A stretch of DNA of 64,000 nucleotides from Amphiscolops sp. MND2022 (GCA_964187785.1 OZ076409.1:64978001-65042000); one strand, 5' to 3'; shown: positions 1 to 64,000, counted from the stretch's first letter. A program made the numbers and translations. Notes: generated by a model not told the origin, from the sequence alone.

Positions 1-9
1 GTCCAACAA

Positions 10-80
10 TGGTGAGCTGACAGAGATTCGAACCTGATACCGCCCCAGTACAGGCCGTATACTCTAACCACTTCACCATA
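10..80 (-). other. tRNA-like sequence (tRNA pseudogene or tRNA-derived SINE head), 5' acceptor strand not evident
   Basis: The minus strand reads TGGTGAAGTGGTTAG (A-box-like) ... GGTTCGAATC (B-box) ... CTCACCA with an encoded CCA. A complete cloverleaf cannot be drawn. Confidence 0.4.
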
Positions 81-888
81 ATATAACTTTTTCTAGCTAA
101 CTGGATAAAAATAGCAATGTGCTGATTAACGAACGAAGATCATTGTTATTTTTGAGATACTAGAAAGGTTATACCTGAAAGAACTCAGCAGCAAGGAAAT
201 GATTATCGAGAAATTCGTGCGTTTTTCAAATCGGCTGAATGCGGTAATCTATGCTTTAAATGTTTTGAAGGATTTCGATTGTGTCAAAATGGATTTCCGT
301 TCTATTTCATGATATTTTCAATCAATGCGGGCTGTTTTGGTACAGCTACTGCCAATTGCTAATGTACTAGGATCGTTAAGTACACCCAATGTCAGGGATT
401 TTCCATCTGTGAACAACGCGTGCAAGCATACTAAAATACGAATGACAAAAGGGTCTTCAGCTTGTGGCACTGTTAGGCTGTTTTCACAATTTTGAAAACC
501 TATGCAAAATGTTCTGCAATTTTATTCCTGGAATGGGGTGGATGTTTTTCAGTTTTAAGCAGAACAAATCTTTTCAGTTGAAAAGTAGCTTGAGAAATGT
601 TTTCCTCCTATAGTTTAAATTGCAATACATTTGTTCATTGTATAGTACGATCGCAAAATGAGCAGTTTATTTGGCCGAGGTGATTTTCTGTACTTACAAC
701 GAGTTTTCAGCAACAGAATTTTTGACAAGTTGTTTTTGGCGATTGGTTTTGGACGAGTTGTTTTTGACTACAATTCCTAAATTCTTGTAAAATATCCCGA
801 TATCATCTTGAATTTTTCGCACTTCAGAAGCCAAATGTCTCGAATAGGCGAAGAGTAGATTTGTCACTTTCTGATTGGTTGGTTTTAC

Positions 889-3800
889 CTTTCTTTGGAG
901 TGTCGTGAGATGGCGGCCAACACAGAAAGAGTGGCAGAAATACAGGCCATAGTGGAGGCTATCTCGAAGGCGAGTCTGTAGGAGCCACTTGCGTCATAGA
1001 TAAGACCACCAATCACAGGTCCACAAAGACACCCTATCCCCTGAGCCAACATCACCCACGTGAATCCGTTGCTCTTCTTGCCGACTACTTCCTGCAGCGT
1101 TTTTCAATTATAGAAAACAAAATGAAACAAGTACTAAGTACTTTTGGTAAAAGTGCACATAGAGCACAAAATGTGAACCATTCAGAGTCACACTGACAAA
1201 AAACTAGTCGCTGTAATATTTGAGCTTTTTTTCTTAAGTGAAAAGGCGCCGACTAAAAAGAGTAAACAAAAAAATTTGAGTTTTCAAAAATGCTGAAAAA
1301 ATTTAGTCATTTGAAATTTCAGTAATGAATTATCACTTTCAACACATCTTGTAACTCTTGTTGAAATCCTCCATACTCGATTAAATTTGATAATAATCCT
1401 GCCGAGATTCTCAAGAATCATTGAAAATCTTAGTAAGTGTTTCAAAACACAAGACACCTCAGCGCTACTGTCGTAAGCATTTAAATTAATACCACCATCA
1501 TTCTGATGGTTATGGTTATGCTTGCTAGTTGAACTGTCTTTGGGGTTAATATTTTGCAGTCCTTCGGAATTTATTTCCGGTCTCTCGGACGGAATGTCCC
1601 ATCTGTTTTGTGTCATGTGTCCTGATCCGGCACTAAGGGCGGATTGGATTTGTGGGAGTACTTGGTTGCTTATTGCATCATTAATTGCCCTTTGGATCTG
1701 AGAATTGACACTACACATCATATCATCTAACTCTCTTGATAATCTAGAGTTCAATTCACTTGACAACTTGTTAATCTCAGCACTAGAGTTGCCACCAATT
1801 GAGTTTCGACCATAATTGGCATTATTACCAGGATCAATGTCCCTTGTGACTGAGTGCCTGTTTTCACCACTATTTCCTAGTTCATCTGCAGAGGTACTAC
1901 CAGGCCTTCTGCCGAAATTGCTACTAACACTTCCGTCCCTTTCATTTCTATTGAAGTGGTTTTCCCCTAGCATTATGTCAAGGTTCTCCAAGTCAGAAAG
2001 CATCTCAATTCCTCTAGACTTTCTAGCTTTCTTTTGTTTCCTTGTAGTAGGCATCAAGGTTTCAAGGTTGAATATTTTATTTGGTAATCTAGTCTTGCAA
2101 TCTATAAATGCGTAACAAATCAACTGATCTGAACAATCGGTATGGAATTAATAATCACCTCAAGGAAACATTGCTATATATACCCTTACAAGTGTGATCA
2201 AATTCCATTTGTAATCGACAAATTCCTTAATGGTCATGAGGACCGACATACAGTTAGATAGTTAGCACCTCGAAGACTTTCAGGAATTCGTCCTAGTAAG
2301 GTCAAATGTTATTCCAAACATCACGTGGTTATAGGTGTGACAGGCGGCGCGCCCAACTTACATTGACCGTGAGTTAACATCAAACAAATAACTAACGTAC
2401 TTAACATCAATACAAATAACAAAAATGTTAACAATGCACTGTTCATTGCATTCCTTATTACAAGGTGTTGAGACAGCACGTGCTACCACGCGGCTTGCCA
2501 TGTGCCGTCTAATTCACGTATCAAATTGAATAAATCATGATCAACAAACGCAGCAGTGACATTGGTGCAAGTTATTTTCACGAGGCCGAAACTGGCCATG
2601 ACCGGGGTTTCAGTCTTGCACTGGGAAAAGGTGGGGGGGGGCTTCATTCCAACTGCAATTATTATTATGCTTATTTCTCACATTTAAGCAGAGGGGGAGT
2701 ATAATTATAGCATCAACAAGTGGACTAAAGTGAATTTGAAATAATAGGTCCGGTTATTACTATCAAAGCAACGTCAATTAACTATTTGTACAAAATGGCC
2801 GGAACCGGCCGTTTGACCAAGTAATACAGCACAGCAAGCGTTATTTAGGAAATAGGCCTAATTAGGCCATGATAGCAACAAAGCTAATATAGCACAACAA
2901 ATACAGCGCTCTGATTGGATAAGACAATGCGCTCAAGTGACGCTTTTGGATCAGCGCTTAGCATCACTTGAACACGTTTCCTATACTGCCTTACAGTTGC
3001 TTTATATTACATTGCTCTGCTGTAATTGCATTCAACACATTTGCAACATAAAACATCCCAATTTGGACAATTCCAAATTGTACTTAACAGACTAATATTC
3101 AGTTTGGATAAATAAACTAAAATAGTTAAAGCGAGTCTTGGCAATTGCAGTTTTGAGTTTAATAAATGGGTAATGTACCTGGGGTAATTTCTTGTCCGTA
3201 TCCCGAGGTCGTATAGTTGTTGCCATCACAGGCGGCAGCCTGCGACACTGCGGGTGCAATGAAAAGTAAGCTGCCGGCGTTAAGACCGTTCACGTACGCT
3301 TCCCGCCTCAATTTGGTGATGTACTCAGGCTCTCCTCTGGGGGTCGATCTGTCCATATACCACTTGATTTTTTCCTCTTTGATTTCATCTACTGCTCTCC
3401 CGCAGACCATGCAACTAGTACACCGTTGTCTGCTTATATCGTCGTAGGGCCTCGAGTTCTGAATATGATATGAGGCACGGAAGCTCCCACTAGTTGATTG
3501 GACCAAAGGGGTGTCTTTGCTTGGGCCCTTTTCTTGATCCGGGGGAGATAGGGGCGACTCCAAAACTGGCAAAATCGTACTACAAATCTTGATTTTTGAT
3601 TTTCCGGCCTTCTTCGGGGGGGGGCGTAGCACCTATCTATGTCGAAATACCTGTGATCCAGTTTAGGTGTCATCTCAGTGTCCGTCTTTGACGTGCTTGG
3701 TCCAGCCACCATATCATTTTCCGTTGTGTCCACCGTCATAATTCGTCCTGCGATCAGCATTGGGCTCGACGTAACCTCTTTCTCTATGCGGGCGATTAAT

Positions 3801-6800
3801 TGTTCCGTGTCGGTAGAACAGTCCGATTCCCAGTATGAGGACTCTTCTTCATCGCTAGAGATGTAGATTACCGAATCAGTAGATTCATCTGAGTCGCAAC
3901 CTTCAAGATCAAATAATTTCCTTGAGAGGTTAAATTTGCTCATTATGTATTTCTTTGCAATTTTGAGTCTAGGCAAGTCAACTGTTTGTCGATGAAATAT
4001 GAGATCGAATGAATTTATCAAACTTAGGGTATTAGCCGAGTTCGGTCTTTTCCCGGCAATTCGTTGTGGCGGTAGAATTCCTCAGTCGAATCTCCCAATC
4101 CGACATAAACATTCTTGAATGGAATTCCATAATTAGTTGGCTGCCTTTGATAATCCAATGTTTACCCCCCATCTACTACACCGCTTGGAGAGGTGTGAAT
4201 AACACTCGAGTCATCAAAACCAACTCCACTATTTTCAAGTGGGTAATTAACAGGTCGCTTGAAGGTAATTAACTGCGCTCGTCGTAGCTCTTTCTCAACA
4301 TGGCGTTAGCCAATCAGAATTACCCGTTGATAAAATGAAAAATTAATAAATAAAATGGCGAAAAATAATAATTTTGACTATTCTAAAATGGCGATTTCTA
4401 ACTAAGGGTAATAAAGGCAACGGAACAAAACGGTAAAGGTAAGTAGGGTAAAAGGCCGTAATCGGCCACTCAACTAACGAAGTTATAAATAACGAGGAAT
4501 TTTCTGTACATTTCGCTGGCAGACTCCGTGTACAGTTTTAAATATGTAGATAATCGAATAATATTAGTCTGATAATTCTTCAGCCACGAACTCCAACTCT
4601 CCGATCCTATCTGATTGTTACATTTTCAATTCCATCTAACTTCCATTTGTCTCCATCCAAATTCAACACATTTGCATATTCGTTACACTTTGCTATTACG
4701 ACGTCCTTTCCTCTCATCACGAGCGGCATCTCCCTCTCAGAGAATCTCTGGTTCCTTCCTTCCCCAGCCGAGATTGGCTCAATCACACAGTCCCTTCGTT
4801 GTTCCTCATTCTTCTACCTTGGACTAACGATACTGGAGAAGCATGTCTTCGAGTACAGGTTGGTCTGGTTTTCACATGTTGAACTAGCTTAGCTTGATCA
4901 GGGCTAAATTTCGTTCGTACAGCGCTTCCTGTTTCCACTAATAGGCACGTGATAACACGTTTTGTTCAAGTCTAAGATACTTCCGGAAGATTTCTAGCGC
5001 GGTAATATGGATTCTTTTCGAGGAAGCATACCGCCAAATTTTATCTCTTTTCGTTTAGAGAACCAAACAACTGAAGTTGTGAATACACCAGCTAACCCCT
5101 CTGACAGCGTTTCGACAAGCAACCCCTTGTCTGAACAGACTGAGCAAGTCCAGCATCCAGCTACGTCCCAAGAATCACTCGGCCAACGAATTGACGAAGC
5201 CACTTCCTCCCATGACGCCGATAGTGACCCAGATGTTACTACATATGCAGACAATATGGTACGTCAGTTGGAGGGAGCGCAAACATCAAGCCTTCCGCAA
5301 GAAGGGACAGAGCAAAGAGGCCAATTCTCAGAAGTCAAACTTGATACCCCAAAGGATCCTGTCATTACGCCCATCACTGAGCCTAGAAGAGCGAGCACCC
5401 CACTTTCTGATAATGTGGGGGAGACCCCAAGTGCTGACCTTTCTGCTTTAGAGTCAGCCTTTCGAGTAGTCGGGACACCCGGATCCCAATTAGTTGAACT
5501 TGTGGATATTGATCTTTCAGCCAACACCACTGGAGATAGCCCAACCCTGCAGCAGGACACGGAAGCAGCTTCCTCGGTAGGAGACGCTCCACCCCTCCCC
5601 AGTGGGGAAGTAAGAGTTCGATACCTCACTGAGCCCAGCGGAGATGAGGGGGCAACCGACCAGTCCAGCGTGATAGCTCCAGTAGCTCTATATGGAAGTC
5701 ATCCTTTCTCTCACGCCTCTGGAACAGATGGAGGGGACGAAATTGGACCTGACCCTCACGTTCCAGGTACCAGTGGGCCGTCGTCCGGGCAAGGCGCGGC
5801 TCAGAAAGAACCACCTCACCTCTCAGGAAGGAGTCGGGCAATTCTCAAGGAGTATTTTGATGAGTCGCCACCCTTGAGGTTCCCCGTAGGCCAATCCACC
5901 GTCACCTTCACAGAGCCGCAAGTATATCACTTGTTGAGAGTCCTTACCGATGAGACTCTAGGACGGTCCTTCTCAACCATGGAAAAAATGGTTATTGATG
6001 CGGTTCGAGGCAGGCCAGCCATTGCTCCATCCAGGACTGCACATTTCTACTCGGGTAGACGAGCTCAGACTCCTGGACCTGCAGCCATGGGAGATTCCAG
6101 CGGAAGTGACACCGAAAGGGAAGCCACTCTGGGGGACAGAGATGCTGGATCAACTGAGACCGAAATGACAGGAGAGTCCTCCTATTATGGGGAGACTGAC
6201 AGCGCAACAGAAATGGATCTTATAACCAAGTCCTTCAAGAAGGTCACACAAGGTCAAGGCGCTCCTGAACCGCAAACTCCCAGTCAAGACATATCACAGG
6301 ATGTTGAGATTGAAGCCCCAGAGTCCAGTAGCCAAGATGATACTTTGCTTGAGGTTAAGAATCAAGCTCTAGCCGCACCCAGCGCTGGATCCTCCGGGAC
6401 TAAAAAGAAGAAAGGAAGCAAGGCCCTCTCCAGACGTGGGGTCCCTATGCGGGAGGAATTCTTTAGCAAAATTGGATGGACGAGATCCTTCATTTCTGGC
6501 CCAGCAGATCCTCTTCATAATCCCCTCATGGTCTGGTGCCACATTTGTAAAAAGAATTTTTCCATAAAGTCAAAGGGGCCATACGAAATCCTCAGGCACC
6601 ATCGGACTGCACGTCATCTGCGGCGAGACCAGCGTTGGCGATACGAACACCTCCGCAGCGTCGATCCAGTCACAGGGAAGACGCAACACCGAGTCCGAGG
6701 TGGGAACGGGAAACTCCTGACCAAGGTGGAGTTAGCTAGAGAGCTGCCTAAATTCAGGAATGTTGAATTAGTGGACATTGGTGAGCGCTTTCCTTTTTAT

Positions 6801-9800
6801 GACGACTTCGTCAAAGGCTCCACCACTACCATGGCCACCCCTGAAGCTCGCCTCAAAACTCAGCTCTGCCTGGTTGGCGATTACATCAGGACCCAAGGCG
6901 ATATGATGGTCTTGCGCAACCTGTGGTCCCGAATTGGATCGTTCACCAACCATCAGAGCAGTTTCAACGATTTTGATTGGGGTGAAGAAAGATTGTCGGT
7001 AAGTACTTTTCGCTCCACTCATTGACAGTCTCTCCTAAGTCTTCCTCTTTCCTATTTAGTCCAAAAGGTGCTTTCTGTCTTTAGGCGATTTTCCAACATT
7101 TCTTCATCTGTTGTCTTGATGAAATCGCGGAGCAAGTCAACTCCCAACAGTGCTTCTCCCTCGAATTTGAAACAGTAGGAATTTTCAAACACATGTCCAT
7201 CAAGTTCTGGAAGGGGTCTGAACTCTGCAGGGTGTTCGTCTGTCGTAGCTCCCGATTCACTACAGATGTTACCGGCGAACTGGGATCTCTTTCTCGCCTC
7301 CTCTCCGCTGTGTCCACAAAGCCCGGAATAGTCGCCTGTTCGGGATGTCATCCAGATCTACCCAGAACCATTGATGAGTCTGGATATTACAACCAAGGGG
7401 TTCAGAGCTGTCCTCGATTTGAACATTTCTCCTTAGCTGGCCTCATGCATAAAACCAGCTACAGCGTCTTTGGGAAAATAGATTTTTTCTCTGTCCTGCA
7501 AGCTCTGATGGTCTCTCTGGGCGGTTCTCTCATGGAAGACTGGGTCATCAGAAGTCCTGAGCTCACCAAGGTGAGTAGTTTTCTTATAGAATCTTCATCT
7601 AGGGAACGGGAACTGGGTCAGGACGTTTAGATATTCCTATCATGCTAACGCAGGTTTAATTGGTATTTCAGGCCATAACCAGTTGCAAGCTAGAAGTACC
7701 AACCCTGCCCATTCTTTGCCGAGAGCTCATTGCCGAGTGGAAGTCTGTGGTGCGCTACCTCACTAATCACGCACCCTTGCAAGAAGGATCTGGCTCCAGA
7801 GGAAGGGTTAGATTTCCTTATCTGCACTTAAGCCCCTAAGGGTTTGGGTTGTCCTTATCCGTCAAACAAACCAAAGGTCCGTTTTCCAATCGTCAATTGG
7901 CCATATGTTTGTTCCAGGCACAAAGTTTCGAGTGGTCACTGATATGTGACGAATTCTTCACCCTTAAGCTGGAGTTCTTCAGCAAGATCGTCAATGACTG
8001 TGAGTGTAGTCCTGTACAATTTTCGTGAGAGAAAACTGTCTTGAGTTGGACATCAGTTTTGTTTTTAGTCGTTTCCAGCTTCACAGTGAATCTGCAATAC
8101 CGCCGGGATGCTTCCTTCTATCTATGCGGAGAAGTTAGCCGCTTCCTCAGCCTGCTTTGCTCCCGAATCTATACTCCGGACACTGCCCCAATTGCCAACG
8201 CTTGGTTTCTCCTCCTCCGGTTCCAGACCAGTGAGGGTACTTTCCTCCCCGGAGACGAATACCTGATTCGTCTCAAGATGAGCAATCGAGTGGCAACGGC
8301 AAGCAGGGTCAAGGCTGATGGAATCCATTTCGGCCAGAAAACTGAACGTCCTGCCATCCTGGCCACTGCCGATAAGGTAAAAGCTGATTTCGTCAAGGAC
8401 AGCCAGCAGTACATCCAGTTTTTGATTAATGGAGTACTCGAGAAGACAGCTTTCAGCACCAACCTCATAAAAGGATTGGCGGCCTTTGATCCTTATATCA
8501 TGCTGAAGCGACCCACGGATGTAGCTTTGCGGCACTTCGAGGTACTCTACAACACCTTTGCACTTCGATCTTGGGTTGAAGAATCAAATGAGTCTCAGTG
8601 TCGGGACCAGTATATTCAGTTGCTGGACCATCTCCAGACTGCCTTCGGTTCCAGCTTTGATATCACTAGCGTGGAACCCGATTTGATTCAATTCCTGATG
8701 GGGCTTGATTTCCTCCATGAGCGTCCACACTTGTTATATCTCTTCAAATTGAGTTGTTTGTGTTCAACCACCGTCAGCCCAAGTTACCCAGATGTCACCT
8801 TTGGAGAGGTCACCACTGCAGGAGGGCAAAGCAGATTTACGGACCTGGTCTTGCCTTGCCAGAGTTACATGGCCAATGTTGCCGGATCGGTTTTACGGAG
8901 CAGTGAAGACTCCCACTTGGCCAAGTTCTCTGCTCTAGCTGAGTCCTTTGGACGTGCTGCCTTTTCCTCAGAGTACGATCCTTGGGTTTATACTGACACT
9001 TTCGGTCGGTCAAGAATCTATAAGTCTCTCCTGTCCACTCACCGCAAAGCCGACTCAGCTCCGAAGAGGGTTTCAACGCAGGTCAATTTGGCAGAGAGTA
9101 GTACCGTTGAAGAGCAGTCTGCAGTAAGGATCCCCAGTAGCAAGAAGCGGAAGAAGGGAAGGAGTGTTTCCCGATCATCATCATCCTCTGTCGTTGGTAG
9201 TCCTAGTAAGGATTCTTCTACTAAATCCTGATTCTGTACATATGTATTTATGTACATCAAACTGTAAACTCTGTTGATTTCTTTATTTCTCATTTTGTTG
9301 TCACATTTGTATTCTGCTATCATTTCTTTGTTTCATGATCCCATATTTATTCACTTGTGCGGGATCATTGCTTTAATGCCCTGTTGTTTATTCTGAAAAT
9401 TCAGCTTCCGGGGCCAGAAAAAAAGAAATAAAAGGAAAAAGAAAATGAGCTAAGCGTTCTTTTGGACGCAATTTACTCTTTTCCTAGTATCTGAAGTCTT
9501 CTGAGTAGTTTGGGTTAGGATTAGGCCTGAGATTATATTTCCTTCCTCTGGGGCTCAAGCTCTCTTTTCTAGCATCATTTTGCGATATTTCGGGCACGAT
9601 AATATCATCCCCCTTTTTCGGAGAATTTTGTGCATCGTTTTCATTCATCAAATTCTTTTCTGGAAAATTCGCATCGTCTTTTAGTCTTTCAACCGTATTC
9701 GGCACAGGTTTTTCTTGATCCGTTGTGGAAACGGCCGGATTCGGCCAATCAGAGTTTTCATTCTCATTTGCTTCACCAGGTTCATTAGCATTGCTGACGT

Positions 9801-12800
9801 CATTTCTCATTCTTTCGGTTCTACTGCGCACAGCGTCGTTGACGTCATTCGGATAATCAGTCGTGATTACATAATCACTTTCATTCTCGTTTGCATCATT
9901 CACATTCGTTTCTGGCGTAGTCGGCCTCTCGCCATTCGTCAGGCTAGCCGGAATTGGCTCGTTGCCTCGTGTAGCTAGTTGCTCACCAAAGTTTGTTTCC
10001 CACGTTATTACATACAAGTCGTCTTGCGGAATGATTATTTCGTCGTCCGGCTGTAGGCGCTGTTCTCGGAAATTGTCCTCAAGTGGCTGATTCGGAATAA
10101 ACTTTTTGAGACGAATTCGATGCAAAATCTGCGTTTTATTTGTATTAAGCCTGCGGATGATGTAGTTCTCATTAGGTAAAATCTTCTGGACTATGAACGG
10201 TCCAACCCAACGATAATCCCTAAATGGAATTTTTGATCCTTGATGATCCGCTTTCGGTTGTAATACAAAACAGTAATCGCCCTCTTTGAGTGGGGCGGCT
10301 TTGGCTTTCCTGTCGTAATACTCCTTATATTTGATATATGACTGCATGATATTCTGCTTTGTCTTGTCAATAAGGAGTTTGGTTCGGTTCTGGATTTCTT
10401 CTGCGAATTCAGTAGTCGGATGGATTTGCTCATTTGGGTTCATTCCAAGTTTGTGATCCAAGATGTTATATGGGATTCTCCCATGGAACACTCTTGTCGG
10501 TTCGCATCCGATACTGGCATGATAACTAGTGTTATGATTGAGAACTGCTAAAGGCAAATACTTATGCCATTGTCGGCGATATTCTCCACATGCCATTTTC
10601 AAATTCGTTTTCAATGAGGCATGTGTTCGCTCTAACTTCCCGATAGTTTGCGGGTGTTTTGTCGTTGCACATTTTAGGGTAATGCCTAAAATCTGTGTAA
10701 TTTCCGCAATGATCGTGGAGGTAAAGGCAGTTCCCTTGTCCGTAATGAGCGTCGTCGGTAGGTAAGAATGTTTGGTCATAATATCAATGATTGCTTTAGC
10801 TACATTGATCGCTGATGCGTCCGTAAGAGGATAAGCAAACAAGTATCGAGAGAAGACATCAATTGCAGTTAAAACATTTTCGTATCCTCCACTTGGGGGA
10901 AGATTCGGCAATAAGTCAATTTGCATGGCGTCTTCGGGTCCAAGGTCCCATTCCGGCAAGTTAAGTAGTTCGGGCGTGATTGTTGCATTTGGGACTCGTT
11001 TGTCCTTTGCACATTGTTCACACCCTTGTACCCACTTTTTGACATGTTTCGCCATGTTGGGATAATAGTATCTCTGTCTGATCTCCTGCAGCATCTTTGA
11101 AATGCCTGGGTGCTTGTGGGCTGTCCCGTGTAGGGATTGAAGCAATTCTGGCAGCAAGTGTTGCGGGAGAAGAATTTGATGGTATTTTATATTCCCAGTT
11201 TCATCAAAATATTGCCTTGTTAGTATGTCTTCCTTGATGACAATTCTTTCCAGATTATTAGCGTAATGCCTGTATCGAGCATCTTGTTGCAGTATGTTTT
11301 CTGAGTACTCTTCATGAAGGAGCTTCGCTTTCAGTTGTTGCAGTACTGTATCTTTGGATTGCTCAATAATTATCTGGTTCGTTTTCCTCAATCGGACCTG
11401 TATTTCAGGTTGTTGTTTGACTAAGTTAGTAGATAGGGTTTGTATTGTGATAGTAGGTTCTTCAGTTACAGGGTTTTTCCTGATTGTTTCTTTCCTCGCC
11501 CAATATTGTTCTTCAGTCTCATCGTCGTCATTTGTGTAGAAGATTTGCTCTTCCTGTGAGACTCCTGCTGATTGGACGTTTATTTCTATTGGCAACGTTT
11601 GTACATCTTCTCGGATTTTCATTACTAATTTGTCCTTTGGGTCTGCTTCCAATCGGGACAAGTAATCCGCTGCCGTATTCTGTGCTCCTGGGATGTGCGC
11701 AATGACAAAATTGAACTGAATTACATAGTCGCACGCATTCCACAGGGCTGGGGGTACGATTTTCGTTTGGAAAAATCTTGTTACGGCTTTGTTGTCGGTT
11801 AGGATTATGACCGGTTTCGGTGCACCCCAGAAAATATGCCCAAATTCTTTAAATGCGAAGTAGATCGCGAGAAATTCTTTTGCATAAATTGACATCTTTA
11901 TCTGGGCTGGGGTGAAGGTTTTTGAACCATAAGCAACCGGTGCATATGATTTGCGGATTGACGTAAATTTCTGACTCGGGTCATCTTCAATTAGTACTGC
12001 ATATCCTGCAGCACCAAAGCTTGCATCTGTCATTAGGGCAATTTGCTTGTTCGGGATGGGTTGTTGTAGGGCCAAGTCGCAGCATTTGTCTAGAGCTCGA
12101 TTAATTTCCTCAAATTGTTGAACCAGTTCTTTGGACACTAGGACTTTTTCGTCACTCTTCAGCATCTTGTAGAACGGAGCAAGGCGTTCAGACAGTCTTG
12201 GGACATAATTCCGGTAGTAGTTCAAGAAACCCAAATATCTCTGTAGAGCCTTTTTCGACTTCGGAAATTTGGTTTTTTCTAGGAAATTCTGAACATTCTG
12301 CCGTTGGGGCTTGACGCCTTGTGCGGTTATTGTCCTGCCAAGGAAATCGATTTCTGTGGCACCAAAATGGCACTTGTGCATCGTCAATTTAAGGCCTGCT
12401 TCCTGGATGCATTTGAAAGTTGCTCTCAGGTTAGCAATGAGGTGATCGGCGTCGTTGGCTGCGATGCCAATATCGTCTACATACTGTGCACATTGGTCCG
12501 CTTTTATGACTTTGTCAAGGTACTCTCTCATAAAGCTAGAGAATGCGGACAGTGCTCTATTAAGGCCTTGTGCCAGTCGTCTATATGCAAATGTGCGGCT
12601 TGCAAAGTTAAAGGCCAACATTTCGATTGAACGTTGGTCAGCCATCGGAAGGCAATGATACGCTTGTGAACAGTCTAACTTGCAAAAGAGTTTCTTGCCT
12701 GCCATGTGTTGGGCGGCATCGACTAGGGTACTGACTGGATGATTATTGTTAATATAATCATCAGAGATTAGGTTGTTGATTTTTCTCAAGTCAACCAGAA

Positions 12801-15800
12801 GTCTCAGTTTCCCATTCGGCTTCTTTTGTGCGAATATTGGGCTGGCGTATTTCGAGAACGGTAAGGTAGTTATTATGCCATATTTGTGGAGCATGGCTAA
12901 TTCAACTAATATGTCCTCCTTTAAGTTTATCGGTGCAGGGAGGCTCTGGCTATAGGCTGGGGAATCATCTTTGGGTGTCAGCTTCACTTTGAATTCCTCA
13001 TTCATGCCTATGTCGAATCTATGTCTCGCAAAAATATCATGGAACTCCACTAGTAATCGTTCGATTTTCTCTTTTTCATCAGGTGTCAATGTGGAGTCTT
13101 TCCAGTCAAAGTTTTCCAGGAATTTTGTTCTAGATTCCTCGTCCTTTGTGGGATCAAGTGATTCTAGTTCCTGTAGGGCTAGTAATTCACGGAGTATCCT
13201 TTTTTGGATTGGTGTATGTTCTTCCGGATTCCCTGGGTTCTCTGGGGTTGGGAACCAGTAGTTTTCGGTATTTTGTGGATTCTTGTTAGTCTTGATGAGA
13301 CTACTGACGTAATGGGCTGCCTGCTCTTGGTCATTTTGTAGCAAATGCCAGGTTGAAGCTGGGTCTACCGGTTTAACGTATTTCATCTGTTCTGGCGTCA
13401 TGACTGAGAAACTGGCAATATGGAGTCCCTTTTTGAGCTTGTAAGGGTGGTCTGTGAAATTGTTCACCGGTATCTGTATATTGCCATCATTCAAACTGAC
13501 CAAGGCTGGACAGAATGTGATGTCGCCTTCTTCATGGAGAAGGTCGCTCGGTTGTAAAATCCCTGTGACCGTGTTTTCAGGGTACAATAGGGAATTGGTC
13601 CTAATTAGGACTCTGTCGTTTGGCGGAATGGTTATTTCGGTAGGGTTCAGAATTGGTTCAAGTATATTCGAGTATTTGTGATCAGCTGTTTTGAGCTGCA
13701 TCGAAAAGAATGGAAAGTTCAGTATTCCTTGCCTCATGTCCAGAACTGTATGGTTTCTCTGTAGGAACATGAGTCCTATAATCGGTCCTGTCAAGTGTTC
13801 CATTACTATGAAAATTTCATGGAACTCTATGTCACCAACTTCAAATTTGAGCTCTATCGTACTCTTTGGAGTTTCTAGTTGCCCATTTGCGACCATTATC
13901 TGGAAATTCGGAGGTGGACCCTCCCGGATGACTGATTGCGGCGATAGGAGCCTGATTTTCCGGAGGTCCATTTCAGGGATTGCACTGGATAAAGCACCAG
14001 TGTCAATAAGTCCATCTATGGTCAGTTCCCCAAAGTCCATAGGGAAATACAGCATGCGTTTTTTGCATTTCAGGTTTATGCTGGTGGACAGAGGAATACA
14101 GTCTGGTTCTCCTTCTCTAGTAATGAGGATGTTCTGAAATTGACTTTCATCAAGTAGTGACTGTGGTATTGTTTCTTCTGGTTTGTCTGAGGTTTCGGTC
14201 CCCAAGGGGTTTGGGAACACTGGGTGGCTTGTCCCATCATTCATCTGCCATGTTTCAATCAATGCTCTGGTTTTCTTGTTATGGGTGATTGGTGGATTGT
14301 CGTGGACTGATCTGTTATAGAGTTCTATGTCATCGATAACGTATTGGAATTGCAACAAATCCTGGTTGTAAAGTTCGGTATCCCAATAGGGATCTCGTCC
14401 ATAGTCAGGATCTATGTAGGTAGGGTTGTAGTCGTCTACCAAGGGAATGGGCCTGAATCGGCTAGTGAAAGCAGATGTGTAATCAGGGTCCCATACAGGA
14501 ATTGGTTTTTGGAGCAAATGGGTATTATTATAGGTGATAATGGTAGCTTTTTCCATCTGTTGCTGCCAGACAACAGAGGGGTAACCCATCAATTGTTGTT
14601 GGTATTCATGGAAAGTTTTCGTCGGAGGATCCGACCTGATGTATTGACGGACGGATATTAGTTGGTTGTATTGGAGTCGTGGCGAAGTTAGTTTTTTGAC
14701 TCATCTTTGTTTGATGAGGATTGGGTATTGGAGGACGTTGGTTTGTTGTGTGGTTTGGGTGCCTTGAAGTCATTGTCGGTGTCTGAAGAATCTTCAGGTC
14801 TGGTTCGTTTGGGTTTCAAGTGAGCACCTGCTCCCTGCCAACATCGCTCCTCTGGATGATTTTTCTTGCCACAAGTCCCGCATTTAGGGTACGTTTTCTT
14901 CTCCGTCGATTTGCCTTGTTGGGCATCTTTTTCTTTCTTCTTTTTGAGTTTTTCACAGTCTTTGACCATGTGGCCCTTTTCCTTGCAGTAGTTGCAAGTT
15001 ATATTTGACATTTGATTAGTGGACAGAGGGGTTTTAGTCTTGGAGGATGAGGAGGTCATTGTTGCCATGGGTAGGTCATCTGACTCCTCAAGGGCGTTAA
15101 GCTCTAATTCCCTCTCCAAATGAGCAACTATTTCGTCGTAAGAGCCATTTTCTAATCTGGCCATGTTGACTGATCGCTTGAGTTTCGGAGGCAGTTTTGC
15201 GTACAATAGGCTGTCAATCATTTTTTGTGCATGATCGCCGAATGCTTTTTCTGCCCCTTGATTCAATTCTTCAAGGAAATCCGGTAATTTCATCGTGTTG
15301 GGATCAAAGACCAAGCGGTGCCATTTGTGCTTGGCAGTCGCTTGTGACTCGGGTTTGACGTATTTTCGTCGGAAAATGACCAAAACGTCTTCAAGAGTCT
15401 GTCGGTTGGTCGAGTTGATATTTCTGAACGTCTGAAGAGCATTTTTCCTCAAAAGCGAGTGGAAATGGGTAATCTTCATTTGTTCAGTCATTTCTGGCTG
15501 CATCTTGATCATAGTATGAAACAGATCTTCGAACAGTTCAAATTTCTCACTTTTGCCGTCAAAGGTCATGGTATTTGAGTTGACCGGGCGTATGGTGAGT
15601 TGTTGGGCTGTTGGTCGGTTCTGCATGTTTGTCAAGACATCTGCCAGTCTAGTAATTGGATCAGATTCGGCAACCGGAGCGGGTCTTTCTTGTGCTGGGA
15701 TCGTCGTGTTAAGGTTGATGTCTTCATAGGACTGGTCAAGATGATTCCGCGATAGAATCCGTCCTGTGAGAAACTCAGGAACTTGATTCGGAGATTCGTT

Positions 15801-18800
15801 GTCTCCTGTCACCATGTCGTAAGCATTTAAATTAATACCACCATCATTCTGATGGTTATGGTTATGCTTGCTAGTTGAACTGTCTTTGGGGTTAATATTT
15901 TGCAGTCCTTCGGAATTTATTTCCGGTCTCTCGGACGGAATGTCCCATCTGTTTTGTGTCATGTGTCCTGATCCGGCACTAAGGGCGGATTGGATTTGTG
16001 GGAGTACTTGGTTGCTTATTGCATCATTAATTGCCCTTTGGATCTGAGAATTGACACTACACATCATATCATCTAACTCTCTTGATAATCTAGAGTTCAA
16101 TTCACTTGACAACTTGTTAATCTCAGCACTAGAGTTGCCACCAATTGAGTTTCGACCATAATTGGCATTATTACCAGGATCAATGTCCCTTGTGACTGAG
16201 TGCCTGTTTTCACCACTATTTCCTAGTTCATCTGCAGAGGTACTACCAGGCCTTCTGCCGAAATTGCTACTAACACTTCCGTCCCTTTCATTTCTATTGA
16301 AGTGGTTTTCCCCTAGCATTATGTCAAGGTTCTCCAAGTCAGAAAGCATCTCAATTCCTCTAGACTTTCTAGCTTTCTTTTGTTTCCTTGTAGTAGGCAT
16401 CAAGGTTTCAAGGTTGAATATTTTATTTGGTAATCTAGTCTTGCAATCTATAAATGCGTAACAAATCAACTGATCTGAACAATCGGTATGGAATTAATAA
16501 TCACCTCAAGGAAACATTGCTATATATACCCTTACAAGTGTGATCAAATTCCATTTGTAATCGACAAATTCCTTAATGGTCATGAGGACCGACATACAGT
16601 TAGATAGTTAGCACCTCGAAGACTTTCAGGAATTCGTCCTAGTAAGGTCAAATGTTATTCCAAACATCACGTGGTTATAGGTGTGACAGGCGGCGCGCCC
16701 AACTTACATTGACCGTGAGTTAACATCAAACAAATAACTAACGTACTTAACATCAATACAAATAACAAAAATGTTAACAATGCACTGTTCATTGCATTCC
16801 TTATTACAAGGTGTTGAGACAGCACGTGCTACCACGCGGCTTGCCATGTGCCGTCTAATTCACGTATCAAATTGAATAAATCATGATCAACAAACGCAGC
16901 AGTGACATTGGTGCAAGTTATTTTCACGAGGCCGAAACTGGCCATGACCGGGGTTTCAGTCTTGCACTGGGAAAAGGTGGGGGGGGCTTCATTCCAACTG
17001 CAATTATTATTATGCTTATTTCTCACATTTAAGCAGAGGGGGAGTATAATTATAGCATCAACAAGTGGACTAAAGTGAATTTGAAATAATAGGTCCGGTT
17101 ATTACTATCAAAGCAACGTCAATTAACTATTTGTACAAAATGGCCGGAACCGGCCGTTTGACCAAGTAATACAGCACAGCAAGCGTTATTTAGGAAATAG
17201 GCCTAATTAGGCCATGATAGCAACAAAGCTAATATAGCACAACAAATACAGCGCTTTGATTGGATAAGACAATGCGCTCAAGTGACGCTTTTGGATCAGC
17301 GCTTAGCATCACTTGAACACGTTTCCTATACTGCCTTACAGTTGCTTTATATTACATTGCTCTGCTGTAATTGCATTCAACACATTTGCAACATAAAACA
17401 TCCCAATTTGGACAATTCCAAATTGTACTTAACAGACTAATATTCAGTTTGGATAAATAAACTAAAATAGTTAAAGCGAGTCTTGGCAATTGCAGTTTTG
17501 AGTTTAATAAATGGGTAATGTACCTGGGGTAATTTCTTGTCCGTATCCCGAGGTCGTATAGTTGTTGCCATCACAGGCGGCAGCCTGCGACAGCTACTTT
17601 ACTTTTATAGAAACTTGGACCCTAACCGGCGTTTTGTATTAGTTTCGAATTGACTGAATTTTAGAAAAATAGGATGATAATCAAAATTGCGAAAAAATGA
17701 AGAGATTAACAATAACGCGCTGTCGTTTTAACAAAAACAAAAAATTAAGACAATAACGCGTTGTCGTTTTTCACGTTAAAGAATGTTACTACTATTAACA
17801 TCTCTCTGTAGACTACTTCATGTTTTTGCGCAAAAAAAATGTAGACAGAGACTGAAATACAAGATTGCCATTAATCCACACCAGGTATTGATTTGTTAAT
17901 ACCCATTGCCATTGCTTACCTGAGTGACATTGAAGGCTGAACTGGCCGCGAGCCCGTTTGAGAACCCTACCCCTAAGGAGAGCACGTAATAAGACCAGGG
18001 GTCAGACAGGGCGAAAGAGGTGAGGAAGCAGACACCCAACACTCCGCCCTTCAAGGGGTAGCACTTGAAAAACTTGAGGGGCCAGATGGCTGAAGCTACG
18101 GGCAGGATCACCCTAGGCAGGGCGCCCCCGATCCCTTGTAGAAGCATGATCTGTTGCTGCAACAAATTATATTAAGCATTTCTATAGTCTCAAAGAATGT
18201 TGCAGGTAAAGAAAAAGCAACCATGTATTACTTGTTGAAGCAGCGACTTGAAAAGGCAAGTTGGTTCTTCGGAGCTATGTAATCAAGAGAACCTGAACCA
18301 GTTTACCGGGTAAATTTCAATTGGTCAAGCGAAAAACTTTTTGGAGTCGGATTTGATTTCAGAATGGATGTCTTTGACATTGGTGTGAAAAGTGAAACGA
18401 GTCTTTCATGGTTCTACAGTAATTGCAAATACTAGTTACCAACACTGTTTCGCAACAAATTTTCGGCACTTTTGGTCATTGGTTCAACTTTCAAAACCGT
18501 AGACCTTATGATGGCAAATCGTTTGAGTTGCTACCATACAGTTTGTCGCGATTCAATCGTATTAAAAAAATAATATACATTTTTGGGTATCTACGATATT
18601 TTATCGGTAAACCGATTGAATAGCTTTTTTGACGATTAATCAAATATTCAAAAATTTTGATTGGTCCAGGTTCCAGTATGCAACCAATTGACAAGTTTCC
18701 AACATCGTATTTGTGTTTAGGTTCAAACGCTAGAAGTGAAAGAAGCAACGAATTTTAGGCTCCGATTTTAATGATAGTATCCTTTTCATCAGATGATAAC

Positions 18801-21800
18801 TTTCAATATTCTTCCTGCTGTGTAAGTTACGAAGTCTAAAGTTAAGCAGCCTGAGCAATCAACCTAACCGAAGCTTTTTTCATAAGAACTAAATTGATGA
18901 TAGCCGCTAATTCTCTAATATTTTTTCCGGTATACTGGCACTACCAGGCAGGCAGTTCATCGATGGTCACAGGTGGGAACGAATTTGTCTCTTCTGAGAG
19001 CTCGCCCATTAAACCCAGTAGCCCTTACCTTTAAACGCCCGGTTTCCCTGAGTTGTCAGCCCAGACAAATTTTGCATGAATAACTTAACTAACCTGTTCA
19101 TTTTTGTAGCCTCTGGATGCCATTTCTCCTGGCAGGAACATGAGACCGATGAGGTTTGAGAGCCAGAATGTGAGGACGTCCAGAATGAGCCAGTAAAAAG
19201 AGGGATACTTCATCATGTCAGTTGAACACTGGCTGAACATACCGGCAAAAAAACCGCAACGAGAACTACCAGCATGTCTCTCATTCCTTTTTGTATTGCG
19301 AGAGAGTTGATCTGAAAAAAGATACATCGCTATGAAACAGATTAAAGTGAAGCCCTTGTTCCTCTTGATGTTACAACAGAAGTGAAATATATAACTGATA
19401 TGACCACACTATAGGCATTTTCTAACATTCACTTTTTCGTATGATATCGAAGGGCCTCTTTGGCATTTTTTGACAATGTGCGAATTTTGGAAAAAAAACA
19501 ATTCAAAAGAAAGCCGCCTTTACATTTTTAGCACTGTCAGCATTTCCAGGTTTGTTTTAAAATGCCTCTGAGCTCACTTAATGTTGTTTGCGGAATTCGA
19601 GCCTATAGACGGGAGCCAATTTTGACCTGTTCGCAGCTTGTATTTGTCATTTTTCTGTACTAAATACCAAAAATTTGTCGTGTTTGCGACCATAGAATTT
19701 TTTAAAAACTTCAGTACTTATCAGTCATGAGTCGAAACAAGCCAGAAGAGGCACAAATATGTGCCCTGCTTAAGGTTCGAAAAACTCGAAGGCCTCAATT
19801 TCACAGTGCCGAAAAAAACAAAAGAGGATCCTTTGGTCCTAAAAGGCCTTTTCGAACTAAAAATGTCAAAAGTTAAAGGAGTTTTGAAAATTATAAATTT
19901 CTTGAAAACAAGGTCACACATTGTCAAAAATAACACTCAAATTCCGTTTTAATAGAAATAAATATTTCAAAGTATAAAAGGGAGAACTCTTTCAATCAAT
20001 TTGGCAATTTGTAGAATTTGCATGATTACATTGACCGGATTGAAAAAAAAACAACTACAGATGACTATGATAGTCGCGCTTTATTCCATAAAGCACCAAC
20101 TAAAAACCAGCTTGTTTTTGATTGAGCAAATATCAAAACTTACTGTGACTGCCAGATTTGGAGTCCAATGCTTCCAGGGCAGTTACTGAGCCATAGCCAA
20201 TCACAAACATGAATATAGCTGTGCCTTGGATAACTTCGTGCCAGGTTTTGAACTGAAGTATATAGCTATAGACATATCCAGACACGATCTGGGCCAGAGC
20301 AAACCCTAGAAGACTGTAAGCACTGGCACCTTTGCTCTGTTTCGCCTGGTGCTTATGGGGGAAGTAGGATCCTGCCTGACTACTGATTGCGTAGTAGATT
20401 AGGTTGGACCCCATTCCAAAGGAAACGCCCAGGGTTGCAAAAAGAGTCAAGACTGTTGTGCTCAAGGATGCAAGGTAGAGGCTAATCACGGAGAAAAAGA
20501 GGCCCATCTAAAACACAAGAATTTGGATGTATTTAAAAATGTGCAAAATAATTACCATGATATGTAGTAAGAAAAGTAGCGTGCAAGAGCAGCAGACTTT
20601 CTTATGAAAGCTACTCTTGTTCAAACTGCTTGAACGTTTCGCATGTTTTTGGAGGTTGGCAACAAATATTGACTATCGTTTTCTGAAATTCTCAGGGAAA
20701 CTATGTGTTCGCTCCGTTGCAATCGACTTGTATCAAGCTGCTTGATTTTCATCAATCATCTGGCTGAAAAATAAAACCGTAAAATTTTGTGGGTTTCATT
20801 ATGCATCAGTTCTATTTTTGGTCGGAGCTTTCGTAATACTTTAATTTCAATTTCATATGAAACTTTTATGGCATTTGGCCTAGGGGATGAGTGCGTGAGT
20901 GGGCATCAGGAGAGCGTGTGTTTGAATCTTGCGTTGAATGTAGTTTTTTGTGCTTGCAAAAGTAGTCGGGAGACCAAATCGTTGGGTTATTTCGGCACTC
21001 TGTGATTTTTTGTTGGCACTTTTTTTATTTCAAAAAAAAGTGTTTCAACTTCCCAGTGTAAAAATTCTTGAAACTCTTTCCAAGATCTTGCATATTCTTA
21101 CATATTCCTGTTTACTCGTGAAAGTCTTGTTAAGATCTTGTTTACTCTTGCTTCACGCAAACCTCTTGAAATTCTTGATGAATCTTAGAATCTTGTTAAG
21201 AGTCTTATCAAGAGTGTCAAGAGAATGAATGAGTTGTGAAACAAATGGCAATTTTGTATACAAGTACTTTGCTGTTGTTCGCACTACCAGCTACACTTTC
21301 ATTCTTTGAAGTATTGCATATAGGACAACACAAAGTAGTGAAATTCAAAACGTGATAGCTTGGTTGGTTGCGCGAAAACCCAGGTTTTCGATCTTTGCGA
21401 ATCTGTGCAGATCTGCAGGGTTTTTTCTGCAGGATTCTGCAAAGATCGTTGCACTGAATCTTGAAGATCCATACAGATCTGCAAGATCTTTACAGAAGTG
21501 TGCAGATTTACTTTAAAGATTTTTTGCAGAAATATGTTTTTCTGCAGCTTCTAAGGAACCAATATACTGCATTTTTGGACTTCTTCAACTACTTCATCCA
21601 GTAATTTAGTTCACCAAGGCTAGGTCAGTTGATACTCTCCATCACTCAAAATTCTCGAGAAGGAAAATTTGACCCCATCACAGTAGTTTTGGTGATTGGA
21701 GAATGCACCTTATTGGTTATACACCGTAATTTATCCATTTCACTTGAACTTTCCAGAAGAGGTTTTTGAACTTTGAGAAGCTCGTTTGCCTTATTGACTT

Positions 21801-24800
21801 CGTTTTGATGGATGAAATTTCACATGTGGCAACCTTCTGGGTTGGTAGATGTGTTGATAAAGTGGTGTTGTTGTAATATTTCGGAAACATGGTTTGTTAC
21901 AGTAATTTAAATAATTTCTTGTAACTCAAAATATATTATAGTAATTTACTGGTCATTGTTTGGATCTGTACAGATCTGTAAAGAACTGCAAAACTCTACA
22001 GATCTGTACAGATTGCTGCAGAAAATATTTCATCATTTTGACATAAATGAGATTTCTCTCGGGTTTTAAACATTTTTATTATTCGTTTGACATTACTGTG
22101 GGGTTTCCATTGTGTTTCTAAGTAGGTCATTTTTCTTCGAATCTGCACATATCTGCAAAGATCTGCAGAAATCCTGCAGATCTGCACAGATTCGCAAAGA
22201 TCGAAAAAATGGGAAGCTGTGGCATAATAGGTAGGCTGATCAAGCTGCAGTTGGCGTCAGTTTTTGTTTGTTTTCATTCACTTTTGTCAGTTAATCTCTT
22301 GAATTTCTTGGCACGATCTTGCAAGATCTTGCAAATTCGTGGATTTCTTCGTAAGAGTCTTGGCAAGATTCTTACCAAGAACTCCAGGAATATCCAAGAT
22401 TCTTATCAAGAGTTGCAAGAGTTTTTACACAGGGTTCGCAAAAGACATCTCACGAGTATAAAAGTACCCATCTTAGAGTTTTTTGGTACTCTGCGAATTT
22501 TTTTGAAAAAAAAATAAACAACTTGTATTTTTTAAGGTTTCCCTTGAAAAACAATGGTTGCCGAGCTTAAAGGGTCTCTTTTAGAGTTTTTGGCTTAACG
22601 AAAGATTTCTTGCAAAAAAATAAAATTTTTCGTGAAATATTCAAAATTTTGGATCAAAATTGTGTCGAGTTAAAGAAAAAGGGCTTTTTGAATCTTATGG
22701 GTATTCCTCCTAGTAGTTTTCGGCAATGTATACTTGATACAAATTTTGACAATAGTTTCTCTTTGTATATTTTGAAAACTTTGTTTGAGCTTTGGGCCGC
22801 TCCCGACGTGGGCCGTTTCCGACTTGTTAAAGGTAGATGAGACAAGCCGGGAACGGCCCAAGTCGGCGCCATATCCAAGGCTCAAAAATAGCAGAAGGAC
22901 TTCAAAATGTCAAAGTATTGGTGAATTGGGGACCCTTTTAAGAAAAAACAACAAAAGCTCTCAAAAAACTAAAAATTGAAAAAATTTTTTTTTTTGAAAT
23001 TTTTTGTCGAAGTTTCCGGTAAGTCGCATAGTGCCGAAAAATGTAAAAGGGGGGACGCTTTTTACCTCATGTTTGACGCTTTGGATGCGTTGAAAATGAA
23101 GTACTAAGTACATATGGTAAAAGTTGGTAAATGTGCATTAATTGGATTAATGCACAAAAAGTGGACGTACGCGTTGAACTGACGAAAAAAAAAACTAGCC
23201 ACTGTAAGAGTCGGGATTTTCTTCGAAAACGCCGACTAACAATATCTTTTCTCTGCCGTTTTGATGCAAAATAACTTTATTCGCCTTTTTAACTGCAGTG
23301 TTGTGAACATTAGCGTCACTCCTGACTTATATTCAAAACTTAACCATTATATGCAGGCCTGGAGCATGTAAAAAGTTCTAGCAGTCTCGATTAGTGTTAA
23401 AACATTACAAAAAACCTCTTTGAGTGAAAGTCTATCTCTTACAAATATGAATGATTCAAATAGTTAAGGTCCTTGTTATGGTTTTGCACGCTTCATGTGA
23501 TTCATACGCAACTTGCGTGGCACTCAAGCACCCACTACGTTCCTCAAACATGTAATATTATCACAAGTTATCAGGGACGTAGACAGACAAGTCTGGACTG
23601 GTCAAAGACTCTAATGCGACCAAAATTTCGAACAACTTGCAAAACTGTGCGTGCGAGTACATGGTTCAAGATGACGAGCAATTTGGATCAGAACATGCAA
23701 TGAGCACGCAGGGCGTGAGAAAATACGGAAAATTGTAACGGCATGTAGTGACAGGTCGCTTAACGCGTTAACCGAGGTGGAGAAACCTGCAGAAATGGGT
23801 AAATCGCTCGGGACGGGCGCCCATCGCCACAGATCCATTTTGTCTCCACGGGTGGAATACGTCCCGAGGCCGTGGGTGCTTCGACGAGCACGGTCCCACC
23901 GATCCTAATCTTTGATTGCTAATAGTTACGGGTATCTTCCTGACACATTAAAGACCACTGCTTAACTAGCACATAAAAACAACCCAAGAATAAAGTGAAT
24001 TTCCATTCCCAGGGTGACGTCGGAAAATAGTCTGAAATTGCAAAAACTATTTATCGGGCTAGTAGATACAGCTAACAGCAGTGAAAATACAACGTAGCAC
24101 GAATAGATATTGCAGACCACACAGCTAAAAGCTGGGGCGCAGGGGCTTCAAGTACCAAATAAGATTCCTTAAGCAAAAGCCTCATTTTCCGGTCTCGCAA
24201 TTTAGGGTAGCATTATGCTGAAAATCAATAAAAACCGGAGGTAAGCACCAAATAAGAGTCTTTCTTGAGGTTTTCACAGTCTTCATGAGCTATCTCGTTT
24301 TCTGTGTTCTCGCTCGGTCTGCTCTTGCTCTCGTTTTGCTTCGAAAACAGCGGAAACAGCGAAAACCATATGCCTAGTGCTGTCACTATCGACTAATTTT
24401 GGGGTACCAGAGGGTCCCGTTACACATTATTAAAAAGTCTAGGATTTGAAGAAAATGGACTTATTGCATGTCCGAATGAGATGTTTCGCGAATTCCAGAA
24501 TATAAAAAAAAACTTTTTGAACTATTTGCATATCATTGACAATGTCCATTTCATTTCAGCTTTTGTTTACGAACTGGTGTCCTAATGTTTCCTAATCTTC
24601 CAATTCTGTGATTTTGCGTTAATTGAGAATTATAAACCTCCGCCCAAACAAATGACTGTTTCTAAATTTTGATTGAAATTCATTTTGTTTACATTATTAA
24701 AAAAAGAATTTTTTTACTATTCTATTTCGTGACCTCATTTTTTCTGAAAAGCATCCCTCTTATCATTGAAACGAGAATCAATTTCCGTAAAACTCGAAAA

Positions 24801-27800
24801 AAGGCAGTTAGTTCTCAATTTATTTCTGCAATTCTCCACATTTTGAGCACGAACTTGCCTGATGTCTCAGGTACGCTTGCCAAGAACCATGGTAAATCGC
24901 TAGCTAGCCTTGCCAAGATCTTACCATGATCTTACCAAGATCTTGCCAAGGATACCATGATTATGCAAGATCGTGCCAAGCGTTCCATAATTTACCACGA
25001 TCTTGGCAAAGATGCCAAGATTAACCATGTTCTTGACAAGGGTTCCATGGTGGCAAATTCGTTTTTTTTTGGTAAGTCTTCTTTTCTAATTCATTCTATT
25101 TATTTCTATTGCACCGGTTTCTATTGCATTCTCAAACTTCAGTAATTTCAACAGGTTACCTCAATAGGTGAGGTATTAGCAACATTAAGAAATCATAGCT
25201 ACAAAAGTTGGTTTTCACACCGATATCGCAAAACCGCAAGTTGCAATAACTTGATTCGAGTTTGTGTGATGATTTATAATAGTAGTAACGATGCCCTGCT
25301 CTCAAGTAACAAAACTCGGTCAATAGGTGCAGCAATTTATTGAGAAGTTTTGTATACGTTTTAGTTTAGAAGACTTTTTTCGATAAATAAAGGTTATGTC
25401 CGAAGTTATCACAACGGTTTATTCAGAAACTGGAGACGACAAGTAGTTTTCATGAAAAGAATGAATTACACGATTATACAGTTCACAAGTCTTACCATGG
25501 TTATCTTGCCATGATCTTGTCATGATCTTGCCATGAACTTGACAAGCGTTCCATGTATCATGATTAGCCATGATCTTGACAAGGTTACCATGGTTAACCA
25601 TGATTTAGCAAGATTGACCATGATATTGGCAAACGTAGCGTGTCTTCGATCGCTGGGATAAATCAAGCTTTCAAGATGTAGACGCTTCATTTGAATTGAT
25701 AATTTGATGCGGTACAAACATTTTGCCAATAAAACAACTCATTTGACTCTTTCCGCTATGTATTGTTTTACCATTTCGTTTATAACTGTTTGGCCAGTCA
25801 TGCAACCATTTTATTATATTTGTTAATATAGTCCAGTACTCAATGATGATGATCAATTAGCATTAAATTAGGAGGAACGAAATTGTGCGAAAATGTAAAC
25901 TAACTAAGTGTTGAAAAGGGAACGCGTTTAACTAGTACAACACTATCGTTTAATTGACGCGTGGTCCAAATTCAATTATTGACCAATCACAGCGCAGCTA
26001 GTAATACTGCTGTAGTCACGCAGACGGTCGGTCCAATATACTGTTTTAGTTCGCTGCTTGCAATCTATTTCACTGCATCTGAAGTAAACAAATCAGGACT
26101 GTCTGTCTGAAGTAACAAGGCGTGTGGCCTTTTCCACCCTTCTGTCGTTTACAGACGTTTCTTTTGAAATTCAACTGATGTTATCTAAAACCATTTTTAG
26201 CATGACGATATAATGAAGCCTTTTTAAAGCTCTTTTCAAGACTATGACTATCAGAAAATTGAGTGTCAAGAAAAAACTCTGACAAGTTGTCTTAACTATA
26301 ACTCTCAATAACATTTTCTTAAAAGAATACTGAAGTTGACTTGTTAATTTGTGTGTTACTGCAAGCTACTCGTAGTTTTCACTTATCCGGCAGCTGTGAT
26401 TTTTTTGGCACAAACACATGAATTTGTCCTACCGCAAGATGACCTATATATTATTTCGTGGGTAACACAAGTTGGGGAATTCCCAAATTTGGTCCAAAAT
26501 GAGTCCACTTCAGCAAATTGTGACTCCTCAGACAATCCTGAAAACTTTCCTGCTGCTACTGAGCAGAAGGACCAGGGAATGACAAACGTGGACCTCTAGT
26601 CCACTGAAATAGATTACCCAGAACTACTAAATTTAGATTTCTTAAAAACGGTTGTTTTGGGGGATACTATTGTGCCTGAACTATCTATCAGCAAGTTATA
26701 TGCAACTTTCGATACCTTCATGTAAGACAAAAACAACCGGATCCTTCCTTCTATTTAAGAATACTCAGAACGTTAGTAGCTTCAATCAAACAGATGCAAC
26801 TGAACTTTGTCGTGACCCTGAGTCAAATTGACATCAACAAAAAGTATATTTAATCCAAGTGAAACAAGTCCGTAAAAACATCACTCTGTTCAGATCCCCC
26901 ACCATCAGTGCTCAAAAAAGGAATAAACAAGTGCTGTAGACCAATGAACGTAACGTCCATATAACAAACATCAGCTGGGTATAAGGAATGCTTACAGAAA
27001 CGACTGTTACCAGATGTCAAATATCAATTTGTTCCTCAATCTCAGTAGTTGGTTGGTCGTTGATTTTCCTAAACAAAACCAAACGAAAACGCGCAAATAC
27101 TTTCCAAAAACTAATCCATCTTACCGCAGTTCAAAGACTTTCGAAAGCAAGTTCTAACACATTATTCACACTTTGTTGAAACATTTCACGAGGAAGTAAA
27201 TTAGTCAATGGGAAGCCCTGATGAAGTTCGATATTGACACCTTAAAGAACCAACCTGACGTAACTCCCATGACTGGAGAGCGGAATTCAAAAATTTCTGA
27301 TAAAAAAGACTGGGTGCAAGTACTCCTTCAAAGTTATATCTGGTGGAAAAGGTCTAGATAGTGATTGCTGAAAGAGAAATATATACTGACGTCTTTTGGA
27401 CATGAGGTGACAATGTTTGCAAAGATGGGAGAAGTGGAAAGAAAACGTATTAAAAGCGGTTGTAGCCCATATGACAGTACATCACAAATTTGACAATGCA
27501 TGCATCTGGGTTATGATGGTACATATCAAAAATGGAATGAAAACGGTTAACAGTCTGTTTAAATGAAGCAACGGAGGCTGTAGAGGGTAACCAGTTGCTT
27601 GAAGAAGAAATTCCAGCACTCACCTATCAGCTAATTCATTCTACTTATTTTCTACCTATTTATAATTTTTTGGTTCATGAAGCCTGCCAGTGAAATACTC
27701 AACACTTTTCAACTGATTTCTATATATTCTTTTGAACTTCTATTATCTCTTTTCATTTTATCTTTTTCTTTTTATTCTTTTTATCAACGGGACGTGATTG

Positions 27801-30800
27801 GTCCATTCCTCGGTCTAGCCCTGCGGACCCGCGGGCTTTCGTGAAAAATCTTGATTGAGAATTAGTGTTGGTAAATAATTTCACTGCACTTCAAAAACCT
27901 TCAAAATGCTAATAAAACAACTTAAGTGATCCTCAAGGATAAGTGTTGTTACCCAGCATCTAAAAGAATCAAAACGGCTCCACATGGTTGTTACTGAATC
28001 TCTAATTGTAATTGAATTAAGTTGGACGTTCCGTACACTTTGCGTTATGAAATCAGGCCAGCTAAATGCACAATTTGTACTCATTTCAATTGGGCACCTG
28101 TTGTCAATTACTCATCTCCAATAATTCATTGTTCACCATTTCATCTAGTTATTCATTTTATTCAATTACCCATTTCATTAGGTTATTCTTTTCTATCAGC
28201 TCATCAAAGTTCTCTTTCTGTTATCAACGCATTGTGACTGCAGCAAAGATAATGTCGAGCGGACCTGCAGTCCTACTAGCCCACTTGAAGAAGTTGAGAG
28301 ATTAATTTTAAACACCCATCCCATCGTGTACGAATGGAGATTCAATAACAACGTGACGACCGGTATGCACCGGTATATTTTCCGCCTTCAATTGGCTCAC
28401 TACAGTCGCTTAATCAATAGTTTTTCTCCTCCTTGGAGAAACGCAAATTCTTCTGATACAACGTCAAAGTCAAGATGCGGATATAGCGCAATAATTTTGA
28501 AACTCTGCGTCCTTCTTAGTAAAACACAATTTACTTCGGACATAACGTCGAAAGTTCGGATATAGCGTACTGGGACAAAAGGAGGCGCACTTTTTTGAAC
28601 CTCCGCCTCCTCTTTTTTGAAACGCAACATAATTCGCATAATGCGGATATAACGTCAAAATAGCGTGCTAGGACAAATGGGAGCACATTTCTTGAACCCG
28701 GGCTCCTCATTACTAAAACGCAATATAGTTCGGATATAACGTCAAAAAGTCGGATATAGCGCAATAATGTCGAACCTCTGCTTACGCCTTAGTAAAACGC
28801 AATTTACTTCGAATGTAACGTCAAAAGTTAGCATATATCGTGCTTGGCAGTAACTACATGCATGTGAGTAAGTGACTACTAAGGAGTCTGAGTGAGGAGG
28901 CTGAGTAAGTGGAGCGAGTATAGATTGGAGATTTGGCAGAGAAATTGTGGAAACAACGCAACAGAGATCATGATTTTCTTTCCTCTACACAAAAAAATGT
29001 GGGGGCGGAAAATAACAGATCATGACTTTCCTCCCCTTACACAAAATTTTGTGGGTGCAGAAAATAACAAATACTTGGATGCAGACAGGACTTTTTCAAT
29101 TTGAATCAAAGCGACTGCCTCAGGTTATTCCCTCCGACATTTATGTGTCTAAATTGACTTTCGGTCCACTTGGCGACAGCAAGCATTGATTACATATGTC
29201 AAACGTTTATGTTGTAGATGCTTGATTTATGCTTTTTGATTGGACCTTCGGTCCACTTGGCCTCAAGAACATACTTTACATAAACCAAGCGTTCAAGATG
29301 TAGATGCCTAATTTGAATTATTCTCTTTTTGTAGAACAATCATTTGGCCACTAAAACAACAGTTTGACTCTCTACGCTATGTATTATTTGACTCTTTCAC
29401 CTATATTTACTTGACCAGTCTTGCAACCATATTATTATATTTGTTATTATAGACCAGTACTCAATGGTCATGATGAATTAGCATTAAAAGAAGAGGAGCG
29501 AAATTGTGCGGAATTGTAAACATACTAAGTGTTGTAAAGGGAACGCGTTTACCTTGTACAACGCAATAATTTAATAGATACCAGGCCCAAATTCAATTGA
29601 TCACCAATCACAGCGCTGCTAGTAAAACTGCTGTAGTCACACGGACCATAGGTCCACTATACCGATTGTTTTAGTTCGCAGTTGGATGTCTAATTCACTA
29701 CTTTTAAAGTAAACGAATCTGGACTGTCAGTCTAAAGTAACAGACTTCTGTCATTCCCAGACCTTTCTTTTGAAGTTCAACTGATGCTATTTTTATTCCT
29801 ATTTAGACATGACATAATAATGAAGCCATTTTAAAGCTATTTTCAACACGATGACTATCAAGAAATTGAGTGTTGTTGAAAATGTAGTGTATATAGCTGA
29901 TCCCACTGTCCAAGGGTCCATAGTCTTGATAAAGATGTTACATTTGAATTGTTTTCATCCATTTTGCTGAAGGTCTGACATGTTGTTATACCTATAATTC
30001 GCAATAATGTTTTCCAAGAAGAATACTGATTTCTTATAATTGCCCTGAACTATAGATCAGAAAGCAATTAAAAGCGTTCTAGACAATCAGACTTGATGTC
30101 TCACTTAGATGATTTACATGGAAATTTTCAACAAATTAGTCATGAAAAGTACTCAGAATCAAGAGAACTAGAAGTGGACCTAACGTTGAATGGACTACAT
30201 GAAGACGGAAACCCAAATGGATATGAATTTAGATCTTTATCATCCTCAAATAGTGGAGGAAATAGTAAAAGATCTGGAAACGGACCTATTGTCTAATTGG
30301 TCACACAAAACAGATATTCTAGCACAAAGGAATTTAGTTCGAATATTAACTCTAATAGTATGGAAAAGAATCGAAAAATGCTGGAAAACCTTTTATAGAC
30401 CCTGCATTTGATGAGAAAATCATTCCGCTGACTCACTTTGGCCTGGGACCACTTAAAGAGGGACTTAGCGCAAAAGTGGACCTTCGGTCTGTGGGACTAC
30501 ACTGGAACCCCGAAGTCAAATAGGCCGCAAAACAGACCTAAAACTAAGTTTATTCTTTGTAACTCTGGTTGAGATCACGGATAACCCTCTCCAGAATTAC
30601 GACACCTCAGAAAGAAAGATACACACAAATGAGGCAGAACCTAGTCGAAGTTAGAACATACGAAGTTGGTCGAAGTTCTGATGGTGTGTACTCAGCTTTT
30701 CTGGACAGCTTTCTTTTGCAGCTTCGAATAATCTTCAGCTTCGTACCTTAATCTTTATGATGCAAACTGATTTGTTGACACCTCTCAAGTCGAAGTTAGA

Positions 30801-33800
30801 ACATACGAAGTTGGTCGAAGTTCTGATGGTGTGTACTCAGCTTTTCTGGACAGCTTTCTTTTGCAGCTTCGAATAATCTTCGGCTTCGTACATTAATCTT
30901 TATGATGCAAACTGATTTGTTGACACCTCTCAAGCTTAAAGACCCGCTGATACGTTGTCAAAATTTTAGAACATTTAGATCTCAACTTGCTGTCACAAAA
31001 ATTTTTGATTCAGCTTCCGATGTGAATGAATTAAACCTTCAGAGTAAGCATATTAGGTTTTAAAAAGGTTGTGGGTTTAAAAGTGGGGCTGCTGAATTCA
31101 GATCCTTTTCGAACTAGAACGAAGGAGTAGGTGGATTTAAAAAATTAAAAGCCCGTTTTTCGATGTTATTTCAGTGTTATAAAAACCAGACTCCCACTCA
31201 GCACCCTGAAAGAAAAACAATTTTTAGGTCTCAATCGTAGCCGGATAGATTACGAAGTTTGCACCGAAATGTTTTTAAATCAATGAAACGTTTGACATGC
31301 TTTGGGTTTTTTCAAATTCTTTCTGGGCAATTTTTGATAACTTTCGAATTCTTTACAGAAAAGTATTGTTAACAAGCTAGTTGTTTTGTCGTTGAAATCG
31401 TTGGAAATTATACCCACGGAAACAATCAAATATTGTACCCAATTTGTACGAAACGGTGAAAGACCCCGGATTTTTTGCTATTTTTGGTGCATTTTGTCAT
31501 ATACATGTATCATTCTGTACACTTCTCTCGAAAAAGTTCAAGCATCACAAATGCATATGCTACGGACGCAATATTATTTCCTTCCGTGGAAGACTCTGTT
31601 TTTGATTTCGAATTTTAAGTGGGGAAAAAGTCAAGTTTGTTTTTGCTTTTTGCAAATTCGTGTTTTCATAAAGGAAGATCTTTAGCATAAAGACAAAATC
31701 TTTAGCATATTAGCATTCTTTCGTGTGGAGAAATCTGAAGTTTTTTCAAGCCCCGAAATGCATCGAAAATGCAAGAAAAATTGTATTTTTTATTGTGTTC
31801 GTGCGAGAGAATCGCAGAAAACGTTACTAACTCATTGCCTTTTAAGGGAACTTCAGAGAAAAGTATCGCTGCCTAACGGATAAGGGTTCGAACCCTTATC
31901 CGTTAGGCAGCGATACTTTTCTCTGAAGTTCCCTTAAAAGGCAATGAGTTAGTAACGTTTTCTGCGATTCTCTCGCACGAACACAATAAAAAATACAATT
32001 TTTCTTGCATTTTCGATGCATTTCGGGGCTTGAAAAAACTTCAGATTTCTCCACACGAAAGAATGCTAATATGCTAAAGATTTTGTCTTTGAGCTATTTT
32101 TCGAATGTTCGACTCTTTATTCTTCAAAAAGTAGGTCACGTCACAGCAAATTCAACTCATTAGAAAAAAACAACCTGTAGTAGTTTTGGCAGAAAGCGCA
32201 CCTTGTACGACAACATTGTTTGTTCCGCAGAAGCATCTTTTCAGACAGGTTCAAAATTCATAAATTGTGCTTCCATGTCAGATACCTTGACAGAGGCTTT
32301 ATGCAGATTAACAACTAGTTTATTAACAACTTTTTGATGTCAGTTCATATCATCTGTTCCCAAAATGGAGCCACATTGCCGAGTGAGATTAAGGATAGAC
32401 ATGGCTTGATTGTTGACAGGCAGTTGACTGACTGTTGATTGACTGACAGTATGTTTGAAGAGAAGATATGTTCAACAGAAAAGCTCTTAATATTAACTGG
32501 CGTACGAACTTCTAGAGATTTTGCATGCAAGGTTTGATGATGTGAAGAACCCCCAAAATTATCTTAGTGAAGAATTTGGCCCCATGTTGGGTCTCTTGAT
32601 CCACCCCATCTGCACAAATCAGAAGTAATCACAATCTAATTTATTAATTGAAATTGCTCACGGTTTATTGCCCAAATTATTTGTGCTTGTTCAACCAATT
32701 TAACCTGGACAGTACATTGAGAAGAAAAATTGACAAGAATTCGACAAAACTATTTCAAAGCTTAATTTCCCAACGGATAATAGCCGCAGCTCAAATCAAT
32801 TTTGTGCTCCTGAAAGCCCTTTACCTAAGCTACGGGAGTTGGCGCCACTTGTTAGGATGAGAGGGCCACCAGGACGGCGCGGGCCCGGCTCTGCTAGGCC
32901 TTTCAAATGCCGGTCAAACTCATAACTGAATATACATTGAGAAAACTTCTGTATGCATCTTCAATGGTGGCCCGCTGTATTATTATAGTGGGACAGTAAC
33001 AGCATACAGTTGCTCAGTTATTCAGAAAACCTATTTTTCTGAAATGTAATATTTTGCAAATTTTCCACTTACTTTTTTTCCGGTGGCTCGGAAAAAAACT
33101 ATATTGACACAAATAACAAACCACCCCAGATACTCTAATAGATTGTTGGCAAGAAAGACAAAGCTTCGTTTTCCTACATTTTTTTGCGTTTCGTATTTTT
33201 TATTCATTGCGAAAAAAATCGCTGTACTCATTTGAGGACGAAATCACTGTCGAGGTTAAGCCAAAAAAGAAGCAGTATGATAGTAAATACTACTTGTATT
33301 GAAAAATACAAAAACAAAATTCAACCAAATCTTTAGCTTTTAATAGATTGACAATAGGTGTCGGCGGTCCGGGAAATTTCAAACTTCGCTTCGGTTTCGG
33401 TTCGGTTCGGGCCAAAAAATCGGTTTTCAACTTCAGTTCGGTTTTTTCAAGTCTAAAATCTTTAAGTTTAACTTCTAGTGTTTGGTTGAAGAACTCAATT
33501 GAACTTGTGAATCAGTGAAACTAGTTGGTTGATAATTGATCAATTAAAAACGCGCGAGCAGCAGTGGTTGTTAGTTGTTCTATTTCTAAGAAATGCAAGG
33601 TTATATGCTGCGATATACGCCGCATTTTTCACAACACCCTGGTTAATACCGAGTACATGTAAACCGAACCGAAACTTCAGTTTTCGGTTTTCGGTTCATA
33701 TACGAGACTGTTCGGTTTTCGGTTCGGTTCGGTTAACCGCCGACCCCTAATTGACAACTCTCTCGTTCTTCATTTACCTTACAGTCCAATTTATGCATTT

Positions 33801-36800
33801 GAATTCAACTTCCCAGAAATCGGCCCCGATAGGTCGACGGAGAAGAATGCTTATTAAGTACCGCAAAATGAGATTTGCGTAAACATAAAGTTCAAGTCTC
33901 TCGTGTTCAGGCAAGCAACATAAAACAAGACGAGAACGTCTAAAGTCGGCGCCATATCTGAGGCTCAAAAAGCGCAAAAGACTTTTTTTGAAAAAAAACT
34001 TAAAAATTTTTTTTCGAAATTTTATCGAATTTTTTTTTCGAAAAACCAAAAAAATGGACTGAGTGGCGCGCCGGGGCCCGCTAGCGCGAGCCCGTGGCGC
34101 GCTAAAAGAGGGACACTTCCGAAATTGTCAACATTTTTGTTGCAGTTGAAGGAGGAACCCTTTGGAGAAAAAACAAATTTTCGAAAAAAAGTCTCACAAT
34201 GCCGAAAAACTGAAAGGGGGGACCCTTTGGAATTTTTAAACACCCAATGTGTTGTAAAATATCAAAGAAATTGAAGGAAGACCCTTTGGAGAGAAAATAA
34301 TTTTCGGAAAAAATCTCACAGTGCCGAAAAAAATTGAAAGGAGGGACCTTTTGGGGTTTTTCACCATCCATTCAGTCGCAAAACATCAAAAAATTGAAGG
34401 GATGAAAATTTTTTATTTTCGAAAAAAAATCTCACAGTGCCGAAAAAAACTGAAAGGGGGGAACCTTTGGAATTTTCCAACATCCATTTTGTCGCAAAAC
34501 AGCAAAAAATTGAAGGGGGGACCCTTTGGAGACAAAAAAAATTTCAAAAAAAGTCGCACAGTGCCGAAAAAAACTTAAAGGGGGGGGGGGACCTATTGTC
34601 TCGTCAGGTTTTGTATCTTACGATACAAATGGAGTAACTGAAAGGGGGGACCCTTTGCACTATCTTAAATACGCTCCCCGTTTGCCGATCCAGTACTTTA
34701 GTTTAGTAGTTCTGTTCTGTAAAAAGTGTCCACTACGCATACATTCTGTTATCTGACGAAAAAAAAAACAAGACGGGAACGTCTAAAGTCGGCGCTATAT
34801 CTAAGGCTCAAAAAGCTCAGTTTTCTAAATAAGCCCAGGATGTATTCATGAAAAGCTTTGAAAACACTTTCGAGACACCCAAAGTGTGCCTTTCATGCTC
34901 GATATGACTGGAAAATCACTTTTCTCGACTGGAAACAAAAAATTTTTGAAATTTTTTTTTGAAAAAAAAACTTCGAAAACGTCGCATAGTGCCGAAAAAT
35001 GAAAAGGGGGGACCCTTTGGGATTCATTAACATACTTTCTGTTGCAAAATATCAAAAAATCCGAAGGGGGGACTCTTTTGAAAAATTAAAAATTTTCGAA
35101 AAAAAATTCGCACAGTGCCGAAAAAAAATTGAAAGGGGGGACCCTTTGGAGTCTTCCGGTTTTGTAGGTTACGTAAAAAAGGTAAAAAACGAAAGGGGGG
35201 ACCCTTTGCAGTAAGTTTGCATTGGTGAAACTTGGCCTGAGTGAACTTATCAGTTTCTGTAAAAAGTGGTACATACGCGATGAGCTCTGTGGTCTGACGA
35301 AAAAAAAAAAACTAGCCACTGTAATAGTCGGGCTTTTTTCCTTAAAGGAAAATGCGCCGACTAAAAACTAGCCACTGTAATAGTCGGGCTCATTTTCTTC
35401 TAAAATGCGCCGACTAAAAACGGCAAACAGTCTTAAAACGTGAAAAACACGTGTTTACCAAGAACTGAATTAATGTTTAGGCCGATAAACTCAAAAATTG
35501 TGTGTGCCATACAATTACAAAAGGTTAACATTTCAAGCGAAATTTTGCATGTCATACTTGAGGCGTTTCAGATAATTTTATATGATTTTATAACTTGATA
35601 TTCTTGGCCCCAAAGATATTCGTGGCCACTGATTTTAACTATGAATTGAAAAATGATATTTGAAAATTTGAATAGACCGAATAAGCAGAGTTCTGGCTCA
35701 TATAAAATTATTGAAGCTTTTTAAAGGTTGGCAGTACCGTATATTCGGGCGTATAAGCCCCTCCGTAAAAGCCCCCTCCCCAATTTTGAAAGGGAAATTA
35801 ATGATTTACGGTATGTTCGTCATATAACCCCCCCCCCAAAATCAAGAAAAATAAAGGAAAATAAAAGTTTAATAAATTGAATGAGTTTTGGAGGTATGAA
35901 TTCAGTTTTCAATTCTCAGGGACTGAAATCGGAGCCATCATCTGTCATTTCCTCTGGTTCTGAAACTTCTTCGAAAAGAAAATTAACTGCAACGTCATCC
36001 AACTCGTCATCATATCGGTGAATGCCAAAATTTTGATTCTGAAAAACGATTTTCGTTTTATTTTCGTCCCATAGCCATCTCCCCAAACCTTTGACCACCA
36101 AAAATTCAAAAAAAGAGGGGGCTTATACGCCGGAATATACGGTATAATAATAACGCAATTTTGTTTGCAAAACCGAGTGATTACAAGGGTTTAAAAAGCC
36201 CCGGGAACTGAAACATAAATTTATTTACCAAGATATAAACATAAGATTAGATTGAAAAATGCAAAACAGTACAATAAAATACAATGCTTGAAATTACTTT
36301 CGAAAAGACGCACACTTTTTTCTTGTAGTGTCAACTTGCCGCCGGGAGAAAATGCTGCACATTTCAGAGCTTTCGCAATTGCATCGAAACAATTATGTTG
36401 TTAGAATAACTATATACAGTAGTAACTTTTACTATACATTTAATCTTTTTACCTTGATAGCTGAAAGGGTGTTATCCTTGTTAATGAAGGCTCCAGATAT
36501 TGGAGAAAAGGCCGCATTGAGTCCCCAAGCGGTTGAAACTATCCAACCAATCCCGGCAGTGGAAGCTTGCAACTCTTCTTTCATCTGTTCAATCAGCAAA
36601 CTCGTGCCAAAAAGCGGCATTCCAACTGGAATTGTGATCAACATCAAACATGTCACGCAAACCCAAGCTTTGGCATTTTCCGCGTTTCCTGACAAACTAT
36701 TTCTCAGAGACTTGGTGAATCCTTTGACCCCACTCTGTTTTTCAGACACCTCCGTATTCTCTTGAGAATATTCGTTTTCCTGGTCTTCTTCAGGTTCTAC

Positions 36801-36857
36801 GGAGATCTGGGTGGAATGTTGTTGAATGACGTCATTGCTCGTTTCCGATTGACTCAT
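889..36857 (-). CDS. SLC16/monocarboxylate-transporter-like MFS permease, spliced; exons 36857..36453, 20507..20144, 19311..19094, 18156..17920, 1091..889; further 3' exon(s) not located
   Basis: Five hydrophobic reading frames have GT/AG boundaries and compatible phases (0,1,0,0). Motifs: 'GWIVSTAWGLNAAFSPISGAFINK', 'LGVSFGMGSNLIY', 'GVGFSNG', and 'GPVIGGLIYDASGSYRLAF' (translated by hand from 1091..889, typical of the last helices of MCT-family proteins). The start codon is tentative. Confidence 0.85.
1469..3247 (-). repeat. 3' LTR (1779 bp)
   Basis: Direct repeat of 15815..17592. By eye it differs only by a G-run length (9 vs 8, at 2633..2641) and C2911 vs T17256. Confidence 0.97.
3159..3943 (-). 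CDS. Accessory ORF3 of the retrotransposon (~260 aa, unknown function), split by one frameshift at a 9-base homopolymer (3616..3624)
   Basis: Overlapping ORFs 3434..4021 and 3159..3632 join into one frame (MSKFNLSRKLFDLEG...CYAPPPKKAGK...CTSCMVCG...PGTLPIY*) if one base is added in the C9 run. Acidic N-terminus and a CxxCxxC motif. Confidence 0.6.
3944..4842. promoter_or_regulatory. Putative internal bidirectional promoter between ORF3 and the antisense cargo gene
   Basis: Non-coding gap between divergent ORFs with a CCAAT box (CCAATCAG 4310..4317), three AA(A/C)ATGGCG YY1-like motifs (4297, 4352, 4385) and TTATAAAT (4483). Confidence 0.4.
4843..9231 (+). CDS. Antisense spliced cargo gene, hAT-transposase-derived zinc-finger protein (~1273 aa); predicted exons 4843..4858, 5059..6998, 7085..7570, 7672..7806, 7918..7999, 8069..9231
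   Basis: Donors GTTGGT, GTAAGT, GTGAGT, GTTAGA and GTGAGT plus pyrimidine-rich YAG acceptors give one uninterrupted frame (phases 1,0,0,0,1). C2H2 finger WCHICKKNFSIKSKGPYEILRHHRTARH and hAT-like blocks downstream; AATAAA at 9427..9432. The first mini-exon is tentative (alternative ATG at 5007). Confidence 0.8.
9484..14697 (-). CDS. pol: Pol polyprotein (aspartic protease, reverse transcriptase, RNase H, integrase)
   Basis: LIDTGA (PR), YVDD (RT), TDAS (RNase H), HHCC zinc finger and D-D-E core (IDLL / TDKG / LER). The frame stays open upstream of the annotated start as far as the slippery site. Confidence 0.97.
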   Translation of the reverse strand, partial: KKLTSPRLQYNQLISVRQYIRSDPPTKTFHEYQQQLMGYPSVVWQQQMEKATIITYNNTHLLQKPIPVWDPDYTSAFTSRFRPIPLVDDYNPTYIDPDYGRDPYWDTELYNQDLLQFQYVIDDIELYNRSVHDNPPITHNKKTRALIETWQMNDGTSHPVFPNPLGTETSDKPEETIPQSLLDESQFQNILITREGEPDCIPLSTSINLKCKKRMLYFPMDFGELTIDGLIDTGALSSAIPEMDLRKIRLLSPQSVIREGPPPNFQIMVANGQLETPKSTIELKFEVGDIEFHEIFIVMEHLTGPIIGLMFLQRNHTVLDMRQGILNFPFFSMQLKTADHKYSNILEPILNPTEITIPPNDRVLIRTNSLLYPENTVTGILQPSDLLHEEGDITFCPALVSLNDGNIQIPVNNFTDHPYKLKKGLHIASFSVMTPEQMKYVKPVDPASTWHLLQNDQEQAAHYVSSLIKTNKNPQNTENYWFPTPENPGNPEEHTPIQKRILRELLALQELESLDPTKDEESRTKFLENFDWKDSTLTPDEKEKIERLLVEFHDIFARHRFDIGMNEEFKVKLTPKDDSPAYSQSLPAPINLKEDILVELAMLHKYGIITTLPFSKYASPIFAQKKPNGKLRLLVDLRKINNLISDDYINNNHPVSTLVDAAQHMAGKKLFCKLDCSQAYHCLPMADQRSIEMLAFNFASRTFAYRRLAQGLNRALSAFSSFMREYLDKVIKADQCAQYVDDIGIAANDADHLIANLRATFKCIQEAGLKLTMHKCHFGATEIDFLGRTITAQGVKPQRQNVQNFLEKTKFPKSKKALQRYLGFLNYYRNYVPRLSERLAPFYKMLKSDEKVLVSKELVQQFEEINRALDKCCDLALQQPIPNKQIALMTDASFGAAGYAVLIEDDPSQKFTSIRKSYAPVAYGSKTFTPAQIKMSIYAKEFLAIYFAFKEFGHIFWGAPKPVIILTDNKAVTRFFQTKIVPPALWNACDYVIQFNFVIAHIPGAQNTAADYLSRLEADPKDKLVMKIREDVQTLPIEINVQSAGVSQEEQIFYTNDDDETEEQYWARKETIRKNPVTEEPTITIQTLSTNLVKQQPEIQVRLRKTNQIIIEQSKDTVLQQLKAKLLHEEYSENILQQDARYRHYANNLERIVIKEDILTRQYFDETGNIKYHQILLPQHLLPELLQSLHGTAHKHPGISKMLQEIRQRYYYPNMAKHVKKWVQGCEQCAKDKRVPNATITPELLNLPEWDLGPEDAMQIDLLPNLPPSGGYENVLTAIDVFSRYLFAYPLTDASAINVAKAIIDIMTKHSYLPTTLITDKGTAFTSTIIAEITQILGITLKCATTKHPQTIGKLERTHASLKTNLKMACGEYRRQWHKYLPLAVLNHNTSYHASIGCEPTRVFHGRIPYNILDHKLGMNPNEQIHPTTEFAEEIQNRTKLLIDKTKQNIMQSYIKYKEYYDRKAKAAPLKEGDYCFVLQPKADHQGSKIPFRDYRWVGPFIVQKILPNENYIIRRLNTNKTQILHRIRLKKFIPNQPLEDNFREQRLQPDDEIIIPQDDLYVITWETNFGEQLATRGNEPIPASLTNGERPTTPETNVNDANENESDYVITTDYPNDVNDAVRSRTERMRNDVSNANEPGEANENENSDWPNPAVSTTDQEKPVPNTVERLKDDANFPEKNLMNENDAQNSPKKGDDIIVPEISQNDARKESLSPRGRKYNLRPNPNPNYSEDFRY
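14688..16400 (-). CDS. gag: Gag (570 aa from ATG of MPTTRKQ), two CCHC zinc knuckles; N-terminal ~195 codons lie within the 5' LTR
   Basis: Capsid-like region 'FDGKSEKFELFEDLF...'; knuckles CNYCKEKGHMVKDC and CGTCGKKNHPEERC. Confidence 0.93.
   Translation of the reverse strand: MPTTRKQKKARKSRGIEMLSDLENLDIMLGENHFNRNERDGSVSSNFGRRPGSTSADELGNSGENRHSVTRDIDPGNNANYGRNSIGGNSSAEINKLSSELNSRLSRELDDMMCSVNSQIQRAINDAISNQVLPQIQSALSAGSGHMTQNRWDIPSERPEINSEGLQNINPKDSSTSKHNHNHQNDGGINLNAYDMVTGDNESPNQVPEFLTGRILSRNHLDQSYEDINLNTTIPAQERPAPVAESDPITRLADVLTNMQNRPTAQQLTIRPVNSNTMTFDGKSEKFELFEDLFHTMIKMQPEMTEQMKITHFHSLLRKNALQTFRNINSTNRQTLEDVLVIFRRKYVKPESQATAKHKWHRLVFDPNTMKLPDFLEELNQGAEKAFGDHAQKMIDSLLYAKLPPKLKRSVNMARLENGSYDEIVAHLERELELNALEESDDLPMATMTSSSSKTKTPLSTNQMSNITCNYCKEKGHMVKDCEKLKKKKEKDAQQGKSTEKKTYPKCGTCGKKNHPEERCWQGAGAHLKPKRTRPEDSSDTDNDFKAPKPHNKPTSSNTQSSSNKDESKN
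14691..14697 (-). promoter_or_regulatory. -1 ribosomal frameshift slippery heptamer A AAA AAC
   Basis: Gag ends TCA AAA AAC TAA. The -1 frame opens just after a TGA at 14703..14701 and is continuous with pol. Confidence 0.85.
15803..15814 (-). promoter_or_regulatory. Primer-binding site TGGTGACAGGAG (tRNA-Leu-like)
   Basis: Starts with TGG directly after the 5' LTR's terminal CA and resembles the complement of tRNA-Leu 3' ends (TGGTGTCAGGAG). The tRNA identity is inferred. Confidence 0.75.
15815..17592 (-). repeat. 5' LTR (1778 bp)
   Basis: Direct repeat of 1469..3247. Minus-strand TATATA near 16525 and AATAAA near 16425 lie just upstream of the gag ATG. Confidence 0.97.
21052..22434. mobile_element. 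Non-autonomous TIR element (CCC...GGG ends, subterminal AAGATCTTG-type repeats)
   Basis: CCCAGTGTAAAAATTCTTGAAACTCTT at the left matches the reverse complement of AAGAGTTGCAAGAGTTTTTACACAGGG at the right; TT on both flanks. Confidence 0.65.
21379..22213. mobile_element. Nested non-autonomous TIR element (CCC...GGG ends, GATCTGCA-type repeats)
   Basis: TTTTCGATCTTTGCGAATCTGTGCAGATCTGCAGG is inverted at ~22172..22206; AA on both flanks. Confidence 0.7.
22842..23238 (+). mobile_element. DINE-1/Helentron-like non-autonomous repeat (head-to-head with a related inverted copy ending at ~22826)
   Basis: 5' ACAAG...AGTCGGCGCCATATC and 3' CTAGCCACTGTAAGAGTCGGG...CGCCGACTAA, shared with 33925..35420 and 48150..48850. 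Confidence 0.6.
23734..24424. mobile_element. Possible solo LTR or LTR fragment
   Basis: TGTAACGG...CCGTTACA inverted ends and internal AATAAA, but no matching TSD. Confidence 0.3.
24867..25657. mobile_element. Decayed TIR element with CATGATCTTG(C)CAAG subterminal repeat arrays
   Basis: Low-complexity arrays at ~24870..25050 and ~25485..25635; GGG terminus at the right end. Confidence 0.5.
25670..30400 (+). pseudogene. Decayed, internally deleted relative of the young Gypsy element
   Basis: Diverged direct repeats ~25670..26270 and ~29290..29870. Pol-tail remnants 'EFVLPQDDLYIISW' and 'GDTIVPELS' match the intact Pol ('EIIIPQDDLYVITW', 'GDDIIVPEIS'). Weak Gag-N-like remnant at ~30090..30270. 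Confidence 0.65.
28420..28850. repeat. Imperfect minisatellite (~80-90 bp units)
   Basis: Recurring GGATATAGCG...AAAACGCAAT...CGGATATAACGTCAAAA. Confidence 0.7.
30643..30934. repeat. Tandem duplication, 2 x 145 bp
   Basis: AGTCGAAGTTAGAACATACG...GACACCTCTCAAG repeated at 30643 and 30788 with about two mismatches. Confidence 0.95.
31689..32090. repeat. 402 bp spacerless palindrome
   Basis: 201 bp arms centred on GGGTTC|GAACCC (31889/31890); no mismatch seen by eye. Confidence 0.95.
33355..33749. mobile_element. hAT-type MITE
   Basis: TIRs TAGGTGTCGGCGGT / ACCGCCGACCCCTA, 8 bp TSD ATTGACAA (33347..33354, 33750..33757), subterminal TTCGG repeats. Confidence 0.88.
33925..35420 (+). mobile_element. 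Two head-to-tail DINE-1/Helentron-like elements with internal tandem repeats and a duplicated 3' end
   Basis: Heads ACAAGACG(A/G)GAACGTCTAAAGTCGGCGC at ~33925 and ~34768; internal GCCGAAAAA..GAAAGGGGGGACCCTTTG units; 3' end CTAGCCACTGTAATAGTCGGGC...GCGCCGACTAAAAA present twice. Confidence 0.7.
35737..36142. mobile_element. Tc1/mariner (pogo-like) MITE
   Basis: TIRs CCGTATATTCGGGCGTATAAGCCCC / GGGGCTTATACGCCGGAATATACGG flanked by TA. Confidence 0.85.
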
Positions 36858-38559
36858 TTCTGAAGCTGTTTTTGACAAAATTGAGACACCGAAAGTCTTG
36901 AGAACTTCTATTTCTCCTCCAGAACTTCAAAAAGGTTCGCGGTAAAACTTCGCTAGGGAATTAGAAAGTTGCACGGGGCTTCCGCCCCAACAAAGTTTAT
37001 TGCTATCAGATTGAAGGATTTAACCTACAAGTGAAGCCAAATTAGGAGAAAGTCTGATACATCAGCTGAGAAGAAGATAATGGAATCAGAGAAGAAGAAA
37101 AGAATGAATGCATTCTAGAAAACCAACTGAAACCCACGGACTGCTTGTTCAACAACTGAGGTTGACTCCACAATTTATAGAGCTAGACAAAGAAAGTGAA
37201 GCAAAGATGATGAGCAGAATTGTGAGTGTACTAAAAACCAACAAACCCAATTTGTTATCTGTTCACATCATCCTTATCTATCAAGTTCAATGTACCACTT
37301 TCGAAGGCTTGGACCTCAAACGTCAGTCAATGTAAATGCATGACATTCGAGACCGATTCATGACTAGGTTATTAAAGCCAAATAGTTTTTGAGGAACTAC
37401 TATTTAAAATGAAGCTTTAAAATGATTAAAGTCATAGAATATAAAAATGGTTTCATACCATTAGGCTCAAGACTGAAGGCACCTCGCAGAAAATGTGTGA
37501 GTTTCTCAAAGAGAGATGCTCTTTTCAATTTTGTCTACTTTATATCATGTGAGAACAGACTGAGATTTGAGGTGAGAACAAGTAGGCTGAAATAGCAAAT
37601 TTGGAAATCATAAATGTAAATGAAAAAATCAAAATGTAGAAAAACATTCTCGGCAACAAATTTATTTTCAAAAGTGACAGAAACAGCAAATTTTAACAAA
37701 GAGAAAGAGCGAGAAATGAATTTCTATTGAATAATTATTCTCACTAACGAAAGTTAAAATACTCATTTTATGTGCATAAAAATATTATAATAAAAGGAAT
37801 TGAATTTATCTGATGAATTTTACAAACAAAACAACAAACAAAATACAAAAAAAAACAAATTCAGCAGAAGAGACTTCCAGAGGCAAGAGTTTTAATGGAA
37901 GCCTCAAAACAATCAAACAGAAAATGAGACGTGTCTGAAAGATTTTTTTTATTTTTATATTTTTTCATAAATCCTATTTCTATTTTCCTGAAACAGTTCA
38001 GCCGTTAACGTGAAAAAAGTTAACGTGAGAAATACCTCAGTCAATTCCTTAAAACCACGAGGTCAAATCAATTGGGACAACCTTCAGTCCTATTCCTAAA
38101 CGCTTTGTCTACTACCAACGTAGTTTGTGGCAAGCAAATTCTCAAGTGAAGAGAAATAAACTCATGTAAGGTTTTCCATCTGAAATTGGCGTGGTGGGAC
38201 GTTATCTTCTCCTTAGTTAGTAGTATATGGAAGCAACCTCAACAATGTGAAAATCAAGAAAAGGAAGAAGACAAAACCGAAAATCATGAGAAAATCGGAA
38301 CTCGTGTCAATTGAATACCTCTAAGATCGAACCGCTTCCGCTCACCAGATGCCCGACCTTACTGGACCGCACAATGATCACGGGGCTCATAAATAAGAGC
38401 TCAAAGGAACACTAACTTGGGAGAAATTGCATCAGGGGCGGAAGCAATGTCGTTCTGCAGGGTAATCCACTTCCATTGCCCTCAAAGAACAGGAACTAAT
38501 CATAACATAACTGATGAAAACTAGTCATTTTAGAGTTCAATTACGAAATCAATCAGTTG

Positions 38560-40150
38560 GCGATTGCCTAAAATGAAACTATTAGCACTGTTCAAAAGCA
38601 TGTTGAGGTTTCGATACGTTGAAATTATAGCCTCTTCAATTTTTTCTCGAACATTACCCACACGAAATAATGATCAGTTATAGAGCATTCATAAATTCGA
38701 CTGGATGATACCTTGAGATTAGAGTATAATATGTTAAAGACACGTTTTTTATTCGCCTTGTTCTGTAACAGCGAGAGGACTACCTAAATATAGATTGGAG
38801 TTTTCTATTCTATGAGTTCCTGAGATCGTGTATTTTTCACGAGGAGGTCGACGTTAAAATCACGCATGAGAATTACATGCTTATTGGTTTTGTATAGGCC
38901 ATTTGTTCGAGAAGCCATTCGCAATATGCTCTTTTTGAAAACCGTTTTAACAGCGATATGAAACCATTATAATGAAATTGGTTGGCGAAACAACTTCAGC
39001 CAAAACAAACTCACCGGTTGTGTCTTTGAGATGAACTCTGTATTTGAGTTCTTTTGTCCAGAGGCAGACCGACACCACCTTTAGTTCCCAACTTCGACAA
39101 CAAGGGATGAAGTTTTGATATCCGGGAAGCTTGAAAAGGTTAGCCAGTTGATATTTCTCAAGCCAGGTTTCCGTGAAACCATTTGTTGTAGGTTTTAGCT
39201 TTTCCGACAAAAAACGCTTCTAAATCCACAAAATGTGATTCCAGTGACCGTATGTTTACATTCAAGAAAGTTATTTTAGTAAGGTTACACTCCTAATGTG
39301 ATCAAATGTTCACTGTCTGATGCAAATGAGTTCGAAAAGAAACAAGACTTCAATGGTTGCTAACGACTGTAGTTATTGAAACACTTTTGGACATCATTGA
39401 TGTTTATTGGAGTTGGCAGCCGCCATCATTAAGGCTGTCTATTAGGTAGATTTTAAAGTCTTTTTTGAACTCATAATTTATTACACCCTCCGAGTCCAAA
39501 CAGATTCTACTCTATCATCGTCTTTCATCATATTGATAAAACAGCTTCTCGGAACTGTGATGTCTTCAAAAATTTTGATGATTTCAAGTTCGAGTTTGTC
39601 ACGTGGAACTTTCATCTTCTTCAAAATATTGATTTTGGCCACTCTCCGACAAAAACTTACGATGATTGGCCGCTGAGTACGTTCATTGCGGGTTGGTACA
39701 CGATGGGCGATTGAAACATCATGATTGGTCACGCTGGCTTCGACTTTGCTGGCTAACGTTAGGACTTTTTGGATTATTACGTCAGAATCTGAAAATGCGG
39801 AGATTGTCTTTTCTGTTATAATTTTCTAGTCTTTCAGTTTCACACAGCATCTTCAACGCCGACTTAGTTTGGAACTTCTCCACTTCGGTCATCATGGCTT
39901 GGTGAATTTCTTCCTTGATATCTATAAGGGCAGCTCGAATTGATTTCTGAAAGGCTGTTTGGAAAGAGCTTTCTAAGTGCTGTATCACTTGTGCGAAAAT
40001 GCAATAAATGACTTCTCAAGGGCACGTTGTATTTGTTGAGCAAAATCAGGATTGTTGATCTCATTGATCGGGCTTAATTCAGAGCACAGTCTCGCTGAGA
40101 ATATATGGCGGACTTGCATCAGCTTTGTCTTCAGCGCCAAAATTAATGAC
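38560..40150 (-). pseudogene. Decayed LINE (CR1/L2-group) ORF1 and APE endonuclease fragments
   Basis: 'ENYNRKDNLRI' and 'DVSIAHRV...RPIIVSFCRR' (ORF1 RRM-like), and 'GFTETWL' (endonuclease); many stops and frameshifts. Confidence 0.75.
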
Positions 40151-41779
40151 ATCTGAACAGAAAAAGATATCAAACATGTTTAACGTCCAGAAAGAGACTA
40201 ACATATCAGAGCTGGGATAATCCCTAGGTTGCCTCAACAGGAAACCATGGCCTTAGTACAACTCTAAATATCAGTTTTTGCCCAAAAACAGTCTCCTAGC
40301 GGGCTTTTCTTATCGGCGAGAAGAATTCTCGATTAGAGCTCCGAGGCGACGTGCCAGCACACTCAAAGTCCGGACACGTCAAAAACGCATGTTAAAACAA
40401 TTCCAAAGGTTCGTGCGACTTCCTACATACTTTCGAGGTCAAAAAAGCAGTTATCTGAATTAGATTATTTTGGGTCCAAAAAGTGACAAAAACAGTAAAG
40501 CTAGCAGATCACACATCACAAGGGGTGTTGAAAAAATAATCGTAGGTCACAAAAATTGAAATAATAAAGAATACATCACATCCCAATTGACATGCAATTA
40601 CGTCCCAATGCAAATGACATAAATACAGATAACATGAAAATAAGTTAAATCCCAGAAAACATAAAACAACTAAACGCTTCTGATTGGTTGGAAATTGAAA
40701 AACAGCCTTGCGTTTTTTTCTCGCTTGGGCTGAATCATTGTTACAGCCAATATGTTAGAACTTGATTTGTTTGAAAAGTTTTGCATATTTGTTGTATGTA
40801 TCTTCGCTCCCTTCGCCAAGTAGCAACATTGAGGCATGGCCATATGCCCCAACGCTCCGCTAACTAGGGGTATGTGAACAAATCTGACTACGTTATAATA
40901 ATATTTTATTTCTATGTTGAATCGGAATTCAGTGTATTTTTATGTTTTCTGGGAATTATTTCATTTTTATGTTATTTGCAAACATGTCATTTGAGAAATC
41001 ACCAAAATAATGTTTACAATACTTGTTTTTCAGAACATTCTCAAATACCTAATTTTGTTGTGGTTTTTTAAATTTTGTTTTACAATAAGTACATTGTGTA
41101 CAAAGCCACACACAACCACGCCACGGCAATTGACCGTGACATTGATGATTATGTAGTCCCTTCTTTAATTAATCGCTACGCTATGCACACATGCGGCTGC
41201 GAACAACACAATAACAGCCAAGCAAGCACAAAGCATAAGTGCATCTCGAATGCCAATTATTTCCATTGATAAACGAACAATTGTGGGATGTTAATTTGAT
41301 CAACAAATTGATTTGGTTGATTTTTCAAACAATCTTTTCATAGACCTAATAATTGCAATTACTGCAATTATTGTTTTAACAAAAATCAGAATAACAGTAT
41401 GTTGTTTTATGTCTCACAAAAGTATTGCAATACAATTTTTAACACCGCTGCACACCGTCAAATACTTCTTGAAAACCCTAGCAAAACAAAAATATTGAGC
41501 CGACACAACATTTGGAACACTCTCAGCGAGTTTTGTGTCACTTATACAGTTTGTACGGAAATTCCGTTCTTCTGTTCTCCGAGGTTATCTGCATTTTTTT
41601 CTGGGCTCAAGCGAGTACACACTGAGGCTGTATTTCACATTCGGAAAAAAATATGAGACATGTAGTGAGCTCCCTTTATCTGCTGTACCGCCTCGTTGAC
41701 TGAATTTGGTCACATGCCAGGTCCGTCATGTCACAATTCCATTGCTTCGATCAAGCACGACCAAAATGGCGGACGTTAC

Positions 41780-43900
41780 ATCCTTCACGGGCTGTGGTTT
41801 GCTGTTTTCGGCAAACAAGAGAAGATGCAGATAAAAAGGATTTCATCATGATAGCAACGAATGTGAAACTTTAGCATCATTTAGAAAATATTCGCACCAA
41901 ACGTGTAGAATTTTCTCGTGTCTATTTCTCTATTGTTGCGATCCCGCCGAATGACGAGTGTTCAGAGGGTCCTGTGCGACCACTTCAGTTCCACATTCAG
42001 TCCAATCCGGGAGTTTACCTACGCAATAGGCTCCGGTATTGTCGGGTCTAGTGAAAATTGCTTAGTGTGTTTGTGACTAACGGGTTGGATAGCAAAAGTG
42101 TCGGCGTTCCCGCTAAAGAAGATAAAAGGATTGCGTGCAGGTTTTTTCGGGGGACTTCTTCCTGATGTGAAAACATTGGTTCAAGGTCCTCCATGTCGGA
42201 AAACTCCAAGGGTTGATGGTGTTCTGTAATTGGCCAGTGTTCGGTCTTTTCATTGTCTGACTCAGAAAGGGACTGGTTTCCAAAATGGCTTATTCGCTTA
42301 CATGGGATTTCTTGTTCTAAGGACGTCTGAGTTCGAACTTGTATTGTACGAGGAGGGACTGGCCTGGTTGGTTCTAGCTGGGATGATGCGCCGGCCGATA
42401 ATCTGGCAAGAAAGAGTCTAGCGATTTATCAGATGCTATCTTTTCATTGCTTCCTTCAACGTCAACGTATGAGTGTGCGATAATGGCTCTGTTTTGATCC
42501 AGACCAAAGGTTTGGTGCGCTGCCCAATGCCATGATGTCAGGACGTGTTTCTGCAGGCACTCGAATGAACTGTTTAGACTGTGTCCAATACATGAATTCG
42601 ACCGTTTTGCAAAATGTCTGTAATCAGTTGAGGTCCACGCCGAGCGCGAATGAGTTTGTGGGTACCAACTTTTTTTTTGATGTGACAAAATGCCGTTACA
42701 GCGAGTGCCCACAGCATGTGACCTTTCTGTTCAGTTGTTTGTCAAACTCCTGTTTCGGTCTCAGTTGCGCTCGATGTGTATTACAACGAACAAGTTTGTG
42801 AGTATTTTCACTAGCTAATAGGTACTAGATGACTTTTTCTCCTGAATAAGATTCTTGCGCTACAAACCCACGTTATATGAAAAAAAGTGGAATGGACTTT
42901 CCAGCTAAATACCGGATTATGTAATGTGAAAGTCCCGTGTCTCGTAGAATTGTATGCACCTAAGCCTAGGTCAAAATGCTCGTCACAATCTTGCTTCTGC
43001 AAAACGTGTGGACTATCAATATTTTTAGGAAGTAGGGTCCTGTGGTGTTGTTTAACTAAGCATTAATTTAGTTAATTCTCAGGTGAGCTAGGCTCGAAGT
43101 CTCTTTGGTGACCTGTGAAACCTTCTAGAAAACTTGTGCTGTTTCGGATGTGAAATTGGTTCCGGTATCGAACTGCTTTCCGGAAGGAGTGCTATGCATA
43201 GCCACCGTTTTGTTTCCAATGATCGTAGCCGTCTTTTAAACATCGTACTCTACATGAGCACACGAAATTGATTGCTTCAGCAAACGTTGTAAATTGATCA
43301 AAAATGACTAGCAAACGTGTGTTTCGAGATGTGATTTTTCAAGGCTTTGGTTGGTCAAATTGGACTAAGTCAGTAACGTTGCTACTGCTAAGGCCCTACT
43401 GCGGATTCAGTTGTTCCCAGCGAGATGTTTTGTCTGTTGAAAAGTCAAACAATGTTGAATCTGGTTAACAACATCTCGCTTGTTTCCTGGCTAGCGCTTA
43501 TTTCTTGGCTGGTTTCTAGTATCGTTGCTTGTAATATTCGTCCTCCCAGATGGCAAAATTCAACCCTACACAGAATCTATTTTCTCAGTTCATAATACAC
43601 AGTTCATAAATCACAGTTCATAAAGACATGCACAATCTCACTTGCATTGATCGCTTTTGAGTCACCTACTTGACACATACTTGTGAAGCCTTGAACGTCC
43701 CCAAGAAACAAGAGACACTCATTTTTCATTGTTCTTTAGCTTCTTTCTATAGTACCGGGAGATGAACATCTATATTTTGTGAAATGTGTATGTCTCGGAG
43801 TCCACACAAGATCATATCATGCCATGTAACTAAGTTGCTACTTGTCTGAGTACGTCGTCTTGTAGGCTAAAAATTGCTGTTTTTCAACAAACAGCTGAAT
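41780..43900 (-). pseudogene. Decayed Gypsy-type integrase region, possible 3' LTR start at ~41780
   Basis: 'DEHFDLGLGAYNSTRH' integrase-like fragment; purine-rich GAAGGA followed by TGTAAC on the minus strand at 41786..41775. Confidence 0.5.
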
Positions 43901-44054
43901 TCATTGGCGTATGAACAAATTAGACGGTATTTGTCGTCTCAACTATTCTGGATGTCTGTCGTAGGTGTTCGTCCTTTGTTTTACAACCTGACTTGATCCT
44001 GACAACCTGTATGTTTCGACTGACTATGAGGTAATAAAAGGGAATGTTTCAACA

Positions 44055-44350
44055 TTAACAAGGACATGTCAAAGGAAATGATTTTCTGCCGTATGAGCTC
44101 GTCAGCAGCACGTGTTGGTCGGGTGAAAAAGTTGTCATCTCATCTCTAGAACTTTGCGCGTGAAACAACCCGTTTAAAGAGGATCTTGTTGGCAAGGAAC
44201 TAGAAGGGAGTTTACAATGCACATCGATAGCTTCGTTACAGAGCTTCCATATAAAAGTGATGTCATCTCTAATCAGGCAGTGACATACTGGATGCATCTT
44301 GAGAGATTGAAGCCTGAAACATCTGATATGGAGAGCATTAAATTGTCCGG
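44055..44350 (-). pseudogene. LINE ORF2 C-terminal fragment
   Basis: 'LQSLKMHPVCHCLIRDDITFIWKL...TRSS' resembles the tail of CR1/L2-group ORF2. Confidence 0.45.
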
Positions 44351-45119
44351 CGAAAATTTTCATTTTGAAACAGATAGAATTAAGGGTACAGTCTATCGAA
44401 CTGGCACCGATAATAGCCACCATTAATAAATGTACGGTATGATTTTTATAGAAAATATAAAACACGAAATGTTAGTAAAATTAGAATAGATTAACTTTAT
44501 ACGGGTATTTTGGATATAGAACAACAGAACTGCCCAGAGATTCGAAAGTGGTGATCGTCCAACCTCAGTTGTCAGATGATTTTCCGTTCCAGGCTTCAGA
44601 GGTTCCCAGTGCATTCGCAAAAATCAAATCGATCCCTACTTTTCTGGAAATACTCAACAAGTTCACTATTGAGCCAAAAGACAGGAGGAAAAAACTAAGC
44701 TAAAAACTTTCTGAACCAATAACTTGTTACCGACTGTTATACTATGCACTCAATGTTTAAATGCCTCAGTATCCGCAGAAATATTCTCAGTGTCGTCTAC
44801 CCCAGACATGGTAGAAAAGTTGCCAGCCCTTCCAAACGGGGTCATTTGAAAAATGCGTTGCAAATTCATGAAAGGAAACCGCAGCAGGCGACGAGCGGTA
44901 TTTCTTGTTTATTGGGAGTTATCAAATTTGACAGAGCTGTAACTCTTTGAGACAAAGTTTGTCATCGTTGCTTATTTCACATGGCTTCGGGTTTAGTCGT
45001 GCCCTGACAAGCCTAATCGTTGTGACAAACTCAATAAAAACTGAGACATGCTTTCTACTAGAATGAGGGCTCGTTATACCTGATTGAAGATTCAGGAATA
45101 GAGCTGAGTGGCGCGGACA

Positions 45120-48100
45120 TGAAAGGTGGGACATCAAATTTCAAATACAGAAGTCAGCATTTGTCACCGAGTACCTAGCAGAAACTAGAAAAAAAAATTG
45201 AAGGGAGCCCTGTTATTGTGAAACTTGTACGCACTCAAACAACCAATGGGTTGAGGACGAACGAAAAATGAATGAACGGTTGTAAAGAGAAAATCTTTAT
45301 CAACGAGGACATCACTTTATTGAGGGCGCGATTAGCCAAAGCGTAAAGATTGTTAGCTGATAACAATTTTGTGGCCATGTTCTGAGAGAGAGTAGTCATT
45401 TATAAAATTGATGAATCTAAAGTCATTTTTGGGAATCTGCTTGAGTTATATAAATGGGATGCAGAGTTCATATGTCCTGTTTGCAAGACGAGATTACATT
45501 TTTGTTATGGGCCAACTCACGTATACACTAATACGTGAACATATTACTAATCGTTCTGTAGTGAATGGCACAGTGAGAATTGAAACGGCTGAAGTTTTGT
45601 TTATTGTAACGAACTTCTCATTGAAAAAGTTTGATACGGCAAAATTCCAGGGAATCAGTTGGATAGAAGAAGAGATACTTCTTATTATTAGCTAGTAGCT
45701 ATTAATAAGAAGTCTGTCTTCTTCTATCCAACTGATTCCCTGGAACCCTAGAAATCTGAAATTGTACGGAACCAGAGGATCCATAAAGTGGCTGGAATAG
45801 AAGGGCTAATTGCTGAAAGTTTGAAGGTTAGTCATGATGTGATTTGTGATAGACTGACCTACCGTGTCAACGAAACATTATCAGGTGGTGTTTTCCGAAG
45901 ACTTTGAAGACTGCGAGAGTGGTTCCAATCTTTTAAATCTGGGCAGTTTTTGAGCGGGTTGTATTTTTGAGAGACTGAATAAAATCATGCAAGTAAACAT
46001 GTTTCCTCTTGTCGTCAGTTCGAATTCAGACAAACAATGAGTACACTGCATGCACTAACGGACATAACGGAACTGATCCGGAACAAATCCCATCTTGATG
46101 TATCCTGAATGCTATTAGATCTAAGAAAAGCTTTTGATACAGTAAATCATGAAATATTAAAACTCAAATTTTAGAGCTATGGTGTGAGAGGTTTTTGTTG
46201 AGAATGGTTCAGGGCGTATCTCAATGATCGCACCCAATTGGTTGCTATTAACCATCAGTATTCAAATACCCTATCTGTTGAGTGTGGTGCACTTTTTGAG
46301 CTGTTGGGATGAAAGTGTGAAAATGGCAAATACTACCTCATCTCCAGTCAAATCTGTGAAATATCTGCGTGTTCACCTCGACAAACATCTGACCTTCTAA
46401 GCCCATGTTCAAAGTGTATTTGGTAAAATGGCTAATTATGTATCAGTGGTTATGCAATTGAGTCATTTTTGGAAAAGTTCAATAGTGGTCAGATATTAAA
46501 ACATTTACATGAAGCCTATCATCCAACCCGGTCTTTTAGTATACGGTTGCACGAGGAAAAGAAATTTTGAAGGACTTCTGCTGCAAAGGTAAGTAAATGA
46601 AATATCTTTTATTGAAACCGAAGTTATTCATCCGATGAGCTGCTCCATCGATTCCGTATAATGAATGGTTATGATCTTTATGTTTGTCAACTTTTGAAAC
46701 ATTCCGTTCATCCAACGAGATGCAAAAATGATAAATTGTAGAAAATCCTTTCACTCATAAGAGGCCATCGATTTTCACACGAAATGTTACCACGAAAACG
46801 TTTCATGTAACGCGACTAGGTTTGGAAAGGAAGGGTTTTTCATATCGAATTTTTGTGCGATCAAAAAGCGAGATCGAAATAAGAACAACAATTTTCAGAT
46901 CGAATTGTTTTGTTTTTGCTAAGTTTTTGCTCCTGTAAAACGTTTCAAAGCGTTTGAAACCTTTTTGGTACTTTTTCCTACCCAATGGGTCATATATGGT
47001 GAATGCGCGCTCGCCCTCAACGTCGCAAAGACCAGCTCGCACTACGGTTGCTTCGCGATCTCCGTTTCCGCTTGGTCTTTGCTCCTGTTCCACATCGCTT
47101 AGCAAGATGGTATGGAACAAGTTCGTAGAAAACCAGTTTGTACAGTCCAGTTTGTAGAAATGTGAGGTCCAGTTTGTACAATTGTTTTCTACAAACTGGA
47201 TCATGGTATTATTTTTACGACCAGTTTGTAGAAAAGTCGACCAGTTTGTTGAAAAACAGTTTGTTGAGTCGAGTTTGTAAATAATTACTTCACGAAGAAA
47301 AACAATAAGACAAATGTAGGAATGATGCAAAGAATAAAATGTAACTCGGATATGTCCCCATTTCCTCTAGTGCCCCGCGAACCCTTGGGATCGCTTAAGT
47401 TCCCATCTTGCTAAACGAGGACGAACAGGAGCAAAGACTTACCGAGAACGGAGATAGCGAAGCAATCGTAGTGGGAGCTAGTCTTTGCGTCGGTGAGGGC
47501 GAGCGTGAGTACTCCGGATATGCCCTACATTTCATTTTTCAGATCTTACTCCTTTAAATTCTAAGCGGTGAAGCTCTCAGGATCTTGTGTGAAGGATGTC
47601 CAGTTTGCAGGAAAAATTCAAAAAAAATCACAAAGTGCACCACCTAGGATCAGTTTGTAGAATTCTACAAACTGGTATTCTACAAACTAGACCTATATCA
47701 GCAAGATGGGAACAAAGACGGCTGCAAGGGGCCGCGGGACACTAGAGGAAATGAGAACTTTTCAGAGGGGCAATAACATTATTTGAAAACGCTAGGTATT
47801 TGAAAACATTGATTAGATCTCAATTGTCCCGACTTTTTTCACTTCGATCTCAGTGACATATTGCATATTTGCGCAAATTGATTCGATCCAAACATCCCCT
47901 GCCGTTCGGAAGTTCAGCGACATTCTCTGAAGTATCGTGGAACGCTACCTCTGAATCGCCTTCTGAGGAAAACATTTTGCCTCGTGATTACGAGATATTC
48001 AAAAGTCGAGAGCTTACCAAAAGTATCCGAAACGTCCAAAACCGAAAAAAGAGTGAGTGTCTAGCTGATATAGATTTGCGTGATGGCCTGTGTAAAGAGT

Positions 48101-48130
48101 ACTTCCACTTTGGAGGGTCCCCCTTGGTGT
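45120..48130 (+). pseudogene. Older decayed copy of the LINE family at 57228..60990, rearranged and interrupted by MITEs
   Basis: Fragments match that element: 'LKVSHDVI', 'LLDLRKAFDTVNHEIL', 'ILPRDYE...SECLADI', and the 3' UTR motif CTTTGGAGGGTCCC. Confidence 0.75.
47005..47760. mobile_element. Nested non-autonomous elements (A interrupted by B, B interrupted by inverted A)
   Basis: AGCAAGATGG is duplicated at 47101..47110 and 47700..47709 around a CCAGTTTGTAGAA-repeat element. 47350..47520 is a reverse-complement copy of the joined outer halves. Confidence 0.6.
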
Positions 48131-48850
48131 GAATGATTATCAATGCAAAAAAGACGGGAACGGCATATATCGGCGCTATATCTAAGGCCTAAAAAGAGCA
48201 AAAGGACATGAAAGTGCTAAAAAACTAAAAGCATAAAACTCACAAAAAGTTTTCACACCCCTTGGTGTGAATGATTATCAATGCAAAGAAGACGGGAACG
48301 GCATATATCGGCGCTATATCTAAGGCCTAAAAAGAGCAAAAGGACATGAAAGTGCCAAAAAACTAAAAGCATAAAACTCACAAAAAGAGTATCAAACTCA
48401 TGAAAAACCCAAAGGACCCAAAACTAAAGGAACTGGCACGCTAAAAAAGAGTCCCGTTTGCATTTTTTAACATCCATTGTTGCAAAACATCAAAAAATTG
48501 ATTGGAGAAAAACAATTGATGAAAAAGAGTCTTCCGGGAAAACGTCTCACAATGCCGAAAAAACTGAAAGGGGTGCCCTTTGGGGAAAAAATTGTTTTCG
48601 AAAAAAAAGTCTCACAATGCCGAAAAAAACTGAGAGGGGGACCCTTTAGTCTCTCCTGGTAAAGTATGTTACGCGGCAAAAGAGGCAAAACTTTTTTTGG
48701 TTCAGTTCGCTAGGCCACATGATTCAATTTGGGACCATAAATTTTGTAGAACGTCTAGGTACTTTGATGGTCAGTTCCTGAGGATTGAAAAAAAAGGAAA
48801 GAAAGCGTCACTATAATAGTCACTATAATTCCTTGAAGCGCTGATTAAAC
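48120..48850 (+). mobile_element. DINE-1/Helentron-like repeat with a 139 bp tandem duplication of its 5' junction
   Basis: CCCTTGGTGTGAATGATT...AAAACTCACAAAAAG occurs twice (~48120 and ~48258); same internal repeats as 33925..35420. Confidence 0.65.
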
Positions 48851-48895
48851 ATCGGTTACCTGTGTGTATAATTTGTTTGATAAGTCTAGACGGAT

Positions 48896-51800
48896 TGTTT
48901 GAGCATGTCAAAAATATAAAAATTTTTAACAACGAAATTTCCTGACAGAACCCCAAATGCTCTAAATTCATTGAAAAAGTCCCGAAACTAGCAAAAATAG
49001 AAAAATGCAATATATTGCCAAATGATTGATATTTTATCTGCACTTTTTTCTCAATTATGATATGTTTGATCTTGAATTAATAATATTTTTGAATTTCTGC
49101 CCAAATCATCTCTCCACTAATTGAAATCTGATTTGTTTCATAACATGTTCTAAAAATTTCGAGCTTTCCCTGTTTTTGCCGAATCTCCACAGTTAGTCAA
49201 CCAAAAGAGCTACTTTCTTCATAAATTTTTACCCACTGAAACATTCTTTTTTCTAAAGAATTCTTTTATCTGCTTTGAAAGCCAAGCCGGTCCGCCGAGA
49301 GGATAAAGATTCCAAGTTACACCAGGATCGGCGTGGACAAAGTAGACCGTCGACCCGGACAACATCAACAGAAGATCGTCAATCCAAAAGCTTAGTACCA
49401 CTTTACAGTTTGAATATGGAAACGTTGACAAAAACCGTGAAACGCAAAAAAGCGAATGTCTTGAAAATCAAATTGAACTGATGGTTCTTGTCATTGGAGC
49501 TAGTTCTCTGCGAAGGGTCGTTGACAACGCACCCACTACATTATGGAAAGTTATACAAGGCAAAGTATTTGCAGTTCTAGGTCTTAGTTTACACCTTACC
49601 GCCAAAAACTTTGAAGAACAACTACAACATTTTCTGCAAAACAAGTCTCCAAAATCGAAGTAACATCGTGATCTGGCACGACTTTCTGAACAACTCTCTT
49701 TATCCGCACGAAAGCAACGGAAATCATCGATCAACACCTGAAAAATTACTGGAAATCCTTGAACCGTTCCGGAACAAGTATCGGCGCTTGTGTACAATCA
49801 TCGCATGGGAACTCCTTTCATTCAAAAATCTTTGGTTACTGCAAAGTTTTTGTCAAGCAATTCTAGTCAATACTTTCTTTCCAATCGCAAGAAAAAGAAT
49901 CAGGAATATTCCCAGGAGCTTTTGCGAATTTATCCGAAAGTATTTATTGAGCTGCACCTACTTCAATTTATCTTACGACACGAAAGAAACTTGGGTCAAT
50001 TGCTCAGACGTAATTGATCGAAAATGAGAAAAAAGTGAGAAAGAAGCAGCAGAAGACAACTTAAAAATGAGTACTCTATATAATTCATGTTTTATTTTTC
50101 CCCCAAATATTTTAATTAGTTTCTTCGTGAGTGATCATTCACACGATTGTTGCTATTTAAAATCTGCTCAACTCTTCAAAACTGCAAAAAGGAAACGTTT
50201 CCTTTTTCTATATCAACCCTAAGTTTCTAAACGGACGGGTGGTTCTAAGCAAACTCTTGGAAAAGCATCCCGAGAAACCAATCCACGACAAAATGTACGG
50301 AACCTAGTAAGAATAAGAGCTGCGCATAAGGGTGCGTTTACAAAATTAGAGCCAAAAATTAATCTCACGTTAGGACGGCCTATCATAAGTTAGGATCAAC
50401 TCTCTCTTACCTTGCTCTCATACCTCAAAAAGTGAATCCCAAATAGTAAAATGCTACGAAGCTGAAATTGAATTGCTTATCGAAAATGAAAACGAACTAG
50501 CTACCGAAATTGAAACCAACTTGTTATTTGATGAAAAAGTTTGTGTCGCTATCGCTTGTTGCGAAGCACTGATAGCTAATTAAAAAAAGAGCATGGCACC
50601 AACGCCAAGTTCTTTAAACTCAGTTTCCACCAGCAAAATGAAATTAACTAAATTTCAAATACCCAGTTTCACTGGGTTGTATACTGATTGGATATCATTC
50701 ATTGATCTGTTCAAAGCATTAGTTGATGGCAACAATCAATTGAGCGACTCTGGAAAGTTGAACTTTTTAAAAGTCTGCTAGGTTGCCGATAACAGATGCA
50801 AACTATGGAAAAGCCATGAAATTACTTCATGAACGCTACGAAAACAAACGTTGCAAAGGCCAGGCCCATCTGAGAGCCATTTGGACGCAACTCCTTATGC
50901 GAGGTGAATCTGCAGTTGGTTTGGGGAAAATTAGAGAAACAACCAACGAACATTTGAGAATCTTAGCCGAAGTAGGCGAGTCCGTTGATTCGTGGAATTC
51001 CCTCTTGATCTTTTGCATCATCGAAAGGCTTGATTATGAGTCACGCAAGCAAAGGCAGTTGGGAAATCCTGGTAACTCATTTGCTGAAATGGAAAGACCA
51101 AGCAAAATTTCTGAACACACGAAGCCGTACCCTTGAATTGGGTGCTGTTAAAGAACCCACCCATAATCCGACTTCAGCGAAAACCCAGTCGAATCAAAAG
51201 CCCATTCAATCACACACTGTCGTCAGTGTATGTGGTGATACTTGTCAAGAAAGTCATAATATGTCATCTTGCCCATTGGTTTTCAAAATGTCTGCCATTA
51301 ATTGGCGAAGTATGCACGACAAAAACAAGTTTGTTTCAACTGTTTTCATCCAGGACATAATGCTGGTGCATTTACTTCAAAATTTACTTGCTGAGAATGT
51401 AAGGTAAGGCATCATTCATTATTACACCGTGAAAAACCATCCACAACATCAAGTAAAACATTCTCGTCAAAAAGGAGTGCTCAGCCTAATTTGGTCACAG
51501 CGTCCACAAGTGACGTGAAAACAAATTGCAACACGGCGCTAGGGAATCAACCTGGTGATGGCTTTTGTGCGAAAGCCACAAACACAAGCATTGTTCTTCT
51601 CTCAACGGCGTTGGTCAAATTTCGAGATCAACCAGGAAAAGACATTCAAATGCGGACACTTCTTGATTTTGGGTCACAGTCTAGTTTCAATACATTGTCG
51701 AACGCGACAGTATTGATGCTGAAAAAATGCGAACGTAAAGGCCAATCAGTCCACTAGGTGCTGCAAAGGCCCAAACACACTTTGGGTGTTCTTCCCAGAC

Positions 51801-54800
51801 GGTTGAATCAGACTATTGACACTAGTTATCACATCATTCCTAAATTTACGAAAACTTTGCTTTGCCAGTGAAACATATTGTTACTTTGAAATATGTGAAA
51901 ACCCTCCTTCTAGCAGACCCAAGTTTCAACATTCCGGGGAAAATTGAAATTTTTCTTGCTGCTGACATCTTCGAAGACATGTTTTGGGAAATCGAATCAG
52001 AGACAATGTAGTCGTAGTTCGGGAATCATTTTTTGGTTGAGTAGTATCTGGACCTGCCAAAGAAGTGAGCAATCCATTGGACTATACCATTAGTAGCATT
52101 GTTTCTGTAGTTTCTTCGTAGACCACGGATGATCTCCTATTCGAAGTTTTGGGAACTGGAGAAAGTACCAATCAAGAAACATTTGACGGCAGAAGAAGCA
52201 GCCTGTGACAAACACTTTGATGACACAACTACTCAGAAGATAGATGGCATGTTCGTAGTCCAACTTCCGTTTCGGTCAAATGGTATCAAACTAGGCCTTA
52301 GCAGAGCAAGCGCCTGGAAGCGTTCCCTTGGTCTCGAGCGCAAACTAAATGTCAATCCTGAACTCAAAAAGTAATACATTGCATTCATACAGGAATTCAT
52401 CGATCTTGGACACATGGAAGAGTTTCCTGAAAAGGAATAAGACAATCCTAATTGTTATTATCTCCTTCACCATTGTGTCTAAAAACCAGACAGCACAACA
52501 ACAAAATTGAGAGTCGCCTTTGACGCCCGCGCAAATACATCATGTGGTAATACTCGTAGAACATACAACTGACCTCTTTAATGTTCTCGTGCGCTTCAGA
52601 TTCTTTAAAATAGCTATGAGTGCGGACATTTCCAAAATGTATCGACAAGGTGAACTGAATCGACAAGATCGTGACTTCCATAGAATACTCTGGCGATGAA
52701 GATCAATGTAAACGGTCCAAATTCTTTGCATGACTACGGTAACGTACGGTACCAACGCAGCATCCTATCATTCCATTCCAGCATTAACAGAGTGCGCTTA
52801 TCAGCCAAATGTAACAAATGACGTTCAAGAGGCTATAAAGCGTGACTTTTAAGTCCACGACATCCTGACGGGACCTTGAACAGGCGAAAGAATTACAAAA
52901 ACGGTTTGATCAGCGCGTTGGAGCAGAACAAATTCGACTTGCGAAAGTGGACCTGCAGCAATGCGTTGATCACGCTTTCGATACCGCTCGAAAATCGCGA
53001 AGCTAACGACTCATTTGAGTTTCTTGACACAAACCATACGATCGAAACATTAGGCGAAATCTGGAATCTTTCTCAAAATAACTTCCGTTTCAAAGTTCAG
53101 CAGTTGGACTAACCGTTGGACAATGCCCAGATGACCAAACGGAAGATCCTAAATGATACCGCCAAAACTTTTGACCCTCTTGGCTGGCTCTCGCCGGCCG
53201 GTCACGCTGAAACTAAAGCATATAATGCAAAATATTTGGCAGACCAACGTCGGCTGGGATGACAAGCTTCACTCTGACATCTTGGAATCGTATATCGAAT
53301 GGCGATTCAAATTTTATGCGCTTCGTAAGATAAAATTACAGCGATTTGTGTTGAGAACAGAGTACGCAGATACCGTATTCTTGCATTCATTTTGTTTCTT
53401 TGATACTTTCGAGATAGGGTACGCTGCTTGTATCTTTATTGTAGCTCAAGATGAGCTAGGCGGGTGGAGTTGGACTCTACTTACCGCAAAGGCCACAATT
53501 GCACCTCTAAAAACGCAATCATTACCGAGGCTAGAACTTTCCGTAGCCATTCTGGGATGTCAACTAATTAATTCAGCCCTCGAAAGTCTCAACAAAAGGA
53601 GTGTGAAAGTCCAATCATAATATGCTTCGACCGATTCCACTATCGTTCTAAACTGGCTATTTTCTGAGCCAAGTGTTTGAGCAACTTTTGTAGCAAATCG
53701 AGTTGCTAAAATTCAAGAGAGCAAAAACTTAATCTGGAATCTGTGCAAACACAAGAAAATCCAGCATATCCAGCCTCCAGAAGGGTGGATTCTTCCAAGC
53801 TTGAGAATTTGCCAATCTTTGTTGCGTTGGTCCAGATTGGCTCAAAGCTCATGAAAGATTCATTCCATTCAAACCAGAAGGAACAAAAGAAGAAAAAAAA
53901 ATTTTACCCGAAGAATTACCGTGATGACGGTTCAATTACCAAAAGATACATCCAGAGATGTGATTGATCTTTCGGAGCACAATTCTGGTGACTCGTGTAA
54001 TTGCTTTCGTTTTGCGGTTTATCGAAAACTTACTTAAAAAAAAACAAAATAGGAAATCGAACTTCCTTACCGCTGCAGAACCTAAGATAACTACTGATGT
54101 TCTCATACGTCAAGAGCAGAGAAAGGGATTCTCAGAAGAAATTAAGTCCCTGAAACGGGGAATTTCAGTGTGAACAAAAAACAGAATCCCTAAACTGTAT
54201 CCATTTTCGCATAATGACATAGTGCATCTAGGCGGTCGATGTGCCAATGCTGAAATGCCTGATGAAGCCATGTACCCTCATATAGTTCCGCAAAAAAGTG
54301 AACTAGCAAGAATCGTAATTCATGACGCTCATCTTAAATCTTTGCATGGTGGAACTATCTGAACGATAGCCGAAATTTGTACCCGATTTTGGATACCAGC
54401 ATGTCGCAATCAAGTACAGAAAGTTATCTTTAATTGTATCACATGTTGTAAATTCAATTCAAGTTTTGAAAAACCGTTGAAACAAACAGTTCCCTCCAAG
54501 GCATTCCAACACGTTGGATTGGACTTTGGAGGTCCATTTTTGTAGAGGTGATAGCAAAGACGTCAAAAAAGCTTACTTAGCTCTGTTTGTGTGCTTTGCC
54601 AGCACGCCAGTGCATCTGGAGATCGTCTCTCATCTCACAACCCAGGAATGTATTGCCGCACTGCGGCGTTTTACCTCTAGGAGGGGTTGCCCTGCTATGA
54701 TTAACTCAAATAACGGCTCGAATTTTTAAGGCTCCATTGTAGAGCTCCTTAAACTCAAGAAACTTCCTAATGACACGACCGGAAACTCGCATCTAAGACG

Positions 54801-55660
54801 AATAATGGGCGAATTTGTTCACAGTTTTGAAGAGATCTCCACCCTTTTTTGTCAAGTGGAAAACGTGCTAAGTTCGAGACACGTAGGATTAGTCTCAGAC
54901 AACCCGAAAGGTGAGGTCACTTAGACTCTCGGGCATCTGATAAGTGGATCAAAAATGTGAATGTTACCCAATTGAGCAGTCATCCCAGATATCAGGTTTA
55001 AAACATTGCTCAGTAACTGTTCGAAGGACTCATATCCAAAAAGTTCTGTGTCGCATCTGGAATCGTTTGCGTTGGAAAAAAGAGTACGTATGTATCGCCT
55101 CTCCAGGAAAGAACTAAATGGACGAAAGAGAGCTTCAATTTTAAAGTGGGCGAAGTTGTATATGTCATGGACGACAACGCGGCTCCCTTACAATGGCCCT
55201 TAGCTCGAGTGTAATATGTGTATAGTGGGTCAGACAATTTTTTTCCTGTTGTGAAGTTCCGGACATCAACTGGCGAATACAATCGTCCTGTCAACAAATA
55301 CAAGAAAATACTCTCTCTGATGTCTCACCCGTCATTTAAAAAACACCTTGTTCTAGTTGAAAATATAATCACTTTGCTTTCTTGTGTTGATTCAATTGAA
55401 TCAAGTCGGGCGGTGAGTTTGAGCATGTCACAAATAGAAATTGTTTCAGCAACGTAAACTTCAGACAGAAACCCGAATGCTCTAAGTTCATCGGAAAAGT
55501 CTTGAATCTAGCGAAAATAGCAAAAATGCAATATATTGTCAAATGATTGATACTTTATCTGCAGTTATACCTTGATATGATGATTTGATCTTGAATTGAT
55601 TATATTTGGGAATTTCTGGTTAAATTATCTCTCGAACAATTAAATTTACATCTGATTTTC
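48896..55660 (+). mobile_element. Decayed BEL/Pao LTR retrotransposon
   Basis: Diverged ~250 bp LTRs (48896..49145 and ~55416..55660). Fragments: Gag 'IPSFTGLYTDWISFIDLF', protease 'LLDFGSQSSF', 'KFWELE', RT 'ADISKMYRQ', Pao RNase H 'APLKTQSLPRLEL', integrase 'LFVCFASTPVHLE...LRRFTSRRG...NGSNF'. Many stops. Confidence 0.92.
49481..50017 (+). pseudogene. Frameshifted SGNH/GDSL-hydrolase-like ORF upstream of BEL gag
   Basis: Three consecutive frames give 'VLVIGASSLRR', 'AVLGLSL' and 'IVIWHDFLNNS', resembling SGNH blocks I-III. Confidence 0.5.
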
Positions 55661-55715
55661 GACCTACACCGTTCTTTCGACCTACTTCCGCCCACCCGAA
55701 ATAAAGCAAGAACTT

Positions 55716-56069
55716 ATGTACTCAAATTACTCAGGGCTTAAAGTGAGAAACAGCATCATGAAAAGGCTTGCACCATATCCTAGGAAAGTTTCTGTCAAAA
55801 CGCTACGTGTTCTAATGAATGATTTTGAAGTACGCGAAGTATTATTCAGAAGTAAAAAGAGTAAAACTGATATTTGTCCCTATTGTAGAGTTGTCGATGA
55901 TACTGCACATTTCTTATTTTCCTGTGTCTCATATCAAGAACACCGAAGGAGTTTCATTAAGGAGTTGCAAAATCAAAACCTTGACGAAACGCTAGTTGGT
56001 TTGCTAAATTGCGAAAACAAGCAGCATGTTATAAACGCGTTGGCTGGCTTTCTTGCAAGCATCGATTAA
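55716..56069 (+). pseudogene. 3' fragment of a non-LTR retrotransposon ORF2 (C-terminal CCHC finger)
   Basis: 'CPYCRVVDDTAHFLFSC' zinc knuckle typical of LINE ORF2 C-termini; no upstream RT. Confidence 0.7.
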
Positions 56070-56369
56070 TTCTTATAACTCTGCAATCCTCACTTGCCTT
56101 CCTTCTGTGTCAATTCTATTTATACTATTTACTTTATTCTGGAATCAAAGATTGAAAGTCATTTGTACTGCCACATCCCGAAGGTTAATAGATCTCTTCT
56201 TCTTTCGTTCACGAAAGCGCTTGAAAAATGGTTGTTTGTTACCCGGCCCGTGTTCCAGTGTACTGCTCGGAACTTGTTATTCAAAAACGATCGAAGTCAA
56301 TTCGAGTCGCAGTGGTTGAACGTCGTTCCCTGTAAAAACGAACTATAGCTCTATTATCAGCAGCTGATT

Positions 56370-56765
56370 TCTAATGGTCTACGCTTTCGGTAAATGGGCG
56401 GCTATTCACAAATTCGAAAATAAGTTTGTGTTGCACAAGTCCAAAAATAAATTTGGGTTGCACAAGTCCGAAAATGAATTCGGGTTGCACAAGTCCGAAA
56501 AAATGATTCATATTTGTTGAATGGCTCGGTCGCTTCGCTCCCTTCGCCAAGCAGCAACATTGAGGCATAGCCATATGGCACGTCGCTCCGCTTCGCTTCG
56601 CTCCCGCATTTAGGGCACTAGGAGTATGTGAAAATAGCTGACTAGGGGAAATTAAAAAAATCATTTTAAAAATCTTTGAACGGGCTTCGTTCCGGTCCGC
56701 TCGCGGCAATCAATCAGATTGCAGAGAATTATACAGTGCTAAGTATTTCTTATGCTGGATTTCTG
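56370..56765. repeat. Unclassified interspersed repeat (second copy near 40790..40880) with 3 x ~28 bp tandem units
   Basis: CTTCGCTCCCTTCGCCAAG.AGCAACATTGAGGCAT.GCCATATG is shared between the two sites; GTTGCACAAGTCC is repeated at ~56430..56500. Confidence 0.6.
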
Positions 56766-57227
56766 AAATCTTATTGGACGTTAAAAAGTTGAATTTTTTC
56801 TTTCGGACTTGTGACCCGACACCGGTAAATGTCTTTGATAAATGTGTTTCGTAATGTCACGTGTAAAAAGGTCGAAAGAGACTGTTTACACCATCTTTCT
56901 TGCACCAAAAGTGCGGGTCGTTTCTCGTGTCACTGTAATCTTGATTCAGTTATAAAGCAGACGTTGCGATCTTTCGACTTGCCTTTAATGCTTGAGCCCC
57001 GTGCTGAACTGAACCGACGAGTTTATTTATACGATATTCCTGATGCACTACAGTGAAAGTTACATACTGGAGTTTGGAAGGAGCTATTGCGGAGTTATGA
57101 CCAATGTAATGAGTGGCTTGGATGAAGCGCTGGACGAAGACGATCTACATGTTAATTGTTGTGATAAACCTAATTGTTGTGATAAGCCTAATTGTCGTGA
57201 TAAATTTATTAAATAGTTTCAGACGCG

Positions 57228-60200
57228 ATGCCGACTACTAGAACTGGCTCTCAATCAGACGAAGAGGGGTCCACCCACCTAATCGAATGTACTGGCAAGG
57301 GTCCCGACAAGGGAAAGGGATGCCAATCCTGGGTCCCCACATGGCTCCCGAAAAAGATCCACAAGGGTTTCATGGACCGCCTCTTCCTATGTGGCTTCTG
57401 TGCAGCAGCTGAGGTGGCCGACTTGCAGTCCAAACTTGCCAAAACTGCAGAAAAGCCTCAAATCAGCGGAGAGCTGTCCAGTCTTTTCAATACCAATTCA
57501 AACCAGCAATATGGAAGGCGGGACAATGTCCGCATATTTGGGGTGGAGGAGGCATCAAATGAGGACGTGTCTCAGGCTGTGATCGATGTGGCAGAAAAGG
57601 CGGGATGTCAGGTATCCAGAGCGGACATCAGCATCTGCCATAGGGTTCCCAGCAGAAATGTGAAGCCTGGCCAAGGGCACCCTATCATTGCAAAATTTGT
57701 GAGGAGACAGACCAAAATCGGGCTGATGACCAACAAAAAAAGCTCAAGGATAGTGAAACTAAAATTTATATCAACGATGATCTCACGCTACTACGATCAA
57801 GGTTGGCTAAGGCATTGAGGCAAAGACAAGATGTAACTTCTGTTAAAATGATTAACGAAAAAATTGTGGTGTATCAACAAAATGATACAAAAACTGTCTT
57901 TGATAGCCTCTTCAAATTATATGAATGGGATCCTGATTTTGTCTACTCTGTATGCAAAAGTAGTCTACATTTTTGTTAGGGGGCCCTCTAGCTTACAAAT
58001 TGAAACGTAAAAAATCAAAGCCTAAACATAAAAACAACTTAAAAGAACAAAGTGTTGAGAACGAATGGATTTTTCATTTGAACATAAGGTCTATCGACTA
58101 CAATTTTGAAGAACTAGAAACGCATATAGATACCTTTCGTGAAAACAAACTGTCTATTATTTGCTTGTCCGAAACATGGATGACTGAATCTCCAGACAAA
58201 AATGTCTACGCACTAGAATCCTATGCACCTATGGAATTTGATCCTGGTTCAACAAGAAAAGAAGGTGTTGCAATATATGTCCATGAATCGCTGGCATTTG
58301 AACTTTTGGAGCTTAACATACAGAAAGATTCTATTCCTGATCTAAACTATACTGGAGTCAATTGTACCGCTAGGAATAAGGGAAAATTTACCGTTGTATG
58401 CTTAGACAATTCGCCTTCCGTAAATAAACAGGATTTCTTGGATCAGTTTGAGTTACTTCTTGAGTCTCTTAGTCAAATTAAAAACTACTATCTAATAGAC
58501 GACATTAATATTGACCTCTTGGAATGCAACCCTGTTGCAGATAGGTATCTGAAATTGATGGAAATTCATGGTTGCTCCCAAGGAATCGAAGAACCAACCC
58601 GTGTAACGCTTGACTCAGAATCGTAAATCGATCATATAATCCATAATGACTACCAAAGACCTCTGGAATTTGGAGTTATCAAGACGTATATTACCGACCA
58701 TTTTGCAACCTACGTTGATTTGAATATAAGTAAATCTAAATCCATTCGTTCTCAAAATTTTATTAAAGATAGACCGTTTCTCCGGGACGGTAATGCAACA
58801 AATCTCTATCTAAATTACTTAAAACATTGCCTGGAACTTGTAGACTTAGGACAGGACATCAATGCATCTACTGAATCGTTTGCCAATGCAATATCGGAAG
58901 CAGTAAATGCTTTTACAGTTGAAAAACAATCAGAACACCAAGATGCCATAAGACCTTGGCTCACAAAGGAAGTAAAGAAGGCCTTAATTCGAAGAAATTG
59001 TAGTTTCCACAGATACAAGCGCTGAAACCTATCAGAACAAGCTACGCTACACAAGAGCTAGAAATAATGTGCACCAGCAGCTTTGTAAAAGCAAGCGCGA
59101 ATACTACGATTCACGTCTGAATGGGCTTATCAATAATCCTAAATGTTTCTACAAAGAACTAAACAAAATCACTGGTAAAGCAACAAAAAATTCCAACTTT
59201 GTCATCAAGAATGATAAAAATGAATTGATTACGGATGATATTGATGTGGCCGAATGGTTCAATGAAAAATTTGTTTCCATCAATAAAACCTTAGTTGCTT
59301 CAATTGATAATGTCCCATTCACGACTCATGGTATAAAAACTAATGAAAACTCACTTTTTTTATCCAGCTGATGGCACTGAGATTTCGAGAATTATTAAAA
59401 ATTTTAAGCACCATAAATCACCTGGTCTAGATGGACTGACTGCAGAAATACTAAAAGTGAGTCACGATGTAATAGTTGAAAAATTAACTCATCTCGTGAA
59501 TGAATCGCTAAAAAGTGGAACATTTCCTCAGGTTTTGAAAGCTGCGAGAGTGGTACCGATATACAAATCCGGCAAAAAATCTATACGTGAAAATTACAGA
59601 CCCATATCTGTTCTATCAGTATTGAGCAAAATATTTGAACGTGTTGTGCATGAACGATTATATAATTTCATGGATAAAAATAAGCTATTATACCCAAGAC
59701 AATTTGGATTCAGGTCAAAACTGAGCCCCATCCACGCTCTTTCCGATATTACAGAAATGATTAGGGATAATTCTAACCTCGATGTTTCTTGTATTTTGCT
59801 TGATTTACAAAAAGCCTTCGATACAATAAACCATGAATTTCTATTGTATAAACTCGAAGCATACGGTGTCAGAGGGGTTTGCTTGGATTGGTTCACATCA
59901 TACCTAAGTAAACGAAGTCAATGTGTTTCAATAAACGGTAAAGTCTCAAACCCATTACTTATTGACTGCGGCGTTCCTCAAGGATCTATTCTTGGCCCAC
60001 TGCTCTTTATAATTTATGTAAAGGATTTCCCGAACTCGTGTAAAAACCTTATTCCGTTTCTCTTTGCGGATGATGCTAATTGCGTTTACGCGAGACCCAA
60101 AAATGAGACATCTACAGTACAAGATGAAGTTGAACACATTCCTGGATGGATGGCTATGAATAAACTTAGTCACAATATTCCTAAAACTGAATTGGTCCAT

Positions 60201-60990
60201 TTTTAAACTGCAAAGATGAAAGCATAGTATTGAAAAATACTTAAATAACATGTACTGAATACGTTAAATATCTGGGTATAATACTTGATAAAAATTTAAC
60301 TGATGGTTTCCACGTCAAACGAGTACTGAATAAATTAGCTAAACATGTATCCATTATTGACCGTCTAAGGCATTTCACCAGTAGTTCGGTAGTGACACGA
60401 TATCATAAAACATACATAAAACCAATTATCCAATACGGACTCTTGATATATGGGTGCACGAGGAAGAGTGTGTGATATATTTCTTGTTCAGAAAAAAAAC
60501 CTCCGTATTACATATTTTAAAAACAGACGATATCCATCGGATGAATTGTTCGAAAGAAGCGAAATTATGAATGTTTTTGATCTATACGTATTTGAACTAT
60601 TAAAATTCGCCGTGCGTTCTAGTAGAGAAAGTCAACTACATAATATCAAGAGCGTATTTATCCACAAAAATTCACTTGTTTTTACTCGGAGTGTTTCTTC
60701 CAATATGTTTTATGTACCTGAAGCACGAACGCAAGTTAGCCGACAATCACTAAAGTATCGTGGAACTGTCCTACTGAATCATCTACTAAAAACGAAGCTA
60801 TTACCTCGCAATTATGAATCTATCGGTGAAAATGAGACTAAAAGATTGATATTAAAAATCAAAAACAAAATAAGTAGCGAACGTCTGGCAGACATAGTTT
60901 TTTGTTGATGCCCTTGTGTTTGGAGGGTCCTCCCCCGTTTAGGAATAATAACCTTTGGAGGGTCCCCTCTGGTGCTATATTTTATGTAAA
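57228..60990 (+). mobile_element. Near-full-length LINE (CR1/L2/Crack group), ORF1 + APE-RT ORF2 with several stops and frameshifts
   Basis: ORF1 Cys-rich N-terminus and 'QQYGRRDNVRIFG...ICHRV...PIIAKF'; endonuclease 'HLNIRSI', 'CLSETW', 'PTRV', 'ITDH'; RT 'GVPQGSILGPLLF', 'LFADD'. Confidence 0.93.
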
Positions 60991-61305
60991 TTGACTGCAT
61001 TGTACTTAACTTCTGTACTGGTACTATTGTTCAATTTTTCAAACTTAGCATCAGAGAAAATTTAATTCTTTCTTTCTTTTTTTCTTAATATCTTCATGCA
61101 CTACTTTCAATAAGCAGCAAAGAAATGAATTCCACCTTCGCGGTGCCAATTTCGGCTTAATTTCCCATTGCCCTTTCAAAAGTTTTAGCTGCTAGTGTTT
61201 TCTTTTTATCGGTGTTCACATTTGCTATTTCTTAGAGGAATAAGTTCTCTCAGTACACTCAACTCCGCTTATAACGATTGTCCGGGGACCGGCGTTTTTT
61301 AATCG

Positions 61306-63945
61306 TTGTTTTTATCGACTGAAAATGAACTCAAGGATGATTCTTACCAAAAGCAAGTAAAAATTATTGGTATTCCGGAAAGAGATGGGACGTTTTTCTT
61401 ATCACGACAAATAGCCGAAAAGCAAAACATTGAAAACTTACTGAATGAAAATGGTATGGCGTCTACTGTCATTGACTGCTACAGGAGAGGAAAATTTGTC
61501 AAAGGAAAAACTCGACCGCTGATAGTTACATTCCCCTCTGTATGGGTTGTAAGAAAAACTGTGTCAAAGTCTATTGAACTGTCTTTTTGGAAATCGTAGC
61601 GAATATTGATTGTTATTATCTCCCCTAGACAAAGAGAAAGAAAAGGCTATTTTAAAACAGCGTTATGGTCTAATACAGTCTGGAGTTCCGTCGAACGAAC
61701 TTAAAATTCGGAAACTGAAATTGTTCCGAAATGACAAGGAAGTCTGACAACCAAATAGCAGTATCTGTTCGATTGAAACAACGTGTCTACTTCTTAATTG
61801 TCAATCCCTTCTATCATATGCGAAACCTACAGATATCCTTTCGTATGCTTTATCTGAAGATATTGATATTGTATTTTGTGTCGAAACATGGTTTGACAAC
61901 AACTTCTCTGACTCTATTTTCAATGACTCTTATATCGTCGCATCTGGATCCGATAGGTCCAACGGAATCCACGGTGGTATAGCTATCTTATCGAAGAGAA
62001 ACTTGCGTTATATTGTGAAAAAGTCGAAATGTGATTTTCTATGCACTGTTTATACATCTGGTGTTCTTTTCATTCTGATTTATAATCCACCATTATCTAG
62101 CCGGTATCGGGTTTCGGCCTCAAATATACTACATCTTATTGATCTCTCGATCGATGATTACTCTATCAAAAACGACGAAAGAGTTGTGATACTGGGTGAT
62201 TTCAACTTCCCCGACTTTCGACGTGAACTCACAAATATCGGTCCATCCCATGAATACAGTCATTTTTCTGAATTCCTATTTCAGCATGGTTACAATCAGT
62301 TCATCGATAAACCCACTCATTCTCATGGAAAAATACTGGATCTGGTTTTCTCAAATTTTGACGTTAATGTTCGAGACGTTGACTCAGAAGCTAACTTATC
62401 AGATCGTTTCCCCATCACCTTCTCATTTCTAAATGATGTAACAAAATGTTGAAAGAATCAGTTTAGACGATAAAAACAGCATCTCAAGCTGTCAATTCCC
62501 CAAACTGTGCGAATCTATTGATTCTTCACTGTTTTCCTTCAGGCTCTCACAAGATCCTGTGACATATATTTCAAATTGGTTTGATTTTCACTCACTGTTA
62601 TTTCAATCACTGCCGAAGAAACGACGCAAACGTTGTCATTTGCCAACATACTTCTCTTCTCATTCCGTCCATATTTATAATAAGCTGAAAAGTGCTAAAC
62701 GAGCCAACCCTGTAAACAATGCCAAACTTAAACAGCTGAGCAGTGATCTTCATGATTCGATCGAGCTTGATAAAATGTTTCATCGAAGATTTTGTTGACA
62801 CTCAAACATCGTCAACTTCTTGTTATAAATTGATCAATATCATCAAGAATGAAACACCTTTGCCTGATGTTATGGTGAACAGAAAGTTAACGACCTTGAA
62901 AAAGCGACAGCCTTTAATAAATATTCCTCCTCATTCTATTCCGATTTCCCGGATATATTTACTGATTTCTCTGATGGAATTCATAACTCACTTGACTGTT
63001 CGTTATCTGACTGCGAAAAAGTTTTACGGCTTTCCAAACAAGGCTGCGGCCCAGATGGCATATCAGGTACTGTGTATGCCAATACAGCTATACCGCTTTC
63101 TGTCCATTTCCTTCAACTTGCTAAATGTGCAACTGAACCTGGTATATATCCTTCTGACTGGAAACACTCTTATGTGAAACCTCTATTCAAAACTGGAAAA
63201 CGTAGCTCCATTGAAAGCTACAGGCCATTTTCTTCTCTTGACAAACTATCAATGTGTTTTGAAAGACATCTTTTCCCCAAACTGTATGATATCATAAATC
63301 CCAAACTCTCAGACCACCAATTCGGATTTAGGAGAAAGAAATCTACAACACTGCTGTTAATAGCCTATTTAGAAACTGTTTACTCGTCAATAGACACCGG
63401 TCAAAATGTATACTCGCTTTACATCGATTTTTCAAAAGCTTTTGATAAAGTTCCCCACCACTTGTTACTGGAAAAACTTCAGAAAACATTTGGCATAGGT
63501 GGAACGCTCCTCAAGCTGATACATTCATACCTGCATAAACGCACGCAGCAAGTTATTTTGAACAATGTTTTATCACCAGTTTCTAATGTTACCAGCGGTA
63601 TCCCACAATGATCGATTTTAGGGCCTTTACTCTTTCTAGCTTTCATTGATGATATTGCAGACTTATCGGATTACAATATGCTTCTATATGCTGATGACAC
63701 GAAGATCTATTCAGATAGTTTAATCAAGCTTCAAAACGCGAGTATGTGCCTACACACTCGGTCAGCAGAAAATCATCTTCCCTTTAATGCTGATAAAACC
63801 CAACTCCTCTGTTTTTCAAATCGGAAGAAAACCTATTTTGATCCTGTACTTATCTTTGAGCATAAAGATGTTTGCTTCAGCCCTGATGCAGTAAAAGATC
63901 TTGGAGTATATTTTTCGTCAAACCTTACCTGGTCCGACCATATTG
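61306..63945 (+). pseudogene. Second decayed LINE (CR1/L2 group), different family
   Basis: ORF1 'VKIIGIPE...RPLIVTF'; endonuclease 'LGDFNFP', 'LDLVF'; RT 'YIDFSKAFDKVPH', 'SGIPQ*SILGP', 'LYADD'. Confidence 0.9.
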
Positions 63946-64000
63946 CGGGGGAACGGAATAAGACCTAAGGAATAAGACCTAAATCGAAAACGGGAATAAG

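Follow-up and report, generated by a model that had tools for sequence, protein, structure and literature searches.

Structure of the host element

The window, a 64,000-nucleotide stretch from Amphiscolops sp. MND2022, contains a complete LTR retrotransposon on its minus strand. Direct-repeat comparison identified a 3′ LTR of 1779 bp (1469–3247, minus strand) and a 5′ LTR of 1778 bp (15815–17592, minus strand), with TG...CA ends and terminal TGTCG/CGACA, and the element is flanked by identical copies of a 5-bp target site duplication (TSD), GCTAC, at 1464–1468 and 17593–17597. The LTRs differ by one mismatch and one gap and the TSD is intact, and the insertion is therefore very recent. The 3′ LTR holds the 3′ end of a second extra ORF and also duplicates a 5′ portion of the gag frame. 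Because of the gag portion, we considered whether the 1779-bp repeat might be a short LTR joined to a truncated second element; this was ruled out by the TSD and the terminal TG...CA.

Immediately after the 5′ LTR is a sequence resembling a primer binding site (PBS), TGGTGACAGGAG (15803–15814, minus strand). It starts with TGG, and no tRNA gene in the 64-kb window matched it as a cognate. The gag frame, which contains a zinc knuckle (14688–16493, minus strand), has its start within the 5′ LTR and continues across the PBS. It is followed by pol (9484–14700, minus strand), an open frame of 1738 aa containing protease, reverse transcriptase, RNase H and integrase. RVT_1, RT_RNaseH, Integrase_H2C2 and rve matched above the Pfam cut-off in that order; the protease match was below the cut-off but N-terminal in pol. 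The LTRs, the TSD and the order gag then PR-RT-RH-IN identify a Ty3/Gypsy LTR retrotransposon.

The interval between pol and the 3′ LTR is 6.2 kb long. No polypurine tract was found before the 3′ LTR: this position is pyrimidine-rich in the window and in four of five other elements, the fifth ends AGGGGAG, and in the window the closest run of nine purines lies at a distance of 82 nt. Next to the LTR lies a second extra ORF in the same sense as pol (3159–4081, minus strand), which was absent from the first-pass annotation of this DNA. It carries a CxxC motif and is split into two frames in this copy, and forms a single frame of 275–321 aa in five other subfamily copies; no Pfam family matched it above the cut-off.

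A predicted spliced gene antisense to pol

The remainder of the interval contains a gene on the plus strand, tail-to-tail with pol. Joining six predicted exons at GT-AG boundaries yields a frame of 1273 aa with a single, terminal stop, in agreement with the intact spliced frame of about 1270 aa claimed in the first-pass annotation. The five introns are 200, 86, 101, 111 and 69 nt long. Exon 1 (4843–4858) supplies the ATG, and its donor, GGTTGGT, is invariant in 6/6 elements. Exon 2 (5059–6998) would encode the N-terminal part of the protein, as far as a helical region preceding an RNase H fold; exon 3 (7085–7570) the RNase H-like strands β1–β5; exon 4 (7672–7806) the region in which hAT enzymes have an RW motif; and exon 6 (8069–9231) an all-helical region with a basic, Ser-rich tail. 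Exon 5 (7918–7999) lies between exons 4 and 6 in the splice model.

This predicted splice model is supported by comparison between copies and homologues. All eight splice sites of introns 2–5 are kept in the 29 near-identical sister copies that scored highest, 28 of which are stop-free across this part of the gene, and subfamilies with as little as approximately 30% identity have their junctions at matching positions. Database homologues without intron 2 (P0111, P0308, P0327 and P0334) or without intron 4 (L041 and P0187) are colinear across the predicted junctions. When databases were searched with exon 6 for homologues that are longer, and thus spliced, none emerged. LTR elements replicate through a genomic RNA, from which introns of antisense orientation are not removed; the introns of this gene would survive copying because they remain unspliced in that RNA.

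Two non-coding blocks upstream of exon 1 are conserved among six aligned elements. The first (4298–4393, plus strand) has invariant columns in 6/6 and contains CCAAT and a repeated AAATGGCG motif, presumably YY1-like; it is likely, as a candidate from its conservation, to be the promoter of the antisense gene. The second, of about 90 nt (4506–4596), is strongly conserved. Intron 1 (4859–5058) is also unusually conserved, with GCTTCCTGTTT at 4924–4934 and CTTCCGGAAG at 4980–4989, which we take to be ETS-like. Taken together, the two blocks and intron 1 can be read as a putative internal promoter.

Distribution of the gene in the genome

A first search of the 1.07-Gb genome with exon 6 gave 7263 candidates. 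The 107 that were scored fall into two groups, 40 with at least 99% identity and 67 with 77–82%. Among the matches listed, 37 of the 40 near-identical copies have an opposite-strand integrase match at the same spacing. There were 87 integrase matches without a listed gene partner; six of these were fetched, and all six carry a homologue of 43–56% identity in the same place, with the large exons open in five. An exon 2 match was found nearby in 24 of 42 such integrase matches checked. Four more distant copies have the same tail-to-tail layout, with 60–91% identity in pol and 27–62% in the gene. Within a deep lineage, 79 of 126 gene matches pair with one of 131 integrase matches (among the matches listed, so that the unpaired ones carry no information), every pair being tail-to-tail and 78 of them spaced by 1.97–2.15 kb. 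The gene thus occupies its place in the diverged copies as well as the near-identical ones, a check that the first-pass annotation had proposed, and it is a family-wide trait of a large, recently active Gypsy family.

The same site is shared by two lineages with 80% identical integrase cores. A scan for an 11-bp terminal inverted repeat (TIR) with an 8-bp TSD around the gene found no convincing pair of ends, as the first-pass annotation had stated; the 18 loose candidates all have at least four mismatches in total. Frameshifts or stops interrupt the gene in a number of older copies (most of L031–L037, together with L043 and L056), and decay of old copies extends to pol, where open frames are short.

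Selection and module exchange

Exon-level dN/dS was 0.01–0.11 in the seven comparisons with dS of 0.17–0.30. A single, very young pair (L038/L039) gave about 0.22, and the window copy gave 0.03–0.07 against those 78–90% identical copies that still yielded a value; most comparisons between subfamilies were saturated at synonymous sites. These ratios are far below the value of about 1 that had been named in advance as contrary to domestication, and they show strong purifying selection on the predicted scaffold of finger, helical region and RNase H fold.

When the region from the finger to exon 3 was used as a profile, it matched 948 clusters (50% identity) at E ≤0.001, of which at least 150 appear to be unnamed fragments of the same family among the matches listed. 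For P0111 and P0327 the best matches in this genome reach about 44% and 36%, neither of them close, and the family therefore extends to other assemblies. None of 404 pattern matches in a JGI metagenome scan was confirmed.

Trees of ten elements gave the same deep split for integrase and gene (100/100). Within the near clade, integrase and gene identities are uncorrelated (Spearman −0.12, 21 pairs); L034 and L042, for example, have identical integrase cores and accessory proteins that are only 60% identical. In integrase-region DNA the window is 88–96% identical to five elements; in the accessory genes of these five, synonymous sites are saturated or nearly so. The shared deep split and the uncoupling within the near clade therefore indicate that the gene was long inherited with the clade while pol cores were exchanged between gene-plus-LTR modules. 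The gene, the second ORF and the LTR travel together as a module, and pol cores are swapped between subfamilies. We conclude that the antisense gene is genuine and conserved, and that it serves the element in some function.

Probable relationship of the protein to hAT transposases

The N-terminal ~450 aa of the predicted protein are acidic, rich in Ser, Pro and Thr (about aa 1–450) and disordered, with one conserved helical island (about aa 260–325). Basic patches resembling nuclear localization signals, KKKKGSK (aa 454) and KKRKKGR (aa 1245), lie where the first-pass annotation had placed them, as does the acidic N-terminus. The C2H2/BED-like finger at 6537–6617 (C499/C502/H519/H525) was also correctly positioned, with the small correction that the conserved His pair is H519/H525; the pattern Cx2C...Hx5H is kept across the family. 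Pfam matched zf-BED in one of 108 family members (E 0.0099) and zf-C2H2_ZN292 in 15 of 108.

No Pfam transposase family matched the window exons or 76 and 108 family members, and the hAT C-terminal dimerisation domain (PF05699) had no Pfam match in the 76. A sequence-profile search of the PDB gave no match, and hhalign and HMM comparison with eight hAT proteins of the same genome scored no higher than shuffles. Foldseek with an exon 6 model gave no meaningful match, Hermes being absent from the targets of a second look. A DUF4371 search of the genome matched nothing, and its controls were equally silent. In a wide structure search, Hermes was the only chain matched by both halves of the protein, in colinear order, among the matches listed; exon 6 aligns to Hermes 367–609. 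The ten best Atlas matches of the N-terminal half that have a family all share one family or clan, and an Atlas cluster with PF05699 in 60% of its members was matched at 0.90, with a low recognition score. Hermes (PDB 8edg, 4d1q, 2bw3) and the antisense-gene protein appear to share one order of parts, in which a finger and a helical region precede the RNase H strands and a helical insertion is followed by C-terminal helices, at 6–15% identity. The protein differs from Hermes in its ~450-aa acidic extension, in having no TIRs and in being housed in an LTR element. The proposed hAT derivation is thus partly supported, by the apparent fold order but not by sequence profiles or the exon 6 Foldseek search; the gene is probably derived from a hAT-type transposase.

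Catalytic positions

Hermes requires D180, D248, R318, W319 and E572, according to the accessible text of PMC6027215. Equivalent positions were inferred from the aligned range and motif register rather than by residue-by-residue superposition, and at these positions none of D180, D248, CxxH, R318/W319 or E572 is kept. The first Asp corresponds to E681 (7169–7171), with Glu in 41 of 48 rows and Asp in 0/48; the other seven rows, including subfamily copies L056–L058, have V, K, Q, L, T, G or A. The second corresponds to S738 (7340–7342; Ser 43/61, Asp 0/61), and the His of CxxH to F764 (Phe 40/47, His 0/47). No RW motif occurs in the exon 3–5 translations of the copies read, exon 4 included; TRW is invariant in 8/8 genuine hATs of the same genome. 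The region of E572 in exon 6 contains no conserved acid, the best nearby acid column being Asp in 21/76, and invariant acids lie elsewhere in this exon (D1145, 76/76; E908, 65/65). The apparent loss of catalysis proposed in the first-pass annotation, which read the first Asp motif as FSLEFE, is supported at the inferred positions, and the protein is very probably catalytically dead.

Discussion

We tentatively favour the reading that the dead transposase of this Gypsy clade acts as a nuclear activator or anti-silencing factor for its cognate LTRs, which we place close to an even chance, though slightly under it. A hAT-type transposase gene would have entered an ancestor of the clade in the reverse orientation, the simplest route being a nested insertion with later loss of the ends, and its introns would have persisted through retrotransposition by escaping splicing from genomic RNA. 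An internal promoter at about 4300–5000, suggested by the conserved motifs, would drive a transcript that is spliced to encode the 1273-aa protein. This would have retained the finger and the helical and RNase H scaffold, lost the cutting chemistry, and gained or kept the long acidic disordered N-terminus and two basic patches. It would most likely be a nuclear, sequence-specific DNA-binding regulator, which may bind the LTRs or internal promoters of its own subfamily, either activating them or shielding them from silencing. The earlier proposal of a domesticated accessory factor holds in so far as the gene is conserved, under purifying selection and not a nested insertion; regulation of the LTR gained no support from motif arrays in LTR or internal DNA, where eight of nine stretches were negative against shuffles, the exception being one A/T-rich case.

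The main rival, which we consider unlikely, places the dead transposase after reverse transcription, where it would bind the cDNA ends or the integrase complex and protect them or tether them to chosen chromatin, re-using its capacity to hold two ends. Conservation of the entire end-binding scaffold beyond the finger would suit such a role, as would the inverted TGTCG/CGACA termini and the atypical end processing implied by the missing polypurine tract in six elements. Identity of the first 22 LTR nucleotides in all six elements examined would suit it too, but is accounted for by their overlap with the second ORF. The swapping of integrase cores among subfamilies with very different accessory proteins, and the uncorrelated identities in the near clade, argue against a tight partnership with integrase, and the acidic disordered N-terminus would better suit transcription. 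A different source for the gene is about as doubtful, or slightly more so: another insertion-domain DDE transposase (Mutator/IS256, P or Kolobok type) or a host gene domesticated from hAT (ZBED, FAM200 or ZMYM1 type). The colinear match of both halves to Hermes and the common family or clan of the N-half Atlas matches speak against it, and ISCth4 is absent from the 50 matches listed for the C-terminal half.

Retention of an unusual catalytic or metal-binding activity appears improbable. The prevalent Glu at the inferred first position, D1145 and E908 could serve it, but that Glu is replaced in seven rows, no acid stands at the second position, and both CxxH and RW are absent. Least probable of all is that the gene is what remains of a transposon that nested in the retrotransposon, or hitch-hikes with it, and does nothing for it. 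The broken older copies fit this, and standalone copies may exist elsewhere in the genome; it is already largely refuted by the absence of a TIR or TSD, the site shared by two lineages, the low dN/dS and the accompanying decay of pol.

Returning to the regulator reading, a broader version, somewhat more doubtful than its core, is that a retrotransposon clade, much as hosts do, domesticated a whole hAT transposase into a spliced, separately promoted, dead transcription or anti-silencing factor. Hundreds of variants would be carried along with their LTRs, as regulatory modules that can be exchanged on a common pol core, and this may have contributed to the clade's rise to thousands of copies. 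The results suggest that one class of jumping gene turned the enzyme of another into a helper protein. If so, one transposon class has domesticated another's enzyme, and the model of transposases as proto-transcription factors extends from plant DNA transposons to LTR elements. Antisense extra ORFs in Gypsy elements have long been puzzling. In the present case the class of the donor is identifiable with fair confidence, selection can be measured and natural variants are many, and use of a dead transposase as a retrotransposon's own regulator is therefore directly testable.

The antisense layout is already known. The accessible parts of the sources describe plant Retand/Grande antisense ORFs between pol and the 3′ LTR as a family trait, with TRP28 (PF04195) in 97% of clusters (PMC11963269), and reviews call their origin and role unknown (PMC7264820, PMC11963269). 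Tat elements carry an antisense PMD related to those of MULEs (PMC4408406), and a sunflower Athila ORF resembles Transposase_32 (PMC11728184). As far as these texts go, Tat/Retand/Grande share with the present family a conserved antisense ORF, a proposed DNA-binding regulatory role and, through domain name or phylogeny, a connection with DNA transposons. Theirs is a small domain of unclear origin, whereas the six exons of the present gene code for a scaffold of finger, RNase H-like and helical parts that is colinear with an entire transposase; neither TRP28 nor PMD matched the window exons or the 76 and 108 family members. Bdelloid rotifer LTR elements have likewise acquired extra genes, but their ORF3s are of env, GDSL esterase and DEDDy exonuclease types, and the word transposase is absent from the main text (PMC5408684). 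Our literature search, from which Repbase, most subscription journals and bioRxiv supplements were outside scope, found no paper on an LTR element carrying a hAT-derived gene. The first-pass annotation, which knew of no described element of such a design, agrees with the literature searched for a whole, spliced, dead hAT-like transposase as cargo, but not for the layout.

According to the accessible text of bioRxiv 10.64898/2026.08.24.746577, a transposase can switch on the element that encodes it, and dead transposases turn into transcription factors; the VANC and ATLANTYS accessory proteins are discussed in PMC13547354. In the available parts of these two sources, VANC, TnpA (itself transposase-derived) and the AtMu1 transposase resemble the proposed regulator in element-encoded, sequence-specific activation of cognate copies. 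They belong to plant DNA transposons and their activity was shown experimentally, whereas the role proposed for the Gypsy gene is drawn from sequence and no motif array accompanies it. Host-domesticated hAT proteins (ZBED1, FAM200/ZBED5 and GTF2IRD2-like), which are Atlas neighbours, share a dead scaffold under purifying selection; here it is a retrotransposon that would have done the domesticating, and the gene is multicopy, mobile and diversified into hundreds of clusters.

Structure of the LTRs and their boundaries

The gag frame of the element opens inside the LTR (window 15815-16493, and likewise 1469-2147), where about 195 codons lie downstream of its first Met, and in the window element the open frame continues across the PBS. 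An LTR-borne gag start with read-through of the PBS is atypical of LTR elements. The ORF carried in the LTR is also kept in three further subfamilies from the same genome (L065-L067).

The boundary of the 3′ LTR was examined in the window element (3248-3290) and in five other elements of the genome (L038, L040, L041, L043 and L067), and no polypurine tract was found immediately upstream of the LTR in any of them. Its place is taken by a pyrimidine-rich stretch, terminated by CAG at the LTR boundary, in the window and in four of the other five elements, the fifth ending in AGGGGAG. To judge from its sequence, the pyrimidine-rich stretch with its CAG resembles a splice acceptor. It lies within a second extra ORF (window 3159-4081), which is arranged head-to-head with the transposase-like gene and extends into the LTR. 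This ORF is acidic, bears a CxxC motif and gave a weak Pfam match to the Spin-doc finger (E 0.021). It is frameshifted in the window copy, and forms one frame in copies L038-L043 unless cut.

The transposase-like gene and its surroundings

Two non-coding blocks (window 4506-4596 and 4859-5058) are conserved far above the synonymous sites of the transposase-like gene, and could represent promoter sites or an RNA signal, for example for packaging. Intron 4 of the gene is missing in one subfamily (L041, P0187), and intron 2 in homologues from other assemblies (P0111, P0308, P0327 and P0334); on comparison of these sequences, the lineage differences are read as intron gain or loss within a gene carried by a retrotransposon. 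In the same genome, L050-L055 are frames for hAT transposases, 496-697 aa in length, in which DDE motifs can be recognised; none of them is detectably close to the transposase-like gene.

Pairs of gene copies were found 14.3-14.5 kb apart in the host genome (G000 C5:67769767/67784112 and C12:14843707/14858172). This spacing equals the element length minus one LTR, and thus suggests that both pairs belong to tandem element arrays with one LTR in common.

Elsewhere in the window there are two near-perfect palindromes without spacer, of 414 bp (31683-32096) and 101 bp (45645-45745). The window also contains a family of dispersed repeats in which AGTGCCGAAAAA and GGGGGGACCCTTT occur as units (19796-35423 and 48120-48673, also near 1194-1259); these are probably non-autonomous transposons.

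Comparison with rotifer elements

Residues 353-433 of the window pol, between protease and RT, gave a weak dUTPase-like Pfam match (E 0.11). This protease-RT interval is the same position as that reported for dUTPase in rotifer elements.
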